Assembly (NCBI GenBank): GCA_903831265.1 | Contig: CAIKXD010000174.1 | Span: 44,064-108,063, forward strand | DNA: 64,000 nt | Source: an uncultured Bacteroidota bacterium | Lineage (GTDB): Bacteria > Bacteroidota > Bacteroidia > UBA4408 | Direction of reading: 5' to 3' | Shown here: positions 1 through 64,000 of the stretch, piece by piece | How the letters are laid out: each line of letters starts with the position of its first letter | How positions within the stretch are numbered: the first letter of the stretch is position 1 | Position numbers and translations under genes: made by a program | The notes under the pieces: model-generated | What the model was told of the DNA's origin: nothing | Databases searched by the model: none | What the model saw: the letters and a program-made list of their open reading frames with translations, nothing else

Positions 1-1634
1 CCAATGTTGCATTTGAAGATTTCTTCACCCAAAAGGATGCCAATGGAAATTTAACCCGTCCAGTTGGTTCTTTCAACCCAATTTACATGGCTGGTTATAT
101 TCAAGATAGATTTGACTTCAAAGATTTAAAATTCAATGTAGGTTTACGTATTGACCGTTTTGATGCTAACCAAAAAGTTTTAAAAGATCCATTCTCTTTA
201 TATGGAACGCGCACAGCTGGTGATGTTACTGAAATTAATGGCGCAAGTGTTACCCATCCAAGCAATATAGGGAGCGATTACGTAGTTTATGTTAATAGCA
301 TTAATGATCCTACTCAAATTGTGGGGTACAGAAATAACAACAGATGGTACAATACAGAAGGTGTTGAGGTTGTAGATCCAAGAATACTAGCACAACAAAC
401 TTCTAACGGACAATTAACTCCTTATTTAATTAATCCAAAAGATGGTGCAACAGACAACGAAAACACAGGGATAAGATCGGCCTCTTTTGATCCAAAAAAT
501 TCATTCAAGGATTATGACCCTCAAATTAACTTTATGCCTCGTGTGGCTTTCTCTTTCCCAATATCAGATATGGCAAACTTCTTTGCACATTATGATGTGT
601 TAACGCAACGTCCTCCTTCAAGGTTAAGAATGAATATTTTTGACTACTACTTTATGGATATTAATACAGGTGGTGTATTAAATAATCCTAATCTGAAACC
701 TGAGAAAACAATCGACTATGAATTAGGTTTTACACAAGTATTAAACGAGCAACAAAATTCAGCTCTAACACTTTCTGCTTTCTATCGCGAATTAAGAAAC
801 ATGATTCAAATAACACGTTTTTCTTATGCTTATCCAGTTTCTTATACATCATTTGGAAATATAGATTTTGGAACCGTAACAGGCTTTTCTGTAGCTTACG
901 ATTTAAGGAGAACGAATAACGTTACTATGAATGCTAACTATACACTTTCTTTTGCCAATGGTACTGGTTCATCAGATGGTGATGCACAAAATATTATCTC
1001 TAACTCAACCCAACCCAACTTAAGAAATACTGTGCCTTTGTCATTTGATCAACGTCATAATATAGTTGCCAATGTTGATTATAGCTATGGCGATGGAAAA
1101 GACTACAATGGACCAGTGTTACAAATTAATGGCAAAAAGTATAGTATCTTCTCAAATGCTGGTGCTAACCTAACATTTAGAGCTACCTCTGGAACACCAT
1201 ATAGCCGTCAAGGAAATATTTCTCAGGAAGGAGCTATCGGTTTGTCAACAATATCAATACTTTCAGGCAGTTTAAATGGTTCTCGTTTGCCTTTCCAATA
1301 TCGCTTCGATATGAGAGTGCAAAAATCTTTCCCAGTTACTTTTGGGAAAAAGGGAGATGCTGAGGTTGAAGGTAGCAAAGCAGGAAAAAGAGGAAATTTA
1401 AATATTTATTTACAGGTGTTAAATTTATTAAATGCTAAAAATATAATTAGCGTTTATCGCGCAACGGGTAATCCAGGTGATGATGGTTACCTTACAGATG
1501 CCGCCTCACAGGATATCATTAACAGTTTCCCAAGTCCTACTGCATTTATAGATCAGTATAGTATTAAAATAAATAATCCAAACAACTATTCTCTTCCTCG
1601 TAGAATGAGATTGGGTGTAACTTTAGACTTTTAA
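1..1634 (+). CDS. Outer-membrane beta-barrel protein of the TonB-dependent receptor family, C-terminal portion. The reading frame is open from the window edge, so the gene is 5'-truncated.
   Basis: No stop from nt 3 onward in this frame. Alternating beta-strand pattern through the C-terminal half. Terminal ...RMRLGVTLDF with C-terminal Phe, typical of OM barrels and TBDT C-termini. Confidence 0.5.
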   Translation, partial: NVAFEDFFTQKDANGNLTRPVGSFNPIYMAGYIQDRFDFKDLKFNVGLRIDRFDANQKVLKDPFSLYGTRTAGDVTEINGASVTHPSNIGSDYVVYVNSINDPTQIVGYRNNNRWYNTEGVEVVDPRILAQQTSNGQLTPYLINPKDGATDNENTGIRSASFDPKNSFKDYDPQINFMPRVAFSFPISDMANFFAHYDVLTQRPPSRLRMNIFDYYFMDINTGGVLNNPNLKPEKTIDYELGFTQVLNEQQNSALTLSAFYRELRNMIQITRFSYAYPVSYTSFGNIDFGTVTGFSVAYDLRRTNNVTMNANYTLSFANGTGSSDGDAQNIISNSTQPNLRNTVPLSFDQRHNIVANVDYSYGDGKDYNGPVLQINGKKYSIFSNAGANLTFRATSGTPYSRQGNISQEGAIGLSTISILSGSLNGSRLPFQYRFDMRVQKSFPVTFGKKGDAEVEGSKAGKRGNLNIYLQVLNLLNAKNIISVYRATGNPGDDGYLTDAASQDIINSFPSPTAFIDQYSIKINNPNNYSLPRRMRLGVTLDF

Positions 1635-1687
1635 TAACAATAAATATGTTGGCACATCATATTGTTAAACAAATAAATAACAACAAA

Positions 1688-4600
1688 ATGAAAAGAACGA
1701 AAACATTGCTGGCCCTGTCGCTTTCGATTAGCGTGTCGGTAATTTCAGCAAAAGAAAATGTTGGCCTACAAGGTGGAAGAGTCGGTGCAAATGGTGCCAC
1801 CTCTTCAGCTTGTACACCTGCAACGGCAAAGGCAGACTTAAATATTAACAACGTGCGTGCTTTAATCATGAGCGGTGGCGATATGTGGTGGGATCAAGGC
1901 TTGGAGGTAGCACGTTATGAAGTACCTAAGGGTTCTGGAAAGCATTCTTATTTTGCTGCGGCATTATGGATTGGAGGACTAGATCAAGGTGGTCAATTAA
2001 GAACTGCAGCTCAAACCTATCGTCAAACAGGAAACGATTTTTGGCCAGGTCCATTAGATGTTACCAATGCTTCAATTGATGCTACAGGCTGTGCAAGATG
2101 GGATAATATGTTTCAAATTACACGTCAAGAAGTATCCGATTTTGCTGCTTGGTTAGCATCTCCATCAGATTTTCCTGGTTATGAAACCCCTGCCAGTATT
2201 ACTAATTATCCGGGTAATGGTAATGTTAGCTTGAATGAAGATTTAACCATTGCTCCATTTTGGGATATCAATGCCGATGGTCTTTACCGTCCAGAGGATG
2301 GAGATTACCCAAAATATGACATTTTTAATACCGCTTCTGCAGGAGGGGGTTGTTCTAACTTCTTGTTTGGTGATCAAACTTTATTTTGGGTATTTAATGA
2401 TAAAGGAAATATTCATAGTGAATCGGGAGGCCAACCTATGGGGCTTGAAATTAGAGCGCAAGCTTTTGCTTTTGCTACTAACGATGAAATTAATGATATG
2501 ACTTTTTATCAATATCAAATCATTAACAGGAGTAATGTAACTATTTCTAACACTTATTTTGGAAGTTGGAATGACCCAGATTTAGGTCAGTATGATGATG
2601 ATTTTGTAGGTTGTGATGTTGAAAGCGGTTTGGGTTTCTGTTATAACAGCGATGATCAAGATGGTTCAGGCTCAGGCAATAGTTATGGTAGCAAACCTCC
2701 TTGTTCTGCAGTTGACTTTTTTAGAGGTCCAAAAGCTGACCCTTTTTTAGTAAATGGTGTTGCAGTAGATGTGCCTGCTGACTCAACAATTAGTGGTAGT
2801 GGATATGGTGATGGAATTGTAGGAAACGAAACTCTTGGAATGGAGAATTTCATGATTTTTAAAAATGATCAAACTGCGCAAGGTAACCCTTCACAAGCAA
2901 CACATTTTTATAATTATCTGCAGTCTAAATGGAAAGATGGAACTCAACTTACATATGGTGGTTCTGGTTACGGAGGAAGCGTTAATTGTAGATTTGGTTT
3001 CCCTTGGACATCCGATAGCTTAAATAACAATGTTGATTGGCAATGTTCTGAACCTGCCGATTGGCGTTTTATTCACTCTGCTGGTCCATTCACATTAAAG
3101 CCAGGAGCAGTTAACTTTGTTACAACAGGTTGTGTTTGGGCTCAAGCTCAGTCGGGAGGAGCAAAAGCCTCAGTTGAATTGGTAAGAATTGCAGATAAAA
3201 AAGCACAGGCATTGTTTGATAATTGTTTTGCTGTATTGGAAGGTCCACGTGCCCCAGATTTAACGATTCAAGAATTAAATAATCAATTGCTATTGTATAT
3301 CTCTAATCCTAATATTGTAACGTTCAATAATAGAAATGAGCGCTATGAAGAACTTGATCCTTTGATTCCTGCAATAGCCGGAAACGACTTAACATACAAT
3401 TTCGAAGGGTACTTAATTTATCAAGTTAAAGACAACACTGTTACTGCTTCTGAAAGTGATTTAAATGATCCTTCCAAAGCTAGGCTTGCTGCTCAGTGTG
3501 ATATTAAAAACAATTTTGGACAATTAGTTAATTTCACTTTTAACCCTGGTTTAAATGCCAATGAGCCAGTATTAAAAAACCCAACAATAGGAGGTTATAA
3601 TAACGGAATAAAACACTCCTTTAAAATGACCGAAGATAAGTTTGCAACTGGAACTGATAAAAAGTTGGTAAACCATAAAACATATTATTATTTAGCCATA
3701 GCGTATGGAGCAAATAATTTTAAAACATATAATCAAACAGACCCTTCTTCATTTGATGGGCAGAAAAAACCATATATTTCTGGTGCTAAAAACGCAAAAG
3801 GTCAGAGCGTTGCTCCTGTATCAGGTATTCCTCATATTACTTCCCCGCAAGATGGAGGTACAACATTACAAAGTGGATATGGTGATGGGCCTCAAATTAA
3901 AAGATTAGAAGGCCAAGGGAGTGGATATCAAAATTTGGAACTAACCGAAGCTACTATAGATGAAATTTTAAATAGTGCATCAGGCAAAGTTGATCAGCCA
4001 GTGTATAAAAGCACAGCTGGCCCTGTTGAGGTAAAGGTTATTGATCCCTTAAATGTGCCTGACAGTGAATTTAAATTAAAATTCGTAAGTCATGTAATGG
4101 TGCCTAAAATTAGTTTGCAAGGTGGCGCAATTGACTCATTAACTGCCATCAGAAGAAATAGACTTGTAGGTGGTAATACAGAGTATGTATATGCAAATGT
4201 GCCATTAAATTCTAGTGTTTTTGCTATTCAAGGTCTTGTTAATGATACAACATATTTAATAAGAAGAGTGCGAAATATTTTAACAGCAGTAGACACCGCA
4301 GCTTGGGTGCTTACCAATGTTGAAACTAACGATTCTGTTTCATCTGACACTTGCATTAATATTGAAAACGAAAAACTAATCCTGCAATGGGGACTATCAG
4401 TGCGTATAACTAAAGGAGTTGCACCTAGTGTGGTTATGGATAACAATCAAAACGCTTTGGTAAGCAGCAGTTACGAAATAGAAGATCCTACTAAAACATG
4501 GTTGATTGGATTTCCAGATCAAGATGGACAGTCTGCATTTAATTGGATTCGTTCAGGTACACAAACATACCCTGATCCGGTGCCAGGACCTCCAATATTT

Positions 4601-5809
4601 ACTGGGAATGATTTTCCAGGTATTGATGATGGTCAATATTACGAAGGTGTTTTAGATGGAACGATGGCCCCTTATATTTTAACTTCAAATGAAGTAAATG
4701 GTGTTTCGTGGAGCAATGTTTATTTTAATCCTCCAGGAAGAAAGAAAGAGATAATGCGTAATTTAAGAAGTGTTGATATTGTAATCACTAAAGATAAGTC
4801 AAAATGGACACGTTGTCCTGTGATTGAATTACAAGATGATCCAGCTCTAGCAGAGAATGGTGCAGCTAAGTTCGATCTTAGAAAGTCACCTTCACGCGAC
4901 AAGGATGGTAAGGATGATGGATCGGGTACAATCGGAATGAGTTGGTTTCCGGGATATGCCATTAATGTAGAAACTGGCGAAAGATTAAATATGGCATTTG
5001 GAGAAGATTCTTGGCTAGTTGCAGATAATGGAAGAGATATGATTTGGAATCCGACTTCTACTTTCGTTGATAACTTTACAAATGGTACAACTACCGGTAT
5101 GATAATGGGTGGAAAACATGTTGTTTATGTTTTTGGACACTCCGCTAACACACCACAGGACATGCCAGTATACGACCAAGGTGAATTTATGAGAACTAAT
5201 TTACTTGCCAACGTGACCGTGCAAAAACAAAAAGTTTATAAAGACGCTATGTGGGCTTTTGTTCCTATTACTTTGCGAAATACTGAATTTTTGGCAACTA
5301 CAGTAACATTAAAAGCGAGAGTTGCTCGCCCTTACGGAAGATATTATTCGGGTAATCCATTGTTAAGTGGTAGCTACGATCCAAATGCCCCTCAAGCTGG
5401 AACTGTTGCTCAAAATTACGACTTCCCTCTTTATTCATTTGGAACTGGTGAATTGGCAGCCATTAAAGGAAATAATGATGTATCTAAAAATGCACTTGAC
5501 TTGATTAATGTTGTTCCAAATCCATATTTCGCTTATTCGGCTTACGAAGCTAATACGTTAGATAATATTGTAAAAATTACCAATCTACCACAAAATTGTG
5601 TTATTAGTATTTACACAGTTAATGGCACACTCATCAGAAGGTTTCAGAAAGATGACCCTAAAACATCTTTAGATTGGGATTTGAAAAATCAAAGAAACGT
5701 GCCAATAGCAAGTGGTCTTTATTTGATACACGTTAATGTGCCAGATGTGGGTGAAAAAATAGTGAAGTTCTTTGGCACAATGCGTCCAATAGATTTAGAT
5801 CAGTTTTAA
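1688..5809 (+). CDS. Large secreted protein (about 1373 aa from Met-15) with a type-A T9SS-like C-terminal domain plus a short extra tail. It sits immediately upstream of a PorV-like gene, so it may be the PorU-like T9SS signal peptidase/sortase; this is not verified.
   Basis: Signal peptide MKRTKTLLALSLSISVSVISA. C-terminal VVPNPYF...ISIYTVNGTLIRRF...ASGLYLIHV...KIVKF matches the Por secretion tail consensus. A 23-nt gap separates it from the downstream porV-like gene on the same strand. No clear C25 His/Cys dyad identified by eye. Confidence 0.35.
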   Translation: MKRTKTLLALSLSISVSVISAKENVGLQGGRVGANGATSSACTPATAKADLNINNVRALIMSGGDMWWDQGLEVARYEVPKGSGKHSYFAAALWIGGLDQGGQLRTAAQTYRQTGNDFWPGPLDVTNASIDATGCARWDNMFQITRQEVSDFAAWLASPSDFPGYETPASITNYPGNGNVSLNEDLTIAPFWDINADGLYRPEDGDYPKYDIFNTASAGGGCSNFLFGDQTLFWVFNDKGNIHSESGGQPMGLEIRAQAFAFATNDEINDMTFYQYQIINRSNVTISNTYFGSWNDPDLGQYDDDFVGCDVESGLGFCYNSDDQDGSGSGNSYGSKPPCSAVDFFRGPKADPFLVNGVAVDVPADSTISGSGYGDGIVGNETLGMENFMIFKNDQTAQGNPSQATHFYNYLQSKWKDGTQLTYGGSGYGGSVNCRFGFPWTSDSLNNNVDWQCSEPADWRFIHSAGPFTLKPGAVNFVTTGCVWAQAQSGGAKASVELVRIADKKAQALFDNCFAVLEGPRAPDLTIQELNNQLLLYISNPNIVTFNNRNERYEELDPLIPAIAGNDLTYNFEGYLIYQVKDNTVTASESDLNDPSKARLAAQCDIKNNFGQLVNFTFNPGLNANEPVLKNPTIGGYNNGIKHSFKMTEDKFATGTDKKLVNHKTYYYLAIAYGANNFKTYNQTDPSSFDGQKKPYISGAKNAKGQSVAPVSGIPHITSPQDGGTTLQSGYGDGPQIKRLEGQGSGYQNLELTEATIDEILNSASGKVDQPVYKSTAGPVEVKVIDPLNVPDSEFKLKFVSHVMVPKISLQGGAIDSLTAIRRNRLVGGNTEYVYANVPLNSSVFAIQGLVNDTTYLIRRVRNILTAVDTAAWVLTNVETNDSVSSDTCINIENEKLILQWGLSVRITKGVAPSVVMDNNQNALVSSSYEIEDPTKTWLIGFPDQDGQSAFNWIRSGTQTYPDPVPGPPIFTGNDFPGIDDGQYYEGVLDGTMAPYILTSNEVNGVSWSNVYFNPPGRKKEIMRNLRSVDIVITKDKSKWTRCPVIELQDDPALAENGAAKFDLRKSPSRDKDGKDDGSGTIGMSWFPGYAINVETGERLNMAFGEDSWLVADNGRDMIWNPTSTFVDNFTNGTTTGMIMGGKHVVYVFGHSANTPQDMPVYDQGEFMRTNLLANVTVQKQKVYKDAMWAFVPITLRNTEFLATTVTLKARVARPYGRYYSGNPLLSGSYDPNAPQAGTVAQNYDFPLYSFGTGELAAIKGNNDVSKNALDLINVVPNPYFAYSAYEANTLDNIVKITNLPQNCVISIYTVNGTLIRRFQKDDPKTSLDWDLKNQRNVPIASGLYLIHVNVPDVGEKIVKFFGTMRPIDLDQF

Positions 5810-5832
5810 TAAAATTAAATACAAGTATTGTT

Positions 5833-6915
5833 ATGATATCAAACAATCGTTTAAGGTTTGCGACATTTACAGCAAGTATTATGTTAGCTAGCACTGTGTT
5901 AGCTGGTAATTCAGACCGCGCTGGCCAAGCTGGTGGTACACAACTACTCATCAATCCTTTTGTAAGAAGCTCAGGTTGGGGAAGCGCAAATTCAGCCTCT
6001 GTAATGGGCCTAGAAGCTCAATATTTAAATGTGGCAGGGGTAGCTCATACAGAAAAAACAGAAATTCTTGCAGCTCGCACTAACTGGTTAGTTGGAACTG
6101 GGATAAGTATAAATTCTTTTGGCTTTAGTCAAAAACTGGGCAACGCCAGTGCGTTGGCATTTGGTGTTATGGCTATGGATTTTGGTAATATCAATGTAAC
6201 CACTGTTGAGCAACCTGAAGGAAATATTGGTACATTTAAACCACAGTTCCTCAATATGAACTTAAGCTATGCAAAGGAATTTTCCAATAGCATATTTGGA
6301 GGTATTAATGTAAAGGTAATCTCCGAGAATATTGCCAATTTAAGAGCCAGCGGGGTTTGTTTTGACGGTGGCATTCAGTATGTTACAAGCTTTGGTAAGG
6401 ATAAAGAATTGAAAAGAAAAAATGTTCATTTTGGAATCTCCCTTAAAAACGTAGGGCCACAAGTTAAATACCAAGGTGATGGCTTGACAACCAAGGCAAG
6501 TTTAACCTCAACTGGAGCTCCTCAAACATTGGAATTTAGATCTCAAGCTTATGACCTACCTTCATTGGTTAATATCGGAGCTTCTTATGATTACTTTTTG
6601 AGTAAAGAAAACAACAACCAGAGAATTACAGCAGCATTAAATTTTACGTCTAACTCTTTCACACAAGATCAATTTAATATTGGCTTTGAATATGGGTTTA
6701 AAGAAATGTTTATGTTAAGAGCAGGAATGGTTTACGAAAAGGGCATTTTTAATGCGGATGAGCGATTAACAGCCTTAACAGGTCCAACTGCCGGTTTCTC
6801 TGCCGATATACCTTTAAAAAAGGACAGTAAACGTAAATTTGGTGTTGAATACGCTTACCGCACAACTAACCCATTTGCAGGTGTTCACTCTATCGGTTTG
6901 CGATTAAAATTGTAA
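5833..6915 (+). CDS. T9SS outer-membrane beta-barrel protein of the PorV/PorQ (FadL-like) family.
   Basis: Signal peptide. N-terminal motif N..RAGQAGG.QLLINPF.RSSGWG resembles the conserved PorV N-terminus (..LLI.PDARAAGMG..). Beta-barrel periodicity. Ends in aromatic-rich ...GLRLKL. Follows the PorU-like gene. Confidence 0.5.
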   Translation: MISNNRLRFATFTASIMLASTVLAGNSDRAGQAGGTQLLINPFVRSSGWGSANSASVMGLEAQYLNVAGVAHTEKTEILAARTNWLVGTGISINSFGFSQKLGNASALAFGVMAMDFGNINVTTVEQPEGNIGTFKPQFLNMNLSYAKEFSNSIFGGINVKVISENIANLRASGVCFDGGIQYVTSFGKDKELKRKNVHFGISLKNVGPQVKYQGDGLTTKASLTSTGAPQTLEFRSQAYDLPSLVNIGASYDYFLSKENNNQRITAALNFTSNSFTQDQFNIGFEYGFKEMFMLRAGMVYEKGIFNADERLTALTGPTAGFSADIPLKKDSKRKFGVEYAYRTTNPFAGVHSIGLRLKL

Positions 6916-6943
6916 TTCGTATATTTGAATTCTTATTAAAAAA

Positions 6944-6978
6944 GAGTCCCGGTTGAAAAACCGGGATTCTTTCATTTT
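6944..6978 (+). terminator. Rho-independent terminator after the porV-like gene.
   Basis: GAGTCCCGGTT-gaaaa-AACCGGGATTC hairpin followed by TTTCATTTT. Confidence 0.6.
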
Positions 6979-7005
6979 ATACTCAGTAGTAAACATCTAG
7001 AAAAT

Positions 7006-7485
7006 ATGTCGCAAATAGCTTACGTTACCGAAGAAGGACTCCGTAAATTAAAAGAAGAACTTCACTATTTAAAAACTAAAGAAAGGCCTAGTATTTCAAA
7101 TCAAATTGCAGAAGCAAGAGATAAAGGAGATTTGTCTGAAAATGCCGAATATGATGCAGCCAAAGAAGCGCAAGGTTTATTAGAATTAAAAATTTCTAAA
7201 TTAGAAGACACTGTTAGTAATGCCAGAATAATTGATGAGTCTAAACTTGACGCAAGTAAAGTATTGATATTAACGAAGGTAAAACTCAAAAACTTAGCAA
7301 ACAAGGCAGAGCTTACTTATACACTAGTACCTGAGCAAGAGGCCGATTTAAAAACAGGAAGAATATCGGTAGATTCACCAATTGGAAAAGGATTGTTAGG
7401 TAAAAAAGTAGGAGACCTTGCCGAAATAAAAGTACCTTCAGGAATGATTATGAAGTTCGAAATTTTAGAAGTTAACAGAGATTAA
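7006..7485 (+). CDS. greA: Transcription elongation factor GreA.
   Basis: 159 aa. N-terminal coiled-coil with acidic tip (DLSENAEYDAAKE) and C-terminal FKBP-like domain, typical of GreA. Confidence 0.9.
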   Translation: MSQIAYVTEEGLRKLKEELHYLKTKERPSISNQIAEARDKGDLSENAEYDAAKEAQGLLELKISKLEDTVSNARIIDESKLDASKVLILTKVKLKNLANKAELTYTLVPEQEADLKTGRISVDSPIGKGLLGKKVGDLAEIKVPSGMIMKFEILEVNRD

Positions 7486-7486
7486 A

Positions 7487-7879
7487 ATGGCAAGTGTTTT
7501 TACCAAAATAATTAATGGTGAAATACCTGCCCATAAAATAGCTGAAACAAACGAATTTATAGCCTTTTTAGATGTTTTTCCATTAAAGCATGGACACACG
7601 CTTGTAATACCTAAAAAGGAAACAGATTATATTTTCGATATCGAAAGTGAAGAATATATGCAGCTCATGAACTTTGCAAAATCTATTGCATCAGCTGTAA
7701 AAAAAGCATTTCCGTGTAAAAAAGTTGGCATGTGTGTAATTGGCTTAGAGGTTCCCCATGCGCATATTCATTTAATACCTATGAACACTGTGGCCGATAT
7801 GAATTTTAGTGCCGAAAAACTTAAACCTACGCAAGAAGAATTGGCAGAGTGCGCTCAAAGAATTATTTCATTTTTATAG
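7487..7879 (+). CDS. HIT-family (histidine triad) nucleotide hydrolase.
   Basis: 130 aa. HGHTLVIPK and HAHIHLIP histidine-triad motifs. Translationally coupled to greA (stop/start 1 nt apart). Confidence 0.85.
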   Translation: MASVFTKIINGEIPAHKIAETNEFIAFLDVFPLKHGHTLVIPKKETDYIFDIESEEYMQLMNFAKSIASAVKKAFPCKKVGMCVIGLEVPHAHIHLIPMNTVADMNFSAEKLKPTQEELAECAQRIISFL

Positions 7880-7893
7880 AATTTAGATTTAAA

Positions 7894-8607
7894 ATGAGGC
7901 AGTTTATTTTTATAAAGATGCTGCTATTCATTTTAGTTTTTCAGTTAAATGCTTTCGCTCAAACACCAAGTATAGATGAAGCAATTGCTCTTGTAATTAC
8001 GCAAAAAAAAGCAAGCGACTCAAAAAACGCTCCACCGTTTACCATAGCACCAGGCTCAAAACCAAAATTTTATCCAGGACACTATACGTCTTATTTTAAC
8101 AGTGAGTGCATTGTGGTGTGTTCATTACTGCAAGGCCGCGATATTGTTCAGGTTGTTTTGTTGCTTTTTAAGAATAAAGAAGGCTTCTGGATAAATGGTT
8201 GCTGGTACTACGATAATATTTACAGAGTAAAAGCGAAGGACTTTAATAAAGACTCAATACTTGAATTAATTATTGAAACTAAAATAAACGCGGGAAGTAG
8301 ATCTTATGGTAATTATAAAGTGATATCATTGTTAAATCAAAATACCACTATTTGGTACGAAAATAATACTGTTATGGGGATTGACCAAAGCGCTTTAAAA
8401 AATGCACCTCGAGGAAAAGAAATTACAAAAGATATTAAAGTGACTTTTGTTGATTCAATTATAAATAATCCATGTGTCATCAAAGAAAGAACCATATTAG
8501 GCAAATTCAATAGTTACAATGACTCAACGGGCGTTAAACTCGATTTTACAACGAGTTATCAGGAGTATAGATTTGTTGAAAATAAGTACATTCCTAATTT
8601 GGAATAA
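7894..8607 (+). CDS. Secreted hypothetical protein.
   Basis: Start moved to MRQFIFIKMLLFILVFQLNAFAQ, which is a signal peptide. No recognisable domain. Confidence 0.45.
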   Translation: MRQFIFIKMLLFILVFQLNAFAQTPSIDEAIALVITQKKASDSKNAPPFTIAPGSKPKFYPGHYTSYFNSECIVVCSLLQGRDIVQVVLLLFKNKEGFWINGCWYYDNIYRVKAKDFNKDSILELIIETKINAGSRSYGNYKVISLLNQNTTIWYENNTVMGIDQSALKNAPRGKEITKDIKVTFVDSIINNPCVIKERTILGKFNSYNDSTGVKLDFTTSYQEYRFVENKYIPNLE

Positions 8608-8715
8608 ACTTTAACGAGTTATTGTTGTGTTGATATGTAGAAAGTAAAATCAGTTCATTATCTTCGTAAAATTAACGTAATACTAAGTGTGTTTTAACCT
8701 CTTGTAGTTTTTAAA

Positions 8716-9549
8716 ATGGCAAAATCAATAAAAAACAAATTAAATACTAGCCCTATCGGAATATTTGATTCGGGTATTGGCGGTTTAACTGTGGCTAATG
8801 CCATACACAAAATATTACCCAACGAACAATTGATTTACTTTGGAGATACTGCTCATTTCCCTTACGGAGAAAAATCAGCCGACTCAATAAAATATTACGC
8901 CTTAAGAATTAGCGATTTTTTAATCAAACAAAATTGTAAAATGATTGTGATAGCTTGCAACACGGCTTCTTCGGTGGCTTATCAAATTGTTAAACAGCAA
9001 GTGGGCGATAAAGCAATGGTGGTGAGTGTAATTGAACCCGTGGTAAGTCGAGTGGCAGCTTTATATCAACATGGTAAAATTGGTGTTATTGCTACAAAAG
9101 GTACAATTAAAAGTGATGTTTATGCAAAGCGATTAAAAGAATTAAACCAATCTCTTCAAGTGGCATCACTGGCAACTCCCTTGCTGGCCCCTATGATTGA
9201 AGAAGGATTTTTTAATAACAAAATCAGTAAAACAGTAATTAATAGTTATCTGGAGCGTCCAAAACTAAAAAAAATAGATGCGTTAATTCTTGCATGCACT
9301 CATTATCCACTAATTAGACCAGAGATAGAAGATTATTATAAACAAAAGGTTAAGATTATTGACAGTGCCGAAATTGTAGCAGAGAGTGTTTTTAATCTGT
9401 TGGCAGACAAAGGCTTGTTAAACACAGCAAAAACAGTTAAAAGTAAGTTTTATGTGAGTGATTTTACCGAGTCATTTGCCAATAGTACAAAAATATTCTA
9501 CAAAGGTAAAATTCAATTAGAGCGTTTCCCATTATGGGAAAACGAATAA
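8716..9549 (+). CDS. murI: Glutamate racemase.
   Basis: IGIFDSGIGGLTV N-terminal motif. Conserved CNTA and ACTHYP cysteine motifs of MurI. Confidence 0.9.
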   Translation: MAKSIKNKLNTSPIGIFDSGIGGLTVANAIHKILPNEQLIYFGDTAHFPYGEKSADSIKYYALRISDFLIKQNCKMIVIACNTASSVAYQIVKQQVGDKAMVVSVIEPVVSRVAALYQHGKIGVIATKGTIKSDVYAKRLKELNQSLQVASLATPLLAPMIEEGFFNNKISKTVINSYLERPKLKKIDALILACTHYPLIRPEIEDYYKQKVKIIDSAEIVAESVFNLLADKGLLNTAKTVKSKFYVSDFTESFANSTKIFYKGKIQLERFPLWENE

Positions 9550-9564
9550 TAAATTGTATCATTT

Positions 9565-10458
9565 ATGAACCTAAAAATATCACTAGATGACTACCTGTTT
9601 GACGGAAAACAGAAGTTTAATATTGAAAAGTCAAAAACCAATGTAGTTGAGTTTTATAAAGACAAATCGGAGTACAATAAGCTATCGGAAGAATATACTA
9701 AAGAAATTGATGAGTTGCAAAGCAAAATGTATGCACATAATCGATATAGTTTATTGGTTATTTTTCAGGCTATGGATGCCGCAGGAAAAGACAGTACAAT
9801 AAAGCATGTGATGAGCGGCATTAATACGCATGGTGTAAAAGTATTTGCTTACAAACGTCCGTCATTAAATGAACTAGAACATGATTACATGTGGCGTACT
9901 AATATTAATTTGCCAGAACGTGGTTGCATGACCATATTTAATCGTTCGTATTATGAGGAGGTATTGGTGGTGAAAGTACATCCCGAAATATTAACCACAG
10001 CACAATTGTTACCACAAGAGATTACTACAGACCCCGAAAAAGTGTTCAAAAACAGATATGCAGATATTCAAAACTTTGAAAAATATGCGCACAGAAATGG
10101 TATTCAAATTATGAAATTCTTTTTGAATGTTTCTAAAAAAGAACAAGGAAAACGTATGATTGAGCGCATTGAAACCCCTGCAAAAAACTGGAAATTTGAA
10201 GAAGGCGATGTGATAGAAAGAGGCTTTTGGGAGGCCTACATGAAGGCCTACGAAGACTGTATTAACAACACAGCTAGTGAGCATGCGCCCTGGTATGTAA
10301 TTCCTGCCGATGATAAAAAAAATATGCGGTTAATTGTTAGTCAATTAATTTTAGATAAGCTTAAAACATTAAAATTTGAATATCCGGTTATAGATGAACA
10401 AAGAATGGAGGAACTGAATAAATTTAAGCAAATAATTTTAGATCAAGATAAAGCATAA
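9565..10458 (+). CDS. ppk2: Polyphosphate kinase 2 family (polyphosphate:nucleotide phosphotransferase).
   Basis: 297 aa. Walker-A-like AMDAAGKDS. PPK2 core FNRSYYEEVLVVKVHPE. Confidence 0.85.
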   Translation: MNLKISLDDYLFDGKQKFNIEKSKTNVVEFYKDKSEYNKLSEEYTKEIDELQSKMYAHNRYSLLVIFQAMDAAGKDSTIKHVMSGINTHGVKVFAYKRPSLNELEHDYMWRTNINLPERGCMTIFNRSYYEEVLVVKVHPEILTTAQLLPQEITTDPEKVFKNRYADIQNFEKYAHRNGIQIMKFFLNVSKKEQGKRMIERIETPAKNWKFEEGDVIERGFWEAYMKAYEDCINNTASEHAPWYVIPADDKKNMRLIVSQLILDKLKTLKFEYPVIDEQRMEELNKFKQIILDQDKA

Positions 10459-10531
10459 AAAGCATAAAATCCTGTTGATTAATTCTAAAAAACAAATCGC
10501 TTTTTTAAGTTTAAAGCACAAACATAGCTTC

Positions 10532-11689
10532 ATGAAAAACAGTTTTATTTTTATATTGTATTTAGCAATGAGCTTTTCAAAAGGCTATGCGCAGCAAGTA
10601 GGACATGCAACCATCACATTAGTTGACCCCGCAAGAAACAACAGGCAAATAGCTACAGAAGTTTATTATCCAGCAACAACTGCTGGTAACAATACGCCTA
10701 TTGCACCTGGTGCTTTTCCTTTAATTACTTTTGGACATGGTTTTGTGATGACATGGAGCGCCTATCAAAACTTTTGGGATATGTTGGTTTTGGAAGGCTA
10801 TATTGTTGCCTTTCCAACCACCGAGAGTGGAATATCTCCCAATCACACCGAGTTTGGGAAAGATTTAAAATTTTTAATTTCTACTATGCAATCCAATGGA
10901 GCAGGAGCAGCGTTTACAGCAACCAGTGTGGGTAACACATCCGCCATTATGGGGCACTCCATGGGTGGTGGCAGTTCATTTTTAGCTGCACAAAACAATG
11001 CGCAAATTACCACCTTGGTTAACTTTGCTGCTGCAAATACCAACCCTTCATCAATAACAGCTGCGCTGCAAGTTTCGGTGCCTACCTTATTATTTAGTGG
11101 TGTTAATGATTGTGTTACACCTCCGGCACAGCATCAGGATTTGATGTACGATTCAACCAATGCAGCTTATAAAACTCAAATTAATATTACTGGCGGAGGA
11201 CACTGTTATTTCGCAAACTCAAATTTTAGCTGCACTTTTGGAGAAAGCACATGCTCTCCAAGCCCTAGCATTTTAAGAGAAGAACAGCAAGATGTAACCA
11301 ACGATCTTTTAAAACTATGGTTAGGCTATTTTCTAAAAAATGATTGCCAAGATGCTCAGGCATTTCAAGATTCGCTTGCTTCGAGTACAAGAGTTACATT
11401 TCGTCAAAATCAATCTATAGCATGCGTTACGGGTCTTCAGGCATCTGTAAATGCAGATGCTTGTAGTGTTTTTCCTAATCCTTTTTCTAACCAAGCAACC
11501 GTGGTGTTAAAAAATGAACCGATAATGAAAATTGAAGTTTACAATGGAATGATGCAACATGCAGGAGCATATTTATTTTCAAACGCTAGAAACAAGGAAA
11601 CAGTTGATTTTACGTACTTCGATAGCGGTATTTATTTTATAAAAGTAAATAATACCTACTGGGAAAAAATTGTGAAAGTGGGTTTTTAA
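10532..11689 (+). CDS. Secreted alpha/beta-hydrolase of the cutinase/PETase-like (dienelactone-hydrolase fold) polyesterase type, with a C-terminal T9SS (Por) sorting domain.
   Basis: Signal peptide MKNSFIFILYLAMSFS. Nucleophile elbow GHSMGGG as in TfCut2, LCC and IsPETase. NDCVTP...IYDS Asp region and GGGHCYFANS His region match the PETase catalytic triad context. C-terminal VFPNPF...IEVYNGMMQ Por tail. Confidence 0.6.
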   Translation: MKNSFIFILYLAMSFSKGYAQQVGHATITLVDPARNNRQIATEVYYPATTAGNNTPIAPGAFPLITFGHGFVMTWSAYQNFWDMLVLEGYIVAFPTTESGISPNHTEFGKDLKFLISTMQSNGAGAAFTATSVGNTSAIMGHSMGGGSSFLAAQNNAQITTLVNFAAANTNPSSITAALQVSVPTLLFSGVNDCVTPPAQHQDLMYDSTNAAYKTQINITGGGHCYFANSNFSCTFGESTCSPSPSILREEQQDVTNDLLKLWLGYFLKNDCQDAQAFQDSLASSTRVTFRQNQSIACVTGLQASVNADACSVFPNPFSNQATVVLKNEPIMKIEVYNGMMQHAGAYLFSNARNKETVDFTYFDSGIYFIKVNNTYWEKIVKVGF

Positions 11690-11728
11690 TACTTTGCTTT
11701 TTATTGAAGAAGTGTTAATCGTGTTTAT

Positions 11729-12085
11729 TTAAGAATGATAAACCCTCGAAGCTACAATTTTTCCATGTGTAATTTCCAGCACTTCGCCTACCCTTAAATC
11801 CGCTTCTCCTGGCGTTTTTCTGATGTATTCCATAAAAACCTGCTCTTCATCGGAGGTCAATTTTATTACTTCATAATGTAAATTGGGCAAGCGTTTAAAA
11901 GCATCGGTCCACCAGTTGCGTAAAGCACTTTTTCCTTTGATTAAGCCATTGGTTTCGGGTTGATGAATTTTTAATTTGGGGCTGTAATGCTCTGCTTCGT
12001 TGTGATATAAATCGAGTAACATTTCAATATCATGTTTGTTAAAAGCTTCGAACCAAAGTAAGGCTATGGATTTTAGAGTGCTCAT
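11729..12085 (-). CDS. SnoaL-like/NTF2-like small protein (ketosteroid-isomerase-like).
   Basis: 118 aa. N-terminal WFEAFNKHD..LL.LY motif typical of the SnoaL_2/NTF2 fold. Confidence 0.55.
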   Translation of the reverse strand: MSTLKSIALLWFEAFNKHDIEMLLDLYHNEAEHYSPKLKIHQPETNGLIKGKSALRNWWTDAFKRLPNLHYEVIKLTSDEEQVFMEYIRKTPGEADLRVGEVLEITHGKIVASRVYHS

Positions 12086-12315
12086 GATTGTTTATTTTTG
12101 ATACAAATGTATATTTTTTGATAAACGAATTGTTTTTAAGCGCTACAATTTGGATTGCAGCCTCTCTTTCTTTGCAAAAGCAGTCCATGTAACGCAAGGA
12201 AATACGCTCTATAGCATCATCGGGCCGAAGTTGAGGCGCTTTACAATGCTCAATTTGCATTGAAATGGTGAAATAAAAAAACTAGAAAGTAGATCTGCCC
12301 TAAAAATGCTTTTAC

Positions 12316-13518
12316 TTATAGTTTCTGCCCATCGGCACTTCTTAGTTTTTGCGCTACATAAAGGCTTAAAAGGCTTGCTGCAATGGCAAAAAAGCCTATC
12401 CAATTATAATGTGATAGGCTTCCATCTGCGTTTTTTAAGATAACCATGCCTGCCAAAAATGATGCGGTGCCACTAGATAATTGTTGTATACTGCTGTTGA
12501 TACTCATAAAACTTCCTCGGTTTTTTGGATGTACTGTTGAAGTAACCATGGTAGTGGCTGGAACAATACGCCCGCCCACTAAAATCATGAAAAAAGTAGT
12601 GATAATGAGCGCAGAGTAAACTGAAATATGACCAAGATTTGTGATGACCAAAATGGGGATAACAGAAAGAAAAATTGTATATCCAAATATTTTTAAACGA
12701 CCATGTTTATCTGCTAGCTTGCCAATGAGCGGTAAAGTAAATATGGTGCCAATTCCTCCACATAGGTATATAAAAGGCAATTCACTTTCTTGAAAACCTA
12801 CATTGTAAACCATATAAGGACTTAAAAAAGGGATAACGCTAAATTGTCCAAAAATGAGCAAACTCATCATTAAAAGCGCTCTTAATGCGTTTTTGTCGCG
12901 GGTTACATTGGTAATTACATCTAAAGGTTTTGGGCGATTGGCTTTTGATTGCAAATGTTCGGTTAACGATGGAATAATTTTAAAGATTGAAGCAGTAATG
13001 ATTGTGGTAAAACCCGCTAAAAATAAAAAAGGTGCATTCCATGTAAAGAGATTGGCGAGCCAAAGTCCAATTGGCACGCCCAAAACAGAAGCGGCCGAAA
13101 AAGCAGTCATCACAATACCCATGGCAGATGCGCGTCTTTCTAAAGGAATAATATCACTGATGATAGCTAATACTAATGCTCCTAAAATGCCACCAAAGGC
13201 GCCAGCTAATATCCGTGCTGCTAATAAAAAATGGTAGGTGGGCGCTAACCCACAAGCTAAGGTGCCAAGCGTAAAACCAATATATGCAATAACAAAAGCT
13301 GTTTTTCTATCAAAGCGGTCGATAACAAAGGCGCCTAAAAAACCAAATATACCTGCACTAAATGTGTAGCTTGCCACAATTAAGCTAAACTGCTGTGGGC
13401 TAATTTTAAAAATACGCATTAATTGAGGCCCAAGAGGCATCATAATCATAAAATCTACGATGTGGGTAAACTGCGCAGCAGCAAGAACAAATAGAATTAA
13501 TTTTTCTTTTTTTGTCAT
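12316..13518 (-). CDS. MFS transporter.
   Basis: 400 aa. About 12 hydrophobic helices. D-R-x-G-R-K-like motif (VIDRFDRKT) between TM2 and TM3. Confidence 0.8.
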   Translation of the reverse strand: MTKKEKLILFVLAAAQFTHIVDFMIMMPLGPQLMRIFKISPQQFSLIVASYTFSAGIFGFLGAFVIDRFDRKTAFVIAYIGFTLGTLACGLAPTYHFLLAARILAGAFGGILGALVLAIISDIIPLERRASAMGIVMTAFSAASVLGVPIGLWLANLFTWNAPFLFLAGFTTIITASIFKIIPSLTEHLQSKANRPKPLDVITNVTRDKNALRALLMMSLLIFGQFSVIPFLSPYMVYNVGFQESELPFIYLCGGIGTIFTLPLIGKLADKHGRLKIFGYTIFLSVIPILVITNLGHISVYSALIITTFFMILVGGRIVPATTMVTSTVHPKNRGSFMSINSSIQQLSSGTASFLAGMVILKNADGSLSHYNWIGFFAIAASLLSLYVAQKLRSADGQKL

Positions 13519-13665
13519 AAAATAAGGCTAGAATTGGGCGCCAATGCACAAAACGGAATGCAAAGGAAGTTAAAAATTAGGGTAATAAAAGAATTAAAAA
13601 ACATAAAAACGCATAAAAATTTTGTAGAAATAAAAATTTATGTACTTTTGCCCTCCCTAAATCAA

Positions 13666-13738
<73 letters not shown>

Positions 13739-13745
13739 CATAAGT

Positions 13746-13776
13746 AAATCCCTCTTCATCTACAAAGAGGGATTTA
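13746..13776 (+). terminator. Stem-loop downstream of tRNA-Gly, a possible terminator or processing hairpin.
   Basis: Perfect 10-bp stem AAATCCCTCT/AGAGGGATTT. The 3' U-tract is weak. Confidence 0.35.
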
Positions 13777-13821
13777 AATTAAAACCCACATTGATTGGTG
13801 TTAGCACTAATTAAGCCCTTT

Positions 13822-13906
13822 GCCCGGGTGGTGGAACTGGTAGACACGCAGGACTTAAAATCCTGTAATCATTGCGATTGTACGAGTTCGATTCTCGTCC
13901 CGGGTA
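13822..13906 (+). tRNA. tRNA-Leu (TAA).
   Basis: Type II tRNA. Acceptor GCCCGGG with G-U closing pair. Anticodon loop CTTAAAA. Long variable arm. TPsiC GTTCGATTC. Confidence 0.85.
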
Positions 13907-13920
13907 CATAATAAACAACC

Positions 13921-13954
13921 AAAGCTCTTTTTAACAAAGGGCTTTTTTGTTTTG
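13921..13954 (+). terminator. Rho-independent terminator after the tRNA pair.
   Basis: AAAGCTCTTT-ttaac-AAAGGGCTTT hairpin followed by TTTTGTTTTG. Confidence 0.5.
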
Positions 13955-13972
13955 CGACACTCCCGAAACAGC

Positions 13973-14013
13973 AAAAAAAAAAGCGGAGTGCTATTAATAA
14001 CACCCCGCTTTTT
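13973..14013 (-). terminator. Rho-independent terminator for the minus-strand gene 14033..14953.
   Basis: GCGGAGTG/CACCCCGC hairpin with a poly-U tract on the minus strand (plus-strand A10). Confidence 0.5.
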
Positions 14014-14032
14014 AAAAGCATTTAATTTATCA

Positions 14033-14953
14033 CTAATGCTTCACAGTAATTTTTCCGGAAGATAACACAGCGGCATTTTTATCTCTTACAGTATAAAAAT
14101 ATAAGCCATTGGCTAAGTGACCCACACCAAAAGTTTCAATTTTTGAGTTTACTCCAAAACTTTCAACAAGCTTTCCGTTTACATCTAAAATTTCAATTTC
14201 TTTTGCTTTTGAGATGCTTCCAAAATCAATGGTAACAAACTCATTGGCTGGATTTGGTGTAATTTTGATACTTTCATTTTTTATGGCCTCTACAATACCT
14301 GTATTAATGGTTCCCCATTTTAAATCATCTATCCATAAGCTGCTTCCAACTTGTGCATTAACTAAATCACTGGAAGATACGGCAATAACACAGGTGTCAG
14401 GTATAACATTTGTAGGTACTGTATAATTTATAACGGCATATTTTAATGTAAACTCGTTAATTGTACCGCTCACATATGCAATTCCTAGCCCTATAGTATC
14501 TCTTTTATTTGTGCCATTATAATTAAATTTCGTCATTGCAACACTAACAAAACCAGAATCAGAGTTTACTGGAGCATATCTCACAAAAAACGCTAATGAG
14601 TCTTTTCTGTTGCTGTATGGGAATCCAAGTTTAATACTTACAGCAGGGAATGGTATGATAGAACCTGTTAACATTAACCCAGAAACATCTGGAACTAAGC
14701 CCCCTGTATTTGAGCTAAGACCGGGAATTGATTTCGTTTTAATATTGGCAGACTTTGAACCCCAATGCCATATAACAGTGTCTTCCTTTACAATTGGAGG
14801 TGTGCCCGCTAAAATATTGGCTGATGTCCAACCTTGAGGATTAGTTCCTAACCCACCAAAGGGAATTTCAAATCCGAAATCAGGCTGTCCTTGCGCAAAA
14901 GCACTCATTGTAAATAAAGTCCCAGTGAAGAGGGTAAGTAAAAGTTTTTTCAT
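14033..14953 (-). CDS. Secreted protein of unknown function with a C-terminal T9SS (type-A Por) sorting domain.
   Basis: Signal peptide MKKLLLTLFTGTLFTMSAFA. C-terminal ITPNPANEFVTIDF...ILDVNGKLV...GLYFYTV...KITVKH. Confidence 0.55.
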   Translation of the reverse strand: MKKLLLTLFTGTLFTMSAFAQGQPDFGFEIPFGGLGTNPQGWTSANILAGTPPIVKEDTVIWHWGSKSANIKTKSIPGLSSNTGGLVPDVSGLMLTGSIIPFPAVSIKLGFPYSNRKDSLAFFVRYAPVNSDSGFVSVAMTKFNYNGTNKRDTIGLGIAYVSGTINEFTLKYAVINYTVPTNVIPDTCVIAVSSSDLVNAQVGSSLWIDDLKWGTINTGIVEAIKNESIKITPNPANEFVTIDFGSISKAKEIEILDVNGKLVESFGVNSKIETFGVGHLANGLYFYTVRDKNAAVLSSGKITVKH

Positions 14954-15014
14954 AAGTGGTTGTTTTTAAGGGGTGTGATTAATTACGTTTATTATTGGTG
15001 TGATGTTAGTATGA

Positions 15015-15728
15015 TTAATTTAATTGTTTGAGATACATTTGAATGGTGTTCTCAATACCATAATACAAAGCATCACTTATTAAGGCATGCCCTATTGATA
15101 CTTCGTCTAAATGCGTAATTTGAGATTTAAAAAACTTTAAATTTTCGATATTTAAATCGTGCCCTGCATTTATTTTTAACCCTAACGAATGTGCCATTTC
15201 TGCAGCTTTTACATATGGCTCGATAGCTTTTTCTTTGTTTGCATTGTAATTTGCTGCGTATGCTTCGGTATACAATTCAACACAGTCTGTTCCAGTTTTA
15301 ATCGCAAAAACCATATTCATAGGTTCGGTATCAATAAAAATAGATGTTCTAATACCCGCATTTTTAAATGGAATAATAATATTTCTTAAAAACTCCTCGT
15401 TTTTTTGTGTATCCCAACCAGCATTTGAAGTTATTGCATCAGGCGCATCGGGAACAAGCGTTACCTGATGGGGTTTTATTTGTAATACCATGTTAACAAA
15501 GTCTTCAGAAGGGTAGCCTTCAATATTTAGCTCTGTGGAAACCTTTTCTTTAAGAGGCTTTAAGTCACTGTATTTTATATGTCGTTCGTCTGGCCTTGGA
15601 TGAACAGTAATTCCTTGCGCGCCAAATCGTTCACAATCAATAGCAAACTTTAGTAAATCAGGCATATTGCCTCCTCTTGCATTGCGCAAGGTAGCTACTT
15701 TGTTGATATTTACACTTAATTTTGTCAC
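15015..15728 (-). CDS. pdxJ: Pyridoxine 5'-phosphate synthase.
   Basis: 237 aa. N-terminal [17 protein letters not shown] and the conserved PdxJ TIM-barrel length. Confidence 0.9.
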
Positions 15729-15730
15729 GT

Positions 15731-16564
15731 TTAGTTAAACAAAACACTTCCTCCGATAGAAGATTTTATAGGGTTTAAAATCATGGTAGGAATTTGAGCA
15801 TCATTTGTAATAATTTGACGTTCATCTGTACCTGCTAATATCTCAGGGAAACCCATTTCCTGACTATTTACGATTGCAATTAAATCGGCATCTTTGGCTG
15901 CCGCATAGGTTAAAAATTGTTTCACAAAATTACCTTTTTCATCGGCCATTTTAACATCAAACTCTATCTTATTATTTCTTAATTCGCTCTTAGCTAATGA
16001 TACATTATTATTGATTGCATTCACTAAAAAGGTATCCGACTCTTGAGGGTAGATGATATGCACTTTGCTGTTAAATACCTTTGCAATATTAATGGCAAGG
16101 CTTAATTTTTGTTTACTATCTTTAGATAAATCAAATGGTAAAACTAAATTATTATAACCGTCTCTAAAACCTCTTTCTTGCACAACTATAAATGGCACTG
16201 TACTGTGTGTAATTACCTTTACAGCATAACTGCCTGTAATATGTTGCATTCCTTTAACTCCGTGGGTGCCCATTATAATTAACTTAGCTTTTAAATCTGT
16301 AGCAGCCGCTCCAATATCATCAAAAATATTTCCTAACCGGGCCTCATAACTAACTTTTATACCTGTTTTTTGGGTTAGAATTTCAGATTGCTCTTTAAGC
16401 TTAACTTCAGCAGAAGCTTTTTCTTTTTCTTTACCAATAATATGTAACAACACAACCTCGGAATTAGCAATAGATTTACACAATCCAATGGCGTGCTCTA
16501 CAGCTGTATCTGCAACCTTTGTAAAATCAGTTGGAACAACTATGATAACTTTTTCTATGCTCAT
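15731..16564 (-). CDS. Universal stress protein (tandem UspA domains).
   Basis: 277 aa with two USP-like halves. G-x2-G-x9-G(S/T) ATP-binding-like motifs ([16 protein letters not shown]). Confidence 0.75.
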
Positions 16565-16737
16565 AAGCTCAATAAATAAGGGTTATTTTTTAGAGTGCGA
16601 ATGTAGTAAAAATCACAATAAAATTAAAATAGATAATAAAAGTTTAATTGGTCGAAATTATTGGAGGTTTTCAACCTTTATAAAACACAATTCTGTCGAA
16701 TTATAAACAAAATATTACCGGATGTCAAAATTTAGAA

Positions 16738-16745
16738 TAAATTTG
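16738..16745 (+). promoter_or_regulatory. Candidate Bacteroidota sigma-A -7 element (TAnnTTTG) upstream of the giant adhesin gene.
   Basis: TAAATTTG lies 30 nt upstream of the ATG at 16775. No convincing -33 TTG, so this is weak. Confidence 0.3.
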
Positions 16746-16774
16746 CGCCAATTAATACTTCTTATACAAGTAAA

Positions 16775-19700
16775 ATGATGTTAAAAGATTTACACTGCAA
16801 AAGAGATTCAGGCAAAAGCAAATTTGGTTCTTTCCGAAATTTGTTCTCTATTTCTGTTATTACATTGATAGGGCTTATAGCGCCTGTAAAAGCTACCAAC
16901 TTTACTGTTTCCAACACGAACGATAATGGACCCGGTTCTTTCCGAGCCGCGTTAGTATCCGCCAATTTTGATGCAACCGCAACAGCAGGTTCGCCTCATG
17001 TTATTGATATGACAGGAGTGTCAGGCACTATTGTTTTAGATTCGGCTTTAGCTGATATTAGAAACCATGTAAGCATAAATGGTCCCGTTAATAATAGTTT
17101 GTCTGTTGAAAGAAATATAGCCGTTGCTTCATTCTCTGTATTATCTATTAAACCTGTTGGCTTTGCTGCCATAACGGTTCAGTTGAATAACTTAATACTT
17201 ACCAAAGGTTCAAGCTTAACAGGTGGTGGTTTATATGTTGAAAACACAAACCTTACAATTAACAATTGCCAAATTACCAAAAATTTTGTAAATAATGGTT
17301 TAGGCGGTGGTCTTTGCACCAATAACGCTAATGTAACCATCAACAATACAACAATTGATTACAACCTTAACTTAGCTGGATTGGGTGGCGGTATTTACAT
17401 GAATTTTGGCTCACTTTTAATGAACAATTGTACAGTTTTTGGCAACAGAGCTGCTATTGGGGGTGGTTTAGATAAAGCAACCATTGGAACTGTAATCATT
17501 AAAAACTGTACTTTTGCTTTTGATACAGCCGATGATGTTGCAGGTGGAATCTATATCAACCTTGGAAGTGTTGAAGCCAATAATACTATAATTACAGGAA
17601 ACACTGCTGTAAATGGAGCCAGTGCTGTTTTTGGCAACCTAGCTTCAACCAATGGGCACAATTTAGTGGACAATCCTTTAGGAATGAATTTTACAGGCAA
17701 TACTACTGGTAACTTAATAGGATTAGCGACAAACTTTGTACTAAGTAATGAATTGAAAAACAATGGTGGAGTTACCCCAACGGTTTTGCCTCTTGCATGC
17801 AGTGCAGCTATAGATGCAGGAACAAGTGTTGGAGCAACAATTACAGATCAAAGAGGGTTTGTTAGAGCAAACTTCGGAACTGCCTATGATATTGGCGCTA
17901 TAGAATACAGTGGGCCTATTGTGGAAGATTTAAATGTGTGCGGCACACAAACCATTAATATAGTTGCATCTGGCTCAACCAACTACCGATGGTATGATGC
18001 CGAAACAGGTGGAAATATTATATTAGAAGGATCAAATGTTTTAACTGTTACGGTAAGTAGCGATACAACTTTTTGGGTTGTTGATTATACTCCTGATTGC
18101 GAAAGTACCATTCGTGTTGCAGTAAATGTTAGTCAGTTTTCGCTTGCTGTGCCTCCAGTTATCTCTGCAAATGGTAATACTAGCTTTTGTCAAGGAGGTT
18201 CAGTTTCTTTAAATTCAACTACATCGCCCGATTATGTTTCATATGCTTGGGTGCCTAATGGTGAAACTACTACTTCAATTACAGCCGAAAACTCAGCAAG
18301 TTACAGTGTAATAATTACTGATATTAATGGTTGTACAGCTCAATCTAATTTAATTAATGTTTCTGCAAATCCTTTGCCAATACCAGTGATATCACCCAAT
18401 GGCTCAACGATTATTTGCCAAGGTTCAGGTGTTGTTTTAACATCAAACTTTACCACTGGCAACGTATGGAGCACAGGCGAAACAACACAAAGTATAACTG
18501 TTAGTGCTGCATCAACCATTACATTAACTGTTACAGATGCCAATGGATGTATTGCAACATCAGCACCGGTTGAGATTTCAATTGTCCCTAATGCACCTCC
18601 CGCTCCAATTATTACTGCATCTGGTAATCTTGATATTTGTGTTGGTTCAACAGTAACCCTTACCTCTAGTTATGTAAGTGGAAACATTTGGTCGCCTAAT
18701 GGAGAAATTACTCAAAGCATTGATGTAAATGCTCCTGGAACCTATGCAGTAACTTTTACCGATGCCAATGGATGTTCAGCTATTTCTCAGCCTGTTACGA
18801 TTACATTTTTACCACAACCTCAAACACCTACTGTTAATGCAAATGGCGCAACAACATTTTGTGAGGGAGGTTCAGTAGTTTTAGATGCACAACCTGCCAC
18901 AGGAAATATCAGCTGGACACCAGGAAATGTTTTGGGAGGTTCATTAACTGTAACAGCTAGCGGGAGTTATTTTGCAACTTTGACAGATGTTAATGGTTGT
19001 TCAGTTTCTTCTGCTCCAATTAATGTTGTGGTTGAAGAAAATCCAGTACAACCTTCAATAAATGCATTTGGACCAACAACATTTTGCCAAGGTAGCAATG
19101 TTACCCTTTTTAGCAGCAGTAATACAAATAATTTATGGAGCCAGGCCAACGAAACTTCCAACACGATTGTTGTTTCAAACGCTGGTTTATATACAGTAAC
19201 TGTTACCAATGTGGCAGGTTGCTCAGCAACTTCTGACCCTGTTGAAATAACAGTACTTACAAACCCAACAGCGCCTATTATTAGTGCAAATGGTCCAACC
19301 ACATTTTGTGTTGGGGGCACCGTTACTTTAACTTCAGACATCTCAAATAATATAGTTTGGAATACCACCGAAACAACTTCCAATATAAATGTTTCACTTC
19401 CTGGTGCTTATAGTGTAATTACCACCGATGTTAATAACTGTAGTTCTCAATCAAATGTAATTAATGTTGTTGTTAACAATCCTGGTTTGGCGTCCATTTC
19501 TGGAAATAATCAATTTTGTGTTGGTGGCTCAACAACCTTAACTGCGGTTAATGGTTCAAGTTTTGTATGGTCGCCAACAGGCGAAACAACGCAAAGTATA
19601 TCAGTTGCTTCTCCTGGAATTTACAGTGTAACTATTTCAGGTGTAAATGGGTGTACTTCAGTTTCAGCTCCATTTTTGGTAACATCTTTTGTAAGTAATC

Positions 19701-22700
19701 CAATAACGGTTACACCAACTGGAACAGTTCAAATTTGTGATAATGGTGCTGTTACTTTAACCTCATCTGCTGCTTCTGGAAATGTTTGGTCGCCAAATAA
19801 TGAAACAACAACTTCAATATCAGTTTCAACGGCTGGTGATTACTTTGTAACATCTACAGATTTAAATGGTTGTTCAACAGTTTCAAATACTGTTACAGTA
19901 GTAGTTTTACCTGCACCACAAACACCAATCATTGATCCTGCTGGACCAATAATTCAATGTGGAGGAAGCGTAGTTTTAGATGCTGGGCTAATTCAAGGTG
20001 TTACTTATTTATGGAACGACAATATTACTACCACGCAAACAAATACAGTTTCTCAGTCTGGAACCTATAGCGTTGCCGTAACTTCAACAAATGGGTGTAC
20101 CAGTGTATCTAATCCAGTAAGTGTTTCTATTGAAGCTTTACCAATTGTTAATTTGGGGAATGATGTAACACAATGTGGAGGCACTGTTACACTAAACGCG
20201 GGCAACCAAGGCGCTACTTATTTATGGAGTAATGGGGCAACAACTCAAACTGTTGTGTTAAATGCATCAGCTTCAATTAGTGTTACCGTAACTAATACTT
20301 GTGGAAGCACTACCAGCAATACAGTAAATGTAACAATTAATAACTTACCAACTGCCGCAGTTATTAGTCCAGCTGGTCCTATTGAATTATGTAATGGAAG
20401 TAGTCAATTACTTTCTTCAAATGCAAATACGGGAAATGTTTGGTCTCCTAATGGTGAAACAACCCAAGATATTACAGTTAGCACTGCTGGAAGTTATTTT
20501 ACAACAGTAACAGATGCAAATGGTTGTTCGGCTGTTTCTAATATAGTTGTAGTTTCTGTTAGCAACCCAATTGCGCAAGTTAACATTGGTAATGATGTTA
20601 CGCAATGTGGAGGTACAGTTACTTTAAATGCAGGAAATCCGGGTTCAACATATTTATGGAGCAATGGTCTTACCAATCAAACAATTTTGGTTTCTACTTC
20701 AGGTATATATTCTGTTGATGTTACAAACGCCTGCGGCACAGTAACTAGTAATAGTGTTAATATTGTTATTAATACTCTTCCTTTTGCACCTATAATTTCT
20801 CCGGGTGGTCCAGTAGTATTTTGTCAAGGAAACTCGGTGGTGCTAAGCTCATCAGAGTTAACTGGCAATGTTTGGTCAACAGGAGCAACTACACCCTCTG
20901 TAGTTATTTCAAACAGTGGTTCATATACTGTTACATTTACCGATGCTAATGGTTGTACAGCTGTTTCAGCCCCAATAGTTGTAACTGAAGATTTTCCATT
21001 AAATGCTCCTAACTTGGGAGGCCCTTTTGTACAATGTGCCGGTTCGCTTCTTTTAGATGCTGGTAATGGTATTGGAAGTACTACTTATCAATGGAGCACA
21101 GGCGCAACTACCCAAACTATTTCAGTAAGTCAATCAGGAGTTTATAATGTTGTACTAACAAATACTTGCGGAACTGTTCAAAGCACAGACGCCCAGGTAA
21201 CAATTAATCCTATTCCTGCTGCGCCGGTAATTACGCCATTAGGTCAGACTACTTTTTGTGCTGGCGGTTCATTAATTTTAAGTTCAAATATTGCCAATAA
21301 TATTACATGGAGTACAGGCGAAACAACGCAAACAATTACAGTTACTCAAGGCGGTGTTTATTCGGTTGCTTTTAATGATGGTAACAATTGTAGCAGCAGC
21401 TCTTCCATAACAGTAACTGTTCAAAATCCTCCAATTGCAACAGATTTAGGAGGTCCTTTTTCACAGTGTGGTGGCAGTGTAACATTGGATGCTGCAAACG
21501 CAGGACCTGGTAACTTGTATTTATGGAATAACAATGCTACAAGTCAAGTTTTAACTGTTCAACAAAGTGGAACTTATTTTGTAACTATTGCTAACACTTG
21601 CGGATCGGTGCAATCAAGTTCTGCAGTTGTAAATATATTAACTGTACCACCTGCGCCAGTAATAACAGCAAGCGGTTCAACAACCATCTGCTCTAATGAT
21701 TTTGTAACTTTAACAAGTGATAACCAACAAAATTATTTGTGGAGTAATAATGAAACTACACAAAGTATAACAGTAAACCAATCTGGAAATTATTCTGTAA
21801 CATTTACAGCTGCTAATGGCTGTAGTGCCACTTCGAATGTCATTCCTGTAAATGTGCAACTTCCACCTACAGCAACAGACCTAGCTGGTCCATTTACACA
21901 ATGTGGGGGTACAATTACTTTAGACGCTGGTAATGCAAATATTGGTGCAAGCTATTTGTGGAGCAATGGAGAAACTACTCAAACTATTGTGGTTTCAGCC
22001 TCAGGAAACTATTCGGTTCAAATTTCAAATGCATGCGGAACCGTTGCAAGTACTATTGCCAATGTGACCTTGTTTAATACTCCAAATGCCCCTGTTGTTT
22101 CAGCTAATGGGGTTACTAACTTCTGTCAAGGAGGATCTGTTGTTTTAACCTCTAATATAGCAAATGGAATTCAATGGTCTAATAATGAAAGTACGCAATC
22201 TATTACTGTTTCAGCTTCAGGAGATTATTCTGTATTATTTACGGATGCTAATGGATGTACCGCTACTTCAAATATTATAACAGTAGTTGTAGACGCTCCA
22301 TTGGTTGCTCCTAATCTTGGTGGTCCTTTTACACAATGTGGTGGTACTATTACTTTAGACGCTGGTAATGCCTCAACTAACAACAATTACTTGTGGAGTT
22401 CTGGCCAAGTATCGCAGAGCATTAATGTAAATACAAGTGGTAATTATTTTGTTACCATCACTAATTCTTGTGGAAGTGTTACAAGTACAACAGCCGTTGT
22501 AACCATAAACCCATTACCGCAAACGCCAATAATTTCAGCAAGTGGTCCTTTAGTATTTTGCCAAGGTGGTGATGTAACTTTAACTTCAAGCAGTGCAACT
22601 GATAACCTGTGGTCAAACGGTTTAACCACTCCATCGATAACAGTAAATGCATCAGGTATTTTTTCAGTGAGTGTTGTTGATGCCCTAGGATGCAGTTCAA

Positions 22701-25700
22701 CTTCATTGCCAACTACTGTAGTTGTTGATGAGCCTCTGTCAACAGCTATTACGCTTGGTGGCCCTTTTACACAGTGTGGAGGTACAATAACTTTAGATGC
22801 TGGAAATGCTAATGTAGGCGCTTCTTATTTATGGAGTAACGGTGCAACAACTCAAACTATCTCTGTTTCGCAAAGTGGTAATTATTCAGTGGTGATAAAC
22901 AACGCCTGTGGAACTGTAACAAGTGATACAGCAAGTGTTACTATTTCACCTGCAGCGCAAACACCTATCATCACTGCAAACGGCCCAGCTACTATTTGTC
23001 AGGGGGATTCAATTGTTTTAACATCCAGCGAAATTAACAATATTCAATGGACTCCAGGTGCAGCAACTACACCAAGTATTACAGTAAATCAATCAGGTGT
23101 TTATACAGTAACTGTTGATAATGGAAATGGATGTACTGCTGTTTCCCAGTCGTTCACCGTAACACTTTTGAATAATATTACACCTGTTACTTTGGGTCAA
23201 GATATTACACAATGTGGTGGAAGCGTTAATGTTGATGCTGGTGCTCAAATAGGCGCTACTTATGTTTGGACAGATTTAACAGGAAACAATCAAATCCCCG
23301 GCGCTCAGATTGCAAATTTAACCAGCAGTGGAACTGTATTTGTTGTGGTAAGCAATCAGTGTAATAGCGAAACCAGCGATACAATAAACGTCTTAATAAA
23401 CCCATTGCCAACCACACCTTTAATTCAAGCCAACGGACCAACCAGCTTCTGTGTTGGCGACTCAGTGCAATTGGAGGTAACAAATGTTCAACAAGCTCAA
23501 AACATAATTGTAAATGGTCAGTTTGATGGCGGAAATAGCGACTTTACAACACAATATATTTATCAAAACAATTTACAACCAGAGGGAACAACTTTTGTAA
23601 CCTCAAATGCGAGCTTAAACCACCCAGCATTTGTAGGAACTGGCCAAGGTGGCGTTGGTAACTTCTTGGCGGTAAATGGCTCCTCAAATGGCGGTCAGTT
23701 TATATGGAAACAATCAATAACAGTTATTCCTAATCAAACATATGATATTTCGCTTTTTCTTGCTTCTTTGGTTGCCAATAATAATTCAGGCAGTATACAA
23801 TTAAGAGTTGATGGCGTAGATGTTGGGCCTGTTATGAATTGTCCAGGCCCTGTAAATACATGGGTTCCTTACAGTAATTTATGGACAGCAGGCGCTTCTA
23901 GCTCAGCCAGTGTTTCATTGCACAGTATGAACAGTGCGTCTGGTGGTAATGATTTTGCTGTTGACAACATTCAAATGATTTGTACTAGTTGTGCAGGAAG
24001 TTTAAACTATCAGTGGAATACCAATGAAATCGGCACTTCAATTTATGCCGATACAACAGGTTCTTATACAGTTACTTTAACCGATGCGAGTGGATGTTCT
24101 GCCACCTCATTACCTATTGATGTAATTGTGCAAACACCGCCAACGGTTAATTTAGGAGGACCATTTACACAATGTGGTGGTTCTGTAACTTTAGATGCTC
24201 AAAATCCTGGATCTACTTATTTATGGTCAAATGGTGCAACAACTCAAACAATAGCAGTTTCTGCGCTTGGTACAACTTCTATTACTGTAACTGTTAATAA
24301 CACGTGTGGTTCATTTACTTCGCAACCAGCCACTGTAACTATTTTAGCAGCTCCTTCGCAAGCAACAGTAACAGCTAATGGCTCAACTACATTTTGCCAA
24401 GGCGATTCGGTAGCTTTATTTGCTAGCGCTGGAGCCTCTTACTTATGGAGTCCAAATAATGAAATAAGCCAATCAATAGTTGTTAATCAATCGGGTAATT
24501 ATTCCGTTCAAGTAACTGCAGCAAACGGATGTACCTCAGTTTCAAATGCTATAGGAATAACAGTGCTATCTGGTGCAGGAAGTCAAGCTCAAATTACAGC
24601 CAATGGTCCTACTGAATTCTGTATTGGGGGCTCAGTTTTGTTGTCATCAAATAATCCAACGGGAAATCAATGGAGCAATGGTTCAAATCAACAAAGCATA
24701 ACTATTTTTAATGCCGGAACTTATATACTTAACGTGGCCAATAGCAATGGTTGTTCTTTAGGCAGCGATACGGTAATTGTTACTACTTTATTTAACCCAA
24801 CAGCGGTAATTACTTTAAGCAACTCTCCACAGCTTTGCGCAGGTGATTCAATTATATTGACTGTTAACGAAAATGCATCATACCAATGGACACAACTTTT
24901 AAACAATCAAAGTATTAATATTGGTACAGATTCTACTATCACTGTTGACTCTGCAGGCACATACACAGTAATAGTAACAGGAGCAAATGGTTGTACAACT
25001 ACTGCTCAATCTGTTTCGGTTTCTACAGCACCTGCGGCTCAAGTTCCAATTATAACAATAAATGGTCAATTATCTTGCGGCGCGGGATCAGTGGAGTTAG
25101 TAGCAACAGGAGGTTCTAATTTCCAATGGAGTAATGGCTCAAACTCTTCATCTATAACAATTACTCAACCAGGTTTATTTGCGGTTACTTCACAAAATAT
25201 TTTTGGGTGTGTTGCCACATCGGATTCTGTTTGGATACCACAGGGATTAAGTAATATGCAAATTAGTTTAGATGCCTTGATTTATGATAATGGATTTTGG
25301 AATGTACGTTGTCCGAAAGGGAGCGATGGGCAGATTACAGCAGTTGTAACAAATGGACAAGAGCCATACACTTATGCATGGGCTACGGGCGAAACTACAC
25401 AAATGATTAGTGGCCTAAAAGCAGGTGAAGATAATGTGTATAAGGTTATTGTAACTGATGCTTTTGGCTGCACTGTTGAGGGATCTACCACATTAACTGA
25501 ACCTCCTGCTGCTTTAGAAAAAATGCCTAGAGGTTTTTCACCTGATGGAAATGGGGTTAATGATGAATTAATTATACCTGGAATTAAAGTATTTGTTACT
25601 AACAATGTTACCATTTTTAATAGATGGGGGAATGAAGTTTACAACAGCGAAGGTCCATACCAAAACGATTGGCTAGGCCGAGGAAAAAATGGAGAAGATT

Positions 25701-25795
25701 TGCCAGAAGGCACCTATTTTGTAGTTTTCACGGCTGACTCGCCCGAATGCGGTAAAGTAGATGAAAATCGTTGGATTGAACTAAGACGTAAATAA
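16775..25795 (+). CDS. Giant (3006 aa) SprB-like cell-surface adhesin. It has an N-terminal right-handed beta-helix region, a long array of SprB-type Ig-like repeats, an internal CBM4/9-like domain and a C-terminal type-B T9SS domain (gliding motility-associated CTD).
   Basis: Signal peptide. G-rich beta-helix repeats (GGGLY.., GGGIYMN, NTAVNGA) within the first ~370 aa. More than 25 repeats of ~75-80 aa with the conserved C..G...L....G..W..GETT.SI.V...G.Y.V....NGC pattern. C-terminus FSPDGNGVNDELII...IFNRWGNEVY...GEDLPEGTYFVVF matches TIGR04131-type CTD. sprF-like gene immediately downstream. Confidence 0.8.
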   Translation: MMLKDLHCKRDSGKSKFGSFRNLFSISVITLIGLIAPVKATNFTVSNTNDNGPGSFRAALVSANFDATATAGSPHVIDMTGVSGTIVLDSALADIRNHVSINGPVNNSLSVERNIAVASFSVLSIKPVGFAAITVQLNNLILTKGSSLTGGGLYVENTNLTINNCQITKNFVNNGLGGGLCTNNANVTINNTTIDYNLNLAGLGGGIYMNFGSLLMNNCTVFGNRAAIGGGLDKATIGTVIIKNCTFAFDTADDVAGGIYINLGSVEANNTIITGNTAVNGASAVFGNLASTNGHNLVDNPLGMNFTGNTTGNLIGLATNFVLSNELKNNGGVTPTVLPLACSAAIDAGTSVGATITDQRGFVRANFGTAYDIGAIEYSGPIVEDLNVCGTQTINIVASGSTNYRWYDAETGGNIILEGSNVLTVTVSSDTTFWVVDYTPDCESTIRVAVNVSQFSLAVPPVISANGNTSFCQGGSVSLNSTTSPDYVSYAWVPNGETTTSITAENSASYSVIITDINGCTAQSNLINVSANPLPIPVISPNGSTIICQGSGVVLTSNFTTGNVWSTGETTQSITVSAASTITLTVTDANGCIATSAPVEISIVPNAPPAPIITASGNLDICVGSTVTLTSSYVSGNIWSPNGEITQSIDVNAPGTYAVTFTDANGCSAISQPVTITFLPQPQTPTVNANGATTFCEGGSVVLDAQPATGNISWTPGNVLGGSLTVTASGSYFATLTDVNGCSVSSAPINVVVEENPVQPSINAFGPTTFCQGSNVTLFSSSNTNNLWSQANETSNTIVVSNAGLYTVTVTNVAGCSATSDPVEITVLTNPTAPIISANGPTTFCVGGTVTLTSDISNNIVWNTTETTSNINVSLPGAYSVITTDVNNCSSQSNVINVVVNNPGLASISGNNQFCVGGSTTLTAVNGSSFVWSPTGETTQSISVASPGIYSVTISGVNGCTSVSAPFLVTSFVSNPITVTPTGTVQICDNGAVTLTSSAASGNVWSPNNETTTSISVSTAGDYFVTSTDLNGCSTVSNTVTVVVLPAPQTPIIDPAGPIIQCGGSVVLDAGLIQGVTYLWNDNITTTQTNTVSQSGTYSVAVTSTNGCTSVSNPVSVSIEALPIVNLGNDVTQCGGTVTLNAGNQGATYLWSNGATTQTVVLNASASISVTVTNTCGSTTSNTVNVTINNLPTAAVISPAGPIELCNGSSQLLSSNANTGNVWSPNGETTQDITVSTAGSYFTTVTDANGCSAVSNIVVVSVSNPIAQVNIGNDVTQCGGTVTLNAGNPGSTYLWSNGLTNQTILVSTSGIYSVDVTNACGTVTSNSVNIVINTLPFAPIISPGGPVVFCQGNSVVLSSSELTGNVWSTGATTPSVVISNSGSYTVTFTDANGCTAVSAPIVVTEDFPLNAPNLGGPFVQCAGSLLLDAGNGIGSTTYQWSTGATTQTISVSQSGVYNVVLTNTCGTVQSTDAQVTINPIPAAPVITPLGQTTFCAGGSLILSSNIANNITWSTGETTQTITVTQGGVYSVAFNDGNNCSSSSSITVTVQNPPIATDLGGPFSQCGGSVTLDAANAGPGNLYLWNNNATSQVLTVQQSGTYFVTIANTCGSVQSSSAVVNILTVPPAPVITASGSTTICSNDFVTLTSDNQQNYLWSNNETTQSITVNQSGNYSVTFTAANGCSATSNVIPVNVQLPPTATDLAGPFTQCGGTITLDAGNANIGASYLWSNGETTQTIVVSASGNYSVQISNACGTVASTIANVTLFNTPNAPVVSANGVTNFCQGGSVVLTSNIANGIQWSNNESTQSITVSASGDYSVLFTDANGCTATSNIITVVVDAPLVAPNLGGPFTQCGGTITLDAGNASTNNNYLWSSGQVSQSINVNTSGNYFVTITNSCGSVTSTTAVVTINPLPQTPIISASGPLVFCQGGDVTLTSSSATDNLWSNGLTTPSITVNASGIFSVSVVDALGCSSTSLPTTVVVDEPLSTAITLGGPFTQCGGTITLDAGNANVGASYLWSNGATTQTISVSQSGNYSVVINNACGTVTSDTASVTISPAAQTPIITANGPATICQGDSIVLTSSEINNIQWTPGAATTPSITVNQSGVYTVTVDNGNGCTAVSQSFTVTLLNNITPVTLGQDITQCGGSVNVDAGAQIGATYVWTDLTGNNQIPGAQIANLTSSGTVFVVVSNQCNSETSDTINVLINPLPTTPLIQANGPTSFCVGDSVQLEVTNVQQAQNIIVNGQFDGGNSDFTTQYIYQNNLQPEGTTFVTSNASLNHPAFVGTGQGGVGNFLAVNGSSNGGQFIWKQSITVIPNQTYDISLFLASLVANNNSGSIQLRVDGVDVGPVMNCPGPVNTWVPYSNLWTAGASSSASVSLHSMNSASGGNDFAVDNIQMICTSCAGSLNYQWNTNEIGTSIYADTTGSYTVTLTDASGCSATSLPIDVIVQTPPTVNLGGPFTQCGGSVTLDAQNPGSTYLWSNGATTQTIAVSALGTTSITVTVNNTCGSFTSQPATVTILAAPSQATVTANGSTTFCQGDSVALFASAGASYLWSPNNEISQSIVVNQSGNYSVQVTAANGCTSVSNAIGITVLSGAGSQAQITANGPTEFCIGGSVLLSSNNPTGNQWSNGSNQQSITIFNAGTYILNVANSNGCSLGSDTVIVTTLFNPTAVITLSNSPQLCAGDSIILTVNENASYQWTQLLNNQSINIGTDSTITVDSAGTYTVIVTGANGCTTTAQSVSVSTAPAAQVPIITINGQLSCGAGSVELVATGGSNFQWSNGSNSSSITITQPGLFAVTSQNIFGCVATSDSVWIPQGLSNMQISLDALIYDNGFWNVRCPKGSDGQITAVVTNGQEPYTYAWATGETTQMISGLKAGEDNVYKVIVTDAFGCTVEGSTTLTEPPAALEKMPRGFSPDGNGVNDELIIPGIKVFVTNNVTIFNRWGNEVYNSEGPYQNDWLGRGKNGEDLPEGTYFVVFTADSPECGKVDENRWIELRRK
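18120..25230 (+). repeat. Intragenic tandem array of SprB-type Ig-like repeats (~225-240 nt each). Between ~20150 and ~24350 it is organised as a higher-order ~435-nt unit alternating two repeat subfamilies.
   Basis: Recurrent nucleotide blocks seen directly, for example ggtggtccttttacacaatgtggtggtac...ttagacgctggtaatgc at 21890, 22320, 22760 and 24160. Protein-level periodicity. Confidence 0.8.
23513..23977 (+). other. Non-repeat ~155-aa insert within the adhesin repeat array, a CBM4/9/22-like beta-sandwich (putative carbohydrate-binding module).
   Basis: Starts NGQFDGG..DF...Y and ends GGNDFAVDNIQM, like the NG.FE.G...W ... FY.DDV boundaries of CBM_4_9. It interrupts the otherwise regular repeat spacing. 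Confidence 0.4.
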
Positions 25796-25831
25796 TAATT
25801 TAAGAATATTTAGAATTTCAATATATATCAC

Positions 25832-26752
25832 ATGAAAAAGCTAATCATTGCAGCATCCTTAATCATTTCAAGTTTGGGCTTGAAAGCACAACAGGATATT
25901 ATGCTTAGTCAATATATGTTTAATGGATTGTTCCTCAATCCTGCATATGCTGGCAGTCATAAGTACGTAAGTGCTACCTTACTTCATCGTAATCAATGGA
26001 CAGGATGGGATGGAGCTCCCAAAACTAACATTATTGGGATTGATGGTCCTTTAAGAAAACAAACGATGGGTTGGGGTTTAATTTTTGCTAACGATAAAAT
26101 TGGGCCAACTACACAAAATGATATTATGGCCAATTACAGCTACCACCTAAAACTAGGAAAAGGAAAACTTTCGCTTGGTTTAAGAGCAGGAGCATCGGTT
26201 GTTTCAAGTAATTTGCAAGGTGTTAGCACTGTAGTTGGTGGCGATGAAGCTTTTGCAACGAATATCAAAAGTTCTTTTTTGCCTAAGTTTGGAACAGGAG
26301 CTTATTATTATACAAAAAAGTATTATGCTGGGGTTTCAATACCAACATTGATAGCTCACGATCCTGCTAAAAACTTTAATTTTGATTTGAACAAATCATC
26401 CGATTCAAGAAGACACTACTTTATTACAGGTGGTTATGTATTTGATTTAAGTGATATGATAAAACTTAAACCATCGGTATTGGTAAAATATCAAAAAGCT
26501 GCGCCCATACAAGCAGATATTAACTGCAATGTTCTTATCAATAATGTGTTTTGGATAGGAGCATCTTATAGAACCAATGCAGCAGTTATTGGTATTATAG
26601 AATATCAAATAAATCCTATGTTTAGAGTTGGTTATGCCTATGATTACACTACAAATGCTATCAATCGTTATTCATCAGGTTCACACGAAATTATGATTGG
26701 AATTGATTTAGGCCATGATATTATGAAAAGTAAAAACCCTCGTTATTTTTAG
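25832..26752 (+). CDS. sprF: T9SS membrane protein of the PorP/SprF family, cognate partner for the upstream type-B CTD adhesin.
   Basis: 306 aa. Signal peptide then QQDIMLSQYMFNGLFLNPAYAG, the PorP/SprF family N-terminal signature. Lies 37 nt downstream of the adhesin. Confidence 0.8.
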   Translation: MKKLIIAASLIISSLGLKAQQDIMLSQYMFNGLFLNPAYAGSHKYVSATLLHRNQWTGWDGAPKTNIIGIDGPLRKQTMGWGLIFANDKIGPTTQNDIMANYSYHLKLGKGKLSLGLRAGASVVSSNLQGVSTVVGGDEAFATNIKSSFLPKFGTGAYYYTKKYYAGVSIPTLIAHDPAKNFNFDLNKSSDSRRHYFITGGYVFDLSDMIKLKPSVLVKYQKAAPIQADINCNVLINNVFWIGASYRTNAAVIGIIEYQINPMFRVGYAYDYTTNAINRYSSGSHEIMIGIDLGHDIMKSKNPRYF

Positions 26753-26802
26753 TTTAATTTAAGCAATAAGGAGCATTATTATACCCACAGATAAACCGTA
26801 AA

Positions 26803-28713
26803 ATGAAGAAAAATATTACCACCTCTTGTTTAGTTTTGCTTTCGCTTTTTATTTTAAGCGGATGTTCCAAGATTTATACCGCCTTAGGCGACAAAAACAT
26901 GGAGCAACTTCAATATGTTAAAGCTGCAAAAAACTACGAAAAAGCAGTTTCTAAAAAGTCGGACAATGTTGCTCAAAAAAAACTGGCAAACACTTATCGA
27001 CTGATGAATGAAACGAAGAAGGGCGTTGATGCTTATGCTAAGGTAATTAATCAACCTAATGCCGAGCCAATCGATCGTTTTTATTATGCTCAAATGTTGA
27101 TTGCAAACAAAAAGCATAGCGAGGCAGCCACCATTTTAAGAGAATATATTAAATCCAACCCTGGTGATAAAATGGCCGAAAATATGTTGAAATCATGCGA
27201 AGCTCCAGAAGCGTTTATGAAGGACACTGCAAAATATATCGTAACCAATGCTAAAATTGGAAATGTAACGGAGTTTTATGGTCCAGTGCAATACAAAGAT
27301 GGCTTAGTTATTAGTGCAAGTATAGATGGTAAAGGAAAAGATAAAGTTCCACAAACGGGAAAATCTTATTACAAATTGTATTTTACAAAAAAGGATAAAA
27401 GTGGTTCTTATTCTGCACCTGAAAAAATTAATGGAAATATCAATAAAAACAAATTGCACACTGCATCAGCAACTTACTCTAAGGATGGTAGCGTAGTTTA
27501 TTATACAACAAGCAATACCGATGGCTTATCTAACGCTGAATTACTTGAAAATGTTATTGGTCTAAAAATTAATAAAGATACCATTGCAAATGGTTCATAC
27601 CTTAAAGCAGCAGAGTTTCCATACAATAGTAAATCTTACTCTGTAGGACATCCTGCATTAACAGCAGATAGTAAAACTATGTATTTTATTTCAGACATGC
27701 CAGGTGGTATGGGCGGTACAGATGTTTATGAAACTAAATGGGAGGGTGGCAAATGGGCGCAACCAACAAACTTAGGTGAGAAAATTAATAGCGCTGGTAA
27801 TGAAATGTATCCTTTTGTTGATAGCTTAGGAAATTTATATTTTTCATCAAATGGACATAAGAGTTTAGGAGGTTTAGATATTTATAAAGCAATGAAAACT
27901 GGCAATAGTTGGTCACAAATTGAAAATTTAAACTATCCCATTAATAGCTCGAGAGATGATTTTGGATTTATGATGTATGCCGATAGCAAAACGGGTTATT
28001 TAAGTAGTAACAGAGAAGGAACCGATAAAATTTACGAGTTTATTTTGCAAGCTTCTAAGGTTAACATTGGAGGTAAAATAGTAAGTAAGGTTGATGGAAA
28101 ACCTATTGCGGGTGCTAAAATTGCTGTTACTGATAAAGCTAGAAATATAACAGATACAATTGTTTCGGCTGAGGATGGAAGTTACGCTTATGCATTAGCT
28201 CCAAACACAGATTTTGATGTTACTGTATCAAAAGATGGATTTTTTAGCCAATCCGAAGATATCACAACAGTTAATCAAGTAGGAGATATTACTAAAGATT
28301 TCTCATTGGAAGAACTAGTAAAAGGAAGGCCTGTTGTAATTGACCAAGTCGATGACAAAGGGGTAAGACCAATATTTTATGATTATGATAAATCTGAAAT
28401 CAGACCCGATGCATTTGAGGCATTAAATAAATTAGTAAAAAGATTAAAAGACAACCCTAAAGTAACTATAGAGTTAAGCTCTCACACAGATTGCAGAGGC
28501 ACAGACAACTACAATCAAGATCTTTCATTTAGAAGAGCTAAAAGCGCAAAAAACTATATTGTATCTAAAGGAATCAAAGCTAATAGAATAAAAACTAAAG
28601 GTTATGGTGAAAGCCAACCTGTGAATAAATGCGTTGATGGTATTCTTTGCAACGACGATGAATACCAAGCAAACAGAAGAACAGAGTTCAAGGTAATTGA
28701 AATCGACAAATAA
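26803..28713 (+). CDS. OmpA-family lipoprotein with TPR-like N-terminal region, PD40/WD40-like beta-propeller repeats, a carboxypeptidase-regulatory-like domain and a C-terminal OmpA peptidoglycan-binding domain.
   Basis: Lipobox LFILSGC. C-terminal OmpA motifs (TDCRGTDNYNQDLSFRRAKSAKNYIV...NRRTEF). The typical PorP/SprF-OmpA gene pair. Confidence 0.8.
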   Translation: MKKNITTSCLVLLSLFILSGCSKIYTALGDKNMEQLQYVKAAKNYEKAVSKKSDNVAQKKLANTYRLMNETKKGVDAYAKVINQPNAEPIDRFYYAQMLIANKKHSEAATILREYIKSNPGDKMAENMLKSCEAPEAFMKDTAKYIVTNAKIGNVTEFYGPVQYKDGLVISASIDGKGKDKVPQTGKSYYKLYFTKKDKSGSYSAPEKINGNINKNKLHTASATYSKDGSVVYYTTSNTDGLSNAELLENVIGLKINKDTIANGSYLKAAEFPYNSKSYSVGHPALTADSKTMYFISDMPGGMGGTDVYETKWEGGKWAQPTNLGEKINSAGNEMYPFVDSLGNLYFSSNGHKSLGGLDIYKAMKTGNSWSQIENLNYPINSSRDDFGFMMYADSKTGYLSSNREGTDKIYEFILQASKVNIGGKIVSKVDGKPIAGAKIAVTDKARNITDTIVSAEDGSYAYALAPNTDFDVTVSKDGFFSQSEDITTVNQVGDITKDFSLEELVKGRPVVIDQVDDKGVRPIFYDYDKSEIRPDAFEALNKLVKRLKDNPKVTIELSSHTDCRGTDNYNQDLSFRRAKSAKNYIVSKGIKANRIKTKGYGESQPVNKCVDGILCNDDEYQANRRTEFKVIEIDK

Positions 28714-28722
28714 TTATTATAC

Positions 28723-29169
28723 ATGGCATCGGTTGGTATCAATAAAGTAATCTTGGCAGGTAATTTGGGAAAAGATCCTGAAGTTCGACATTTAGAAGGT
28801 GGAGCAGTTGTTGCTAATTTCCCACTAGCTACTACAGAGACCTACAAAGATAAAAATGGCAATAAAATTGAACAAACAGAATGGCACAACATTGTGCTTT
28901 GGAGAGCCCAAGCCGAATACGCTGAAAAGTTTTTAAAAAAAGGCTTTACAATTTTAGTGGAAGGAAAGCTAAAAACACGTACCTGGGAAGATAAAGACAA
29001 GAATAAAAGATATACCACAGAGGTTTATGGAGATAGTATTACAATATTAATTGGCAATAGAAGAGAAGATGGTATTATAGGTCAAAGTAATGCTTCTGCT
29101 GCTGGAAACTCATCTGATAATGCTAGCGCTAATCATTCTTCTGCTGTTTCAGACGATTTACAAGTTTAA
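28723..29169 (+). CDS. ssb: Single-stranded DNA-binding protein.
   Basis: OB-fold N-terminus (INKVILAGNLGKDPEVR...TEWHNIVLW). Disordered G/S/N-rich tail. C-terminal ...SDDLQV rather than the canonical D-D-(I/L)-P-F tip. Confidence 0.85.
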   Translation: MASVGINKVILAGNLGKDPEVRHLEGGAVVANFPLATTETYKDKNGNKIEQTEWHNIVLWRAQAEYAEKFLKKGFTILVEGKLKTRTWEDKDKNKRYTTEVYGDSITILIGNRREDGIIGQSNASAAGNSSDNASANHSSAVSDDLQV

Positions 29170-29184
29170 CTTAAACTAACTAAC

Positions 29185-31122
29185 TTGGACGGTTCGGTCA
29201 GTTGCCCTTTGGGCATGGTTACAGGATTTATTTTTCATGGCTTTGGGCCACAATCATTCGTAGAGTTATCTGTTATAGGTGTGCTATTGATTTTCTCGGC
29301 TATAGTTGCAGCTGCAGAAGTCTCTTTCTTTTCTTTAGCACCGGCCGATTATGAACAACTTAAGCAAGATAATAGCACCCACGCACAAAAATTAATTCAG
29401 TTATTAGATAAACCTAAAAGCCTTATAGCCACTATTGTTATGAGTCATAATTTGGTGAATATTGGCGTGGTAATTATTTCTGAAATGCTTTTTAAACAAC
29501 ACTTCAACTTTAGTGATAGTCCGTTAACAGGATTTCTTATTAAAGTTGTGGTAGTAACTTTCGTAATTCTACTTATTGGTGAGGTGATTCCAAAGATTTA
29601 TGCAGCAAAAAATCCACGTGATTTAGCTTTAAAAATGGTGTATATTTTTGATATAGTTCAAAGATTGCTGACTCCGTTTGTTTGGATCCTTGTGGGTATT
29701 GCCGGTGCATTTGATAAGCGAATAAAACAAAAAACACCCGATTTGTCGGTAGATCAACTATCTCAAGCCCTTGAGCTTACTTCAAGTGAACACACGCCCG
29801 AAGAAGAAAGGAAAATCTTACAAGGAATTGTGGAGTTTGGAAATACAGAAGTAAGTCAGATTATGAAACCAAGAATTGATGTGGTTGCTTTTGATGAAAA
29901 TACTCCGTTTTTAGAAGTTATTGACCTCATAGTAAAAAATGGTTTCTCTCGAGTGCCAATTTATAGCGAAACTTTGGATAAAGTTGTTGGGGTGCTTTTT
30001 ATTAAAGATCTTATTGCTCATCTTGACAAAGGCAATGATTTTAACTGGCAAAGTTTATTAAGGCCCGCATTTTTTGTTCCTGAAAGCAAAAAGATTGATA
30101 ATTTAATGAAAGAATTTCAGAGCAAAAAAATACATCTGGCTATTGTTGTAGATGAGTATGGAGGGACTAACGGAATTGTAACACTCGAAGATGTTATTGA
30201 AGAAGTTATAGGTGAAATTAATGATGAGTTTGACGTTGAGGAGTTGGTTTATTCGAAGCTTGACGAAAACAATTATATTTTTGAAGCAAAAATTCCTTTA
30301 AATGATTTATATAGGGTGTTGGATATTGATGGTGAGGTTTTTGAAGATAAAAAAGGAGAATCAGACACATTAGCGGGATTTATTTTAGAATTGAGTGGAA
30401 AAATCCCTGTAAAAAATGAAAAAATTTCCTTCGACAATTATGTTTTTACGGTTGAATCGGTTGATAAAAGAAGGATAAAACGAATTAAACTTACAATACT
30501 TAATCACAACCAGCAAGGTACTTTTCATGATGGAGGAAAAATAATCCCGAGTGTTTTACTGCCATTCTTATTATTGATTTCTATTTTATTTACTTCTTGC
30601 GATGAAGATTATACACCAAAACCAAGGGGCTATTTTAGAATAGATTTGCCTACAAATACGTATCAAACGATTGCAACAAATTGCCCTTTTTCTTTTGAAT
30701 ACTCAAAATACGCCAACGCAAATGTATACGAGGGCAGCCAAATTGAAAACTGCTGGTATAATATCGATTACCCTAAGCTCAACGCCACAATACATTTAAG
30801 TTATTCACCTTTACAAGGAAAAGATGACTTAGAAAAACAATTAAGCAACTCAAGAACCCTAGTTTATAAGCATACTGTTAAAGCAGATGGTATTGAGGAA
30901 ATTCCAATCAGCTATGAATCTAAAAGTGTGTATGGATTAATTTACAATTTAAGTGGCAACAGTGCCTCTCAGGTACAGTTTTATTTAACAGACAGTACCA
31001 AGCATTTTTTAAGGTGTGCCTTGTATTTTAACTCAAGTCCCAATGCCGATTCTATTGCACCTGTATTAAATTACATTAGTAAGGATATTGATAGGTTTAT
31101 AGAAACTTTTCGCTGGCAATAA
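29185..31122 (+). CDS. gldE: GldE (DUF21-CBS pair-CorC/HlyC gliding motility protein) continuing in-frame, with no stop codon, into a GldD-like lipoprotein moiety. This is an apparent GldE-GldD fusion ORF (645 aa).
   Basis: N-terminal 4-TM DUF21. CBS pair (VVAFDENTPF...; HLAIVVDEYGGTNGIVTLEDVIEEVIGEI). CorC_HlyC region (FVFTVESVDKRRIKRIKLTIL). Then a hydrophobic stretch IIPSVLLPFLLLISILFTSC with LFTSC lipobox and a GldD-like mature part (DEDYTPKPRGYFRIDLPTNTY...). No in-frame stop between the two moieties. Confidence 0.7.
   Translation: MDGSVSCPLGMVTGFIFHGFGPQSFVELSVIGVLLIFSAIVAAAEVSFFSLAPADYEQLKQDNSTHAQKLIQLLDKPKSLIATIVMSHNLVNIGVVIISEMLFKQHFNFSDSPLTGFLIKVVVVTFVILLIGEVIPKIYAAKNPRDLALKMVYIFDIVQRLLTPFVWILVGIAGAFDKRIKQKTPDLSVDQLSQALELTSSEHTPEEERKILQGIVEFGNTEVSQIMKPRIDVVAFDENTPFLEVIDLIVKNGFSRVPIYSETLDKVVGVLFIKDLIAHLDKGNDFNWQSLLRPAFFVPESKKIDNLMKEFQSKKIHLAIVVDEYGGTNGIVTLEDVIEEVIGEINDEFDVEELVYSKLDENNYIFEAKIPLNDLYRVLDIDGEVFEDKKGESDTLAGFILELSGKIPVKNEKISFDNYVFTVESVDKRRIKRIKLTILNHNQQGTFHDGGKIIPSVLLPFLLLISILFTSCDEDYTPKPRGYFRIDLPTNTYQTIATNCPFSFEYSKYANANVYEGSQIENCWYNIDYPKLNATIHLSYSPLQGKDDLEKQLSNSRTLVYKHTVKADGIEEIPISYESKSVYGLIYNLSGNSASQVQFYLTDSTKHFLRCALYFNSSPNADSIAPVLNYISKDIDRFIETFRWQ
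30553..30600 (+). other. gldD: Internal signal-peptide-like hydrophobic segment ending in a lipobox (L-F-T-S-C, Cys codon at 30598..30600), marking the start of the GldD-like moiety.
   Basis: SVLLPFLLLISILFTSC|DED read directly from the translation. No upstream in-frame ATG/GTG start nearby; the only in-frame TTG would give a 9-residue signal. Confidence 0.55.
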
Positions 31123-31223
31123 GCAGCGTGTTTATTTGTGCCAACATTAAGTGTTGTTTGGTGTTGAATAAAGCCGTCTAAAGGATATAATCATAAAATA
31201 TACAGCTGGGCTAATAGAATTGC

Positions 31224-31258
31224 AAAAGCCTGTTCTAATTGATTAAAACAGGCTTTAG
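31224..31258. terminator. Bidirectional rho-independent terminator between convergent gldD-like and siaC-like genes.
   Basis: AAGCCTGTT-ctaattgattaa-AACAGGCTT perfect 9-bp stem with A-tract 5' and T-tract 3'. Confidence 0.65.
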
Positions 31259-31283
31259 TTTAATTGCTAATAGAATGAGTTAA

Positions 31284-31667
31284 CTATTCTTGCACCATCA
31301 CCATTTTAAAAGGCACATTAATGATAGCTTGATAATCTTCACCAGCCTCACTCATGTCCTCATCATCTTCTTCGTAATGCCAATTGATTATAACCTGGCT
31401 CTGTCCGCCCTTATTTATTGATTCAAGCTTTTTAAACACATCTAAAATGCATTTAGAAGAGCTTGTGTTAAAATATTCAAGTTGGATATTTACTATTGTA
31501 TCTGTTTTTGGTTTACTAGAGTATTTTTCTAACCAATCGATTAATGGTTTGTAAAATTCAATTGAATTTTCAGGAATAGATCTTCCTTTTATTTCTATAA
31601 TTCCTTGCTCTGCATCAAATTTAATGGTTGGTGTTTTTGCTGAGCCTTCTATTAATAAAGTTTCCAT
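31284..31667 (-). CDS. DUF1987-family protein (SiaC-like partner-switch component).
   Basis: 127 aa, the same length class as P. aeruginosa SiaC. N-terminal LIEGSAKTPTIKFDAEQGIIEIKGRSIPENSIEFYKPLIDWLEKY pattern typical of DUF1987. Confidence 0.5.
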   Translation of the reverse strand: METLLIEGSAKTPTIKFDAEQGIIEIKGRSIPENSIEFYKPLIDWLEKYSSKPKTDTIVNIQLEYFNTSSSKCILDVFKKLESINKGGQSQVIINWHYEEDDEDMSEAGEDYQAIINVPFKMVMVQE

Positions 31668-31696
31668 AGTGTTTATAAAGGGTTGTGTAGGTTTTA

Positions 31697-32266
31697 CTAT
31701 ATTTTAATGTTAAGGCTAAAGAATGAAAACTGGTCATCAATATCAACAAAGTTAAAGTTTAGCTTTTGTCCTGATTTTCTAGCGATATCAATCATACCAA
31801 GACCACCACCACCTTTTTCGGAAAACTCATCGTTGTTAAGTATTTCTTTGTAGTATTCCTTTAGCTCATCTTTATTCATTACGTTAATTCTATTTAGCTT
31901 TTCGCGCAGAGAAGCTACATTTTCGTTAAGGATATAATTTCCTGTAATGATGTTGTATTCTGTACCTATTTTGCCAATCATAAAGATGGCCGAACGGTAC
32001 TTTTTTGCTTTTTCGGAATTGTCATTTATATCTACATCTAAATGATGATATAAATTTTGCAGACATTCTACAAGTACATTATATACTTTTTTCTTGATTT
32101 TTGGTTCCTCTTGCAAGTTGTCTAACTTGCTTTCCATAATTTGTAGTATAGAGGTAAGCAACTCAGCGGTGATATCACCCTTGAACGAAAGCATAATTTT
32201 ATTACGCTCCATTTTGTCGTAAAACTCATAAATATCAAGCATTTCAGAAATTTTTACGTCTTGCAA
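31697..32266 (-). CDS. SiaB-like small GHKL-type protein kinase/anti-sigma-factor-like protein.
   Basis: 189 aa. G2-box GGGGLGMIDIARKSG near the C-terminus. Located 30 nt upstream of the DUF1987 gene on the same strand, in the siaB-siaC order. Confidence 0.45.
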   Translation of the reverse strand: MQDVKISEMLDIYEFYDKMERNKIMLSFKGDITAELLTSILQIMESKLDNLQEEPKIKKKVYNVLVECLQNLYHHLDVDINDNSEKAKKYRSAIFMIGKIGTEYNIITGNYILNENVASLREKLNRINVMNKDELKEYYKEILNNDEFSEKGGGGLGMIDIARKSGQKLNFNFVDIDDQFSFFSLNIKI

Positions 32267-32404
32267 GTTACCTTTCTTTATTGGTTAATAACTAACTTTA
32301 CTTTTATTAATTGTGGCAAATTTATAAATTACTTCAAAATCTACAATTTTTTTATCAAAAAAAATATCGTTATATGAAATGATAATATCGACAAAATTTT
32401 TAAT

Positions 32405-33220
32405 TTAAGAATTTGTGTCATCAGAATGCATGTATTTGGACACAATGGTTTGAAATTCATCAAAAATAAGGCTATTTGAGCAAACTATTTGTTGTCCAAA
32501 AATAAAATTATCATTACCGCTAAAATCACTCACTTTGCCACCTGCTTCACTAATAATTATAGTTCCGGCAGCAACATCCCATGGCTTTAAGGAGTATTCA
32601 TAAAAACCTTCAAATCTTCCTGCGGCTACATAAGCCATATCGGCTGCAGCGCTTCCAAGCCTTCTTACACCGTGTGTGTTCTTCATAAAGTACTTAAATA
32701 AACTTAAGTATTCATCAAGCCATTTATAATCGTAGTATGGGAAACCAGTGGCCAGTAAAGAATTTTTTAATGTGGTTGCATTAGAAACATGAATTTTATT
32801 TCCATTTAAATAGGCGCCACCATTTTTCCAAGCGTAAAAGCACTCTTGTAAGTTAAGTTCATAAATAACACCAACAACTATTTTATCATTTTCCATTAGC
32901 GCAATGCTAATGCAATAGCAGGGCACACCATGAATAAAATTGGTGGTTCCATCTAAAGGATCAATAATCCAATTATAAGTATCACCATGTTTAGGTTTTG
33001 TATTTTCTTCAGCAATAAAGCCTGCTCCTTTAACCAGAGGCTCCAAAGCATCTACAATTAATTTTTCGGATGTTTTATCAACTCTAGTTACAAAATCATT
33101 AAGGCCTTTCACTTCAACCTGATCTTTTACAATCTTTCCCCTTTCACTTTGTATATATATTGCAGTTTTTTTTGAAATATCTATTACAGCATCACAAATT
33201 TGAGCATAATTTAAATTCAT
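32405..33220 (-). CDS. Inositol monophosphatase family protein (SuhB/IMPase-like).
   Basis: DPLDGTTNF and WDVAAG metal-binding motifs. Confidence 0.8.
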   Translation of the reverse strand: MNLNYAQICDAVIDISKKTAIYIQSERGKIVKDQVEVKGLNDFVTRVDKTSEKLIVDALEPLVKGAGFIAEENTKPKHGDTYNWIIDPLDGTTNFIHGVPCYCISIALMENDKIVVGVIYELNLQECFYAWKNGGAYLNGNKIHVSNATTLKNSLLATGFPYYDYKWLDEYLSLFKYFMKNTHGVRRLGSAAADMAYVAAGRFEGFYEYSLKPWDVAAGTIIISEAGGKVSDFSGNDNFIFGQQIVCSNSLIFDEFQTIVSKYMHSDDTNS

Positions 33221-34389
33221 ATATCTGTTGGTTTTGATTCAATAACAAGATTCTTTTTATTGAAATAATAAATACCCAAACCTCCTAAAACTATAAATAC
33301 TGAAGCAATAATTTCGGCTTGTGTAATTGCATATGTACCTATATGATATTTTGTGTTTACCCTAATTTGTTCAATCAGCAATCTTTCAATACCGTTTAAT
33401 AAAATGTAGAGCGAGAAGAAAACCCCTGCTTTTTTAATCTTTGTTCTAAATATCCACAATAGAAAAAATAATATAATGCAAGCAATGCTTTCGTATAAAG
33501 GTGTTGGAAATACAGCTTCGGCTAGCATGTAACAGTGTTTACCTTGGCAACCTGGAATTGGAATACCATCACTAATTACATTGTGAGGGTAATTATATTT
33601 CCAGAACCAATCGGGTAAAAAGCTCATGATTTGGGGCTTTTCTAAATTATTTACAATACCCCAGTCTCCATCGCCACTCATGTGGCAACCTATACGACCA
33701 ATAGCATAACCAATCATCAACGGACCCGCAGCGCTATCGGCCATATGAATAAACGGAATGTTTATTTTTTTTGAATAAAAATACAAGGTTATTGAAGTAA
33801 GAATAAGCCCTCCATACATGGTTAAACCGCTAAATGAAGCGAGTGCATCTAAAGGGTCGGCTAAAAATTCATCAATATTTTCGAGGTTGTGAAAAAGTTT
33901 TGCTCCTAAAAGTCCTGCTACTGCACTAATGATAACAATATTTCCAATTTGTTCGTGAGGGTGAATAGCTATTTTTTCTTTAGTTGGCATAGCTTTTTTA
34001 AGCTTGTCTTTTTCGCGATAACGCATATAAGCCGAAATTGCACCTATTATTAATCCTCCAGGTAAACTTCCTATGCTAGAAAGTATCACTGCCTGGGGGT
34101 TATCGGCAAAATAGGCATAGTTAAATGCAGCAAAAACAATTTTATATCCAATTGCAAATCCGGTGATAAATGAAAATAACAGCTCTTGTAATGTGGCAGG
34201 TTTACCAACAATAATGGTTACATAGTTAACAGACAATAGCCCTTCGTTTTCTTTTCTTTTGAGCTCGGCAGCCAAAATAGCGCCTGAGATTAAAAAAGCA
34301 ATAGCTACAAAAAAACCAAATGTTTGAATTGGTAGTGCAAAATGAACACCGAAAAGGTCTTGAATTAAATCAGTGATTGTTGGATACAT
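33217..34389 (-). CDS. lgt: Prolipoprotein diacylglyceryl transferase (long Bacteroidota form).
   Basis: 390 aa polytopic membrane protein. GYAIGRIGCHMSGDGDWG resembles the Lgt signature G-R-x-G-N/C...GC. Start overlaps the upstream gene by 4 nt. Confidence 0.5.
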   Translation of the reverse strand: MYPTITDLIQDLFGVHFALPIQTFGFFVAIAFLISGAILAAELKRKENEGLLSVNYVTIIVGKPATLQELLFSFITGFAIGYKIVFAAFNYAYFADNPQAVILSSIGSLPGGLIIGAISAYMRYREKDKLKKAMPTKEKIAIHPHEQIGNIVIISAVAGLLGAKLFHNLENIDEFLADPLDALASFSGLTMYGGLILTSITLYFYSKKINIPFIHMADSAAGPLMIGYAIGRIGCHMSGDGDWGIVNNLEKPQIMSFLPDWFWKYNYPHNVISDGIPIPGCQGKHCYMLAEAVFPTPLYESIACIILFFLLWIFRTKIKKAGVFFSLYILLNGIERLLIEQIRVNTKYHIGTYAITQAEIIASVFIVLGGLGIYYFNKKNLVIESKPTDI

Positions 34390-34440
34390 TATACTTATTT
34401 AGTGGAGCAAATATAATGTTATGCTTTAATTTTATTGATG

Positions 34441-34722
34441 TTATTCATAAACATCTGTCTCTTTTATGCGTTTGTTAGCATTGTGAGTTTCATTATCGTT
34501 TGCTTGTCTGTATTTTTCGTAATAAACGCCATACTTAGGCATAAAGTAGTAGGTAATTAAGGTAAGAAAAGCAATCGCTAAAAGGATTAAGAGTGGATTG
34601 CTTAACAACTTTTTTAACCGGTTTTTAGTTACAACCGGTTTCTTTTTTTTGTATTTTACTCTTACTCTTTTACGCAATCTTCCCGACTTTGGGGATATTG
34701 AATATTGCTCGTTAGAATCCAT
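34441..34722 (-). CDS. Small basic membrane protein, hypothetical.
   Basis: 93 aa. K/R-rich N-terminus followed by one TM helix (LLILLAIAFLTLITYYF). Confidence 0.3.
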   Translation of the reverse strand: MDSNEQYSISPKSGRLRKRVRVKYKKKKPVVTKNRLKKLLSNPLLILLAIAFLTLITYYFMPKYGVYYEKYRQANDNETHNANKRIKETDVYE

Positions 34723-34830
34723 TTATTATTCTTTAAAGTATTAAATCAAAGTTACTAAAACATTTTTAATCAAAATAAAAATAGTTTTACGCTTTGGTTT
34801 TTAATTTGTGTTATTTTAACGATTTGGATG

Positions 34831-36147
34831 TTAGAATTCGGGCATTAATTCGCCCAAAAGATTGCCTTCGGCATCAATTTTACCGATTTTAATTTTTCTT
34901 TTTTGATTAATGAGTTCGTTATTGAATGGCACACTTACGCGCAAATAATTTCGGCTATAGCCATAAATACGATTGTTTTTTTGCTCAAATTCAAATAGTA
35001 CTTCCTGTTCTGTATCCTTAAAATTATTGTAAAATGCTGTTTTCTTTTTTGATGATAAAATACGTAGCATTTTTGTTCTACGCTTGCGTTCTGCCATGTT
35101 TACTACATTTTCGAATTGCATAGCTTCTGTATTTGCTCTTTCAGAATAGGTAAACACATGCAAGTAGGCAATGTTTAATTCATTAAGAAAGTTGTAAGTA
35201 TCTAAAAAGTCTTCTTCTGTTTCGCCTGGGAAGCCGGTAATAACATCAACACCTATACAACAATCTGGAATTAACTTATTAATTGTTGCAACTCTATCGC
35301 TATACAATTCGCGCAGATAGCGCCTTTTCATTAACTTTAAGATTTTATTACTACCACTTTGCAAAGGAATATGAAAATGAGGTACAAATTTTTTAGAGCT
35401 TGCTACAAACTGTATCGTTTCATTTTTTAGCAAATTGGGTTCGATACTCGAAATTCTATACCTTTCAATGCCATCCACCTGATCGAGCGCCTTCACTAAA
35501 TCTAAAAAGGTATGCTCGTGTTTTTTATTGCCGTTTTCGCCCTTGCCATAATCGCCAATGTTTACGCCTGTGAGCACAATTTCTTTGATTCCTTTTTGTG
35601 CAATTTCAGAAGCGCTGTTCAAAACATTGTTCAAATTGTCGCTTCTGCTGATTCCGCGTGCCAGAGGAATGGTGCAATAGGTGCAACTATAATCGCAGCC
35701 ATCCTGCACTTTCAAGAAAGCACGCGTTCTATCGCCAAAACTATAAGCACTTGTAAATACATTGGCATCTTCTATTTCGCAACTGTGTATTTCAGTAAAT
35801 TGTTTTTTGTTAAGATCATTGATGTAATCAATAATACGGAACTTTTCAGTAGCACCTAATACCAGATCAACACCTTTAATTTTAGCAATTTCATCTGGCT
35901 TGAGTTGTGCATAACAACCAACAATACATACAAAAGCACCAGGCGCTTGTTTTAATGCCTGTTGCACAATTTTTTTACATTCTTTATCGGCATTTTCGGT
36001 AACCGAACACGTGTTAATTACATACACTTCTGCAGCCGAGTTAAAAGGCACACGTTCATAACCACTATCTACAAATTGCCTTGCAATAGTGCTCGTTTCT
36101 GCAAAGTTTAGTTTGCAACCTAAAGTATGAAAAGCAACTTTTATCAA
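34831..36147 (-). CDS. mtaB: Radical-SAM methylthiotransferase, MtaB-like (tRNA t6A37 methylthiotransferase).
   Basis: 438 aa. UPF0004 N-terminal domain (FHTLGCKLNFAETS...INTCSVT). Radical SAM CDYSCTYC motif. TRAM-like C-terminus. The length fits MtaB better than MiaB. Confidence 0.7.
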   Translation of the reverse strand: MIKVAFHTLGCKLNFAETSTIARQFVDSGYERVPFNSAAEVYVINTCSVTENADKECKKIVQQALKQAPGAFVCIVGCYAQLKPDEIAKIKGVDLVLGATEKFRIIDYINDLNKKQFTEIHSCEIEDANVFTSAYSFGDRTRAFLKVQDGCDYSCTYCTIPLARGISRSDNLNNVLNSASEIAQKGIKEIVLTGVNIGDYGKGENGNKKHEHTFLDLVKALDQVDGIERYRISSIEPNLLKNETIQFVASSKKFVPHFHIPLQSGSNKILKLMKRRYLRELYSDRVATINKLIPDCCIGVDVITGFPGETEEDFLDTYNFLNELNIAYLHVFTYSERANTEAMQFENVVNMAERKRRTKMLRILSSKKKTAFYNNFKDTEQEVLFEFEQKNNRIYGYSRNYLRVSVPFNNELINQKRKIKIGKIDAEGNLLGELMPEF

Positions 36148-36171
36148 AGTGATTTTTAGGTATTAATTGAA

Positions 36172-38418
36172 TTAATTTTCGGCCATAATGGTCGATAAGG
36201 CAGTATCGAAATAATGCTTGTATTCGTGGCAATTGCCATAAGTTACACCATCTATTTTTATTTCTTTTTGCGCCACTTCACCTAGAGCAAAAAATGGCAC
36301 ATTTAAACCTTTCAAGGTTGTTTCAAAAGTATTTTTTTGTGAAGGATCAATGCTCACAATTACTCTGCTTTGTGCTTCTCCAAATAGAAAGGCATCTTTT
36401 CTAAAATTTTTATCTGTATTGATATGAAAGCTTAAATCGCTGGCCATGGCGCATTCTAAAACAGCCACAAATAAACCACCATCAGAACAGTCATTAGCTG
36501 ATGCAATTAAATCTTGCTTGATTATGGCAGTTACCGCTTTTTGTAAATTATATTCTTTATCTAAATCGAAATAAGGTGCAGGACTGTTTTTAACACCAAC
36601 ATAAGAATACAAATATTCTGAAGAATTGATATCGTTAACCGACTCACCCACCAAATAAATTAAATCATCCACTTTTTTAAAGCCAATGCCTGTAAATGTT
36701 TTTTTAGCATCTAAAATTCCAAGCATACCAATGGTTGGTGTTGGAAAAACAGGTTCCGTTTTATCGCCATTGGTACTTTGGTTATAGAAGCTCACATTAC
36801 CACCAGTAACAGGGGTTTCAAACTTTTTACAAGCAGCGCTCATCCCTTTAATGGCACCTACAAATTGCCAATACACTTCGGGGTTATATGGATTGCCAAA
36901 ATTTAAACAATTAGTTACTGCTAAACCTACACCACCAGCACATACAATATTTCTTGATGCCTCTGCTACAGCTATAGCACAACCTACTTCTGGGTCGGCA
37001 TTTACATAACGGCTATTGCAATCTACAGCAAGTGCTAGTGCTCTATCGCTATCTTTTAAATTAACAATGGCTGCCGAAGAGGGCTTATTGGTGCTCATGT
37101 TGAGTGTACCTACCATGCTATCGTATTGCTCATAAACCCACTTTTTAGAAGCTATGTTGGGATGATTTACCAAATGCATCATGACCGCCTTTAAATCGGT
37201 TGGTTCAGGAACTGAGCTAATATTAAACTTTTTAGATTCGGCATAATATGCCGGTTCTTTATATTCGCGATGATAGACTGGAGCACCGCCACCCAACACT
37301 AAATCGTGTGCAGGTACATCTGCCACTAATTGACCATTCATGAAATATTGCAAACGTTTGGTATCGGTAACTTCACCTATAATTTCGCAATTTAAATCCC
37401 ATTTTTCGAATACGGATTCAACTGCTTTTTCTTTTCCTTTTTCAACCACAATCAACATTCTTTCCTGACTTTCGGAAAGCAGAATTTCAAAGGGCTGCAT
37501 GCCTGCTTGGCGGGTTGGCACTTTGTCTAAGTGAATAATCATACCGTGCTCACCTTTAGCGCTCATTTCGCTGGTAGAACATGTAATACCTGCTGCACCC
37601 ATATCTTGCATGCCAATAACAGCACCCGTTTTTATTACTTCTAAAGTAGCTTCTAATAATAATTTTTCTTGAAATGGATCGCCTACTTGCACTGCTGGCA
37701 GGTCTTTGGCAGAATCTTCGGTAATATCTGCCGAAGCAAATGTAGCCCCATGTATGCCATCTTTACCCGTAGCAGAACCAACAATGTACACTGGATTTCC
37801 AACGCCATAAGAAGTGGCAGAAACTGTTTCGCCCTTTTTAACAATACCCACGCTCATGGCATTTACCAATGGGTTTACTTCATAGCAATCATCAAAAAAC
37901 ACTTCGCCACCAACTGTAGGAATTCCAAAGGCATTGCCATAATCGCCAATTCCTTTAACCACGCCACGCAACAACCATTTGGTGCGTTGGTTATTGATAT
38001 TTCCAAAGCGTAAAGAATTTAATTGTGCTATTGGGCGCGCGCCCATGGTAAATATATCTCTGTTGATACCGCCAACACCCGTAGCAGCGCCTTGATAAGG
38101 CTCTAATGCACTTGGATGATTATGCGATTCAATTTTAAAAGCGCAACCTAAACCATCGCCAATATCAACCAATCCTGCGTTTTCTTCGCCTGCTTTTGCT
38201 AACATTCGTGGTCCATCTTTTGGCAAGGTTTTAAGCCATACAATTGAGTTTTTGTATGAACAATGTTCGCTCCACATTACTGAAAAAATGCTGAGTTCGG
38301 TAAAGTTAGGCACACGCCCTAAAATTTCGGTAATACGCTCAAATTCCTGAGGAAGTAAACCAAGTTTTTTAGCTGTTTCAACTGTTTCGGGGGCACCAAC
38401 TAGTATTGTATTATGCAT
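36172..38418 (-). CDS. purL: Phosphoribosylformylglycinamidine synthase subunit PurL (FGAM synthase II).
   Basis: 748 aa. Duplicated AIR-synthase-like (PurM-like) domains. Conserved [11 protein letters not shown] motif region ([24 protein letters not shown]). Confidence 0.9.
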
Positions 38419-38692
38419 ATAAATGGATTGTTTTTTTTAAGGATGCAAATGTAATAAATAGTGGTGGATATTGGAGAATATAAAGAGGTAATAAAATGAA
38501 AGGATAAGCACCAGAGTTATTTTAGCCAACCCAAGTTTGGGAAAGGGGTCATTTAGCTATCAGACGCCAACCTTTTGAGAATTCGTCATTATTGCAAGCA
38601 TAAAATGTCAATATTGATTTATGAAACTAGAATTTATTCTACATTCGCAACAGCTTAAAATTAACTTTTTAAAAAGCTTTGCATTATAATAG

Positions 38693-40252
38693 ATGAAATA
38701 CCTTTCGCACCTACCCATCCTGCTCTTGTTGTGTGTGCTTGCTCTTACAGGCATAAACACCTACAAAACATACGGTACACAATGGGATGAATATTTGCAA
38801 AGAAATATGGGAAGGGTTACCTACAATTATCTTGTTGAAGGAAACGACTCTTTATTAATTTTAAATGGCCGCGATTATGGCATTGTGGTGGAACTTCCTT
38901 TGTATGTACTTGAAAAAAAATTGGCACCTAATCAGCCAGCAGCTTCTACTTTTATTCGGCATTTGGCTTGTTATTTCTTGTTTTGTGTGGGCGTGTTCTT
39001 TTTTTATCTTACCATACTTAAATTAAGGTTCTCTAATTGGTGGGCATTTTTTGGTGCACTCATGTTGGTGCTCAGCCCCCGCATTTATGGGCATGCCTTT
39101 ATCAATTCAAAAGATGTGCCGCTGATGGTGTTTTATATCATAGCTTATTATGCACTTTTGTGTTTTATCGAAAAGCCTGATATTAAAAGAAGCTTTTGTT
39201 TGGCCTTAAGCACTGCTTTGCTCATTGATACCCGAATTACAGGTGTAATTATTGTGCCAATTACCATCCTTTTTTTCTTTCTTTTCGAGTATCAAAAAAG
39301 CAATTTATCTGTTAAAGAATTATTGAATATTTCATTCCTTAAAAAAATGAAATACTACTTTATTTTTAGCGCTTTGTTAGTGTATTTCTTTTGGCCTTAT
39401 TTATGGTTGAATCCAATCAAAAACTTTTTAGTGGCTTTTTTAAATATGAGTCACTATCGTTGGAAAGGCTATAACTTGTTGTTTGGCGATTTTATATTCT
39501 CTTTTGAAACACCTTGGTATTTTTCATTATCATGGATTGCAATCACCACGCCTTTGCTTTATTTATTTTTATATTTTGTTGGAGTTACAGGCATCGTTTA
39601 CCAAATTGTTCGTTTAAAAAAGCAAATATTTAAGCATAAAGAACTACTGGAAAAATTAATGGCATTGAGCCTTTTTATGTTGCCATTATTGGCTATAATT
39701 ATTTTAAAATCGGTATTGTATGATACATGGAGGCATGTGTATTTTGTGTACCCTTTTTTATTAATTGTGGCCTTATATGGTGGCCAATTGGTTTATCAGA
39801 AGCTAAAAACTACCATGGTAAAATGGACTGTGGTAATACTATTTGTGGCATTGTTGATGTTTGAATTGATTAAAATGCAAAACGCATTTCCTCATGAATA
39901 CGTTTATTTTAATGAGTTGGTAAGCGATAAAAATGACAACATTCGATATAATTATGACATGGAGTATTGGGGAGCATCTTTTAGAGCAGGCTTAGAAAAA
40001 ATTTTAGAATCTGATAAAAGAGATACCATAAAAGTTACCGGAAATTGCTATCCAGTTTATAGCAATTATGTATTGCTAAAACACATGGATAAAAACTGTA
40101 GATTGCAATATGTTTTAGAAGAAAAGGATGCCGATTATTATTTAACTAATTATCGCTATAAACCGGGCGATCACGATGGTTTTCTGGACAAAAAAGTTTA
40201 CGATATTCAATATAGAAATTCTGAAATTTTAGGGGTTTATAAGTTAAGGTAA
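38693..40252 (+). CDS. Polytopic membrane protein, putative GT-C fold glycosyltransferase (PMT/ArnT/GT39-83-like).
   Basis: 519 aa. About 11 TM helices in the N-terminal 400 aa. DE motif (TQWDEY) in the first extracytoplasmic loop. Soluble C-terminal domain. Confidence 0.4.
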   Translation: MKYLSHLPILLLLCVLALTGINTYKTYGTQWDEYLQRNMGRVTYNYLVEGNDSLLILNGRDYGIVVELPLYVLEKKLAPNQPAASTFIRHLACYFLFCVGVFFFYLTILKLRFSNWWAFFGALMLVLSPRIYGHAFINSKDVPLMVFYIIAYYALLCFIEKPDIKRSFCLALSTALLIDTRITGVIIVPITILFFFLFEYQKSNLSVKELLNISFLKKMKYYFIFSALLVYFFWPYLWLNPIKNFLVAFLNMSHYRWKGYNLLFGDFIFSFETPWYFSLSWIAITTPLLYLFLYFVGVTGIVYQIVRLKKQIFKHKELLEKLMALSLFMLPLLAIIILKSVLYDTWRHVYFVYPFLLIVALYGGQLVYQKLKTTMVKWTVVILFVALLMFELIKMQNAFPHEYVYFNELVSDKNDNIRYNYDMEYWGASFRAGLEKILESDKRDTIKVTGNCYPVYSNYVLLKHMDKNCRLQYVLEEKDADYYLTNYRYKPGDHDGFLDKKVYDIQYRNSEILGVYKLR

Positions 40253-40279
40253 AATTAGGATTTTAAGGAAGTGTTTAAT

Positions 40280-40419
40280 AAGGAATGATTAGTATGGCAC
40301 GAGTTTGAAAACTCGCGCCAGTATTACACGAGTTTGATGGGCATAAGTAAAATGATTGAAAGGCACGTTTAAAAGGAATGATTAGCATGGCACGAGTTTG
40401 AAAACTCGCGCCAGTATTA
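40280..40419 (+). repeat. Two copies of a 47-bp element (40280..40326 and 40373..40419, 46/47 identical), each containing a 9-bp-stem hairpin TGGCACGAG-tttgaaaa-CTCGCGCCA. A third partial copy of CACGAGTTTG lies at 40327.
   Basis: Seen directly in the 346-bp intergenic region upstream of the pentaheme cytochrome gene. Confidence 0.7.
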
Positions 40420-40598
40420 ATTGCCAAGAATGAAATAATTGATATTCGTGATTTTAAAAATTTGCGTCACCATAAACAGTATTCGTTTTCACTCATCGAT
40501 TACAATCATAATTTCATCAAAATAAACATTCCATTGCCTTTATTTGTTTGTTTTCAAAATTATAAGATATACATTTACACATTATATTTTTATATGGT

Positions 40599-42548
40599 AT
40601 GAAAATTACGCGTTTTTCGGTGATTGTTTTTATTTCTATTACTGTGTTTGTATTGTCAATTTTTGCAGCCAAGCAAAATAAAGCAACTTCCAGATATCAT
40701 AGTAATAAAGAGTTGGCAGCATTTAAAATGCAGGTAGGGCCTATTGGACCAGGGGAGTATTTCTTGCCCTCATCGCGCTGTGCTGGGTGCCATGGCAAAG
40801 ATTCATTAGGGTGGGCCAATGTGACAGAAGATTTGGTGGATGTAAATTTGTACGATCGTTGGTCAGCCTCTATGATGGGAATGTCGGCAAAAGATCCTTT
40901 ATGGAGAGCAAAGGTAAGTCATGAAAAACTTGTAAACCCTGCGCACGGTATGGATTTAGAAGATAAATGTACTAGTTGTCACGCCCCAATGGGTCATTAT
41001 AACGCTCATTATAACGGGGCTTCACATTACCTAATTTCCGATTTTGATAATGATTCATTAGGCATTGATGGCGTTTCTTGCGCTGGTTGCCATACTATTA
41101 GTCCAAATGGCGTTGGCACTACTTTTAGTGGAGAAATACTTTATGATACTACACGACATATTTACGGACCTTTTGTAAATCCTATGATTGGTCCTATGCA
41201 ACTTTACACAGGATACGTACCAATGTTTAGCCAGCACATTTCTGATTCAAAGGTTTGTGCCTCATGCCATACCCTAATTACAAATACAGCAGATTTAAAT
41301 GGAAATGCAACAGGGGGTGAATTTGTAGAGCAAGCCACTTACCACGAGTATAAAAATTCTATCTATAGTCAAAATAATACTACTTGCCAAAATTGCCATA
41401 TGGCTCGAATTAGCGATCCAATTATGATTGCGAATGGGTATTTGTCTTTAACCCCGCGTACACCATTCAATCAACATTCGTTTGCAGGAGCTAATCAGTT
41501 TATGCTTAAGCTAATGAAAGCCAATAAAAACACCTTAGGGATTGATATTCCTGATTTTAAATTTGATACGACCTTGATTGCCACTAATTTGATGCTTAAA
41601 GAAAAATCAGTAAATTTAACTTTGCATTTTGATAGTGTAGCCAATGATAGTGCTTATTTTAGAGTGAAGTTATTGAATAAAGCTGGGCATAAATTCCCTT
41701 CAGGTTACCCATCCAGAAGAGCCATACTCCAGTTTGTTGTTCAAGACAATAACAGTGATACGGTTTTTAAATCAGGTATTTTCCATAGCGATTTTAGTGT
41801 GGCCGGAGAGAATCCAGCCTTTGAACCGCATCACAATGTAATTAATCAAAGTGGCATCTCTCAAATTTATGAAATGGTTATGGGGGATGTAAACTCGCAA
41901 TATACTTCAGTTTTAGAACGTTCAGCCGTTTTGTTAAAAGATAACCGACTAACACCAACAGGTTTTACAACATCACACCCATCTTATGATACTGTAAAGG
42001 TGTCGTTGGATGCTCTGTCGGACCCAGATTTCAATAAAATAGCAGGTGTAGAAGGTTCTGGTTCGGATGAGGTTCATTTTCATGTTCCTATAGCTGGTAT
42101 TACATCTAACATTAACGCAACAGCAAGAATTATTTATCAAACTTTACCACCTAAATTTGTAGCAGAGTTATTTAGCTTTAACAGTGCACCTATCGATACT
42201 TTTAGAAATATGTTTAACGCTGCCGATAAAACACCTGTTATTGCAAATGCCGATAGTTTAATGAACCTACAATTGGTTACTTTTACAGGAAAGCAATTGA
42301 ATAAAAAGGATGATGTAAAAGTTTTCCCATCAATAACAGTAGAAGGTAAAATAAATGTTAATGCCTATGGCAGTATGGAAATTAAACAAATTGATGTTTT
42401 TAATAGCAACGGAAAAACTGTAGTAAGCAAAGGCATAAGCAATGGTTCAAAAACAGAAATTTTAGTATTGCCCGATTCTCCAGGAGTTTACATCATTAGA
42501 ATAAGGTGCAACAAAAACGATGTTTACAGAAAAGTAATTAAACAATAA
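40599..42548 (+). CDS. Secreted pentaheme c-type cytochrome with a C-terminal T9SS (type-A Por) sorting domain.
   Basis: Signal peptide. Five CxxCH motifs (CAGCHG, CTSCHA, CAGCHT, CASCHT, CQNCHM). C-terminal KVFPSITVEG...IDVFNSNGKTV...PGVYIIRI...RKVIKQ. Confidence 0.7.
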   Translation: MKITRFSVIVFISITVFVLSIFAAKQNKATSRYHSNKELAAFKMQVGPIGPGEYFLPSSRCAGCHGKDSLGWANVTEDLVDVNLYDRWSASMMGMSAKDPLWRAKVSHEKLVNPAHGMDLEDKCTSCHAPMGHYNAHYNGASHYLISDFDNDSLGIDGVSCAGCHTISPNGVGTTFSGEILYDTTRHIYGPFVNPMIGPMQLYTGYVPMFSQHISDSKVCASCHTLITNTADLNGNATGGEFVEQATYHEYKNSIYSQNNTTCQNCHMARISDPIMIANGYLSLTPRTPFNQHSFAGANQFMLKLMKANKNTLGIDIPDFKFDTTLIATNLMLKEKSVNLTLHFDSVANDSAYFRVKLLNKAGHKFPSGYPSRRAILQFVVQDNNSDTVFKSGIFHSDFSVAGENPAFEPHHNVINQSGISQIYEMVMGDVNSQYTSVLERSAVLLKDNRLTPTGFTTSHPSYDTVKVSLDALSDPDFNKIAGVEGSGSDEVHFHVPIAGITSNINATARIIYQTLPPKFVAELFSFNSAPIDTFRNMFNAADKTPVIANADSLMNLQLVTFTGKQLNKKDDVKVFPSITVEGKINVNAYGSMEIKQIDVFNSNGKTVVSKGISNGSKTEILVLPDSPGVYIIRIRCNKNDVYRKVIKQ

Positions 42549-42605
42549 TTAAAAAATACAAATATTATTCACCAATCTAAATAAGCTATATAATATATTC
42601 TTTAC

Positions 42606-45600
42606 ATGAAAACAACAATTAATTTTAAGTCTCTTATAGGGACAACCGCTTTGATGATGGGCATGCTCTCTTCACAGGCTCAGGTTTTATCATTTACTAA
42701 CTCTAACAGTCAACTGCCCAACAATGCAGTAAACTACAGAAGTGGCTGTGCAGTTTCTGTGGCCGATGTAAACAACGATGGTTTAGACGACATTATTCGT
42801 TTAGATCAGAGCAATGACATTAACCTTGAAATTCAGAATCTGAATGGAGGTTATACTAATTACTTTTTAGGTTCATTCACAGGCGGCAATGCTTGGGCAA
42901 TGACAGTAGCCGATTTAGATCAAAATGGTATTAAAGATGTTGTGGCAGGTATGGGCTCTACAGGTTCAATAGCATTAATCTCATTTAGCGGAGGTACCTA
43001 TACGGCTAACATAAGTGTGTTGCAAGGAAGTAATTTCTTTTGGCAAAATATTTCTGTAGGTGATTTTAATAATGATGGCTGGCAAGATATTTTTGGTTGC
43101 GATGACGTTAACTGGTCTAAGTTATATATCAATAACGGTAATGGTACATTTAGAAGAATGGCCAATGCGATTCAGAGCCTTACAATAGGTTTAGGCAATA
43201 TTACTTTAACAGTACAAAACAATTTGAGCTTTACACCAGGCCAATCCGTTTATGTTACACACAACAGCGATAACTACATGACAGGGCAAGTAGTATCGTA
43301 TACGGGAAGTACTTTAGTAGTAAATGCTACTGCCCTTGTTGGAGGTGGCACTTACGGTTCTTGGTCTATAGATCAAAATACGGTAATTAACTTTATTACT
43401 CATCCGGGCACATGGGGTACAACCGGAGATCCTAATAACTCAGGTAACTATGGTACTGTTTGGACAGATTTTGACAGCGATGGCGATTTAGATTTTTACA
43501 TTGCTAAATGTCGTCAAAGTAGCTCTGACCCTAACGATTTAAGAAGAATTGATGAGCTTTTTATTAATGACGGTACTTATAAGTTTAAAGAAGCAGCTGC
43601 CGAAAGAGGTGTTGCTAATGGATGGCAAACTTGGACCGCTAGTTTTGGTGATATAGATAATGATGGTGATTTTGATATTGCTGCCATAAACAACGACCAT
43701 ACTTCTCAAATATTTGAAAATGATGGAACAGGACATTATACTGAATTAACCACAGCAAACATTAGCACGAGTGGTATTTATCCATTGGAATCGCAATTTG
43801 AGGATTTTGATAATGATGGTTATATTGACTTATTGGTTACTGGTGATGATGATTATATTTATTACAAAAATAACGGAGACAAAACATTTACAAGAATCAA
43901 TGCGCTTTTTTCAACCAATGGTGTAATGTCTTTTGCCACTGGAGATTTAAACCACGATGGTTTTGTTGATGTTTATGCTAGTTTGGGCGATATTTATAAC
44001 AATCCATCAGGTACATTTGATGATATTATGTATTTAAATAATGGCAATACGGTAAATCATTTTATAACTTTTGATTTGGAAGGTACAGCTTCAAGTAATG
44101 ATGCTATTGGAACCAATGTAGTTATTTATGGCCCTTGGGGAGTTCAAAGACGTGAAGTGCGCTCTGGCGAAAGTTACGGAACATGCAATTCATCTATGTT
44201 GCATTTTGGTTTAGGAATTAATCAAACAGTAGATTCAGCCACTATTATTTGGAATTCTGGTGCGGTACAACATTTATACAATTTAGAAGCAGATCAGTTT
44301 GTTAAGGCAATCGAAGGCGGTTGTTTAATCACAGGCAACACCATTGGTGGTCCACAAGCTATATGCAATGGACAAAGCACAACTTTAACAGCAGCACCTG
44401 GGTTTAGTTCTTATTTATGGAGCAATGGTAGCACAGGTACTTCAATTACTACTTCAGTAGCCGAAAGTTATTCTGTAATTATAACAGATGCTAACGGATG
44501 CAGCAGTATTTCACCAACCATAACTTTGGCAGTAGATCCAATTGAAATCCCAACAATTTTAGCAGTAGGTGAAAGCACTTTCTGCCAAGGAAATTCAATT
44601 TCATTAACTTCTTCTCCGGGCAGCTCATACGCTTGGTCGAATGGTGCTACCACACAATCAGTAAATATAACACAATCGGGAACTTATACTGTTGAAGTAT
44701 TGGGAACATGTCAAACATTTACTTCAGCTGCCATAGAGGTAACTGTTTTTCCAGCTCCAGCGCCATCGGGTACAGGAGGTTCGGTAAATAACTCTGGTTC
44801 GGTAACGCTAACTGCATCTGGCAATAGCTTAACATGGTACGATGACGCTGCTGGCACCAATGCATTGGGTACAGGGCCATTGTTTAACACTCCTATAATA
44901 TCTACAAGCACCACTTATTATGTGCAGGATACTTACACTTATGGTGGAGGACTCGAATACACAGGATCTCATCATCATAGTGGAACATCAATGTACAGTG
45001 GTAATACAACCAATGCCTCTTTGATTTTTGATGCTTATGAAGCGTTTACATTAAAAACAGTAAAGGTGTATACCGATACTCCTGGCGACCGTTTAATTGT
45101 ATTAACAGATGCTACTAATAATGTTATTCAAAGTTTAATGGTGAATATCCCAATAGACTCTTCAATTGTTACTTTGAATTTTGCTGTTCCAGCGGGTACA
45201 GGTTACAAATTAGGCACAGATGCAGCTCAAAATACGATCCTTTGGGGTAATCCTGGTCCACGTTTAAAAAGAATGCAAGGTGCTGCAGTTACTTATCCAT
45301 ATGTGGTAAATAATTTAGTTTCAATTACCAATTCAACTCAAGGTTTAAATGTATATTACTATTTTTTTAATTGGGAAATTGAAAAAACCAGCACGGTGTG
45401 TACAAGTGTTCTAGTGCCTGTTTTGGCTGATGTTGTTACTGGAATAAACAATGCTAACAATCAAGAGAATATTCAATTATTTCCAAACCCGGCAACCGAT
45501 AAAATTACAGTAACTTCAGGTAGCACAATTAATAGTAACGTACTCGTAAATATTGTTGATGTTGCTGGTAGAGTGGCTCAAACCGCAAGCTTCAATAATC

Positions 45601-45713
45601 TTACAGCAAATGGCCAACAAACCATTGATATTAGTAAGTTAGCTAAAGGCGTTTATTTTGTAAAAATAAATTCGGCCAACAGCGAAATGGTAGAGAAATT
45701 GGTGGTGAGATAA
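42606..45713 (+). CDS. FG-GAP repeat / ASPIC-UnbV (CRTAC1-like) beta-propeller protein with SprB-type Ig-like repeats and a C-terminal T9SS sorting domain.
   Basis: Multiple VADVNNDGLDDI / DFDNDGYIDL FG-GAP Ca-binding-like repeats. UnbV_ASPIC-like GTNVVIYGPWGVQRREVRSGESYG...LHFGLG. Two Ig-like repeats (C.GQSTTLTA...YLWSNGSTG..I...ANGCSS). C-terminal LFPNPATDKITV...IVDVAGRV...GVYFVKI...KLVVR. Confidence 0.7.
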   Translation: MKTTINFKSLIGTTALMMGMLSSQAQVLSFTNSNSQLPNNAVNYRSGCAVSVADVNNDGLDDIIRLDQSNDINLEIQNLNGGYTNYFLGSFTGGNAWAMTVADLDQNGIKDVVAGMGSTGSIALISFSGGTYTANISVLQGSNFFWQNISVGDFNNDGWQDIFGCDDVNWSKLYINNGNGTFRRMANAIQSLTIGLGNITLTVQNNLSFTPGQSVYVTHNSDNYMTGQVVSYTGSTLVVNATALVGGGTYGSWSIDQNTVINFITHPGTWGTTGDPNNSGNYGTVWTDFDSDGDLDFYIAKCRQSSSDPNDLRRIDELFINDGTYKFKEAAAERGVANGWQTWTASFGDIDNDGDFDIAAINNDHTSQIFENDGTGHYTELTTANISTSGIYPLESQFEDFDNDGYIDLLVTGDDDYIYYKNNGDKTFTRINALFSTNGVMSFATGDLNHDGFVDVYASLGDIYNNPSGTFDDIMYLNNGNTVNHFITFDLEGTASSNDAIGTNVVIYGPWGVQRREVRSGESYGTCNSSMLHFGLGINQTVDSATIIWNSGAVQHLYNLEADQFVKAIEGGCLITGNTIGGPQAICNGQSTTLTAAPGFSSYLWSNGSTGTSITTSVAESYSVIITDANGCSSISPTITLAVDPIEIPTILAVGESTFCQGNSISLTSSPGSSYAWSNGATTQSVNITQSGTYTVEVLGTCQTFTSAAIEVTVFPAPAPSGTGGSVNNSGSVTLTASGNSLTWYDDAAGTNALGTGPLFNTPIISTSTTYYVQDTYTYGGGLEYTGSHHHSGTSMYSGNTTNASLIFDAYEAFTLKTVKVYTDTPGDRLIVLTDATNNVIQSLMVNIPIDSSIVTLNFAVPAGTGYKLGTDAAQNTILWGNPGPRLKRMQGAAVTYPYVVNNLVSITNSTQGLNVYYYFFNWEIEKTSTVCTSVLVPVLADVVTGINNANNQENIQLFPNPATDKITVTSGSTINSNVLVNIVDVAGRVAQTASFNNLTANGQQTIDISKLAKGVYFVKINSANSEMVEKLVVR

Positions 45714-45736
45714 TCACAGAATATCAAATAAAAATA

Positions 45737-45769
45737 AGCCTCTAAATTAATTTTTAGGGGCTTTTTTTA
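45737..45769 (+). terminator. Rho-independent terminator after the FG-GAP protein gene.
   Basis: AGCCTCTAAA-ttaattt-TTAGGGGCT hairpin followed by TTTTTTTATT. Confidence 0.65.
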
Positions 45770-45859
45770 TTGTCATATCTATAATTTTAATGCTCATACA
45801 TTGGCAGGTGCTTATCAGTCATGCTCAGAATGCGCGCGCCAGAATTGGAAATTGTTATA

Positions 45860-45982
45860 CCAATGTGATTTATAAATTATGCCAATAATTTAAAATCTTA
45901 CATTGGTAAATGCCGATCGGAAATAAGTTTGGGACAAATGCCGTGAAACTAATTTGGACCATTACTTATTTCACATCGGTAT
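45860..45982 (+). repeat. 123-bp direct repeat, copy 1 (about 97% identical to copy 2 at 47208..47330). It is internally dyad-rich (CCAATGT..ACATTGG, palindrome CCGATCGG, GTGAAA..TTTCAC, threefold AATGCC).
   Basis: Direct comparison of the two stretches shows 4 mismatches in 123 nt. Confidence 0.85.
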
Positions 45983-46110
45983 TACATTTTTTGGAATACA
46001 AATTGTCACTAGCGTTTTGATGTTGTAAAATAAAAGTTCTTTCAAGTAGTGTCAATATTGAGTTTTAAAGGTTTTTAGTTTGGAAACGATTTAAACTTCA
46101 AAAAAAAATT

Positions 46111-46755
46111 CTAAAAATTAAACAAATCACACACCTCCATACCATCTTGTAAGTGAAAAGCATGAATTCCCGCTTTTTGTGCACCTTCAATATGTTGTGG
46201 CGAGTCATCAATAAATAAAGTAGTTGATGGATTTAAATTGTTATCAGATAACACCTTCTCAAAAATTTCAAGATCGGGTTTACGCATCTTTATTTCATGA
46301 CTCAAATAAACCTTTTGAAAAATAGACTTGAAATTATTCCAGCCATATTCGCCTTCTATAGCGGCCGAAAATGCTTTTTCGTGAATAATATTGGTGTTGC
46401 TTAATAAATACAAAGGTTTGTGCAGCTGTAACTTTTTTAGCATCTCCACTCTGTTTGAAGGCATTTGCAGCAACATACTGTTCCAACATGCGTCAATAGT
46501 GTTGTCGTTTAAATTAATGCCCGAAAGGGCCCTTAATTCATCTCTAAATTTAGTTTCGCTAATTAAACCCTTCTCTAAATTATCAAACAAATTATTTTGC
46601 TTGGCTTTAGAAAATAATTCATCAAAGTTTTTAATACCTTGTTTTTCAAACGCATCGCGGGTTTTATGGTAGTCAATATCAATAATTACCGCTCCAAAAT
46701 CGAAAATAATAGCATCAAAATGCTTGTTTTTTAGCTCAGAATGAAGAAGTTCCAT
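46111..46755 (-). CDS. HAD-superfamily hydrolase (subfamily IA-like phosphatase).
   Basis: DxD motif IIFDFGAVIIDIDY (motif I). S/T motif II LSNTN. K...DD motif IV (FIDDSPQHIEGA). Confidence 0.75.
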   Translation of the reverse strand: MELLHSELKNKHFDAIIFDFGAVIIDIDYHKTRDAFEKQGIKNFDELFSKAKQNNLFDNLEKGLISETKFRDELRALSGINLNDNTIDACWNSMLLQMPSNRVEMLKKLQLHKPLYLLSNTNIIHEKAFSAAIEGEYGWNNFKSIFQKVYLSHEIKMRKPDLEIFEKVLSDNNLNPSTTLFIDDSPQHIEGAQKAGIHAFHLQDGMEVCDLFNF

Positions 46756-46840
46756 TTTTTTATTTTGTTTTAGCCCGCAAAAGTATAATTTTGCGCCCGC
46801 TTTAAAACTTAAATGCGTTTAAAAGTGATTTAAATTAACA

Positions 46841-46914
46841 GGGCCTATAGCTCATTCGGTTAGAGCAACTGACTCATAATCAGTAGGTGCTTGGTTCGAT
46901 TCCAAGTGGGCCCA
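46841..46914 (+). tRNA. tRNA with CAU anticodon, either elongator tRNA-Met or tRNA-Ile2 (lysidine).
   Basis: Acceptor GGGCCTA/TGGGCCC. D-arm AGCTCATTCGGTTAGAGC. Anticodon stem ACTGA/TCAGT with loop CTCATAA. TPsiC GGTTCGATTCC. No C1-A72 initiator feature. Confidence 0.8.
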
Positions 46915-47207
46915 CAAAAAAAGAGCGGGAATAAATGCGTAAAGCGTTTCTTTCCGCTTTTTATTTTGGCTTTATCCCGCCCAAGTTTTAGTAAAAAAGG
47001 AGGCCTGATGCTTCTTGTTAACTAGCTTTTACCTTTTACTTTCGTTCACAAAAGCAAGCGTTAATTTTATATACTTTTGTTTCCTTTATTTAGGCAATTT
47101 CAATAGCCACTAAAAATTTTATGAAATTGGTGTGGATGCTATTTTTGCACATCAAATTTTTTAAAATAAATTGGTGAGCTTTAAAATAATATCGATTTGA
47201 AATAATA

Positions 47208-47330
47208 CCAATGTGATTTATAAATTATGCCAATAATTTAAAATCTTACATTGGTAAATGCCGATCGGAAAAATGTTTGGGACAAATGCCGTGAAACAAA
47301 TTTGGGCCATTACTTATTTCACATCGGTAT
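47208..47330 (+). repeat. 123-bp direct repeat, copy 2, ending about 100 nt upstream of recQ.
   Basis: See copy 1. The two copies bracket a 1225-bp segment carrying the HAD hydrolase gene and tRNA-Met. Confidence 0.85.
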
Positions 47331-47431
47331 AAGTTTAAAAGCCTTAAAGATTTTCAAGTGAAAAAAACAATATCCATTATTTGTTTAAATAACAATCATT
47401 TGTATTTCAATTTTTTTATATTTGAAAAACT

Positions 47432-49852
47432 ATGAATGATTACAATTTAGTCAATACCCAAAAAGAGCAAGCATTAGAACTGCTCCAACAATATTACGGA
47501 TATCAATCTTTTAGAAGCATACAATATGATGTGATTGAAGCTAATTTGCGTAATGATGATGTATTGGTATTGATGCCCACAGGTGGCGGAAAATCTATCT
47601 GTTTTCAAATACCTGCGCTCATGCGCGAAGGTGTTTGTTTGGTTGTTTCGCCACTTATTGCATTAATGAAAGACCAGGTGGATGGATTGATTGGTAATGG
47701 TATTTCTGCAGCTTATTTAAACAGCAGTCAAACTGCCGAAGAAGAAAATCGTGTAATGACAGAGGCGGCTGATGGTAAAATAAAATTGTTGTACATAGCA
47801 CCTGAACGATTATTGGGCATGTTACATACTTTTTTAAGTTTAGTTAAAGTTAGTATGATTGCCATTGATGAAGCACATTGTATTTCGCAATGGGGGCACG
47901 ACTTTAGACCAGAGTACACCAAGTTGGGTTTATTGCGCGAACGCTTTCCAGAAGTGCCTGTAATTGCCTTAACCGCCACTGCCGATAAAACAACGCAACG
48001 CGATATCATTAAACAATTAAAATTAAAATCAGAAAATGTTTTTGTTTCTTCATTCGATAGAGCCAACCTAAATTTAAAGGTAAAACGAGGTCTTGGCGAA
48101 AAAGATAAATTGAAAGAAATCGTGCAGTTTATCAAATTAAAAAAAGAACAATCGGGCATCATTTATTGCTTAAGCAGAAAAGGTACCGAAAAAATGGCGG
48201 CCGACTTAAGTATGCATGGCATCACTGCGACCAGTTATCACGCGGGTATGAGTGCCGAGGCGCGCAGTAAAGTTCAGGAAGAGTTTATAAACGATAACAT
48301 TGCTGTAATATGTGCCACCATTGCTTTTGGCATGGGTATCGATAAATCAAATATACGCTGGGTAATCCACAATAATTTACCTAAAAATATTGAAAGCTAT
48401 TACCAGGAAATTGGTCGCGCAGGCCGCGATGGTGTTAAGGCTGAAACCATATTGTATTACAGTTATAAGGATTTAATCACGCTCACTAAATTTGCTTCAG
48501 AAAGCGGACAAAGTGAGCTGCAACTAGAGAAACTTAACTTTATGCAAAAGTATTGCGAAGCGCGCATTTGCCGTAGAAAAATACTACTGGGTTATTTCAG
48601 CGAAGCGCTAGAAAACAACTGTAATAATTGCGATGTTTGTTTAAATCCACCAAAATATATTGATGCCACTATTTTAGTGCAAAAAGCACTATCAGCCATG
48701 TTACGCATGGATGAAAAAGTTGGTATTAATACACTAGTACTTGTTTTAAGAGGATCAAAAGATATTGAAGTGTTGGCCAACGGTTATGATAAAATTAAGA
48801 CCTACGGCGCTGGAAAAGATGTAAGCATTCCGCATTGGAAAAACTATATTTTACAGATGATTCAAGTGGGCCTCATCGAAATGGCTTATGATGAATCGTT
48901 TACATTAAAAGTGTCTGAATTTGGCAAACGTGTCATTAAATTAGCACTAAAGATAGAGCTCGCTAATGCAGAAGAAGCTGTTGCTGAATCAATAGAAAAA
49001 TCAACTGCTATGGCTAAAGATTTTGCTGATGCAGAAAATCCACTGCTGATACGCTTAAAGTCATTTAGAAAAGAACTTGCAAAAACATTAAATGTACCAC
49101 CATATGTTATTTTTACTGATAAAACCTTAGAGGAAATTATTGAAAAAGAGCCTATAAATGAAGCCGAATTGTTGCGCGTATCGGGTATATCGGCAAAGAA
49201 AATGAAACAGGCTGGAGCCGAAATCATTGCCATCGTGCGCAACCAAAAAGGCTTGCCAGCTGATGCACCTGTAAATGTTGATGAGGTTTTACAAGTAGAC
49301 AAAATAAAGATTTACTTAAGAAGAATGAATCAAGTGGGTATAGAACCCAACATGAGCAATTTAGCGAAAGTATTGGTGGGCAATAAAAATGCAGTCATGG
49401 ATGGCATAAACTTATTGCAGTTCGATTTTTATGGTTTGTTGGCAGGACAATATGCAGTAAAAGAAGTAAAACCAATGATTGAAAGAAAGTTGCAAAGCAT
49501 GTTTTCAGGAAATAGGGGAGAAGCACAAACAGCCACAGCACCGCAACATCAAGATCAAATTTTTAATCAATTAGCAGGTACTGTGTTAGAAAGTTTAAAT
49601 GTTGAAGTAAGTAAGCTACCTGATTTGCGTCCTACAGAAAGTATCCAAAACGAATATATTTTAGAGCAGCGAAAAAGCTTTGCAAGAGCTTATGAACCAT
49701 GGGAAGATAGAGAAAATACATTACTTTTAAAAGCAGCCGAACACACCAATGATGCCGATTTTTTAGCACAGGTTTTTAAGAGAAATCCTTCTAGCATAAA
49801 GATACAAATAGCTAAGCTTTTGTTGAAACTGCAGTTGTTAGAGGAAATCTGA
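47432..49852 (+). CDS. recQ: ATP-dependent DNA helicase RecQ (long form with C-terminal extension beyond RQC/HRDC).
   Basis: Helicase motifs I (MPTGGGKS), II (DEAHCISQWGHDFR) and others. Zn-binding CxxC..C..C (CRRKILLGYF...CNNCDVC). HRDC-like region. About 150 extra C-terminal residues. Confidence 0.85.
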   Translation: MNDYNLVNTQKEQALELLQQYYGYQSFRSIQYDVIEANLRNDDVLVLMPTGGGKSICFQIPALMREGVCLVVSPLIALMKDQVDGLIGNGISAAYLNSSQTAEEENRVMTEAADGKIKLLYIAPERLLGMLHTFLSLVKVSMIAIDEAHCISQWGHDFRPEYTKLGLLRERFPEVPVIALTATADKTTQRDIIKQLKLKSENVFVSSFDRANLNLKVKRGLGEKDKLKEIVQFIKLKKEQSGIIYCLSRKGTEKMAADLSMHGITATSYHAGMSAEARSKVQEEFINDNIAVICATIAFGMGIDKSNIRWVIHNNLPKNIESYYQEIGRAGRDGVKAETILYYSYKDLITLTKFASESGQSELQLEKLNFMQKYCEARICRRKILLGYFSEALENNCNNCDVCLNPPKYIDATILVQKALSAMLRMDEKVGINTLVLVLRGSKDIEVLANGYDKIKTYGAGKDVSIPHWKNYILQMIQVGLIEMAYDESFTLKVSEFGKRVIKLALKIELANAEEAVAESIEKSTAMAKDFADAENPLLIRLKSFRKELAKTLNVPPYVIFTDKTLEEIIEKEPINEAELLRVSGISAKKMKQAGAEIIAIVRNQKGLPADAPVNVDEVLQVDKIKIYLRRMNQVGIEPNMSNLAKVLVGNKNAVMDGINLLQFDFYGLLAGQYAVKEVKPMIERKLQSMFSGNRGEAQTATAPQHQDQIFNQLAGTVLESLNVEVSKLPDLRPTESIQNEYILEQRKSFARAYEPWEDRENTLLLKAAEHTNDADFLAQVFKRNPSSIKIQIAKLLLKLQLLEEI

Positions 49853-49936
49853 TGATTAATTTCAAATATTGCAGCGTTCATTAAGTCCTCACTGCGAACT
49901 TTGCGGTTAATCTGTGAGCCGGAACATTTTCAAATT

Positions 49937-50068
49937 GCTTCATTGGCACATTGTCTCATTGGCACATGGCTTCATCGGCACATTGTTTCATTGGCACATT
50001 GGCACATTGTTTCATCGGCACATTACTTCACCGACACATTGGCACATTGCTTCATTGGCACATTGATT
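49937..50068. repeat. Degenerate tandem repeat (minisatellite) built on a GGCACATTG(y)TTCAT core, about 8-10 units.
   Basis: gcttcattggcacattgt / ctcattggcacatg / gcttcatcggcacattgt / ttcattggcacattggcacattgt / ttcatcggcacattac / ttcaccgacacattggcacattgc / ttcattggcacattg read directly. Lies between convergent recQ and the polysaccharide deacetylase gene. Confidence 0.8.
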
Positions 50069-50104
50069 TTCATTTTCAAACTATTTCATTAGCTAATTAA
50101 CTAA

Positions 50105-50986
50105 TCACGGATGAGAAGCTTTCAACAATCTTTCAAAGGAAAGTCTCGCTTTGCGCCATCTAAGCCTTTCAATATGTCCTAATGTGTGTATAATATTTGG
50201 AATGGTCCAAAAGCACTCTACATTAAATCTTTTAATGAAATAACTGTTTTTATTAAGGCAGTTAGATCCAGGGAAGGTAGAATGAAAGTAATTGTAGTTC
50301 TTGATAATCAGTTTCATTTCATTTTCTCCCACGCTTAACAATGAATTGAAGGGCGCACAAAAGTTTTCGATATTTATTTTTAATTGCGACTCAATCATGT
50401 TTTTACTGGTAATAATTTCTCTATTTAATATTTCAGTGTTAGTTGTATTTGCCTTTAAAGTATGACTCATCGTATGTGAGCCAACCAGGTGCCCATTAGC
50501 AACAATTACTTTTAATTCATCCCAGCTCAGTGCTGTAAAATCCTCTTGTTGAGAATCAATTAAACGGTTAATCTCACTTCTAATATGGGTGGTATAATAC
50601 TCTTTTTGTTTTGCAGCTTCAATAAAATTTGGCACAACAAAGAGTAGCGCTTTGATATTGTACTTATCTAATACTTGTAAGGCATATTTATTGTTAGATA
50701 GGCCGTCATCAAAGGTAATAAGCAACTTTGGCTTTTTGCTTTCTAATTTATTAGCATAAAAGTTTTTAAGATCATTTGGACTAATAATAGAAAAATGCGC
50801 TCTGTAAAAATCAATCTGCTTTTCAAAATTATCTATAAATTTTAAGGGCGTAGAATGGTAGTTAAGCACAATTAAATCATGCTTGTTAAGATAACCATTG
50901 ATGTTAAAAAATGGTTGCTCAATACTTCCTAAAATTGATTTAATTAATTGCGCTTTTGTATGAATTGATTTGTTGTAGAATTCCAT
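50105..50986 (-). CDS. Polysaccharide deacetylase (NodB homology, carbohydrate esterase family 4).
   Basis: TFDDG motif (LITFDDGLSNN) and the HT..H His motif (GSHTMSHT). Confidence 0.8.
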   Translation of the reverse strand: MEFYNKSIHTKAQLIKSILGSIEQPFFNINGYLNKHDLIVLNYHSTPLKFIDNFEKQIDFYRAHFSIISPNDLKNFYANKLESKKPKLLITFDDGLSNNKYALQVLDKYNIKALLFVVPNFIEAAKQKEYYTTHIRSEINRLIDSQQEDFTALSWDELKVIVANGHLVGSHTMSHTLKANTTNTEILNREIITSKNMIESQLKINIENFCAPFNSLLSVGENEMKLIIKNYNYFHSTFPGSNCLNKNSYFIKRFNVECFWTIPNIIHTLGHIERLRWRKARLSFERLLKASHP

Positions 50987-50988
50987 GT

Positions 50989-51945
50989 TTACCAGGTATC
51001 AATATCTCCTCTGTATAACTCCCAATTTTTTGCGTCAATAAGCTCTTCTTTGTTAATATTCATGGGGTAAGTAAAGAAATAGATTTGCTTATTTATATCC
51101 TTAAACTTTAACGATTTTATGACTTCTAATTGATCAACATTACTATTTTCGTTCAAGGCAATACTAACTATAGTTGCCAAGTGTTTACTTTTTAAATTTT
51201 TGTATAATTCTTGAATTGCTTTTTTAATTAATTCTTTATTGTAATCCGTTGCTAAAATATTACCAATAATCACTTCCTTGATGTAAGTTTTTCTAATTTG
51301 AATTTTACAACATAATTGAACTTGTTGATTTTGCTCATTATATTCGTAATTAAAGTAATTAGCTTGGTTTTGATATCCTTTTCTCCATGCTACAAATGCA
51401 TCATCTTCTGATAATTTAAAAAACTGAGGTTTGTAATTGATGATTAATTTTTTAGCCGTATCAAATTGCTTGTATTTTTCTAGTTTTAAAGGCATCAATA
51501 CACTAAAAAAAGAGGCAAGTTTTACATACCACTTTAAGTTAAAAACATTGATCCAGCCTTTTCTAAATAAACTATTAAACGATGCATCTATAGGAAAGCC
51601 AATCAAAAAATCGATTTTTAATTCAGCTTTATTTTCATCAATAAAATTCAACAATTTGCTAAAAATACCTTTCCCTCTGTGGTCTTTATGTATTAGTGAA
51701 TTGCCCGATTGCAACGATTTATACTTAATATTATTTTTTATTAAAGGCCAGTAAAAAAACGATTGAAATCCAATCACTGTTTTATCTTCTAAAGCAACCA
51801 GGCGAATGGCATTTTCTCTTTGAAATGGCGCATCATAGAACTGATCAAAAAAAGCAGAAAAATAACTCTTGGTTACCTTGTATTCCTCTACAAACAAGTC
51901 AACCACTTGCTCTTTCATCCAATCTTCATAAAAGGTAATTAACAT
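50989..51945 (-). CDS. GNAT-family N-acetyltransferase with a second GNAT/FemAB-like C-terminal half.
   Basis: Acetyl-CoA-binding motif HRGKGIFSKLL in the N-terminal half. 318-aa two-lobed architecture. Confidence 0.6.
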   Translation of the reverse strand: MLITFYEDWMKEQVVDLFVEEYKVTKSYFSAFFDQFYDAPFQRENAIRLVALEDKTVIGFQSFFYWPLIKNNIKYKSLQSGNSLIHKDHRGKGIFSKLLNFIDENKAELKIDFLIGFPIDASFNSLFRKGWINVFNLKWYVKLASFFSVLMPLKLEKYKQFDTAKKLIINYKPQFFKLSEDDAFVAWRKGYQNQANYFNYEYNEQNQQVQLCCKIQIRKTYIKEVIIGNILATDYNKELIKKAIQELYKNLKSKHLATIVSIALNENSNVDQLEVIKSLKFKDINKQIYFFTYPMNINKEELIDAKNWELYRGDIDTW

Positions 51946-52217
51946 TGGGTTTTAGTTAAAGTATAAATAATTTTTTTGGTAAAATTAAGAAACTAATAAC
52001 ATTGGCAAATATTAAAACATATTAATTGATGTGATGGGCTTGCTTGAATGCGGTCTTTATTGATAAATGTTCAGCATGCCTTCAAGTATGTTTTGATTTA
52101 TAGACTGTAAATCTTAAAACAGCATTAAATTTTACCATTACTTCTAAACCATAATTTTAATATTTAAAAGAAATAGAAAACTAACTTTGCAAATTATTAT
52201 TTGAGGCCGAATTAAAC

Positions 52218-53261
52218 ATGAGATTAGTAGTACTTTACGAAGAATTAGCTGGATATTTTATATCATCTATAGCGCATTTTGCACAAACAACCAAAATAGA
52301 TGTTGTTATCATGCATAAATCTTCTAATGCCGTAGCCCCCTTTAAATTAGAATCTTCAACATATATCCAACTTAAAAACAGGGATGAAATAAGTGAACAA
52401 GAGCTATATGAGTTTGTAAAAACCCTGCAACCTAATTATTTATTTTGTGGAGGCTGGGCTCACAAACCGTATTTAAAAATTTGCAAAAGCTTTAAAGGCA
52501 ACATTCCTGTTGTGGTGGGATTTGATAACCAATGGATAGGTAATCTTAAACAACAATTAGCTGCCCTTTATGCCAAAGTTTATTTTAAAAAATTATTCGA
52601 TAAGGCCTTTGTGCCGGGGGTTTTACAAAAGAAGTTTGCACAAAAAATTGGCTTTAAAGAAAAAGATATTTCGCTAGGAGCTTATTGTTGCGATTATAAT
52701 TTGTTTTCCAACCTATACACCGATACACAAACCAAAAAACAAGCGCATTTTCCAAAGGTATTTTTATATACAGGAAGGTATTCACAAGAAAAAGGAATTA
52801 CCGATTTGTGGGATGCTTTTATTGATTTAGATGACAATCATGATTGGGAACTGTGGTGTGTTGGTGTTGGAGCAATTCCTCCCATAAAGCATCCAAAAAT
52901 AAAACATTTTGGCTTTATACAGCCCAAAGAATTAGCGCCCATTATTGAAAAATCAGGCGTGTTTATTTTACCCAGCCATTTCGAGCCTTGGGGTGTGGTG
53001 GTGCATGAATACGCTGCTGCTGGTTTCCCAATTTTATGCTCCACAAAAGTAGGTGCTAGCGAAGTTTTTTTGGAGGATAATGTGAATGGATATTCCTTTT
53101 CGCCAGGCAATAAAAATGAGATTAAAAATGTACTCAATAAAGTGATACAAATGGATGAAAATAAACTCATAGAGATGAGCCAAAAAAGTCATCAAATCTC
53201 CCAAAAAATCACCAACGATTCATGGACAAACAGCTTAAAACAGTTGTTCGGGATTAATTAG
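52218..53261 (+). CDS. Glycosyltransferase family 4 (GT-B, group 1).
   Basis: C-terminal EX7E motif region (PSHFEPWGVVVHEYAAAGFPILCS). Confidence 0.75.
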   Translation: MRLVVLYEELAGYFISSIAHFAQTTKIDVVIMHKSSNAVAPFKLESSTYIQLKNRDEISEQELYEFVKTLQPNYLFCGGWAHKPYLKICKSFKGNIPVVVGFDNQWIGNLKQQLAALYAKVYFKKLFDKAFVPGVLQKKFAQKIGFKEKDISLGAYCCDYNLFSNLYTDTQTKKQAHFPKVFLYTGRYSQEKGITDLWDAFIDLDDNHDWELWCVGVGAIPPIKHPKIKHFGFIQPKELAPIIEKSGVFILPSHFEPWGVVVHEYAAAGFPILCSTKVGASEVFLEDNVNGYSFSPGNKNEIKNVLNKVIQMDENKLIEMSQKSHQISQKITNDSWTNSLKQLFGIN

Positions 53262-53340
53262 TTGTGGCTTGTTTCCATAAGCTTAGCGCTATAGCTATCG
53301 TCCGTCCAACCCTTTACTTACAATACAATTAAAATTCAAT

Positions 53341-53443
53341 AAAAAAGCACGTGCTAAAATTAACAAGTGCTTTTTATAAATTCTATATTTGGCTATTTAG
53401 CAAAAATGATCAAAGGCCATTTTTAAGTTGTCTGCAATCATTT
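53341..53443. repeat. 103-bp direct repeat, copy 1. It contains a terminator-like hairpin (GCACGTG...CAAGTGC) plus an antisense duplicate of the last 14 codons and stop of the bacilliredoxin-like gene (MIADNLKMAFDHFC*).
   Basis: Near-identical to 54741..54843. The reverse complement of 53395..53439 translates to MIADNLKMAFDHFC*. Confidence 0.85.
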
Positions 53444-53584
53444 TCCTTAATAAAACTTACTGTTTTTAGCTGTGATGCAAATCAAAGGTGATGTACAGAT
53501 TGGTACAAATTGAAACACAAAATTTCAATTTGCACCAAAAGCCTTTTAATCATATATTTGTAGCTGATAATCAAAACATTAATA

Positions 53585-54733
53585 ATGTATATTAAAAGAA
53601 GTTTAGAGATCGAACTAACGAAATACAGAGAAATATTTCCTGTTGTCGCCCTACTTGGTCCTCGTCAATGCGGTAAATCAACCCTAGTAAAACACCTATT
53701 ATTGGCTCAAGAAAATACCATTTATTTAGATTTGCAAAATGCTGAAGATTTAAACAAACTGAATGATCCACGCTTATTTTTTAAGTTAAATGAAAGTAAA
53801 ATAATTTGTATTGACGAAATACAATTGATACCTAATTTATTTGGTGTTTTAAGAAGTATTGTTGACGAAAACAGACAAAATGGGAAGTTTATTTTATTGG
53901 GTTCTGCCTCTCGCGAATTGGTTCAAAAAAGTTCAGAGTCATTAGCCGGTAGAATTGGCTATTTGTCATTAAGTCCTTTCATGTTAGAAGAACTCAAGTC
54001 GGTTGAACTAATAAATTTTTGGAATAGAGGCGGTTTTCCCGATAGTATATTAGCAAACAATGATGAATATAGCTATATCTGGCGAGATAATTTTGTAAAA
54101 ACATACATCGAAAGGGATATTCCTCAATTGGGATTTCAAATTCCGCCATTACAATTAAGAAGATTTCTTACTATATGTGCGCACTTTCATGCACAAAGCT
54201 TAAACCTTAGTAAGATGGCAGGAGTTATTGATATGACTCATACAACCATGCGTAAGTATGTTGACCTTTTGGAACAAACTTATATTTTAAGAACATTGCC
54301 ACCCTATGAAACGAATGTAAAAAAACGCTTGGTAAAATCACCAAAAGTGTATTTGCGAGACAGCGGAATTTTGCATTTTTTGTTAGGAATTAAAAGTGCA
54401 GATGTGCTTTTTATGCATCCTATTTTTGGCCCATCTTGGGAAGGGCTGGTGATAGAGCAATTAATAACCTCACTCAACGTCCCTGCTTATTTTTACCGCA
54501 CTGCAAAAGGAGAAGAAATTGATTTAATCTTGGAAATTAATAATGATATAGTAGCTATAGAATGTAAAGCATCCTCTGCTCCACAGCCCACTAAGGGCTT
54601 TTATAAAGCGCTTGAAGATATAATGCCTACAAAAACATTTATTGTTGCGCCTATTACTTCTTCTTCCTATTCATTGGCAGAAAATATTACAGTTACAAGC
54701 CTTACAGAACTTCTGGATGTTTTAAAAACTTAA
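53585..54733 (+). CDS. AAA-family ATPase with C-terminal DUF4143 domain (AAA_14/DUF4143 type).
   Basis: Walker A GPRQCGKST. Walker B IICIDEIQ. About 380-aa architecture typical of the archaeal-ATPase-like DUF4143 family. Confidence 0.75.
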   Translation: MYIKRSLEIELTKYREIFPVVALLGPRQCGKSTLVKHLLLAQENTIYLDLQNAEDLNKLNDPRLFFKLNESKIICIDEIQLIPNLFGVLRSIVDENRQNGKFILLGSASRELVQKSSESLAGRIGYLSLSPFMLEELKSVELINFWNRGGFPDSILANNDEYSYIWRDNFVKTYIERDIPQLGFQIPPLQLRRFLTICAHFHAQSLNLSKMAGVIDMTHTTMRKYVDLLEQTYILRTLPPYETNVKKRLVKSPKVYLRDSGILHFLLGIKSADVLFMHPIFGPSWEGLVIEQLITSLNVPAYFYRTAKGEEIDLILEINNDIVAIECKASSAPQPTKGFYKALEDIMPTKTFIVAPITSSSYSLAENITVTSLTELLDVLKT

Positions 54734-54740
54734 ACTACAA

Positions 54741-54843
54741 CAAAAAAGCACTTGCTAAAACTAACAAGTGCTTTTTATAAATTCTGTAAAGAGCTATTTA
54801 GCAAAAATGATCAAAGGCCATTTTTAAGTTGTCTGCAATCATT
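54741..54843. repeat. 103-bp direct repeat, copy 2. It holds a bidirectional terminator hairpin (GCACTTG-ctaaaacta-CAAGTGC) and the genuine 3' end of the minus-strand bacilliredoxin-like gene.
   Basis: Seen directly. Copies 1 and 2 bracket a 1297-bp segment carrying only the DUF4143 ATPase gene. Confidence 0.85.
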
Positions 54844-55211
54844 TGAGGGCTTTTGCCTTCAATGTGGTGCCTTTCTATAAAATGAACCAATTTACCGTCT
54901 TTAAATAAGGCAATTGATGGTGATGATGGAGGATAAGGTAACATAAAATTACGGGCCGAAGCAACTGCTTCTGTATCAAATCCTGCAAATACGGTAGTTA
55001 ACTTTTCTGGCTTCTTGGCATTTTCTAACGATAACTTAACACCCGGACGTGCCGCGCCCGCTGCACAACCACATACAGAGTTTACAAATACTAAAACAGT
55101 TCCACTGGTAGCGTTTAATGTTTTTTCTACTGCATCTGCATTGGTTAAATCTTCAAAGCCTACTTGGGTCATTTCAGCTTTCATTGGTTTTACTAATTGT
55201 TCTGGATACAT
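54798..55211 (-). CDS. Bacilliredoxin-like thiol-disulfide oxidoreductase (DUF1094, YphP/YqiW/BrxC-like) with CGC redox motif.
   Basis: 137 aa. VFVNSVCGCAAG with the C-G-C active site characteristic of bacilliredoxins in a thioredoxin-like fold. Confidence 0.6.
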   Translation of the reverse strand: MYPEQLVKPMKAEMTQVGFEDLTNADAVEKTLNATSGTVLVFVNSVCGCAAGAARPGVKLSLENAKKPEKLTTVFAGFDTEAVASARNFMLPYPPSSPSIALFKDGKLVHFIERHHIEGKSPQMIADNLKMAFDHFC

Positions 55212-55291
55212 CTTAAATTCAAAGTTTAAGGTTATTTATTATTTTAATTGATGATATCATTTCACAAACCATGCCTCAAAGGCTAAGTCTG

Positions 55292-55858
55292 TTAAACTGT
55301 CATTATTTCTTTTTCTTTTTGTTCAATGTGCTTATCTGCTTTGGCAGAAAAATTATCAGTAATAATTTGCACTTTAGCTTCAGCAGCTTTGGTTAAATCT
55401 TCGGGCACACCATCTTTATTCATTTTTTTTAATGTTTCATTGGCATCACGTCTTAAACTGCGTAAAGTAACTTTACAATGTTCAGCTTCAGCTTTTGCTT
55501 TCTTTACCAAGTCTTTTCTTCTTTCTTCGGTTAATGGAGGTACCATAATGCGAATAAGTACGCCATCATTCTGCGGGTTAAAACCTAAATTGGCAGCCAT
55601 TATAGCTTTTTCAATAGGAGTAATACTCGATTTTTCCCAAGGTTGTACCACCAATGTTCTTGCATCTGGGGAACTTATGCTTGCTACATTGCTAATTGGA
55701 ACATATGAACCATAATATTCAACCTGAATACTTTCCAGCATCGAAGGGTTAGCCTTTCCAGCTCTAACTTTAGTTAATTCCGATTCTAAATGACTAATAG
55801 CTTTATTCATTTCAGCCTCTGTATGATCAAGGCATGCTTTTATTTTTTCTGCGCTCAT
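55292..55858 (-). CDS. frr: Ribosome recycling factor.
   Basis: 188 aa with conserved RRF sequence throughout (e.g. SIQVEYYGS...SPDARTLVVQPWEKS). Confidence 0.9.
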   Translation of the reverse strand: MSAEKIKACLDHTEAEMNKAISHLESELTKVRAGKANPSMLESIQVEYYGSYVPISNVASISSPDARTLVVQPWEKSSITPIEKAIMAANLGFNPQNDGVLIRIMVPPLTEERRKDLVKKAKAEAEHCKVTLRSLRRDANETLKKMNKDGVPEDLTKAAEAKVQIITDNFSAKADKHIEQKEKEIMTV

Positions 55859-55896
55859 AAATATCTTTTTTAATAATTCTTAATTGAGTTGTAAAA

Positions 55897-56607
55897 TTAT
55901 CTCATTTCAACTAATGTACCTAATTTTTCACCTTCCACTAATTTGCTTAAATTGCCCTTCTTATTCATATCAAAAACAATAATGGGTAATTTATTTTCTT
56001 TACAAAGTGTAAAAGCTGTCATATCCATTACATTAAGCCCTTTTTCATATACTTCTTCAAAGGTTATGGTATCATACTTTACAGCGTTTTTATCTTTTTC
56101 AGGATCTGCCGTATAAATGCCATCCACTCTGGTGCCTTTTAAAATTACATCAGCTTCAATTTCTATAGCTCTTAAAGATGCTGCCGAATCGGTCGTAAAA
56201 TATGGGTTTCCGGTGCCAGCCCCAAAAATTACAACACGTCCTTTTTCTAAATGACGCACGGCTCTTCTTCTAATAAAAGCTTCACAAATAGCCTCCATTT
56301 TTATGGCACTTTGTAAACGTGTACTTACACCCAATCTTTCTAAAGCACTTTGTAAGGCCATGCTATTAATTACTGTGGCTAACATGCCCATATAATCTCC
56401 CTGCACACGGTCCATTCCGCCTTCTTCGGCTTGTATACCTCTAAATATGTTACCGCCACCAATAACTATAGCTACTTCTAATCCTTTATCAACCACTTGC
56501 TTAATATCGCGGGCATATTGTTCTAATCGCTCATTATCTATTCCAAATTGCTTGTCTCCCATCAGGGCTTCTCCACTTAATTTCAGTAGTACTCTTTTGT
56601 AATGCAT
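55897..56607 (-). CDS. pyrH: UMP kinase.
   Basis: 236 aa. [13 protein letters not shown]-terminus and GGGN/GAGTGNP motifs. Confidence 0.9.
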
Positions 56608-56679
56608 AATTATATGGTATAAAAAAGTTCAAAAAAAAAGAGAGAATTAATTCTCTCTTTTTTTGTTTTGTAATATTAA

Positions 56680-57516
56680 TTAACCTAAGGCTACTCTTTT
56701 AAAACCAGTAGAAGTGAGGCCTTTTTCACTATCGTTCATGTATTGGGCAACAGTTTTTTTATTGTCTTTTATAAAGTCTTGATTTAACAATGTGTTTTCT
56801 TTATAGAACTTGTTTAACTTACCCAAGGCAATTTTTTCAAGCATTTCTTCTGGTTTGCCTTCAGCTCTTGCTTGTTCTTTACCAATTTCAATTTCACGCT
56901 CTAAAATTGAGGCATCTACTTGGTCTTTATCTAAGGCTACTGGAGCCATCGCTGCTGCTTGCATAGCCACATCACGCATCACTTGCTCATCAGCAGTTTT
57001 GTTAAAACCAACTATAGTAGCTACTCTATTTCCAGGATGATTGTAAACTGTTACACATTCAGCGGCAACAAATTCGTATTTTCCTAATTCAATCTTTTCA
57101 CCTATTTTACCTACGTAATCAGTAATATTTTCAGCAATTGATCTTCCATCAATAGTTAATGCGTTAAGCGCATCGATATTTTCCGGTTTGTTCGCCATAG
57201 CTATATCACTAATTTTGTTTGCAAAAGATGTAAAATCAGCATTTATAGCAACAAAATCAGTTTCGCAATTCAAAGAAATAATAGCACCAAATTTCTTATC
57301 GTCAGATAGTTTAGCAATTACGTATCCTTCTTTAGCTTCACGGTCGCCACGGTTTGCGGCAACTTTCTGTCCTTTTTTTCTAAGGATATCAACAGCTTTT
57401 TCAAAATCGCCTTCAGCTTCAGTTAAAGCTTTTTTGCAATCCATCATTCCGGCACCTGTTTGTGTGCGTAATTTATTTACATCGGCTGCAGTAATATTCA
57501 CAGTAGTTGATGACAT
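56680..57516 (-). CDS. tsf: Translation elongation factor Ts.
   Basis: UBA-like N-terminus (LRTQTGAGMMDCKKAL) and EF-Ts dimerisation domain. Confidence 0.9.
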   Translation of the reverse strand: MSSTTVNITAADVNKLRTQTGAGMMDCKKALTEAEGDFEKAVDILRKKGQKVAANRGDREAKEGYVIAKLSDDKKFGAIISLNCETDFVAINADFTSFANKISDIAMANKPENIDALNALTIDGRSIAENITDYVGKIGEKIELGKYEFVAAECVTVYNHPGNRVATIVGFNKTADEQVMRDVAMQAAAMAPVALDKDQVDASILEREIEIGKEQARAEGKPEEMLEKIALGKLNKFYKENTLLNQDFIKDNKKTVAQYMNDSEKGLTSTGFKRVALG

Positions 57517-57536
57517 GTTAGTTAGAGTATATTAAA

Positions 57537-58343
57537 TTATGACTTTCTTGTTCTTTTTCCTTTACGTTCTCCATCTTCGCTAGCAACTGTTTCAGCAACA
57601 GCCGTTAATTCAGCTTGATCTTTATCAGCACTTTCATCATCCTTGTCTTTATCTACTTTTCTTTCTGAAAGACCTTCTTGAATTGCTTTAACAACAGATT
57701 CCATAATTACCTGAACCGATTTTGCTGCATCATCATTTGCAGGAATAGCGTAATCAACAATGTTTGGATTAGAGTTGGTATCTACAATAGCAAATGTAGG
57801 AATGTTTAGTCTGCGAGCTTCTGCCACCGCAATATGTTCTTTGCTGATGTCAACAATAAACAATGCAGCAGGAAGTCTAGATAAATCAGAAACAGAACCT
57901 AAAGTTTTTTCTAATTTTTCTCTTTCTCTAGAAATCAACAAGCGCTCTTTTTTGTTGATATTTTCCCATGTTCCGTCAGTTGCCATTCTATCGATGGTAC
58001 CCATTTTTTTAATGGCTTTACGAATCGTAGCAAAGTTAGTTAACATACCACCAGGCCATCTCTCAGTAACATAAGGCATGTTAATGTTTTTAACTGTATT
58101 AGCAACCACATCTTTAGCTTGCTTTTTTGTAGCCACAAACATGATTTTTTTACCCGACTTAGCAATTTGCTTTAAAGCCTCGCAAGCCTCATCTAATTTA
58201 GCTACTGTTTTATTAAGGTCAATGATATGAATACCATTTTTTTCCATAAATATGTATGGAGCCATAGCAGGATTCCACTTGCGGGTAAGGTGACCAAAAT
58301 GAACACCAGCTTCTAAAAGATCGTTATAATTTGCTCTTGACAT
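57537..58343 (-). CDS. rpsB: 30S ribosomal protein S2.
   Basis: LLEAGVHFGH..R.WNP.M N-terminus and an acidic/K-rich C-terminal extension. Confidence 0.9.
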   Translation of the reverse strand: MSRANYNDLLEAGVHFGHLTRKWNPAMAPYIFMEKNGIHIIDLNKTVAKLDEACEALKQIAKSGKKIMFVATKKQAKDVVANTVKNINMPYVTERWPGGMLTNFATIRKAIKKMGTIDRMATDGTWENINKKERLLISREREKLEKTLGSVSDLSRLPAALFIVDISKEHIAVAEARRLNIPTFAIVDTNSNPNIVDYAIPANDDAAKSVQVIMESVVKAIQEGLSERKVDKDKDDESADKDQAELTAVAETVASEDGERKGKRTRKS

Positions 58344-58387
58344 GAGTTAATTTAAATTTCTTGATTATAAAATAATTGTAAATAAGA

Positions 58388-58774
58388 TTAACGCTTACTG
58401 AACTGGAATCTCTTACGAGCTTTCTTTTGACCAGGCTTTTTACGTTCAACCATTTTAGGGTTACGTGTAAGTAAACCCAATGGTTTTAAAGTTAAACGAT
58501 GCTCAGCATTAATTTCAACTAAAGCTCTTGAAATAGCTAGTCTCGCAGCCTCTGCTTGTCCTGTAATTCCTCCTCCATCAACATTAACTTTAACATCATA
58601 GTTGCCCGAAATATTACAAGCAGCAAATGGTTGAACTACTTTTGACTGAAGAGGTCCAGTTTTAAAGTATTCTTTATAGTCTTTATTGTTAACAGTGATT
58701 ACACCGCTTCCAGATTGCACATAAACACGTGCTACAGCAGTTTTTCTTCTACCAATGGTATTTGTTACTTCCAT
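58388..58774 (-). CDS. rpsI: 30S ribosomal protein S9.
   Basis: 128 aa. C-terminal ...KKARKRFQFSKR. Confidence 0.9.
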   Translation of the reverse strand: MEVTNTIGRRKTAVARVYVQSGSGVITVNNKDYKEYFKTGPLQSKVVQPFAACNISGNYDVKVNVDGGGITGQAEAARLAISRALVEINAEHRLTLKPLGLLTRNPKMVERKKPGQKKARKRFQFSKR

Positions 58775-58779
58775 TTTGC

Positions 58780-59235
58780 TTATTTAATAGTATTAAGTTT
58801 AACCAATGTTGGCTTTTGAGCTTCGTGCGGATGCTCAGTCCCTGCATAAACAAAAAGATTACGCTCTAAAGCACTCCCTAATTTAGTTTTAGGAATCATG
58901 CCATGCACAGCTTTTGTGATTACTCTGGTAGGATGTTTTGCTAAAACCTCTTCAGGTGTTGCAAATCTTTGACCTCCCGGGTAACCGGTATATCTTACAT
59001 ATTGCTTATCGGTTAATTTATTTCCGGTAAGTTTTACTTTTTCAGCATTGATGATGATTACGTTATCGCCACAATCAACGTGTGGAGTATATTCTGGCTT
59101 ATTTTTGCCACGTAATATCTTAGCAACTTTTGATGATAAACGACCTAAAACTTCATTTTCAGCGTCTATTAATATCCATTGCTTATTTACTGTTGCCCTA
59201 TTGGCAGAAACGGTTTTGTAACTTAAACTATCCAC
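58780..59235 (-). CDS. rplM: 50S ribosomal protein L13.
   Basis: 151 aa. WILIDAENEVLGRLSS..A..L.GK N-terminal signature. Confidence 0.9.
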   Translation of the reverse strand: MDSLSYKTVSANRATVNKQWILIDAENEVLGRLSSKVAKILRGKNKPEYTPHVDCGDNVIIINAEKVKLTGNKLTDKQYVRYTGYPGGQRFATPEEVLAKHPTRVITKAVHGMIPKTKLGSALERNLFVYAGTEHPHEAQKPTLVKLNTIK

Positions 59236-59525
59236 TTTTTTCTATGTTTAAATGTTTTGCTTCCTCAAAAAGAGGGGTGCAAATGTAAAAACAATTTTTG
59301 TTTTGACCAAAATTATGCACATTAAATTTGTTGAAAAGTCCACTTTTTAGTTAATAAGTCTTAAAGCCTACTTAATCAATAAGTTACGATGATCATAATT
59401 ATTCGAAATTGGTCAGGGGTTGATTAAATTAAGTCATTTTGCGAAAATATTCCCCAAATTACTCAGATTCACTAGTAGGATATATAATCAAATTAACCTA
59501 TAATATTTAATAAATGCCCAAACCA

Positions 59526-60446
59526 TTATTCAACGATTAACTTTTCAAAGTATATATTGTTGCTAGTTTTAACTTCAACAAAATATATGCCCTGGCTTTG
59601 TGTTTCTAGTTCAACTGTTAAGTTAAAATTATCTTTAGCTATAATTTTAGAATTAATTAATTGTAAATTACTGTTATAAACATTAATGCTTTTTACTAAT
59701 GATTTTGAGATATTAATGTCCACTTCTCCAATTGAAGTTGGGTTGGGTGATAAAATTAATGAAGGTTTTTTGTTTGCAATTAATGCTATACCAACAGAGG
59801 TATTTACAATTGGAAAAATGGCATAATCCACATTTAATGGCCAATTATATTTTAGTGTGTACCAATTTCCAGAGGCATCTTGTTCCCACGATTGCTCTCT
59901 AGTGCCACTATCGCCATCTTTATTGGTGTATAACGCAATTGTATCTAAAGCATTTAGTTGGTCAAAATCAATTCCAATGGCAAAATAACTATCAGTAAAT
60001 ATGGGGCTATTATAAAGCAAAAGATTGCCGTTTAACGTGTCTATGTCGCTAACTTTAATAGAGTCTTTATAAAAAACTGTTCCGGGGCAGGGTACTGCAT
60101 TGCTTACAATGCTATTTCGGCCTAAATTGTCAATATGGTAGAAATTAACTCCTACATAAGAAGAATCGTTTAATGAGTTAAAAGACTTATACCCAAAATG
60201 TATCATCACAGCATATATGTTGCAAACATTACCTGCATTAAATTCCTGTGCCTTAGATCGGTCTAAATAGGCATTGTTCCCAGAAACAAATCCACCTCCA
60301 GGCGATGCATAGGTTTTGTAGGACAGACTGTCAAAATATTGTTTATTGAGTGTATCGTTTTCTGATAAAAGAGAAAGATGATTGCAATAAGCAATACTAT
60401 AATTACATGTTAAAATAATGTATAGCGCAAATAGGAATCTAGGCAT
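59526..60446 (-). CDS. Secreted protein of unknown function with C-terminal T9SS sorting domain.
   Basis: Signal peptide MPRFLFALYIILTCNYSIAYC. C-terminal ILSPNPT...INVYNSNLQLI...GIYFVEV...EKLIVE. Confidence 0.55.
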   Translation of the reverse strand: MPRFLFALYIILTCNYSIAYCNHLSLLSENDTLNKQYFDSLSYKTYASPGGGFVSGNNAYLDRSKAQEFNAGNVCNIYAVMIHFGYKSFNSLNDSSYVGVNFYHIDNLGRNSIVSNAVPCPGTVFYKDSIKVSDIDTLNGNLLLYNSPIFTDSYFAIGIDFDQLNALDTIALYTNKDGDSGTREQSWEQDASGNWYTLKYNWPLNVDYAIFPIVNTSVGIALIANKKPSLILSPNPTSIGEVDINISKSLVKSINVYNSNLQLINSKIIAKDNFNLTVELETQSQGIYFVEVKTSNNIYFEKLIVE

Positions 60447-60472
60447 AGTATGTTAATGGATTGTGCAAAAAT

Positions 60473-60504
60473 AAGAAAACCCACCAAATAGGTGGGTTTT
60501 CTTA
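60473..60504 (-). terminator. Rho-independent terminator (usable bidirectionally) downstream of the 613-aa T9SS cargo gene.
   Basis: AAGAAAACCCACC-aaata-GGTGGGTTTTCTT perfect 13-bp stem with flanking A/T tracts. Confidence 0.7.
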
Positions 60505-60523
60505 TTAATTTATTAAGTTAATT

Positions 60524-62365
60524 TTACTTTGTAACAAACATTTTCTTTGTTACACTTTTACCATTGCTAGTTAAAGTATAATTATAAGCACCAGCAGCAA
60601 AATCTGCAGCGTTAAGCACTATATTATGATTTCCAGCACTTAAATTTTGATTCTCGATAACTCTAACAATACGTCCAGCTAAATCAGTAACAGTAAAGTT
60701 AACGTTTGAAGCTTCAGTTAACGTGTATTGAATTGTAGTTTGAGTATTAAATGGATTTGGTTGATTTTGAACAAGTGTAATGTTTTGCGCATCAAGCTCT
60801 TCAACACCAACTGTATTGTGTACATTTAATCTAACCATTGGAGTTCCACCTAACAAAAACCATTCTGGTGTAGCAGCATCTGTATCATACAAAAATGCAC
60901 CTAAGCCATCTTCAAAATCAGTACCACTTGCTAAAACTAATGGCAAACCGCCTACATAAGAAACAGCAGCAACGTAAAATTTAGTTGCAGAAGTTAATTG
61001 AACAGGACTTGTTAACTTAATAGTAACAAATTTAGGGTTAAGATTAGGAGCAGCAGCGCTTCCTGTAGTATTAATTTGTGAAGCTTGGATTGTGTAATCA
61101 GCTGAAGAACCAATTTCTACTGGATCAGTACCACTGAAGTCATAAATTTTTACACTTGCAATTGTACCTGCATCTGTTGTGCCTTGCATTGCAAAAGATA
61201 CTGATGTAGCAAAAGCATCAGTTTGAATTTCAAAAAGATTACCAATCACATAGGCGTTTCCGTCTGTTCCTGTTAAACCATTATAAAGACCGTTACCAGT
61301 ATATATGCCATTGTCTCTTGCATAAATTGAATCTGTTACATTTACAGTAAATGTTTTGCTGTTATCACCAGGATTTGCATCAATTTGACCAGATTTTGCT
61401 GTAATTGTAACATTTAATGGACCAATTGCATTTGGTGTAAACGTATTAACAATAAACAAAGAATCAGATTGACCAGGATTTAAAGTTACTACTGCACTTG
61501 AATCTGAAAATAAAGGAGCACTCACTGTTGCTTTCAATGCAGCATCACTTTGGCTTGCTCCACCTTGGTTAGAAACATAACCTGAAAAAGAAAAAGGTTG
61601 AACTTGTTCTAAAGGCACACGAGAATATTCTGTGCTAAAGGTATTTCCAATTTGCAAATCAAAGTCAGGTGCGTCTTCAAGGCTTATATCATCAACCATC
61701 CAAGCGTAAGCACAACCACCATTAGTACCAAAAGCAGCAGTAGTACTGTAAAAAGTAAATCTAATCCAAACTGTAGCTTGATTACCAGCAACAGAAGTGA
61801 TGTTTAGGCTTACCACTTGAGGATTTGTAGTAGATTGATTAGTTGCGAAATTTGAATTAACCTGAAATTTAGTCCAAGATGTACCATTGGTTGATACTTC
61901 TACAAATGTGGAATCGAAATAATTTCTGTAGTTTTCCTCAAATTTTAAAATAACGCCTGGATGTCCAGAGCAGTCAATTGATTGGGCAGTGGTTAAATGA
62001 GCATTTTGATTTCCAGAACATAATAAGTCTGAATCAAAAAGAGCAAAACCATTTGCAGCAGACGTAGAAGCAATTCCTGCAATTGGAAAAGTACCCGCAG
62101 GGACACCTGTACCAATTACCCAATTGTCAGCATTTCCTGAGCTGTTCGAAATAGTCCAATCTGCAGGAACCGAAAGGTCGTTAGTCCATATTACAGCACG
62201 ATTTGAGCTCGTTTCTTGTGAAATTGCTCCTGTGGCTTGTATAATACTATTGTTTTTTTTGATTTGTTTACCAATGTTATCATTGGCAGCATCAACTTTG
62301 GTTAAAAACGCAGAACCCAACAAGATACTTGCAGAGATCAGCGCAATAGAGTAGTTTTTTTTCAT
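60524..62365 (-). CDS. Secreted protein of unknown function (613 aa) with C-terminal T9SS sorting domain.
   Basis: Signal peptide MKKNYSIALISASILLGSAFLT. C-terminal LVQNQPNPFNTQTTIQY...VTDLAGRIV...GAYNYTL...KKMFVTK. Confidence 0.55.
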   Translation of the reverse strand: MKKNYSIALISASILLGSAFLTKVDAANDNIGKQIKKNNSIIQATGAISQETSSNRAVIWTNDLSVPADWTISNSSGNADNWVIGTGVPAGTFPIAGIASTSAANGFALFDSDLLCSGNQNAHLTTAQSIDCSGHPGVILKFEENYRNYFDSTFVEVSTNGTSWTKFQVNSNFATNQSTTNPQVVSLNITSVAGNQATVWIRFTFYSTTAAFGTNGGCAYAWMVDDISLEDAPDFDLQIGNTFSTEYSRVPLEQVQPFSFSGYVSNQGGASQSDAALKATVSAPLFSDSSAVVTLNPGQSDSLFIVNTFTPNAIGPLNVTITAKSGQIDANPGDNSKTFTVNVTDSIYARDNGIYTGNGLYNGLTGTDGNAYVIGNLFEIQTDAFATSVSFAMQGTTDAGTIASVKIYDFSGTDPVEIGSSADYTIQASQINTTGSAAAPNLNPKFVTIKLTSPVQLTSATKFYVAAVSYVGGLPLVLASGTDFEDGLGAFLYDTDAATPEWFLLGGTPMVRLNVHNTVGVEELDAQNITLVQNQPNPFNTQTTIQYTLTEASNVNFTVTDLAGRIVRVIENQNLSAGNHNIVLNAADFAAGAYNYTLTSNGKSVTKKMFVTK

Positions 62366-62444
62366 TTTTATTTATTTAATGTTTTTATTAAAATTGACCG
62401 CAAATTAAGAAAAAAGTTTAATATTAATGTAATATATTTTTAAC

Positions 62445-64000
62445 TTAAGCCTCAACAACTTGATTTTCATAGCTTTCGATAGGAGGGCATGCACAAATTA
62501 AATTTCTGTCGCCATAGGCATTGTCAACCCTTGATACGCTTGGCCAAAACTTGGCTTCTTTTATCCAATTTAAAGGATATACTGCTTTTTCTCGTGAGTA
62601 GGCATGTTTCCAAGAGCCATTGATCACCGACTTTGCAGTATGTGGAGCGTTTTTTAATACGTTATCATCCTTATCTGCAATACCATTTATAACTTCATCA
62701 ATTTCTTTTCTGATTTCAATCATGGCATCACAAAACTTATCTAATTCAACCTTTGATTCACTTTCGGTTGGCTCAACCATAATTGTATCGGGCACAGGAA
62801 AAGAAACAGTTGGTGCATGAAAACCGTAATCCATCAATCTTTTTGCAATATCTCCTACTTCAATATGAGCGGTGCGTTTAAATTCGCGGCAATCTAAAAT
62901 CATTTCATGCGCACATCTTCCATTGCTTCCGCTGTATAACGTTGGAAAGGAGTTCTTTAACTTTTCCTTAATATAGTTAGCATTTAAGATAGCAATTTTA
63001 GTGGCATCAGTTACACCATCCGCTCCAAGCATTTTAATGTAGCCGTATGAAATTAACAGAATAAGCGCACTACCCCAAGGGGCAGCAGATACAGCATGTA
63101 TTGCTTTTTCACCACCTGTTTTTACAAGGGCATGACCTGGTAAGAAAGGCACCAATTGTGGGGCAACTCCAATTGGACCCATGCCTGGGCCACCACCACC
63201 GTGCGGAATAGCAAATGTTTTATGTAAATTTAAGTGGCAAACATCGGCTCCAATATTTCCTGGACTTGTTAATCCAACTTGAGCATTCATATTTGCACCA
63301 TCCATGTATACTTGACCACCATTTTGATGAATAATATCTGTAATTTCTTTGATGCTTTCTTCATAAACACCATGTGTAGACGGATAAGTTACCATTAAAC
63401 ATGATAGTTCATTTTTGTGTTTTTCAGCTTTTTCTTTTAAATCAGCGACATCTATATTTCCTTTTTCGTCACACTTTACAACAACAATTTTCATTCCGCA
63501 CATAGCCGCAGAAGCGGGATTGGTGCCGTGTGCAGACGAAGGAATTAATGATACATTACGGTGGTGATCTCCTCGCGACTCATGATAAGCTCTGATTACC
63601 ATTAAGCCTGCATATTCACCTTGTGCACCTGAATTGGGTTGAAAGCTCATGGCCGCAAAACCTGTAATTTCACATAAATCTTTTTCTAATTGGTCAATTA
63701 TTTCTTTGTATCCTATAGTTTGATTGCTAGGGGCAAAGGGATGCATATTGGCAAATTCGGGCCAAGTGATGGGATATAATTCAGATGCTGCATTCAATTT
63801 CATAGTACATGAACCTAAAGAAATCATAGAATGTGTAAGAGACAAATCCTTATTTTCTAAACGTTTGATGTAACGCATCATTTCGCTTTCTGAATGATAC
63901 ATACTAAAAATTGGATGCGTTAAAATGGGTGTTTTTCTTGCCAATTCAGACGTTTCAATAAGATTTTTAGAATTGCCTATTTGAACATCTTTTACATAAC
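62445..64000 (-). CDS. gcvP: Glycine dehydrogenase (decarboxylating) GcvP, C-terminal half. The gene continues beyond the right window edge.
   Basis: [42 protein letters not shown] matches the start of the second PLP-fold half of single-chain GcvP. The reading frame is open to the window end. Confidence 0.85.

Follow-up and report, generated by a model that had tools for sequence, protein, structure and literature searches.

Three co-directional open reading frames, with gaps of 36 nt and then 50 nt between them, lie on the forward strand of the 64-kb stretch of DNA analysed here (the window). They encode proteins of 3006, 306 and 636 aa at positions that agree with a preliminary description of this DNA. 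[quoted passage not shown] Features were located as follows.

16738..16745, +, weak −7 promoter candidate, TAAATTTG, matching TAnnTTTG, 30 nt 5′ of the adhesin start codon
16775..25795, +, T9SS type-B cargo gene for a putative giant fibrillar adhesin, 3006 aa (family and domain scans)
16775..16891, +, predicted Sec signal peptide, aa 1–39, read by eye from the translation (...LIGLIAPVKA followed by TN)
16892..17923, +, right-handed parallel beta-helix of the Rhombotarget-A / CSLREA / choice-of-anchor-Q kind, aa 40–383
17924..25249, +, 31 Ig-like repeats of ~72 aa each, aa 384–2825 (Cys-pair map)
23501..23989, +, CBM-like beta-jelly-roll of 163 aa, aa 2243–2405, in the loop that follows strand 2 of Ig repeat 26
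25301..25396, +, sole Pfam SprB repeat (PF13573), aa ~2843–2874, inside the last pre-CTD unit (aa 2826–2916)
25523..25795, +, type-B T9SS C-terminal sorting domain, aa 2917–3006, with the stop codon (CHU_C, TIGR04131)
25832..26752, +, PorP/SprF-family outer-membrane carrier/anchor, 306 aa (TIGR03519, PF11751)
26803..28713, +, PorE-like lipoprotein, 636 aa (NCBIfam, Pfam and PDB matches)

TAnnTTTG is the Bacteroidota −7 promoter consensus; no enrichment of this motif was found across the window (103 occurrences, 110 expected). The upstream neighbour of the adhesin gene encodes a universal stress protein (Usp) and is divergently transcribed, so that no upstream gene is co-transcribed with the adhesin; sprC and sprD occupy this place in F. 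johnsoniae. The cassette is directly followed by ssb-gldE-gldD, with gldE-gldD two genes away (NCBIfam scan), a linkage limited to the closest relatives (loci L001–L013). Six independent assemblies, from lake metagenomes or MAGs, contain the same gene for an adhesin of 3005–3006 aa. The lineage of the host is known from MAGs alone.

Sorting domain, carrier and lipoprotein

The CTD of the 3006-aa protein matches CHU_C (PF13585) with 66–75 bits (cutoff 27) and, when scanned alone, TIGR04131 with 36.5 bits (cutoff 35; 29.5 bits in the full-length scan). Type-A models remain below cutoff, TIGR04183 giving 14.7 against 23, and the domain is thus of type B, as had been proposed. The 306-aa product, with a signal peptide ending in ...LKA before QQ, scores 297 bits against TIGR03519 (cutoff 90.55) and 291 bits against PF11751, which places it in the PorP/SprF family by a wide margin, again in line with the initial annotation. 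The best 120 of its 7450 significant database matches form a clade of proteins that are 53–93% identical and mostly 304–323 aa long. We inspected the C-terminal tail of the carrier for the Cys-X-Cys motif as defined in PMC12635249. The tail, ...GIDLGHDIMKSKNPRYF (KNPRYF), contains no cysteine, and a tail cysteine is likewise absent from 56 of 57 genomic orthologues and from all of these 120 database homologues (176 of 177 relatives). The tails read K[TNS]PR[YF]F or PRQF in all 120 and in nearly all 57 genomic orthologues.

The third protein starts with a lipobox (LSGC, Cys21) and has the full four-domain architecture of PorE: TPRs (aa ~23–125), a PD40 beta-propeller (match at aa 325–361), a CarboxypepD_reg domain (aa 422–502) and an OmpA_C-like peptidoglycan-binding domain (aa 520–634, nt 28360–28704). 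The lipobox and the last three domains bear out its description as an OmpA-family lipoprotein with PD40 and carboxypeptidase-regulatory-like domains; the N-terminal TPRs do not appear in that description. The best-scoring NCBIfam model was CHU_0125_OmpA (427 bits, cutoff 620, positions 1–639 of 639), and T9SS_PorE gave 393 bits (cutoff 600, positions 4–599 of 648). Because both scores are below the curated cutoffs, we regard the lipoprotein as a paralogue-level relative of PorE and not as a proven PorE. The best PDB match of its OmpA domain is 6TOP (86 bits), deposited as 'OmpA family protein'. We take 6TOP to be P. gingivalis PorE, which fits the PorE C-terminal-domain crystal structure of the literature. 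That structure is cited in PMC9143113. The same TPR/PD40/OmpA_C make-up is found in C. hutchinsonii CHU_0125, an OmpA-like outer-membrane integrity lipoprotein that is described as a general envelope-integrity factor and whose paper does not mention a PorP-like neighbour (PMC5891637).

Domain assignments and gene order agree with the module of type-B CTD cargo, dedicated PorP/SprF and OmpA lipoprotein recognized earlier at this locus, and the cassette belongs to this already-known kind. Of 57 species-level genomes, 50 keep the order cargo, PorP-like, PorE-like, with carrier identities as low as 34%; among the other seven are two cases of a contig end. The PorE-like gene is adjacent in 52 of the 57. 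The cargo body varies freely among these genomes, from about 450 to 3300 aa, the Bacteroidales loci L051, L052, L059 and L063 encoding cargoes of only ~450–460 aa. A body with a beta-helix head, 31 Ig-like repeats and a nested CBM-like domain is specific to a small uncultured lake clade (L001–L013), the CBM-like insert being present in L014 too.

Architecture of the cargo

Residues 40–383 are predicted by AF2 to fold as an all-beta coil (mean pLDDT 85.8, pTM 0.87), and a choice_anch_Q segment (NCBIfam NF041518) was detected at aa 326–378 with 56.6–60.9 bits (cutoff 25). Foldseek ranked Rhombotarget A (9CDU/9CDV) on top (E 9e-6), followed by Pel9A and PL6 lyases, with TM-scores of at most 0.55, and a profile search against the PDB also found Rhombotarget A (E 2e-14). 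The 439 homologues of this module carry names such as choice-of-anchor Q, CSLREA or beta-helix repeat. The proposed N-terminal right-handed beta-helix is therefore well founded, and the module is homologous to Rhombotarget A and to choice-of-anchor-Q/CSLREA proteins, including their defining choice_anch_Q segment. Rhombotarget A leaves the cell through the type II system and is a substrate of rhombosortase; in the present protein, the module heads a T9SS type-B fibre. A distinct binding specificity conferred by the beta-helix is plausible.

The stalk consists of Ig-like repeats, each with a conserved Cys pair about 44 residues apart, and may be roughly 100 nm long by our estimate. Two subtypes were distinguished, 21 repeats of type A (FCxGGSVxLTS) and 10 of type B (QCGGTxTLDAGN), alternating from aa ~1050 to 2530. 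They are homologous to each other (hhalign 99%), with identities of 40% among type A and 51% among type B; the best pair reaches 77% at the amino acid and 66% at the DNA level, and a search for a DNA tandem repeat in the array found none. The repeats match PF19081 (Ig_7, 'CHU_C associated'), mostly weakly, the first unit alone passing the cutoff. No match to PF13573 was obtained for any repeat unit scanned alone, even at E≤10, whereas the SprB repeat segment before the CTD, scanned in the same way, scored 34.9 bits (cutoff 28). The commoner type-A repeat has only its C-terminal half in common with the SprB unit (hhalign probability 90%, 36 columns). More than 25 SprB-type Ig repeats had been announced: the count stands, with 31 Ig-like repeats and one further unit, but their assignment to the SprB type does not. 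Considered as a candidate SprB orthologue, the protein was rejected, having a single SprB repeat and a divergent Usp gene upstream in place of sprC/sprD.

Ig repeat 26 harbours a nested domain absent from the preliminary description. With the insert taken out, what remains of the repeat can be aligned over its whole length with the other type-A repeats. AF2 predicts the 163 inserted residues as a jelly-roll with a pLDDT of 95.7, for which Foldseek returned CBM16, CBM4-2, CBM22 and CBM61 (TM 0.61–0.66, E down to 3e-7). The family comprises 3685 cluster representatives. The Pfam/NCBIfam scan of the window's copy gave no match, and CBM_4_9 was matched by 8 of 30 relatives. As a pointer to a glycan ligand, this domain, at 12–19% identity to CBMs, is plausibly more direct than the beta-helix.

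Static or mobile fibre

Among the published systems closest to the cassette is F. johnsoniae Fjoh_3952/3951/3950, with the same gene order, the same three kinds of protein, a cargo that depends on the immediately downstream carrier and a PorE-like protein whose OmpA domain binds peptidoglycan (PMC12618676). Secretion of type-B CTDs in general requires the cognate downstream carrier, and Fjoh_3952 is the sole tracked type-B cargo with a PorE-like gene; it formed static foci only, as we predict for the window's adhesin (PMC12618676). The body of the adhesin, with its lake-clade-specific head, repeats and CBM-like domain, sets it apart from the F. johnsoniae cargo. The P. gingivalis genes for PorE, PorP and PG1035 are, to our knowledge, not adjacent. 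Their products, the same three kinds of protein with the same four-domain PorE, assemble into a complex in which PorP contacts both PorE and the cargo (PMC9143113). In P. gingivalis, PorP and PorE belong to the essential core of the T9SS, and the cargo there is ~50 kDa, against ~300 kDa for the adhesin as estimated from its 3006 aa.

The locus had been described as encoding an SprB-like mobile adhesin propelled by the gliding machinery, that is, one carried by an SprF-like partner along a helical GldJ/K/N track to power gliding. We now consider this unlikely. It is true that the cassette shares with SprB/SprF a giant repetitive cargo with a type-B CTD and a carrier immediately downstream, that an SprB repeat lies beside the CTD and half a unit is common to the type-A repeats and the SprB-type unit, that gliding genes are encoded by the organism, gldE-gldD among them close by, and that some type-B cargoes are mobile (PMC12618676). 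However, the PorE-like gene is a nearly constant neighbour here, whereas none accompanies sprBF (PMC9143113) or the other mobile F. johnsoniae cargoes, Fjoh_4750 and Fjoh_1123 (PMC12618676; a hypothesis first put forward in PMC9143113). In SprF, the C-tail Cys-X-Cys forms a disulfide to GldK Cys343 that is needed for sustained helical movement, residual short track-like movements being still reported when the cysteines are absent (PMC12635249); the window carrier lacks this motif. Furthermore, Pfam detects one SprB repeat only, sprC/sprD-like genes are missing upstream and the ssb-gldE-gldD linkage is confined to the closest relatives. The cargo also differs from SprB in its remaining repeats, which are Ig_7-like, and in its additional beta-helix and CBM-like domain.

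It also seems improbable that the PorP-like/PorE-like pair is the core T9SS PorP/PorE, serving secretion in general and anchoring a GldK/N-type track or ring to the wall as in P. gingivalis, with the adhesin merely a PG1035-like surface partner. [quoted passage not shown] The head could be read, finally, as a polysaccharide lyase or hydrolase, making the fibre primarily a glycan-degrading surface enzyme with a CBM targeting module. Foldseek matches do include pectate lyase Pel9A, PL6 alginate lyases, tailspike depolymerases and VexL, the PDB profile search finds BcAlyPL6 (E 2.6e-10), and a CBM-like domain is present. Nevertheless, we hold this to be very unlikely: Pfam/NCBIfam scans give no lyase or hydrolase family, the structural matches have TM-scores ≤0.55, rmsd of 7–10 Å and 14–18% identity, Rhombotarget A is closest by both sequence and structure, and homologues of the beta-helix bear Pmp-type repeats, typical of adhesin-like passengers.

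We therefore favour, as the probable reading, a three-gene cassette of T9SS type-B cargo, PorP-like carrier and PorE-like tether that displays a stationary, wall-tethered fibre; the adhesin is most likely a static, glycan-binding fibril, 'static' having as its basis one PorE-linked cargo tracked in one organism (F. johnsoniae) and a postulate. Sec would export the 3006-aa protein into the periplasm, and recognition of its type-B CTD would take place at the SprA/Sov translocon. The cognate beta-barrel, encoded 36 nt downstream, would then collect the cargo, which would remain bound to it at the cell surface. By homology to the proteins studied in P. gingivalis and F. johnsoniae, the PorE-like lipoprotein would complex with the barrel and hold it from the periplasmic side, its TPR or propeller binding the barrel and its OmpA_C-like domain binding peptidoglycan, so that the adhesin would be tethered to the wall and not driven along a gliding track. 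The fibre would expose the Rhombotarget-A-like beta-helix as a distal head and carry the CBM-like jelly-roll about five-sixths along the stalk toward the CTD. With a glycan ligand suggested by the fold, the fibre would probably serve for attachment, in lake water, to particles or cells that bear glycans.

The cargo, its carrier and the PorE-like lipoprotein

The locus comprises three open reading frames, all on the forward strand and at exactly the positions assigned to them in the preliminary description:

16775..25795, + strand: cargo (adhesin) gene, ORF of 3006 aa
25832..26752, + strand: carrier gene, ORF of 306 aa
26803..28713, + strand: PorE-like lipoprotein gene, ORF of 636 aa

The intergenic gaps measure 36 nt (cargo to carrier) and 50 nt (carrier to lipoprotein gene), a terminator-like hairpin is located at 31111-31128, and the gene upstream of the cargo, Usp, is transcribed divergently. 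A sigma-70 promoter scan, using a model unsuited to Bacteroidota, returned fewer sites than shuffled controls, and no enrichment of the TAnnTTTG motif was found in the window. Because promoter scans were uninformative, the operon structure is deduced from gene spacing and from the terminator-like hairpin. The three genes are found at 99-100% protein identity in six independent lake metagenome/MAG assemblies and are therefore not assembly artefacts. Judged by its closest relatives in the genome collection, the organism belongs to uncultured freshwater Bacteroidia and is related to the Crocinitomicaceae/Cryomorphaceae/Fluviicola group of Flavobacteriales.

A C-terminal domain (CTD) was assigned to type B when it matched TIGR04131 and/or CHU_C PF13585 without matching the type-A model TIGR04183. 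The final ~90 residues of the cargo form such a domain, as had been proposed: CHU_C scores 66.3 bits on the full-length protein and 75.0 bits on the CTD alone (cutoff 27), and TIGR04131 (Bac_Flav_CTERM) scores 29.5 bits in the full-length scan and 36.5 bits on the CTD alone (cutoff 35), with the type-A models TIGR04183 (14.7 bits, cutoff 23) and Por_Secre_tail (12.9 bits, cutoff 27) both under threshold. This is the single type-B CTD of the window, which likewise holds a single PorP-like ORF; an HMM built from 57 orthologues detected no paralogue of the carrier either in the window or among the fetched loci. The window also contains a number of type-A CTD genes and one PorV/PorQ-family gene, so that a T9SS is clearly in use.

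The carrier is unambiguously a PorP/SprF-family outer-membrane protein, in agreement with its first assignment (TIGR03519, 297.2 bits for a cutoff of 90.55, over profile positions 1-291 of 292; PF11751, 290.8 bits for a cutoff of 22.3). No PorP/SprF structure was found in the PDB by sequence search with the carrier, and the matches listed in the protein-database search were all close orthologues, with at least 53% identity. Its C-terminal tail, HDIMKSKNPRYF, is devoid of cysteine, the only cysteine of the protein being located in DINCNV. A cysteine within the last 25 residues occurs in none of the 120 best database homologues and in one of 57 genomic orthologues. All 120 of these homologues end in K[TNS]PR[YF]F, for which the Bacteroidales variant is PRQF.

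The 636-aa protein carries a lipobox (LSGC, Cys21) followed by TPR (aa 23-125), PD40 (325-361), CarboxypepD_reg (422-502) and OmpA (525-610) domains; every element of the OmpA-family lipoprotein described earlier, with its PD40 and carboxypeptidase-regulatory-like domains, was thus recovered. The closest solved structure to the OmpA domain is PDB 6TOP (86 bits, with the SHTD...RRA core conserved in the alignment), an entry labelled 'OmpA family protein' that we take to be the C-terminal domain of P. gingivalis PorE. PorE, as published, likewise consists of four domains, a TPR, a propeller, a CarboxypepD_reg and an OmpA_C domain (PMC9143113). The NCBIfam models T9SS_PorE (393.1 bits, cutoff 600, profile positions 4-599 of 648) and CHU_0125_OmpA (426.8 bits, cutoff 620, near full-length alignment) both align with scores under their curated cutoffs, and the protein was therefore classified as PorE-like and not as PorE.

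Architecture of the large protein

The N-terminus of the cargo is signal-peptide-like as judged by eye from the translation, a hydrophobic stretch leading to …LIGLIAPVKA and then TN. The N-terminal beta-helix announced in the preliminary description was borne out by structure prediction: residues 40-383 were modelled by AlphaFold2, on 57 homologues, as a right-handed parallel beta-helix (mean pLDDT 85.8, pTM 0.87). The best structural matches found with Foldseek are to Rhombotarget A (9CDU/9CDV, E 9e-6), which was also reached by sequence with a profile of beta-helix homologues (E 2e-14), and the NCBIfam choice-of-anchor-Q model (NF041518) matches the end of the helix (aa 326-378) at 56.6-60.9 bits for a cutoff of 25. 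Homologues of the helix are named choice-of-anchor Q, CSLREA-domain, Pmp-repeat or beta-helix repeat proteins. Further down the structural ranking are lyases of families PL9 and PL6, then tailspikes and alginate epimerases, and none of the structural matches exceeds a TM score of 0.55. An enzymatic role of the head is very improbable, since the likeness behind it is one of generic fold; the beta-helix matched no lyase or hydrolase family. Among the 57 loci, the head is confined to the closest relatives, a small uncultured lake clade (L001-L013).

Residues 384-2825 form a stalk of 31 Ig-like units, which are ~72 aa long and contain two cysteines each, ~44 residues apart. Two subtypes, homologous at hhalign 99%, can be told apart, A (21 units) and B (10 units), and these alternate across the protein's middle third. 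Units of one subtype are on average 40-51% identical, and Tandem Repeats Finder detected no DNA tandem repeat in the 9-kb gene. The repeats appear old and diverged, the best pair reaching 66% identity at the DNA level, so that neither recent expansion nor phase variation is indicated. More than 25 SprB-type Ig repeats had been announced; their number holds, and their family has to be revised. Pfam assigns the units to Ig_7 ('Ig-like domain CHU_C associated'), the first unit alone scoring above cutoff, and four representative units scanned singly gave no match to PF13573 at E≤10. The sole SprB repeat (PF13573, 34.9 bits, cutoff 28) is located at aa ~2843-2874, inside the last unit (aa 2826-2916). 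A DUF642 annotation was rejected, its weak match (26.5 bits for a cutoff of 27, full-length scan) falling on the Ig repeats and not on the domain inserted in unit 26:

23501..23989, within the cargo gene: CBM-like jelly-roll, aa 2243-2405 (163 aa), in the loop after the second strand of Ig unit 26

Once this insert is taken out, the two flanks of unit 26, a split type-A unit, can be aligned over their whole length to the other units. AlphaFold2 predicts a beta-jelly-roll for the insert (pLDDT 95.7), and Foldseek relates it to CBM16, CBM4-2, CBM22 and CBM61 at TM scores of 0.61-0.66 (CBM16 2ZEX at E 3e-7 and TM 0.64-0.70; CBM4-2 and CBM22 at ~0.65). The window copy gave no Pfam or NCBIfam match, and 8 of 30 relatives reached CBM_4_9, at E values of at least 1e-5. 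This family, which counts 3685 cluster representatives, largely escapes current Pfam and NCBIfam models. It is frequent, and often multicopy, in giant proteins with a CHU_C or type-A CTD, as many as 9 copies occurring in one protein among those examined (P0121-P0270). Among the 57 loci, the nested domain is present in L001-L013 and in one further locus, L014. It leads to a testable hypothesis on the ligand, namely glycan binding.

Conservation of the cassette and its genomic surroundings

We then compared the 57 loci that contain a relative of the carrier, with one genome per species. A homologous CTD gene lies immediately upstream of the carrier in 55 of them and a PorE-like gene directly 3' in 52. 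The complete triad, that is, the type-B cargo, PorP/SprF and OmpA module recognized at the outset, recurs in this order in 50 loci, contig ends explaining two of the seven exceptions. It is kept down to 34% carrier identity (Bacteroidales), and the cargo varies in size from about 450 to 3300 aa. In this pattern the anchor pair is conserved and the cargo variable: the cassette has been kept in 50 or more species-level genomes ranging from Flavobacteriales to Bacteroidales, with the body of the cargo freely exchanged.

In a Tenacibaculum MAG (L060), the PorP-like gene (9965..10912) is the sole orthologue of the 57 with a tail cysteine (...HESCYF), and this locus is also among the few without a downstream PorE-like gene. 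This single case is suggestive of tail cysteines and PorE linkage being alternatives. In four Bacteroidales MAGs (L051, L052, L059 and L063) the cargo is ~450-460 aa long, about the ~50 kDa of PG1035. Because such distant triads hold a PG1035-sized cargo, the dispersed PorE, PorP and PG1035 genes of P. gingivalis may derive from a triad of this kind.

Two further genes follow the cassette:

28723..29169: ssb, directly downstream of the PorE-like gene
29185..31122, + strand: GldE-GldD fusion ORF, 645 aa (TIGR03520 at aa 32-438, TIGR03512 at aa 464-645)

In Flavobacterium, gldE and gldD are separate adjacent genes. Here, the signal-like segment and the lipobox of GldD stay in frame at the junction (...HDGGKIIPSVLLPFLLLISILFTSCDEDY...), and neither a stop codon nor an in-frame ATG, GTG or TTG was found between the GldE and GldD parts. 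The fused ORF recurs in L001-L006, six near-identical assemblies, and in six further genomes at species level (L007-L010, L012 and L013), L011 ending before the gene. GldD might be released from a GldE-GldD precursor by signal peptidase II. We rejected ssb-gldE-gldD as members of the module, because their linkage to it is limited to L001-L013 and because mutY-ssb-gldE-gldD forms an independently conserved cluster in Flavobacterium (PMC5682007).

Other genes of the window were also noted:

1646..5809, + strand: ORF of 1387 aa with no Pfam domain, the C-terminus of which weakly matches the end of PorZ
5833..6915, + strand: PorV/PorQ-family outer-membrane protein (NF033709, 139.6 bits), 23 nt after the 1387-aa ORF
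10475..11689, + strand: type-A T9SS sorting-domain gene
14033..14953, - strand: type-A T9SS sorting-domain gene
40599..42548, + strand: 649-aa protein with five CxxCH haem-binding motifs and weak MtrC/MtrF-like and cytochrome c7 matches
42606..45713, + strand: type-A T9SS sorting-domain gene
60524..62365, - strand: type-A T9SS sorting-domain gene

The first two may constitute another cargo/carrier-like pair. One of the four type-A genes encodes an FG-GAP/ASPIC protein with an Ig_7 domain (52.9 bits), a type of domain that recurs along the giant adhesin. The 649-aa protein, whose C-terminal type-A sorting domain scores 25.9 bits for a cutoff of 27, is a candidate T9SS-secreted multihaem cytochrome.

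A static or a mobile cargo

Modules of this kind are known from F. johnsoniae, which has five or six PorE-linked type-B operons, and from P. gingivalis, where the PorE-PorP-PG1035 complex is the counterpart. To our knowledge, the type-B cargo/PorP-like/PorE-like class has been characterised experimentally in these two species only, and the present locus adds a well-defined case from a freshwater lineage that is uncultured. It differs from SprB/SprF in its repeat family, with one PF13573 match where the body of SprB consists of many SprB repeats. SprB belongs to a sprC-sprD-sprB-sprF context, whereas here a divergent Usp gene lies upstream and a PorE-like gene follows the carrier. The published sprBF context has no PorE-like gene (PMC9143113). 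Finally, the Cys-X-Cys of the SprF C-tail, taken as described in PMC12635249 with no SprF sequence as positive control, is absent from the carrier of the window. Repeat family, operon context and tail cysteines all being unlike, the locus is not an SprB/SprF pair. Its own specific features are a Rhombotarget-A-like head, a stalk of two alternating Ig subtypes and an Ig repeat that houses a CBM-like domain.

In P. gingivalis, the type-B cargo PG1035 is part of a complex with PorE and PorP, built on PorE-PorP and PorP-cargo contacts, and it has been postulated that mobile cargoes sit on a PorP-like protein alone and non-mobile ones on wall-anchored PorP-PorE-like pairs (PMC9143113). In F. johnsoniae, secretion of type-B CTD fusions requires the cognate carrier encoded downstream; Fjoh_3952, which shares its operon with the PorE-like Fjoh_3950, was seen in static foci only, and helical movement was observed for SprB, for Fjoh_4750 and for a fraction of Fjoh_1123, three cargoes that lack a PorE-like gene (PMC12618676). 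[quoted passage not shown]

By analogy, the cargo is probably a static, peptidoglycan-tethered fibre rather than a track-driven gliding adhesin, the experimental basis for this reading being one PorE-linked cargo in one species. It is favoured by the presence and conservation of the PorE-like gene and by a carrier tail without cysteine. The same two observations speak against the mobile adhesin, propelled by the gliding machinery, of the preliminary description, and an SprB-like behaviour of the cargo is accordingly unlikely. That the PorP-like and PorE-like genes are the core PorP and PorE of the organism seems equally unlikely, even with a carrier clade conserved to an unusual degree and with cargoes of ~450-460 aa, near PG1035's ~50 kDa, in some Bacteroidales loci. 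As an extension of the static reading, we tentatively propose, while holding it to be doubtful, that PorE-linked carriers could form a distinct and very large clade in which an invariant, cysteine-free periplasmic K-[TNS]-P-R-[YF]-F tail (PRQF in Bacteroidales) replaces the Cys-X-Cys of SprF and docks the PorE-like tether.

Such loci can now be judged on two sequence criteria, whether a PorE-like gene is adjacent and whether the SprF tail cysteines are missing. Both point here away from a gliding role, and a type-B CTD gene accompanied by an SprF-like gene should not be annotated by default as a gliding adhesin. If the proposed clade is real, tail sequence and PorE adjacency would provide a genome-readable code distinguishing static from track-driven type-B adhesins across Bacteroidota. 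The cargo would in that case be a static fibre estimated at ~100 nm, bearing a CBM within one of its Ig domains, and planktonic lake bacteria would use such a fibre to hold glycan-bearing particles.

Follow-up and report, generated by a model that had tools for sequence, protein, structure and literature searches.

A rearranged siaB-siaC locus representing a Bacteroidia variant of the Sia partner switch

What is known of the Sia switch comes from Pseudomonas, where it regulates c-di-GMP and biofilm formation. In P. aeruginosa, SiaABCD (PA0172-PA0169) consists of the HAMP-PP2C phosphatase SiaA, the kinase SiaB, the phosphoprotein SiaC, and the diguanylate cyclase SiaD. The acceptor residue of SiaC has been shown experimentally to be T68 in LLYLNTSSIK (PMC7647112), and the literature describes SiaC as structurally related to STAS proteins (PMC7647112, PMC8457831). 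Our literature searches on DUF1987, DUF6272, and the SiaB family led only to work on Pseudomonas. The Gram-positive partner switches RsbU/RsbV/RsbW and SpoIIE/SpoIIAA/SpoIIAB follow the same logic: a GHKL Ser/Thr kinase and a PP2C phosphatase act on a small alpha/beta phospho-acceptor, which carries its phosphorylation site at a helix N-terminus. The hybrid two-component systems of Bacteroides combine a sensor made of a periplasmic beta-propeller and a Y_Y_Y domain with a histidine kinase, a receiver, and an AraC-type output.

The window (the whole 64-kb stretch of DNA that was analysed) contains a siaB-type gene followed by a siaC-type gene, in the same order as in P. aeruginosa (Table 1). 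A preliminary description of this DNA had placed a 127-aa DUF1987 protein directly downstream of a 189-aa GHKL-like kinase, and the coordinates and the matches to PF09345 and NF038262 agree with that arrangement. The two ORFs are 29 nt apart. The likelier start codon of the kinase gene is ATG 32242, which gives a protein of 181 aa. This start was favoured because the homologs are mostly 180-183 aa long, the alignments start at residue 9, and residues 1-8 of the longest ORF have a pLDDT below 50 in the structure model. The surroundings of the pair are housekeeping genes. Upstream of siaB and on the same strand are genes for a radical-SAM enzyme, a 93-aa protein, Lgt, and an inositol monophosphatase (IMPase)-family protein (PF00459, 222 bits), the last of which ends 138 nt before siaB. 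The preliminary description had named an IMPase-family gene upstream and gldE/gldD downstream, and both neighbours were found, except that gldE and gldD form one fused ORF on the opposite strand, convergent with siaC.

Table 1. Positions of the gene pair and of the putative signals flanking it in the window
Feature	Position	Strand	Description
siaC-type gene	31284..31667	-	127 aa; predicted SiaC-family (DUF1987, STAS-like) phospho-acceptor, Thr68 in motif QLEYFNTSSSKCIL
siaB-type gene	31697..32266	-	predicted SiaB-family GHKL-type Ser/Thr protein kinase; longest ORF 189 aa from TTG 32266
promoter-like element, Bacteroidota type	32317..32346	-	in the IMPase-siaB gap: aTTG, 19 nt, TAAATTTG
terminator-like hairpin	31224..31256	-	perfect 10-bp stem AAAGCCTGTT / AACAGGCTTT, 12-nt loop, then T-run

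The gap between the IMPase gene and siaB contains a promoter-like element, in which a -7 motif of the form TAnnTTTG was read directly from the sequence at 32324-32317. The consensus used for this element is that of Bacteroides/Flavobacterium promoters. A terminator-like hairpin is located 28 nt past the siaC stop codon, in the convergent gap that siaC shares with gldE-gldD. It was found by direct reading, since the automatic scan missed it because its loop is longer than 8 nt. With a promoter-like motif on one side and this hairpin on the other, siaB-siaC looks like its own bicistronic unit.

In the profile searches, the kinase matched NF038262 (SiaB_fam_kinase) over the full profile (1-177 of 177) with an E-value of 3.5e-50 and 170 bits, against a cutoff of 85, and it scored 145.6 bits against PF19788 (DUF6272; threshold 26.6). 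It also matched the SiaB chain of the P. aeruginosa SiaB-SiaC crystal structure (6KKO_A) along its full length (E 1.7e-14), with 29% identity. The G2-box GGGGLGMIDIARKSG that had been noted in the preliminary description is present at residues 152-166. Residues E67 and N71 of the N-box and G152-G157 of the G2-box were invariant in 14 homologs and align to the motifs of P. aeruginosa SiaB; these assignments presume what is generally known of GHKL proteins, together with the alignment to 6KKO_A. The AF2 model of the kinase had a pLDDT of 82, and its best match in the PDB was again SiaB 6KKO_A (TM 0.73/0.80), that is, the two proteins have the same fold. The next matches were SpoIIAB/RsbW and the ATP-binding (CA) domains of histidine kinases, with a Foldseek probability of 1.00 and a TM normalised to the target of 0.56-0.65 for SpoIIAB and RsbW. 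The model and the invariant motifs together place the protein in the GHKL (Bergerat) ATP-binding fold. Judged from these profile matches and the model, the 189-aa ORF is a SiaB-family kinase, which would act on Thr68 of SiaC. Unlike the kinases of the Gram-positive switches, it has about 50 extra residues at the N-terminus. A Pfam match of SiaB to FANCI_S3 was rejected as spurious (24.2 bits, below the cutoff of 25).

The 127-aa protein matched PF09345 (SiaC) over positions 1-119 of 120 with an E-value of 2.1e-44 and 150.5 bits (threshold 24.5), and 6KKO_C/6K4F over its full length (E 2.6e-20). Its identity to P. aeruginosa SiaC is about 35%. In the alignment, T68 of the window protein (LEYFNTSSSK) corresponds to the T68 that is phosphorylated in P. 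aeruginosa, and the N-T-S-S context is kept. Thr68 and the surrounding 14-residue motif were invariant in 77/77 Bacteroidia homologs. In the AF2 model, T68 is at the N-terminus of helix 68-84. The only confident PDB matches of this model were SiaC structures, and the match to the canonical STAS protein 4QTP was weak (E 0.12, probability 0.63). Unlike in the Gram-positive partner switches, the acceptor is a DUF1987 protein and not a member of the canonical STAS family, and no sigma-factor gene is linked to it. The matches and the model indicate that the 127-aa ORF is a SiaC-family regulatory phosphoprotein. The siaB-siaC core that the preliminary description had recognised from Pseudomonas is thus borne out by full-length matches to 6KKO_A and 6KKO_C and by a GHKL-like fold, and the profile searches and the conserved acceptor that it had proposed as checks gave positive results.

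The two proteins are not assigned to the Pseudomonas equivalogs. SiaB scored 91.4 bits against NF038264 (kinase_SiaB), below the cutoff of 225, and SiaC scored 101.2 bits against NF038265 (phos_prot_SiaC), below the cutoff of 150. Moreover, the operon contains neither a siaA nor a GGDEF-type siaD gene, so the locus is not SiaABCD in the strict sense. The search for these two partners was extended to the whole window, where all ORFs of at least 110 aa were assigned by Pfam, either directly or via precomputed hits on identical contigs. None of these ORFs matched a SpoIIE/PP2C or GGDEF family. A profile of the PP2C domains of related loci, run with --max against the six-frame translation of the window, gave nothing below E 3, the GG[DE]EF motif did not occur in the 64 kb, and searches for copies of the lipoprotein, sensor, and PP2C genes of these relatives (blastp, tblastn, and hmmsearch --max) gave nothing below E ~0.02 in the window. 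The absence of SiaA and SiaD from the neighbourhood, as first described, was therefore confirmed for the operon and for the entire window.

Homologs of the kinase were abundant in the database (5358 at E ≤1e-3). The best 120 of these 5358 were all at least 70% identical to it, and several of them, from Bacteroidia MAGs, are named SiaB family protein kinase by NCBI. We scanned one genome per GTDB species and found a SiaB relative in at least 571 species, and 80 loci were retrieved. The gene siaC directly followed siaB in 76/79 loci. Neighbour clustering and Pfam searches showed a recurrent order on one strand, in which a sensor phosphatase gene is followed by a lipoprotein gene, siaB, and siaC. 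The sensor phosphatase (1030-1145 aa) combines Reg_prop repeats and a Y_Y_Y domain with a single transmembrane helix and ends in a SpoIIE/PP2C domain, and the lipoprotein (265-326 aa, about 276 aa) belongs to no Pfam family. Among the 54 loci with at least 4.5 kb of upstream flank, 31 had a SpoIIE-domain gene within 10 kb, which in most cases encoded the Reg_prop/Y_Y_Y/SpoIIE protein and was directly upstream. The lipoprotein gene was directly upstream of siaB in 42/80 genome loci. Other SpoIIE architectures also adjoined siaBC, such as a protein of about 467 aa, a TPR-SpoIIE protein, and a HAMP-SpoIIE protein preceded by a YfiR-like protein. The linkage was seen again in an independent sample of JGI metagenome loci, which were fetched by a lipoprotein profile and not by SiaB: siaB was the next gene in 43/46 and PP2C was the previous gene in 27/32.

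The membrane-anchored PP2C sensor in the cluster of most Bacteroidia relatives is a further likeness to P. aeruginosa. Unlike SiaA, it carries a periplasmic Reg_prop/Y_Y_Y propeller and is accompanied by a lipoprotein. Its sensor part, a periplasmic beta-propeller plus Y_Y_Y, is like that of the Bacteroides hybrid two-component systems, but the output is SpoIIE/PP2C instead of a histidine kinase, receiver, and AraC domain, and the window itself lacks this protein.

The four closest genome loci (L008-L011, SiaB identity 91-96%) have the same gene order as the window (radical-SAM, 93-aa gene, lgt, IMPase, siaB, siaC) and no PP2C or lipoprotein gene within 10 kb. Within this PP2C-less clade, dN/dS values were 0.006-0.037 in siaC and 0.023-0.046 in siaB, and dS ran from 0.6 up to saturation. 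Such strong purifying selection on both genes indicates that the detached pair is functional, and a decaying remnant was rejected for the same reason. PP2C was absent within 10 kb in 23/54 loci, 19 of them besides L008-L011, and these pairs were in varied housekeeping contexts (era-der, lysA, lgt-IMPase, and peptidase genes). Thus, detachment of siaBC from the sensor genes has happened repeatedly. The genes upstream of siaBC in these loci were considered as alternative phosphatases and rejected: they encode Der, LysA, M32/M28 peptidases, and a 414-aa protein without a Pfam family, and they are unrelated housekeeping genes. The preliminary description had called the pair an orphan. This holds locally, where PP2C and GGDEF genes are absent, but not for the lineage, since the sensor-PP2C module is usual in Bacteroidia. 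The isolated siaBC of the window is the result of a local gene-order change, a rearranged minority form of a widespread Bacteroidia variant of the Sia partner switch, and it shows that the SiaB/SiaC core can uncouple from its sensor genes yet stay strictly maintained.

No PP2C gene lies within 10 kb of the pair in 23/54 loci, so a large minority of species might manage with no phosphatase dedicated to it. In the clade of the window, the pair would then be a minimal two-component switch whose kinase doubles as the sensor, perhaps responding to the ATP/ADP ratio like SpoIIAB/RsbW-type kinases, while dilution, turnover, or a non-specific phosphatase would reset phosphorylated SiaC. The varied housekeeping contexts of these loci, the resemblance of the kinase fold to SpoIIAB/RsbW, and the strong purifying selection on a pair that has no linked phosphatase fit this explanation. 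However, the PP2C, lipoprotein, and siaBC genes are closely linked in most species, which suggests that the design relies on a phosphatase. Furthermore, up to three SpoIIE genes are in a row beside a single siaBC in Bacteroidia loci (as in L033), so several phosphatases, some of them distal, probably feed one switch. Split modules also exist, as another locus (L102) has PP2C and lipoprotein genes without siaBC; its GC content is 0.57, versus 0.355 in the window, and the metagenome scan with the lipoprotein profile gave no locus attributable to the clade of the window. We therefore regard a phosphatase-free switch as unlikely. As lgt and the IMPase gene take the place of the sensor half upstream of siaB, the phosphatase of this clade most likely has its gene at another genomic locus and would act in trans.

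On balance we favour, with somewhat more confidence than doubt, the explanation that siaBC is a self-contained Sia/partner-switch phospho-switch with a phosphatase in trans and a target other than SiaD. The SiaB-family GHKL kinase would phosphorylate Thr68 of the STAS-like SiaC-family protein, and one or more SpoIIE/PP2C sensor phosphatases would remove the phosphate. In most related Bacteroidia this phosphatase would be the one encoded immediately upstream, with a periplasmic propeller/Y_Y_Y region, a transmembrane helix, and a cytoplasmic SpoIIE domain. For the clade of the window, we assume that the sensor-phosphatase half has been separated and that a phosphatase acts from another locus. 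Unphosphorylated SiaC would then bind and modulate its target through the alpha2/alpha3 face. This target is probably a partner other than a SiaD-type diguanylate cyclase, and it appears to be conserved across Bacteroidia.

The residues of SiaC that contact the stalk of the cyclase have been listed from the structure of the SiaC-SiaD complex (PMC8457831). We mapped these 14 positions by alignment, and only Y65, N67, T68, and S69 of the phospho-loop are retained in the window protein. Nine of the 14 differ from Pseudomonas, three of them by charge reversal, and the replacements D29R, Y31I, I71S, D79K, R103D, L107A, and D114I are each invariant in 77/77 Bacteroidia sequences. A motif search covering the neighbourhoods found no ORF with GG[DE]EF among the 80 genome loci. 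Since there is no GGDEF partner in any locus and the SiaD-contact residues are replaced but invariant, an output other than a SiaD-type cyclase is likely, and the different output suggested in the preliminary description is plausible. The invariant replacements could also reflect co-evolution of SiaC with SiaB or PP2C, and not a new output partner.

An alternative is that the system is a conventional SiaABCD whose genes are scattered, so that it still controls c-di-GMP synthesis, through a GGDEF cyclase whose gene lies at some other genomic locus. This is the only output of SiaC that is known from experiments (PMC7278518, PMC8457831), and as the GGDEF search covered neighbourhoods, a distant cyclase might be the target. 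The changed contact positions with their charge reversals, the absence of GG[DE]EF from the 80 loci, and the scores below the NCBIfam equivalog cutoffs (101 versus 150 for SiaC, 91 versus 225 for SiaB) all argue against it, and we consider it improbable.

A switch with a non-cyclase target might extend far beyond the window. In 21 species with all four genes, the mean pairwise identity was 82% for SiaC, 78% for SiaB, and 62% for the PP2C domain, whereas the sensor region and the lipoprotein reached 39% and 38%, respectively, indicating that the cytoplasmic switch is far more constrained than the input. The conservation of SiaC and SiaB fits additional conserved partners, and co-evolution with SiaB and PP2C could explain part of it. 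We tentatively propose, with a little less confidence than doubt, a phylum-wide Bacteroidia pathway in which a beta-propeller PP2C sensor and its dedicated lipoprotein would set the phosphorylation of a near-invariant SiaC-like protein, which would act on a conserved non-cyclase target. Given the identity of about 80% across families, this target might be one of the core machines of the cell. The Sia kinase/phosphoprotein core is present in at least 571 Bacteroidia species at about 80% identity, with no cyclase in the loci seen, and its usual input side consists of a glycan-sensor-like PP2C and a lipoprotein. With the target known, a Ser/Thr phospho-switch pathway would join the signalling of a phylum for which mostly hybrid two-component systems and ECF sigma/anti-sigma factors have been described. 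The window alone is of modest significance, as it holds a correctly recognised, annotatable pair isolated by rearrangement, and both proteins are already recognised by annotation pipelines.

The genes around the pair could also be taken as clues to its function. The preliminary description had suggested motility or surface behaviour as the output, and siaBC might accordingly regulate gliding motility, the T9SS, or surface adhesins. In the window, its neighbours include gldE-gldD, ssb, an OmpA-like gene, PorP/SprF, and a gene for a 3006-aa adhesin. The adjacency to gldE-gldD is shared with L008, and in some relatives (L055, L067, L075) a T9SS-cargo PKD/SprB protein is encoded upstream of the lipoprotein. 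However, gldE-gldD is convergent with siaC and the hairpin separates them, and the adjacency is not kept in L009-L011. In L009 and L010 (SiaB identity 93-95%), inverted homologs of the window genes at 14033-16564 flank siaC, and the 3006-aa adhesin gene comes next. Thus, segment 14033-31122 of the window (about 17 kb) is inverted relative to both loci, with one breakpoint just 3' of siaC, and gldE-gldD would lie about 17 kb from siaC there. In L011, unrelated genes are at the position beyond siaC, and gld genes did not recur beside siaBC in the other 75 genome loci. The adjacency of gldE-gldD to siaC therefore carries no functional signal, the suggested motility output is not upheld, and regulation of gliding or surface functions is very improbable.

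The IMPase-family protein would be a functional partner if it were a substitute phosphatase for phosphorylated SiaC or an enzyme regulated by the switch. Its gene is on the same strand as siaB with a gap of 138 nt, and the order lgt-IMPase-siaB-siaC is found in the window and in L008-L011. But the association is limited to this one shallow clade, a promoter-like motif lies within the gap, and IMPase enzymes act on small sugar phosphates and are not known to act on phosphoproteins. Moreover, the IMPase proteins are 65-90% identical, compared with 91-98% for SiaB/SiaC of the same genomes, so the enzyme evolves much faster than the pair. A role of the IMPase in the switch is thus highly unlikely.

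Besides PP2C and the lipoprotein, the recurrent neighbours of siaBC were each confined to 8-12 of the 80 genome loci. They were a divergent methyltransferase gene and a gene for a DeoC-family aldolase with an accD-like gene, and they look like lineage-specific housekeeping synteny.

Where it occurs in Bacteroidia, the gene for a ~276-aa lipoprotein nearly always has siaB as its immediate downstream neighbour (43 of 46 metagenome loci). Across the 42 aligned sequences of this lipoprotein family (alignment A2), the lipobox cysteine was invariant, and other cysteine, glycine, and aspartate positions were conserved too. The family had no Pfam match, and no member is present in the window. The lipoprotein presumably works in the periplasm as a co-sensor for the propeller-PP2C, the Reg_prop/Y_Y_Y/SpoIIE-PP2C sensor that usually precedes it. 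Two low-GC metagenome loci, L135 (1319-6822) and L139 (1311-6807), encode proteins of ~1430 and ~105 aa before the lipoprotein, replacing the PP2C, and no siaBC follows. This arrangement is an alternative context of the lipoprotein family.

In some relatives, including L033, three consecutive SpoIIE phosphatase genes are followed by the lipoprotein, siaB, and siaC. In other relatives (L034, 11099-14415), the genes downstream of siaC encode a YfiR-like protein (DUF4154), a TPR protein, and a HAMP-SpoIIE protein resembling SiaA. Such arrangements suggest that several inputs converge on one switch.

Features of the window and of related Bacteroidia loci
Feature	Locus and position	Strand	Remarks
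1387-aa protein	window 1646-5809	+	downstream of TonB-dependent receptor fragment
360-aa protein	window 5833-6915	+	downstream of TonB-dependent receptor fragment
gldE-gldD continuous ORF, 645 aa	window 29185-31122	+	TIGR03520 at aa 32-438, TIGR03512 at aa 464-645
gldE/gldD junction	window 30481-30639	+	within the 645-aa ORF
Lipoprotein, ~276 aa	L049 9020-9850		A2, 42 sequences
Three SpoIIE genes, then lipoprotein-siaB-siaC	L033 1748-8901		467 aa; TPR-SpoIIE, 759 aa; Reg_prop-SpoIIE, 1100 aa

A segment of ~17 kb in the window (14033-31122) is inverted relative to the close relatives L009 (11440-20566) and L010 (11256-20567), and one breakpoint falls within the intergenic region immediately 3' of siaC. 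The segment carries pdxJ, usp, a 3006-aa CHU_C/Ig_7 adhesin, PorP/SprF, an OmpA-like gene, ssb, and gldE-gldD. gldE and gldD form a single ORF, which gene callers also predicted, at 635-645 aa, on six independent contigs. Inside this ORF, GldD keeps its lipoprotein signal peptide with the lipobox (…LLLISILFTSC|DEDY), and the window junction has neither an in-frame stop nor an ATG or GTG upstream of them. Either this is a true fusion, in which the internal signal serves as a transmembrane helix or a signal-peptidase-II site, or gldD uses a non-canonical start.

Elsewhere in the window, the 1387-aa and 360-aa proteins matched no Pfam family at E <= 1e-4. Six MAG records (L010, L029, L049, L062, L065, and L076) are titled Chitinophaga pinensis, Synechococcus, Saccharibacteria, or Akkermansia, yet their loci are clearly from Bacteroidia; these public records have probably been misbinned or mislabelled.

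Follow-up and report, generated by a model that had tools for sequence, protein, structure and literature searches.

A 'PHC' family has been proposed for ExtKL, GSU2801 and the cytochromes of cable bacteria (PMC11976967). MccSep (ExtKL) of Geobacter sulfurreducens (PDB 9WT8; NF040886) is a pentaheme selenoprotein polysulfide reductase, which is periplasmic and tetrameric and needs Sec325 and the heme-2 ligand Cys239 (PMC13510729). A second structurally solved relative, the penta-heme cytochrome c552 of Thermochromatium tepidum (PDB 5ZE8), has about 385 residues, is soluble and periplasmic, and has been assigned no function. Proteins of this PHC/penta-heme c552-ExtKL-MccSep superfamily have an N-terminal alpha-helical cap, with five CxxCH motifs in a conserved order, and a C-terminal Ig-like sandwich that sends a (G)H-x-x-P-x-G-x-P loop toward the hemes. 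Archaeal extracellular cytochrome nanowires (AvECN), formed by polymerising tetraheme subunits, are described as evolutionary relatives of c552 in which the hemes are similarly arranged (Baquero et al. 2023, as cited in PMC11976967).

Surface multiheme cytochromes are central to extracellular electron transfer (EET) in Proteobacteria and Desulfobacterota. MtrC and OmcA of Shewanella are ten-heme lipoproteins with staggered-cross hemes, which are exported by the type II secretion system (T2SS) and dock on the MtrAB porin conduit. Heme modules also act outside the cell in secreted carbohydrate-oxidising enzymes: in fungal cellobiose dehydrogenase, in AA12 PQQ pyranose dehydrogenase with its AA8 cytochrome domain, and in Cellvibrio Cbp2D, they relay electrons from a catalytic domain. 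Cargo described to date for the type IX secretion system (T9SS) consists mainly of hydrolases, adhesins and motility proteins, and type A cargo is frequently released rather than anchored.

Here, we analyze a locus within a 64,000-nucleotide stretch of DNA from an uncultured Bacteroidota bacterium (the window). It encodes a pentaheme cytochrome and a CRTAC1-like partner, both with a T9SS sorting tail. Chances are about even, in our judgment, that their genes constitute a bicistronic module whose products are type A cargo proteins acting together outside the outer membrane, with the cytochrome as an electron relay. We found no paper linking T9SS with multiheme cytochromes in the literature searched, and to this extent the original prediction of an essentially undescribed combination stands. 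Its novelty was slightly overstated, as extracellular multi-heme cytochromes were predicted for wastewater Bacteroidota in a 2024 survey, in which T9SS and the present family are unmentioned (PMC11495043).

The cytochrome and its sorting tail

The cytochrome gene (positions 40599-42548, + strand) encodes 649 amino acids. Residues 1 to about 24 (40599..40670, +) have the features of a Sec signal, as read from the sequence: a positive n-region (MKITR) and a 19-residue hydrophobic core ending in IFA|AK, where cleavage is predicted. Residues about 50-298 (40746..41490, +) form an alpha-helical cap with five CxxCH motifs, at C61, C124, C161, C220 and C263. These motifs were invariant in 20 close homologs, in 75 diverse homologs and in a set of 81 sequences comprising the window protein and 80 Bacteroidota genome loci. 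Exactly five were present in nearly all full-length cluster representatives of the family, among which neither CxxCK nor any other atypical heme motif was detected. The protein is a c-type pentaheme cytochrome, as had been claimed, with conserved heme-binding motifs. Direct reading of the sequence revealed only one additional Cys, C638 in the tail, and none in residues 1-575. An AF2 model based on the 75-sequence alignment had a pLDDT of 92.2, with a helix at residues 2-26 followed by a low-confidence linker (27-32); a model based on the 20 close homologs had a pLDDT of 50 and was discarded.

Residues about 300-562 (41496..42284, +) make up the stem, an Ig-like beta-sandwich interrupted by a large insertion that is conserved across homologs. 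The invariant loop of the stem reads N360-x-x-G363-H364-K-F-P367-S-G-Y370-P371-S-R373-R. In addition, H293 and H411 were invariant and a K447-D-N-R450-x-x-P453 motif was conserved. The fold is of the T. tepidum c552/MccSep type. All five CxxCH motifs align one-to-one, and in the same order, with those of MccSep and 5ZE8, and the stem has the loop directed toward the hemes that is typical of the superfamily: NKAGHKFPSGYP in the window cytochrome aligns with the Sec loop NHAGHSIPDGUP of MccSep and with PHAMPTGAP of 5ZE8. The protein shares PHC membership with MccSep. Its score against the NF040886 equivalog model was 30.3 bits (cutoff 250). Compared to c552, it has approximately 140 more residues, mostly in the stem insertion (about 395-490, with the invariant H411 and KDNRxxP), and adds the T9SS C-terminal domain (CTD) and a conserved CRTAC1-like partner.

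Two candidate sites were examined and rejected. Tyr370 occupies the position of Sec in MccSep, but F, I and H also occur there among 150 representatives, and it was not retained as a catalytic stand-in for Sec. An E-Q-x-x-x-x-E segment resembled a di-heme peroxidase site in merely three residues with different spacing, and MauG matches had E > 0.2.

Kinship with surface EET cytochromes, implied in the original prediction, was not supported. HMM matches to OmcA/MtrC, NrfB and c554 were sub-threshold or borderline. What the window cytochrome is predicted to have in common with MtrC and OmcA is a surface location, multiheme electron-transfer chemistry and export of the folded holo-protein by a dedicated secretion system. 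In contrast to these ten-heme lipoproteins, it has five hemes, another fold and a T9SS tail, and lacks both a lipobox and a linked MtrAB-type conduit. It also differs from the extracellular, tetraheme AvECN subunits in its number of hemes.

The tail comprises residues about 570-649 (42306..42548, +), after a flexible linker at 564-569. It matched TIGR04183 with 35.4 and 40.4 bits (NCBIfam cutoff 23), and fold comparison revealed the beta-sandwich of translocon-bound T9SS substrates. The domain was retained in 75 of 79 Bacteroidota homologs (TIGR04183, E <= 0.01) and in all 120 close homologs (local HMM), while the mean identity of the tail alone among CTD-bearing homologs was only about 26%. 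It was absent from all 119 distant homologs, a set retrieved by a profile built from remoter members that lack the CTD, and its occurrence on the cytochrome is limited to the phylum that owns T9SS. The tail is a genuine type A CTD of the T9SS, in agreement with the Por-type domain proposed initially; secretion itself is predicted. The window also contains genes for PorP/SprF (297 bits, cutoff 90.6), a PorV/PorQ family protein (139.6, cutoff 90), GldE (552) and GldD (240), as well as a PorE-like protein that scored under its cutoff. Core T9SS genes such as sprA and gldKLMN were not present within these 64 kb.

The CRTAC1-like partner and the gene neighborhood

The partner gene (42606..45713, +) starts 57 nt past the cytochrome stop on the same strand and encodes 1035 amino acids. 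The protein begins with a putative signal peptide (SQA|Q). Pfam, NCBIfam and profile searches place an FG-GAP propeller of the Ca2+-binding kind, with an UnbV/ASPIC region, at residues about 30-570 and Ig-like repeats at about 575-780; a beta-rich domain that belongs to no recognized family follows (about 780-950), and the type A CTD for T9SS occupies 958-1035. Pfam scores were 112 bits for FG-GAP_3 (5 stretches), 63 for UnbV_ASPIC, 53 for Ig_7 and 61.9 for Por_Secre_tail. Profile searches matched human CRTAC1 (PDB 9ETN, E=7e-18), the Ig repeats of GhpA (E=2e-123) and T9SS CTDs. The identification of a CRTAC1-like FG-GAP/UnbV protein with its own T9SS tail was thus confirmed; its Ig repeats, initially assigned to the SprB type, match Ig_7 and GhpA and not the SprB family.

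The propeller and UnbV region is homologous to human CRTAC1 and to the bacterial CRTAC1 family, to which the partner adds the GhpA-like repeats, the beta-rich domain and the CTD. Its DxDxDGxxD loops were invariant. Since most invariant residues of the partner belong to structural Ca2+ loops, binding rather than catalysis is the function suggested for this protein. In Planctomycetota, CRTAC1-family genes occur within clusters of genes for c-heme homologs of hydrazine synthase (HZS) (PMC12758564), a precedent for the pairing observed here. For the bacterial CRTAC1 family, which has no known role, this pairing offers a first concrete clue to function.

The partner was an immediate neighbor of the cytochrome gene in 36 of 84 related Bacteroidota loci, at position +1 in 33 of these. 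Where the cytochrome core was at least 50% identical, the two genes adjoined in 24 of 25 loci; among distant Bacteroidota homologs (core 40-50% identical), the CRTAC1-like neighbor was missing in approximately half. Adjacency persisted despite strand inversions (L028, L031, L034, L040, L063 and L068), and same-strand gaps ranged from 14 to 176 nt. No other family of neighbors occurred in more than 7 related loci. At unpaired Bacteroidota loci, sequence inspection revealed mutually unrelated neighbors with no redox tie (e.g., recF-like and MORN-repeat-like genes), and a MOSC-domain protein was the sole neighbor with Pfam confirmation.

The original prediction had placed a GT-C-like glycosyltransferase gene in a trio with this pair. 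The pair was conserved, but a GT-C homolog was detected near the cytochrome in none of 85 related loci, and the conserved trio was rejected. The upstream 519-aa protein in the window had a weak Pfam match to PMT_2 (25.2 bits, cutoff 26.1).

A terminator-like hairpin with a T-run lies 23 nt past the partner stop (45736..45773, +). Because it is the sole such site in 40150-46200 and follows the partner gene, the pair appears to be transcribed as a single unit. The intergenic leader upstream of the cytochrome (346 bp; 40253..40598, +) contains, as first described, duplicated hairpin elements: two direct repeats of 52 nt (40275-40326 and 40368-40419), 94% identical, each with a hairpin (dG -15 kcal/mol, z about -4). 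These repeats had no Rfam match, and their core was absent in all 89 related loci; the leader probably lies outside the conserved module. It showed no excess of sigma-70-like sites and lacked an exact Bacteroidota -7 motif on the + strand, and thus yielded no promoter motif.

A proposed electron relay and alternative functions

Given established T9SS and cytochrome c biology, the cytochrome would be exported by Sec as an apoprotein and would be loaded with its five hemes and fold in the periplasm. The T9SS translocon would then recognize the CTD and carry the protein across the outer membrane, whereupon the CTD would be removed and the cytochrome released or tied to surface lipopolysaccharide. 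Outside the cell, its most likely role would be that of a five-heme electron relay or capacitor, not of a small-molecule reductase. At one end of the relay, the propeller protein would hold an extracellular redox partner or substrate; at the other would be an external acceptor or donor, and the cytochrome would shuttle electrons between the two. In secreted quinohemoprotein or cellobiose dehydrogenases, this task falls to the cytochrome domain.

The cytochrome family conserves exactly five candidate distal heme ligands: H293, H364, H411 and M200, which are invariant, and M93, present in 93% of sequences. All five hemes are therefore probably six-coordinate. A relay is favored over a reductase because these five candidates are conserved and the catalytic Sec and Cys of MccSep are absent; ligand assignment, and hence the choice between relay and enzyme, is based on conservation counts and one low-confidence alignment (M92/M93 with MccSep R83).

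Domain fusions in relatives are consistent with the relay. The T9SS-tagged clade is nested within a broad tag-less family, in which the propeller of GSDH, a PQQ-type sugar dehydrogenase, is fused to the pentaheme module in three separate 50%-identity clusters, one of them also with an F5/8 type C sugar-binding domain. Other relatives carry dockerin, DUF642, TSP3, Calx-beta or He_PIG domains, a lipobox, or a GlyGly-CTERM-like tail. These fusions and surface-type domains can be read as signs that the pentaheme module is recurrently extracellular and acts as an electron acceptor. The likeness to secreted carbohydrate-oxidising enzymes lies in these PQQ-type propellers and sugar-binding modules; the cytochrome domains of those enzymes have a single b- or c-type heme and unrelated folds, whereas the window protein has five hemes on a separate polypeptide. 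The GSDH fusions are an analogy and no true Rosetta-stone link, because the PQQ propeller differs in fold from the FG-GAP propeller of the partner.

An alternative is respiratory EET, in which the cytochrome would be a surface terminal reductase or oxidase linking the quinone pool to insoluble Fe(III)/Mn(IV), to humics or to Fe(II). It would resemble MtrC/OmcA except that T9SS would take the place of T2SS in delivery, and the propeller protein would be the arm that binds the mineral or substrate. Surface-type domains in relatives, like the sorting tag itself, do indicate a surface location, and closely spaced hemes, here five, are typical of electron-transfer proteins. In addition, extracellular electron exchange was proposed in the wastewater MAG survey for Bacteroidota with predicted extracellular multi-heme proteins (PMC11495043), and in other phyla a relative, PtdA, occurs in a cluster with a porin and multiheme proteins (bioRxiv 10.1101/2023.11.21.568154). 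However, neither the 64-kb window nor the flanking regions of 85 related Bacteroidota loci (up to 8-10 kb per side where the contig allows) contained a porin-cytochrome conduit, a periplasmic multiheme carrier or a second protein with at least three hemes. The cytochrome gene stands alone in distant relatives, with no conserved partner or respiratory operon near CTD-less members from Chloroflexota, Acidobacteriota, a deltaproteobacterial MAG and one metagenome contig. Moreover, MAGs with the cytochrome are mostly from oxic or fluctuating freshwater and activated sludge, and the frequent release of type A cargo fits poorly with a surface-bound terminal reductase. We regard respiratory EET as unlikely.

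We also doubt that the cytochrome is a secreted catalytic multiheme enzyme with an open or labile sixth heme position, turning over a small molecule such as peroxide, an S/N oxyanion or polysulfide at the cell surface in the manner of MccSep, NrfA or di-heme peroxidases. In its favor, MccSep is a characterized enzyme whose active site sits between heme 2 and its own stem loop, the counterpart of the invariant GHKFPSGYP. The region of its heme-ligating Cys239 aligns with G-x-x-F-x-E-Q, and the invariant polar residues E244, Q245 and E250 lie in this region. The fifth distal-ligand candidate (M93 or H213) was kept in just 88-93% of sequences, a TauE/SafE sulfite-exporter-like domain occurs as a fusion in one relative, and di-heme peroxidase genes lie 4-6 kb from the cytochrome at three loci. 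Nevertheless, both defining catalytic residues of MccSep are missing, with Y, F, I or H at the Sec position and no Cys ligand; its substrate-binding R83 aligns, at low confidence, with a Met; the heme motifs are all canonical; and a secreted reductase would have no obvious extracellular electron donor.

Retention in the periplasm or on the inner membrane, with the CTD a relic or mere Ig-like fold and the N-terminal segment an uncleaved anchor, would suit a tail score slightly under the Pfam cutoff, the hydrophobic cores of 15-22 residues in homologs, many of which lack an obvious AxA cleavage site, and the periplasmic location of both solved relatives, but is very improbable for a tail that passes the NCBIfam cutoff, has the substrate fold, is conserved at such low identity, is confined to the T9SS-owning phylum and is matched by the partner's strong CTD.

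The extracellular relay could also be part of something larger. Because the fold is akin to that of archaeal cytochrome nanowires, a surface-mounted or polymeric apparatus is conceivable. Bacteroidota would then export assembled multiheme c-type cytochromes via T9SS and combine them with CRTAC1-like stalk/propeller proteins, and possibly T9SS-tagged cupredoxins, into a new extracellular electron-transfer apparatus connecting cells to minerals, humics, oxygen species or other cells. This extension is speculative, and we give it little weight.

Significance and distribution

If the T9SS-dependent relay is correct, a covalently heme-loaded, five-heme redox protein would represent a new class of T9SS cargo, and the system would be able to carry cofactor-loaded electron-transfer proteins. 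The family would be a widespread and conserved Bacteroidota version of surface multiheme cytochromes, and redox chemistry outside the cell would have to be credited to more lineages, including abundant heterotrophs of freshwater and activated sludge.

Databases at present list such proteins as 'hypothetical protein' or merely as 'T9SS type A sorting domain-containing protein', an annotation gap in which the family carries no cytochrome label. More than 3,800 proteins of the cytochrome family were matched in a large database. Among species-representative genomes we identified at least 592 loci, with taxonomy checked for the best 80. Carriers were found in lakes, groundwater and wastewater plants.

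Heme motifs and predicted fold of the cytochrome

The cytochrome gene (40599-42548, + strand) is an ORF of 649 aa with five CxxCH motifs, at C61, C124, C161, C220 and C263; the only Cys residue outside these motifs, C638, lies in the C-terminal tail. This protein and the product of the gene following it were found verbatim in public collections on a 132.6-kb contig, where both are annotated as "hypothetical protein"; the window itself is a contig of metagenome type. More than 3,800 significant homologs were detected in a 5.8-billion-protein database, from which 8,000 candidates were scored. The best 120 were full-length, 53-98% identical, derived from Bacteroidia or Bacteroidota MAGs and annotated at most as "T9SS type A sorting domain-containing protein". 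In addition, an exhaustive HMMER scan of cluster representatives identified 2,556 clusters at E <= 1e-3, of which 538 also passed E <= 1e-30. The five heme motifs were invariant in every alignment made of this family, and nearly all full-length cluster representatives contained exactly five of them; the pentaheme cytochrome proposed in the original prediction is thus real and conserved. Among 75 diverse members, invariant residues further included M200, H293, H364 and H411, the D99-P100 and E244-Q245 pairs, E250, a G363-H364-x-x-P367-x-x-x-P371-x-R373 loop, R450 and P453. M93 was retained in 93% of sequences.

An AF2 model built on 20 close homologs reached a pLDDT of 50, and one built on the 75 diverse homologs, which was used here, reached a pLDDT of 92.2 and a pTM of 0.80. 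By a wide margin, its best structural match was 5ZE8, the penta-heme c552 of Thermochromatium tepidum (Foldseek E=1e-17). The family profile matched this structure at E=2e-12 and, at E=1e-7, MccSep/ExtKL (9WT8), a multiheme selenoprotein of Geobacter, with all five heme motifs aligned in the same order in both. Compared to 5ZE8, the window cytochrome is longer by about 140 residues, mostly owing to one highly conserved insertion in the Ig-like stem. MccSep is a periplasmic polysulfide reductase composed of a five-heme cap and an Ig-like stem, in which the loop NHAGHSIPDGUP places Sec325 beside heme 2, ligated by His and Cys239 (PMC13510729). The homologous loop in the window cytochrome is NKAGHKFPSGYP. 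Here, the Sec position is occupied by Tyr (Y, F, I or H across the family), a Cys able to ligate heme is absent, and the substrate-binding R83 of MccSep aligns with M92/M93.

Generic cytochrome models in Pfam and NCBIfam gave weak or borderline matches: 30.1 bits for the MtrC/MtrF II-IV domain (cutoff 30), 25.8 for cytochrome c7 (cutoff 24.8) and 20.6 for OmcA/MtrC TIGR03507 (cutoff 209). A kinship with OmcA-type cytochromes, which the original prediction had singled out for an HMM check, was therefore not borne out, as the fold is also different. Given the fold match, the alignment of heme motifs and the absence of key MccSep residues, the protein is neither an MccSep-type enzyme nor MtrC/OmcA-like, but a member of the PHC superfamily, which takes in ExtKL, GSU2801, cable-bacteria PHCs and PtdA (PMC11976967; bioRxiv 10.1101/2023.11.21.568154).

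Sorting tail and T9SS genes

A T9SS type A sorting domain was clearly detected by TIGR04183 (35.4 bits, cutoff 23; 40.4 bits for the last 110 residues alone), with the Pfam model scoring 25.9 against a cutoff of 27. Although the tails of Bacteroidota genome homologs average only about 26% identity, 75 of 79 matched TIGR04183 at E <= 0.01, and a local HMM detected the tail in all 120 close homologs, in agreement with the T9SS targeting originally claimed. The same HMM found it in 43 of 150 cluster representatives, mostly those nearest the window cytochrome, and in none of 119 distant homologs, a set retrieved with a profile of more distant members lacking this domain; the few with organism names belonged to Chloroflexota, Acidobacteriota, Aquificota and a deltaproteobacterial MAG. 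The single weak point in the case for T9SS cargo is the N-terminus. It resembles a signal peptide, with MKITR and 19 hydrophobic residues preceding IFA|AK; across the family, hydrophobic cores are long and many members have no obvious AxA site.

Several T9SS genes and two other cargo proteins occur in the window. At 1646-6915 (+), a 1387-aa protein with weak C-terminal similarity to the end of PorZ precedes a PorV/PorQ-family protein (139.6 bits). The region 16775-28713 (+) encodes, in order, a 3006-aa choice-of-anchor Q protein with a weak T9SS type B tail, PorP/SprF, and a PorE-like or CHU_0125-like protein with TPR, PD40, CarboxypepD_reg and OmpA domains, a typical layout for a type B cargo accompanied by its own PorP. 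A type A cargo of 613 aa with no assigned function is located at 60524-62365 (-). GldE and GldD are normally encoded by two adjacent genes; here a single 645-aa ORF (29185-31122, +) spans both GldE (552 bits) and GldD, a gliding lipoprotein (240 bits), and is either a true fusion or an ORF-listing artefact from overlapping genes.

The CRTAC1-like partner and its conserved linkage

The partner gene (42606-45713, +; 1035 aa) starts 57 nt after the cytochrome stop. Its product contains FG-GAP_3 (112 bits), UnbV_ASPIC (63), Ig_7 (53) and Por_Secre_tail (61.9) domains, and its profile matched human CRTAC1 (9ETN, E=7e-18) as well as T9SS C-terminal domains and the Ig repeats of GhpA, a grappling-hook protein secreted by the T9SS (E=2e-123). 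Since the propeller's DxDxDGxxD calcium loops account for most of the invariant residues, the partner looks more like a scaffold or binding protein than like an evident enzyme. Just 3' of its gene (45736-45763) is the sole terminator-like site on the + strand of the region, so that the pair resembles one transcription unit.

At least 592 related loci were identified in a scan of species-representative genomes, and the 80 best of them all came from Bacteroidota MAGs (Bacteroidia, Saprospiraceae, Lewinellaceae, Flavobacteriales, Crocinitomicaceae and Chitinophagales) of lakes, groundwater, soil and activated sludge. In three loci with cytochromes 84%, 70% and 55% identical to that of the window, an FG-GAP/UnbV/Ig_7 gene with a sorting domain follows the cytochrome gene and all other neighbours differ. 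More generally, a CRTAC1-like gene was the immediate neighbour in 36 of 84 loci (at +1 in 33), including 24 of the 25 with 50% or more identity in the cytochrome core (residues 1-575); any other neighbour family occurred in 7 loci or fewer. Same-strand gaps were 14-176 nt. In six loci the partner is inverted with adjacency kept, which argues for functional linkage over mere operon inheritance. The originally proposed pairing of cytochrome and CRTAC1-like genes thus held, but the trio with a GT-C-like gene did not: a homolog of the latter was present in 0 of 85 related loci, and the upstream 519-aa membrane protein itself matched PMT_2 below cutoff. Moreover, in non-anammox Planctomycetota, genes of the CRTAC1 family are flanked by genes for c-heme hydrazine-synthase homologs (PMC12758564); this is an independent case, and pairing of a CRTAC1-like propeller with a c-type heme protein is therefore not a one-off.

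Identities of cytochrome and partner track each other except at locus L024 (6149-11235), where the partner is 75% identical to that of the window (83% in the propeller) and the adjoining cytochrome just 47% (50% in the core). This pair looks mosaic, as though one gene had been exchanged. In a close relative (L001, a 4.36-Mb contig), a 6706-aa FG-GAP/GEVED/Big_5/SprB protein is encoded at 1-3364 (-), about 6.6 kb upstream of the cytochrome pair, and FG-GAP surface proteins appear abundant in genomes of this type.

The 346-bp leader with duplicated hairpins, also part of the original prediction, contains a 52-nt direct repeat (40275-40326 and 40368-40419; 94% identical, 93 nt apart) with a hairpin, GGCACGAGTTT-GA-AAACTCGCGCC, in each copy, and a third, partial copy at 40320-40337. 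Stability of the hairpin is greater on the minus strand (-17.6 kcal/mol, z -6.6). Rfam gave no match for the leader, and none of 89 related loci contained the repeat, which may represent either a small, local repeat element or a remnant terminator of the upstream gene.

Candidate role of the pair

Building on the heme motifs, predicted fold, sorting domain, partner identity and conserved linkage established here, the best-supported reading of sequence and structure prediction is that the pair forms a two-protein, T9SS-exported extracellular redox module with the cytochrome as relay, a proposal we consider evenly balanced between right and wrong. Following established biology, the cytochrome would be exported by Sec, acquire hemes and fold in the periplasm, and be guided through the T9SS by its sorting domain, whose removal would leave it released or anchored to lipopolysaccharide. 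Our analysis further suggests that it would cooperate with the propeller partner as an electron relay, by analogy with cytochrome domains of secreted dehydrogenases. For its five hemes, the family conserves exactly five residues that are candidates for distal ligands; this, together with the absence of MccSep catalytic residues, fits five six-coordinate electron-transfer hemes.

Respiratory extracellular electron transfer in the manner of MtrC is plausible but unlikely: the cytochrome fold differs, the window contains one CxxCH-containing ORF, and no further ORF with three or more CxxCH, and no linked conduit, was found there or in 85 related Bacteroidota loci. In four distant relatives, the cytochrome gene stands alone. 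We similarly doubt a secreted catalytic multiheme enzyme, for which MccSep offers a precedent whose catalytic residues are absent here. A periplasmic protein with a relic tail is highly improbable because the tail is conserved and confined to one phylum.

Beyond the relay reading, the T9SS might build an extracellular electron-transfer apparatus that could even be polymeric, as the fold is reportedly related to archaeal cytochrome nanowires (cited in PMC11976967); we regard this as unlikely. Taken singly, the fold family, the type A tail of T9SS cargo and CRTAC1-like proteins are already known. The original prediction called a T9SS-delivered surface multiheme cytochrome in Bacteroidota essentially undescribed. 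Indeed, the searched literature contained no holo-multiheme cytochrome as T9SS cargo, shared by many Bacteroidota and tied to a CRTAC1-like partner; however, extracellular multi-heme cytochromes of wastewater Bacteroidota had been predicted in a 2024 survey, which proposed electron exchange and left T9SS, this cytochrome family and the CRTAC1-like pairing unmentioned (PMC11495043).

Domain fusions were observed in distant family members (P0215, P0232, P0193, P0241, P0257, P0201, P0223 and P0234). GSDH propellers (PQQ-type glucose/sorbosone dehydrogenase) are joined to the pentaheme module in three distinct clusters; one of these fusions also has an F5/8 type C sugar-binding domain, as well as a GlyGly-CTERM-like tail. 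Elsewhere, the module occurs with dockerin, either by itself or together with DUF642 and TSP3, with Calx-beta or He_PIG in proteins that have a lipobox, or, in one case, with a TauE/SafE membrane domain. Judging from these architectures, the module recurs in probable extracellular settings and as a putative built-in electron acceptor.

Di-heme proteins were present in a few of the 85 loci, and the two checked, encoded in tandem at L077 14277-16460, are of the di-heme cytochrome c peroxidase/MauG type. According to motif counts, ORFs of similar size with two CxxCH each occupy the matching position in L066 and L082. All three loci also encode a cupredoxin whose tail is T9SS-like, about 1.3 kb from the T9SS cytochrome gene, hinting that T9SS may export further redox proteins; the L066 form (11257-11877, -; 206 aa), downstream of the cytochrome gene, is of the plastocyanin/azurin type and has homologs in L077 and L082.

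What the first reader, a model, noticed from the sequence alone, without database searches (positions are those of the whole stretch)
53341..54843. DUF4143 AAA-ATPase gene inserted as a 1.3-kb cassette bracketed by 103-bp direct repeats that duplicate the 3' end of the neighbouring gene
Positions 53341..53443 and 54741..54843 are near-identical. Copy 2 is the real 3' end and bidirectional terminator of the minus-strand bacilliredoxin-like gene. Copy 1 carries a duplicate of that gene's last 14 codons, stop codon and terminator hairpin, stranded upstream of the ATPase gene. The only cargo between the repeats is the DUF4143 ATPase. This is the footprint expected from site-specific integration (attL/attR-like duplication) or duplication-generating insertion of a single-gene module. 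No recombinase is present within the cassette. A second, architecturally similar module lies at 45860..47330 (123-bp repeats, 1.2-kb cargo). This suggests a recurrent, uncharacterised cassette-insertion mechanism in this genome.
Basis: seen in the sequence. Interest (0 to 1): 0.6.

Follow-up and report, generated by a model that had tools for sequence, protein, structure and literature searches.

The report
Repeat-flanked, strain-variable defence-candidate gene cassette
A single candidate anti-phage gene sits between two copies of the tail end of a neighbouring housekeeping gene; sister strains lack exactly the gene plus one copy, and species-level relatives share an almost identical gene, so it is a real gain-and-loss cassette, but it needs no exotic mechanism and the supposed second example is just a miniature transposon.

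Summary
Positions 53329-53443 and 54730-54844 are direct repeats (115 nt, 91%). Copy 2 is the true 3' end (14 codons plus stop) and terminator of the bacilliredoxin gene (brx). Copy 1 is a stranded duplicate. The cargo is one AAA_14+DUF4143 ATPase-nuclease, which belongs to PADLOC candidate defence family PDC-S01.

The predicted empty site exists. Three conspecific metagenome strains carry GT-repeat-brx and are exactly 1401 bp shorter, that is, the cargo plus one repeat.

The arrangement is not recent. The same junction occurs in a lineage whose GT is only 83% identical. A lineage at about 80% nucleotide identity has the ATPase beside brx with a decayed displaced fragment.

The cassette is about 96% identical across these lineages (dS 0.14) while neighbouring core genes have dS above 1.1. 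It has therefore been exchanged horizontally.

No recombinase, terminal inverted repeats or short fixed duplication are present. Repeat haplotypes assort freely among strains.

Best reading: the cassette arrived on DNA carrying its own brx 3' end. It is now lost, converted and swapped by general homologous recombination through the repeats.

The "second module" is refuted. Its repeats are two copies of a 124-nt MITE, one of which is absent in a sister strain.

The parts
53329..53443 (-). Repeat copy 1. This is a displaced, non-functional duplicate of the brx 3' end: 14 codons at 53400-53441, stop at 53397-53399, plus the terminator hairpin at 53342-53375. It now lies downstream of the glycosyltransferase gene.
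   Evidence: In empty-site strains the single copy carries copy 1's left flank and continues into the brx body.
53444..53501 (+). 58-nt spacer (X58) between copy 1 and the palindrome. It travels with the cassette in lineages W and M, but is replaced by unrelated sequence in lineage F.
   Evidence: It is 95-98% identical in L084, L107 and L108-L113 and absent from L004 and L114-L118.
53502..53536 (.). Palindrome GGTACAAATTGAAA-CACAAAA-TTTCAATTTGCACC, with 14-bp arms and a 7-nt spacer, ending about 48 nt upstream of the ATG. It marks the left end of the unit shared between lineages. It is inferred to be an operator or protein-binding site of the cassette.
   Evidence: Fold z-score -4.6. Homology between the window and L004 ends at its outer edge. 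Related palindromes lie upstream of 13 of 17 homologues at 39-77% amino-acid identity in unrelated contexts.
53553..53560 (+). TATATTTG, a match to the Bacteroidota-type -7 promoter motif TAnnTTTG, 24 nt upstream of the ATG. This is an inferred own promoter of the cassette.
   Evidence: Read from the sequence. The stretch is conserved in L004, L101 and L102 upstream regions. The motif identity rests on general knowledge and was not tested.
53585..54733 (+). Cargo gene: a 382-aa AAA+ ATPase (AAA_14) fused to a DUF4143 PD-(D/E)xK nuclease domain, belonging to PADLOC family PDC-S01. The last two codons and the stop codon lie beyond the point (54724) where three different flanks are joined in different lineages.
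   Evidence: Pfam. PADLOC PDC-S01, 3.5e-87. Invariant Walker A, Walker B, E286, D313 and E326-x-K328. AlphaFold model with pLDDT 76, matching ORC/Arch_ATPase/STAND ATPases and Can2/Card1 nucleases. Junctions.
54730..54844 (-). Repeat copy 2. This is the functional 3' end of brx (stop at 54798-54800) plus the bidirectional terminator hairpin at 54743-54776, which also ends the ATPase transcript.
54798..55211 (-). Bacilliredoxin gene (brx, PF06491). This is the host gene whose 3' end is duplicated. In this window its body is about 5% diverged from other strains of the same species, which indicates an imported recombination tract.
   Evidence: One search shows 24-25 differences per 500 nt at 54824-55323 against L128-L130, compared with 2-5 per 500 nt between those strains.
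53444..54844 (+). The 1401-bp presence/absence unit (equivalently 53329-54729). It consists of the cargo plus one repeat copy and is missing from empty-site strains.
   Evidence: The GT stop is at 11951 in L128 and at 10550 in L129, in a shared coordinate frame.

Best explanation
The unit is a self-contained, integrase-less, single-gene cassette. It consists of a palindromic operator-like site, its own promoter and one ORF encoding a PDC-S01 ATPase-nuclease, which is a candidate anti-phage gene.

How it got there (inferred): it sits at the 3' end of brx because the incoming DNA carried its own copy of the brx 3' end and terminator. Integration through that homology could have been either (a) a Campbell-type single crossover of a circularised fragment, or (b) homology-facilitated illegitimate recombination. 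Either route left brx intact and displaced a second copy to the far side, creating the 103-115-bp direct repeats. This happened before the present lineages diverged.

What happens now: general (RecA-type) homologous recombination acts on the repeats and on the cassette itself.
- It loops out exactly cargo plus one repeat, producing the empty sites.
- It converts one repeat copy to the other.
- It moves the cassette between strains and between species-level lineages. The roughly 47-nt stretch of brx coding sequence that is identical in all lineages serves as a portable address.

Shown: the repeats, the empty site, the conservation of the junction, the horizontal exchange and the absence of a recombinase.
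Inferred: the original integration route, the RecA dependence, the operator role of the palindrome and the defence function.
For: 1. Precise presence/absence polymorphism. Three conspecific strains (flanks 98.6-99.1% identical to the window) lack exactly 1401 bp. They retain one repeat with copy 1's left flank and copy 2's right flank.
2. Age. The identical junction ATCATTT|TCCTKAATAAAAC occurs in L084 (about 96% identical) and in L107, whose GT is 83% identical. L004 (core genes about 80% nucleotide identity) has the ATPase beside brx plus a decayed 27-nt displaced brx fragment with a lost stop codon.
3. Horizontal exchange. Between the window and L004, ATPase dS is 0.14. For brx it is 1.16, for tsf 1.5, and frr and pyrH are saturated. 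Nucleotide identity is 91-100% across 53502-54700 and 70-87% outside. In L107, X58 plus the cassette are 94-97% identical while copy 1, the intergenic spacer and GT are 80-88%.
4. Homologous recombination acting on the repeats. Three repeat haplotypes occur in all combinations at copy 1 and copy 2. In L119 the two copies are nearly identical. SNP patches are mosaic along the locus, and the window's brx body is an imported tract.
5. No dedicated machinery. Genes within +/-10 kb are GcvP, T9SS proteins, ribosomal proteins, tsf, pyrH, frr, GT, GNAT, a deacetylase, recQ and HAD. There are no terminal inverted repeats. Identical proteins always recur in one and the same genomic context.
6. Other contexts of PDC-S01 homologues look like products of recombination, not transposition. 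L103-L106 carry a 300-nt partial tandem cassette at 87% identity. L102 carries an upstream DUF4143 remnant. Only 1 of 10 other contexts (L094, 27 nt) has flanking repeats.
Against: - The direction of the polymorphism is not resolved. On the brx side the empty strains nest among occupied ones, which favours loss. On the other side they carry a private 4% divergent patch in GT.
- No circular or excised form could be looked for, because no reads are available.
- The unit shared at 96% between the window and L004 ends sharply at the palindrome and at the ORF end. It does not end inside flanking homology. That fits a defined element better than random recombination tracts.
- L094's exact 27-nt flanking repeat lies in a short operon spacer. 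It is hard to explain by carried-along homology and looks like a target duplication.
- RecA dependence is an inference only.
Confidence: 0.55

Rival explanations
1. It is a decayed or cis-mobilisable site-specific integrative element (CIME-like). Under this reading the repeats are attL and attR. An integrase encoded elsewhere, on a related integrative element that targets the brx 3' end, excises and integrates the cassette in trans.
For: The direct repeats duplicate a gene's 3' end. There is a precise empty site with a single copy. The same target is used in at least three species-level lineages. CIMEs are defined as elements that keep attL/attR but have lost their integration genes (PMC5704250).
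Against: - There is no integrase in the cassette or within +/-10 kb.
- The first downstream ORFs of brx that I read (10 of 69 extracted from other Bacteroidota loci) look like housekeeping genes with no evident integrases. This was judged by eye from the sequences, with no family search.
- The repeat haplotypes give no sign of a fixed crossover core.
- The displaced fragment in L004 has a different end point from that in the window.
Confidence: 0.2
2. The cassette mobilises itself. Under this reading the ATPase-nuclease, with its winged-helix region, binds the conserved palindrome. It then promotes a homing-like or staggered-cut insertion that generates long, variable target duplications of 27-115 nt.
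For: - The unit shared between lineages is bounded by the palindrome and the ORF end.
- The palindrome arms are conserved across homologues of 39-77% identity.
- The PD-(D/E)xK catalytic residues are invariant.
- L094 has an exact 27-nt duplication abutting the ORF end.
- Many homologues sit on roughly 1.3-1.4-kb contigs that break at the cassette ends.
Against: - Only 2 of 11 testable contexts have flanking repeats.
- No second palindrome or half-site occurs at the right end.
- There are no multi-copy identical cassettes, and identical proteins always recur in the same context.
- The different flanks at the ORF end are explained by an indel of a separate small repeat (Y-R2), which has a further copy elsewhere in L004.
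- The short contigs are what a 100-nt repeat plus strain mixtures would produce in an assembly.
Confidence: 0.1
3. It is a purely vertical, ancient segmental duplication with no mobility. Under this reading the ATPase has always been there, and the repeats are a relic.
For: The arrangement is shared by diverged lineages with diverged repeats.
Against: Empty sites exist within the species. The cassette's dS is about 10-fold lower than that of adjacent core genes. All more distant relatives lack it.
Confidence: 0.03

Closest known systems
PDC-S01 (PADLOC phage-defence candidate; COG1373, AAA_14 + DUF4143 ATPase-nuclease)
   Same: It has the same two Pfam domains. It matches the PADLOC HMM strongly (3.5e-87). 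It has invariant Walker A/B and E...D...ExK residues. It is a single gene and is strain-variable. The literature describes the family as an ATPase fused to a PD-(D/E)XK domain, very abundant and experimentally unvalidated (PMC12988326; PMC3424549).
   Different: Nothing differs at the protein level. The repeat-bounded gain/loss unit and the conserved upstream palindrome are not mentioned in the passages I read in the papers found with 'DUF4143', 'PDC-S01' and 'COG1373'.
CIMEs and decayed integrative elements at gene 3' ends (for example attL/attR-flanked remnants of ICEs/IMEs in streptococci)
   Same: Direct repeats made from the 3' end of a conserved gene flank the cargo. No integrase is inside. 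A precise empty site exists. The host gene is kept intact by the element-side copy.
   Different: No cognate integrase or parent element is known for this site. The repeat is long (103-115 nt), its copies recombine and convert freely, and no fixed core is evident. The cargo is a single gene with its own promoter.
Campbell-type single-crossover integration and homology-facilitated illegitimate recombination of foreign DNA
   Same: Both produce an insert flanked by direct repeats of the homologous segment, in which one copy is donor-derived and the other recipient-derived. Both allow precise loop-out. This matches the 91-99% identity between copies, the empty site, and the partial tandem cassette in L103.
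   Different: These are generic processes and not a family of elements. Here the product appears to persist and spread between species-level lineages at one address.
Integron gene cassettes
   Same: They are single-gene modules associated with an imperfect palindrome, and they are gained and lost as units.
   Different: The palindrome here is 5' of the ORF, next to the cassette's own promoter, and not a 3' attC. There is no attI or intI within 10 kb. The flanking repeats are host-gene sequence.
IS elements and MITEs
   Same: They show presence/absence polymorphism with flanking duplications.
   Different: The ATPase cassette has no terminal inverted repeats, no transposase, a 103-115-nt duplication and a single copy. 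By contrast, the 124-nt elements at 45858-45981 and 47206-47329 do meet the MITE criteria.

Membership tests
PDC-S01 / DUF4143 AAA+ ATPase-nuclease | N-terminal AAA_14 P-loop domain and C-terminal DUF4143 domain | tested here: met
   PF13173 at 4.5e-29 (residues 19-137) and PF13635 at 2.5e-44 (residues 176-330), both above their gathering scores.
PDC-S01 / DUF4143 AAA+ ATPase-nuclease | Match to the PADLOC PDC-S01 models | tested here: met
   PDLC04790 at 3.5e-87, plus six further PDC-S01 models.
PDC-S01 / DUF4143 AAA+ ATPase-nuclease | Intact ATPase and PD-(D/E)xK catalytic residues | tested here: met
   G25-x-R-Q-x-G-K31-S-T, D77-E78, E286, D313 and E326-x-K328 are invariant in 29-30 homologues. 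The fold matches ORC/Arch_ATPase and Can2/Card1.
PDC-S01 / DUF4143 AAA+ ATPase-nuclease | Protection against phage | not testable with these tools
Site-specific integrative element (GI/IME) or its decayed form (CIME) | Flanking direct repeats (attL/attR) that include the 3' end of the target gene | tested here: met
Site-specific integrative element (GI/IME) or its decayed form (CIME) | Empty site with a single att copy in relatives | tested here: met
   L120/L129, L124 and L126.
Site-specific integrative element (GI/IME) or its decayed form (CIME) | Integrase or recombinase gene inside the element | tested here: not met
   The ATPase is the only ORF. No recombinase Pfam family occurs on any gene within +/-10 kb.
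Site-specific integrative element (GI/IME) or its decayed form (CIME) | A cognate integrase-bearing element using the same att site in related genomes (needed for CIME status) | tested here: inconclusive
   The 10 brx-downstream ORFs that I read, out of 69 extracted from other Bacteroidota, look like housekeeping genes. This was judged by eye, without a family search. The whole genomes of this clade were not available.
Site-specific integrative element (GI/IME) or its decayed form (CIME) | Fixed crossover core within the repeat | tested here: inconclusive
   Haplotypes at copy 1 and copy 2 assort in all combinations, and there is no fixed difference inside the repeat. This fits homologous exchange but does not exclude a core.
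Transposable element (IS/transposon/MITE) - ATPase cassette | Terminal inverted repeats, a short fixed target-site duplication, and multiple dispersed copies | tested here: not met
   There is one internal palindrome only. The duplication is 103-115 nt. There is a single copy in the window and one context per identical protein.
Integron cassette | A 3' attC site, a promoterless ORF, and a nearby attI/intI | tested here: not met
   The palindrome lies 5' of the ORF next to a promoter-like motif. No integrase is present within 10 kb.
MITE (the 124-nt repeats of 'module 2') | Terminal inverted repeats, a short target duplication, no ORF, and an empty site in a relative | tested here: met
   The TIRs are TACCAATGTG / CACATCGGTA (9 of 10 complementary). 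The target duplications are TTA (45855-57 and 45982-84) and TAA (47203-05 and 47330-32). L128 lacks copy 2 precisely. The fold has z = -7.6.

The most novel reading that the evidence does not exclude
PDC-S01 cassettes could be a distinct class of integrase-less mobile modules. Each would carry a promoter, a family-specific palindrome and an ATPase-nuclease. They would spread between species either by carrying a copy of a conserved host gene end as a portable homology address, or by action of their own nuclease at staggered sites, leaving 27-115-nt duplications. That would give one of the most abundant candidate defence genes in prokaryotes its own dedicated mode of mobility.
Probability: 0.15. 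Interest if true: 0.75.

Novelty: new variant of a known kind. Interest (0 to 1): 0.5.

Why it matters
PDC-S01 is reported as one of the most abundant candidate defence systems in bacteria and archaea, yet it is unvalidated and nothing is described about how it moves (PMC12988326, PMC13356809).

This locus offers four things:
1. Natural near-isogenic strains with and without the gene, in freshwater Bacteroidota.
2. A cleanly delimited expression unit of palindrome, promoter and ORF.
3. Direct evidence that the unit crosses species boundaries while staying at one chromosomal address.
4. A conserved palindrome, which is a testable candidate operator for the protein's DNA-binding region.

It also gives a worked example of how long direct repeats made from a conserved gene's end can make a defence gene precisely gainable and losable without any recombinase.

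The result also removes a false lead. There is no genome-wide "cassette insertion mechanism" here. The second module is an ordinary MITE pair.

Tried and rejected
- Exact-sequence look-ups of the window's ATPase, GT and HAD proteins found nothing. The brx look-up found only same-strain fragments.
- The genome-contig scan with brx gave 80 loci, but only one (L004) keeps synteny. The other 79 have unrelated neighbours and no ATPase, so they are not true empty sites.
- The metagenome scan with the ATPase gave one close locus (L084). The rest were at or below 49% identity.
- Rfam gave no family for either repeat or for the palindrome.
- The PDB sequence search found no relative. NCBIfam gave only sub-threshold Hda/RuvB hits.
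- GC content shows no anomaly over the cassette.
- I considered the palindrome as a recombination site (13-14-bp arms with a 7-nt spacer resemble tyrosine-recombinase cores). I rejected this as the main reading for two reasons. It sits inside the unit next to the promoter, with no partner half-site at the other end. Also, its arms are conserved while its spacer varies across homologues, as expected for an operator.
- I considered a target-site duplication made by a transposase. I rejected it because of the duplication length, the lack of TIRs and the absence of repeats in most other contexts.
- I tried to decide gain versus loss for the empty strains from flank phylogeny. The two flanks disagree, and the population is visibly mosaic.
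- I reconstructed L004's odd layout (Y-R2b upstream, R2a downstream, a 27-nt brx fragment). It can be explained by a former tandem cassette dimer plus deletions at TTTTAA microhomology. This remains a hypothesis.
Full report
**1. The observation**

The window holds a direct repeat at 53329-53443 and 54730-54844. The longest exact shared run is 52 nt, against at most 12 nt in shuffles.

Copy 2 overlaps the minus-strand ORF 54798-55211. This ORF is a complete PF06491 bacilliredoxin (brx; E 9e-63). Copy 2 also holds a terminator-like hairpin at 54776-54743. Copy 1 carries the last 14 codons, the stop codon and the hairpin again, stranded downstream of a glycosyltransferase (GT) gene.

Between the copies lie four things:
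- a 58-nt spacer;
- a 35-nt palindrome (53502-53536);
- a promoter-like TATATTTG;
- one ORF (53585-54733, 382 aa) with AAA_14 and DUF4143 domains.

**2. What the cargo is**

The protein matches PADLOC's candidate defence family PDC-S01 (3.5e-87). Walker A, Walker B and an E286...D313...E326-x-K328 nuclease signature are invariant in 29-30 homologues.

An AlphaFold model (pLDDT 76) resembles ORC, Arch_ATPase and STAND ATPases. Through its C-terminal domain it also resembles the Can2 and Card1 nucleases. No sequence relative has a solved structure.

The literature describes PDC-S01 as an ATPase fused to a PD-(D/E)XK domain. It is among the commonest candidate systems in prokaryotes, and validation is said to be pending for most PDCs (PMC12988326; PMC13356809; PMC3424549).

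**3. Relatives and the empty site**

The source is an uncultured freshwater Bacteroidia lineage, which I call W. Independent assemblies of W show the same layout: L001-L003, L084, L108-L113, L119 and L121-L123.

A look-up of a brx allele 97% identical to the window's returned both occupied and empty strains. In L120/L129, L124 and L126 the GT stop and the brx stop are 135 nt apart. These loci are exactly 1401 bp shorter than L119/L128.

The single repeat in the empty strains has copy 1's left flank and runs on into the brx body. All of these strains are 98.6-99.1% identical to the window in the flanks.

**4. Age of the arrangement**

The junction between copy 1 and the spacer (ATCATTT|TCCTKAATAAAAC) is identical in L084 (about 96% identical overall) and in L107. 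In L107 the GT fragment is only 83% identical and copy 1 only 88% identical to the window.

The closest genome in the species-representative collection is L004. Its core proteins are 89-94% identical and its core nucleotide identity is about 80%. It has the ATPase beside brx and, beyond it, a 27-nt brx fragment that has lost its stop codon and is followed by a different terminator. Its sister contigs L114-L118 also keep the ATPase next to brx.

The duplication is therefore old.

**5. Horizontal exchange**

Between the window and L004, nucleotide identity is 70-87% in tsf, pyrH, frr, brx and the spacers. It is 91-100% from the palindrome to the end of the ATPase ORF.

Nei-Gojobori dS values:

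| Gene | dS, window vs L004 |
|---|---|
| ATPase | 0.14 |
| brx | 1.16 |
| tsf | 1.5 |
| frr, pyrH | saturated |

Cassettes fall into a W type (at least 98.8% identical to one another) and an F/M type (97-98.5%), which are about 96% identical to each other. The cassette therefore shares a far more recent ancestor than its host genomes, while staying at the same address.

**6. Recombination at the locus**

Three haplotypes of the repeat occur at copy 1 and at copy 2 in every combination among W strains. In L119 the two copies are almost identical. SNP density along 20 kb is patchy. The window's own brx body is about 5% diverged from other W strains, and the empty strains carry a private 4% patch in GT.

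On the brx side the empty strains nest among occupied ones, which favours loss by loop-out. On the GT side they do not. The direction of the polymorphism is therefore not settled.

**7. Machinery**

No gene within +/-10 kb carries a recombinase domain. The cassette has no terminal inverted repeats. Identical ATPase proteins always recur in one and the same context. Ten brx-downstream ORFs that I read from other Bacteroidota look like housekeeping genes; this was a by-eye reading with no family search.

Contexts of other homologues:
- Homologues at 66-77% identity sit between housekeeping genes such as TetR/SufD, cysS/peptidase and aspS/phoH.
- L103-L106 carry a 300-nt partial tandem cassette.
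- L102 has a DUF4143 remnant upstream.
- L094 has an exact 27-nt flanking repeat.
- Eight other testable contexts show no flanking repeat.

This heterogeneity fits recombination-based acquisition better than a dedicated transposition mechanism.

**8. The palindrome**

The palindrome has arms TGCAAATTGAAA / TTTCAATTTGCA around a variable 7-nt spacer. It lies 16-63 nt upstream of the ATG in 13 of 17 homologues at 39-77% identity. It also marks where homology between lineages stops.

Conserved arms with a free spacer, positioned next to the promoter, suggest a protein-binding operator. The protein's own winged-helix region is a plausible binder, but this is an inference.

**9. The ORF end**

Three different sequences follow ...GATGTTTTAA in different lineages. 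They reduce to an indel of a small repeat, Y-R2 (about 144 nt). Y-R2 has another partial copy elsewhere in L004. The right end is therefore not evidence for a defined element terminus.

**10. The 'second module'**

The 126-nt repeats fold into two long hairpins (z = -7.6). They are not a gene end. Each is a 124-nt element (45858-45981 and 47206-47329) with these features:
- 10-bp terminal inverted repeats, TACCAATGTG / CACATCGGTA;
- 3-bp target duplications, TTA for one copy and TAA for the other.

Strain L128 lacks the second copy precisely, reading ...ttgaCATAAgttt..., while keeping HAD, tRNA-Met and the first copy. The pair is two MITE insertions, not a cassette.

**11. Verdict**

The finding is a real, repeat-bounded, strain-variable cassette carrying a single defence-candidate gene. 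It has been exchanged between species-level lineages.

The most economical mechanism has two steps. First, DNA carrying its own brx 3' end integrated at the locus. Second, general homologous recombination through the repeats has since caused loss, conversion and exchange (confidence 0.55).

A trans-acting integrase (0.2) or self-mobilisation by the nuclease (0.1) remain possible. A purely vertical relic is excluded.

I rate it a new variant of a known kind, of moderate interest.

Noticed in passing
window 45858-45981 and 47206-47329: Two copies (97% identical) of a 124-nt MITE-like element. It has 10-bp terminal inverted repeats, 3-bp TWA target duplications and a two-hairpin fold (z = -7.6). 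Strain L128 lacks the second copy precisely. No Rfam match and no parent transposase were seen in the window.
   Followed up: yes
window 53502-53536; L094, L101, L102, L103, L087-L098 upstream regions: A family-wide palindrome, TGyAwATTsAAA-N-TTTsAATwTrCA, lies upstream of PDC-S01 ATPase genes at 39-77% identity. In some homologues the perfect arms extend to about 22 bp. It is a likely operator and is not mentioned in the passages I read from the papers found.
   Followed up: partly
window 53516-53522 vs L107:775-781 and L004: The 7-nt spacer of the palindrome is inverted between lineages. It reads CACAAAA/CACAAAG in the window and L004, and CTTTGTA in L107. This is a small hairpin-loop flip.
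   Followed up: no
window 49900-50100: A dense array of 8-nt and 16-nt units (GGCACATT / GTTTCATT) lies between recQ and the polysaccharide deacetylase gene. Strains differ here in both length and sequence (elevated differences and gaps at 49912-50323).
   Followed up: no
window 40275-40326 and 40368-40419: A 52-nt direct repeat (94%), spaced 93 nt, contains the hairpin GGCACGAGTTTGAAAACTCGCGCC.
   Followed up: no
window 54824-55323: The brx body of this particular strain is about 5% diverged from four other strains of the same species, which differ from one another by less than 1% here. This indicates an imported recombination tract directly next to the cassette.
   Followed up: partly
window ~60300-62300: A strain-variable segment. 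L130 and L131 are about 40% diverged here from the window, L128 and L129. The T9SS-tail protein gene is 357 aa in one group and 613 aa in the other.
   Followed up: no
L004:6840-6893, 8305-8461, 10385-10443; L107, L114-L117 downstream of the ATPase: A small hairpin-rich repeat (Y-R2, about 144 nt) is inserted exactly at the ATPase ORF end in lineages F and M. It changes the protein's last residues. A further partial copy lies elsewhere in L004. In L004 its copies flank the cassette, possibly as a remnant of a tandem cassette dimer.
   Followed up: partly
window 18200-25500: A very long ORF region holds many diverged ~216-435-nt repeat units, consistent with Ig-like repeats of a large surface or adhesin protein.
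   Followed up: no
L103-L106 (3615-3912 vs 3919-4218) and L102:2-265: Other PDC-S01 loci carry remnants of earlier cassettes immediately upstream of the intact one. L103-L106 have a 300-nt 5' fragment at 87% identity. L102 has a C-terminal DUF4143 fragment. This suggests repeated replacement at one site.
   Followed up: partly
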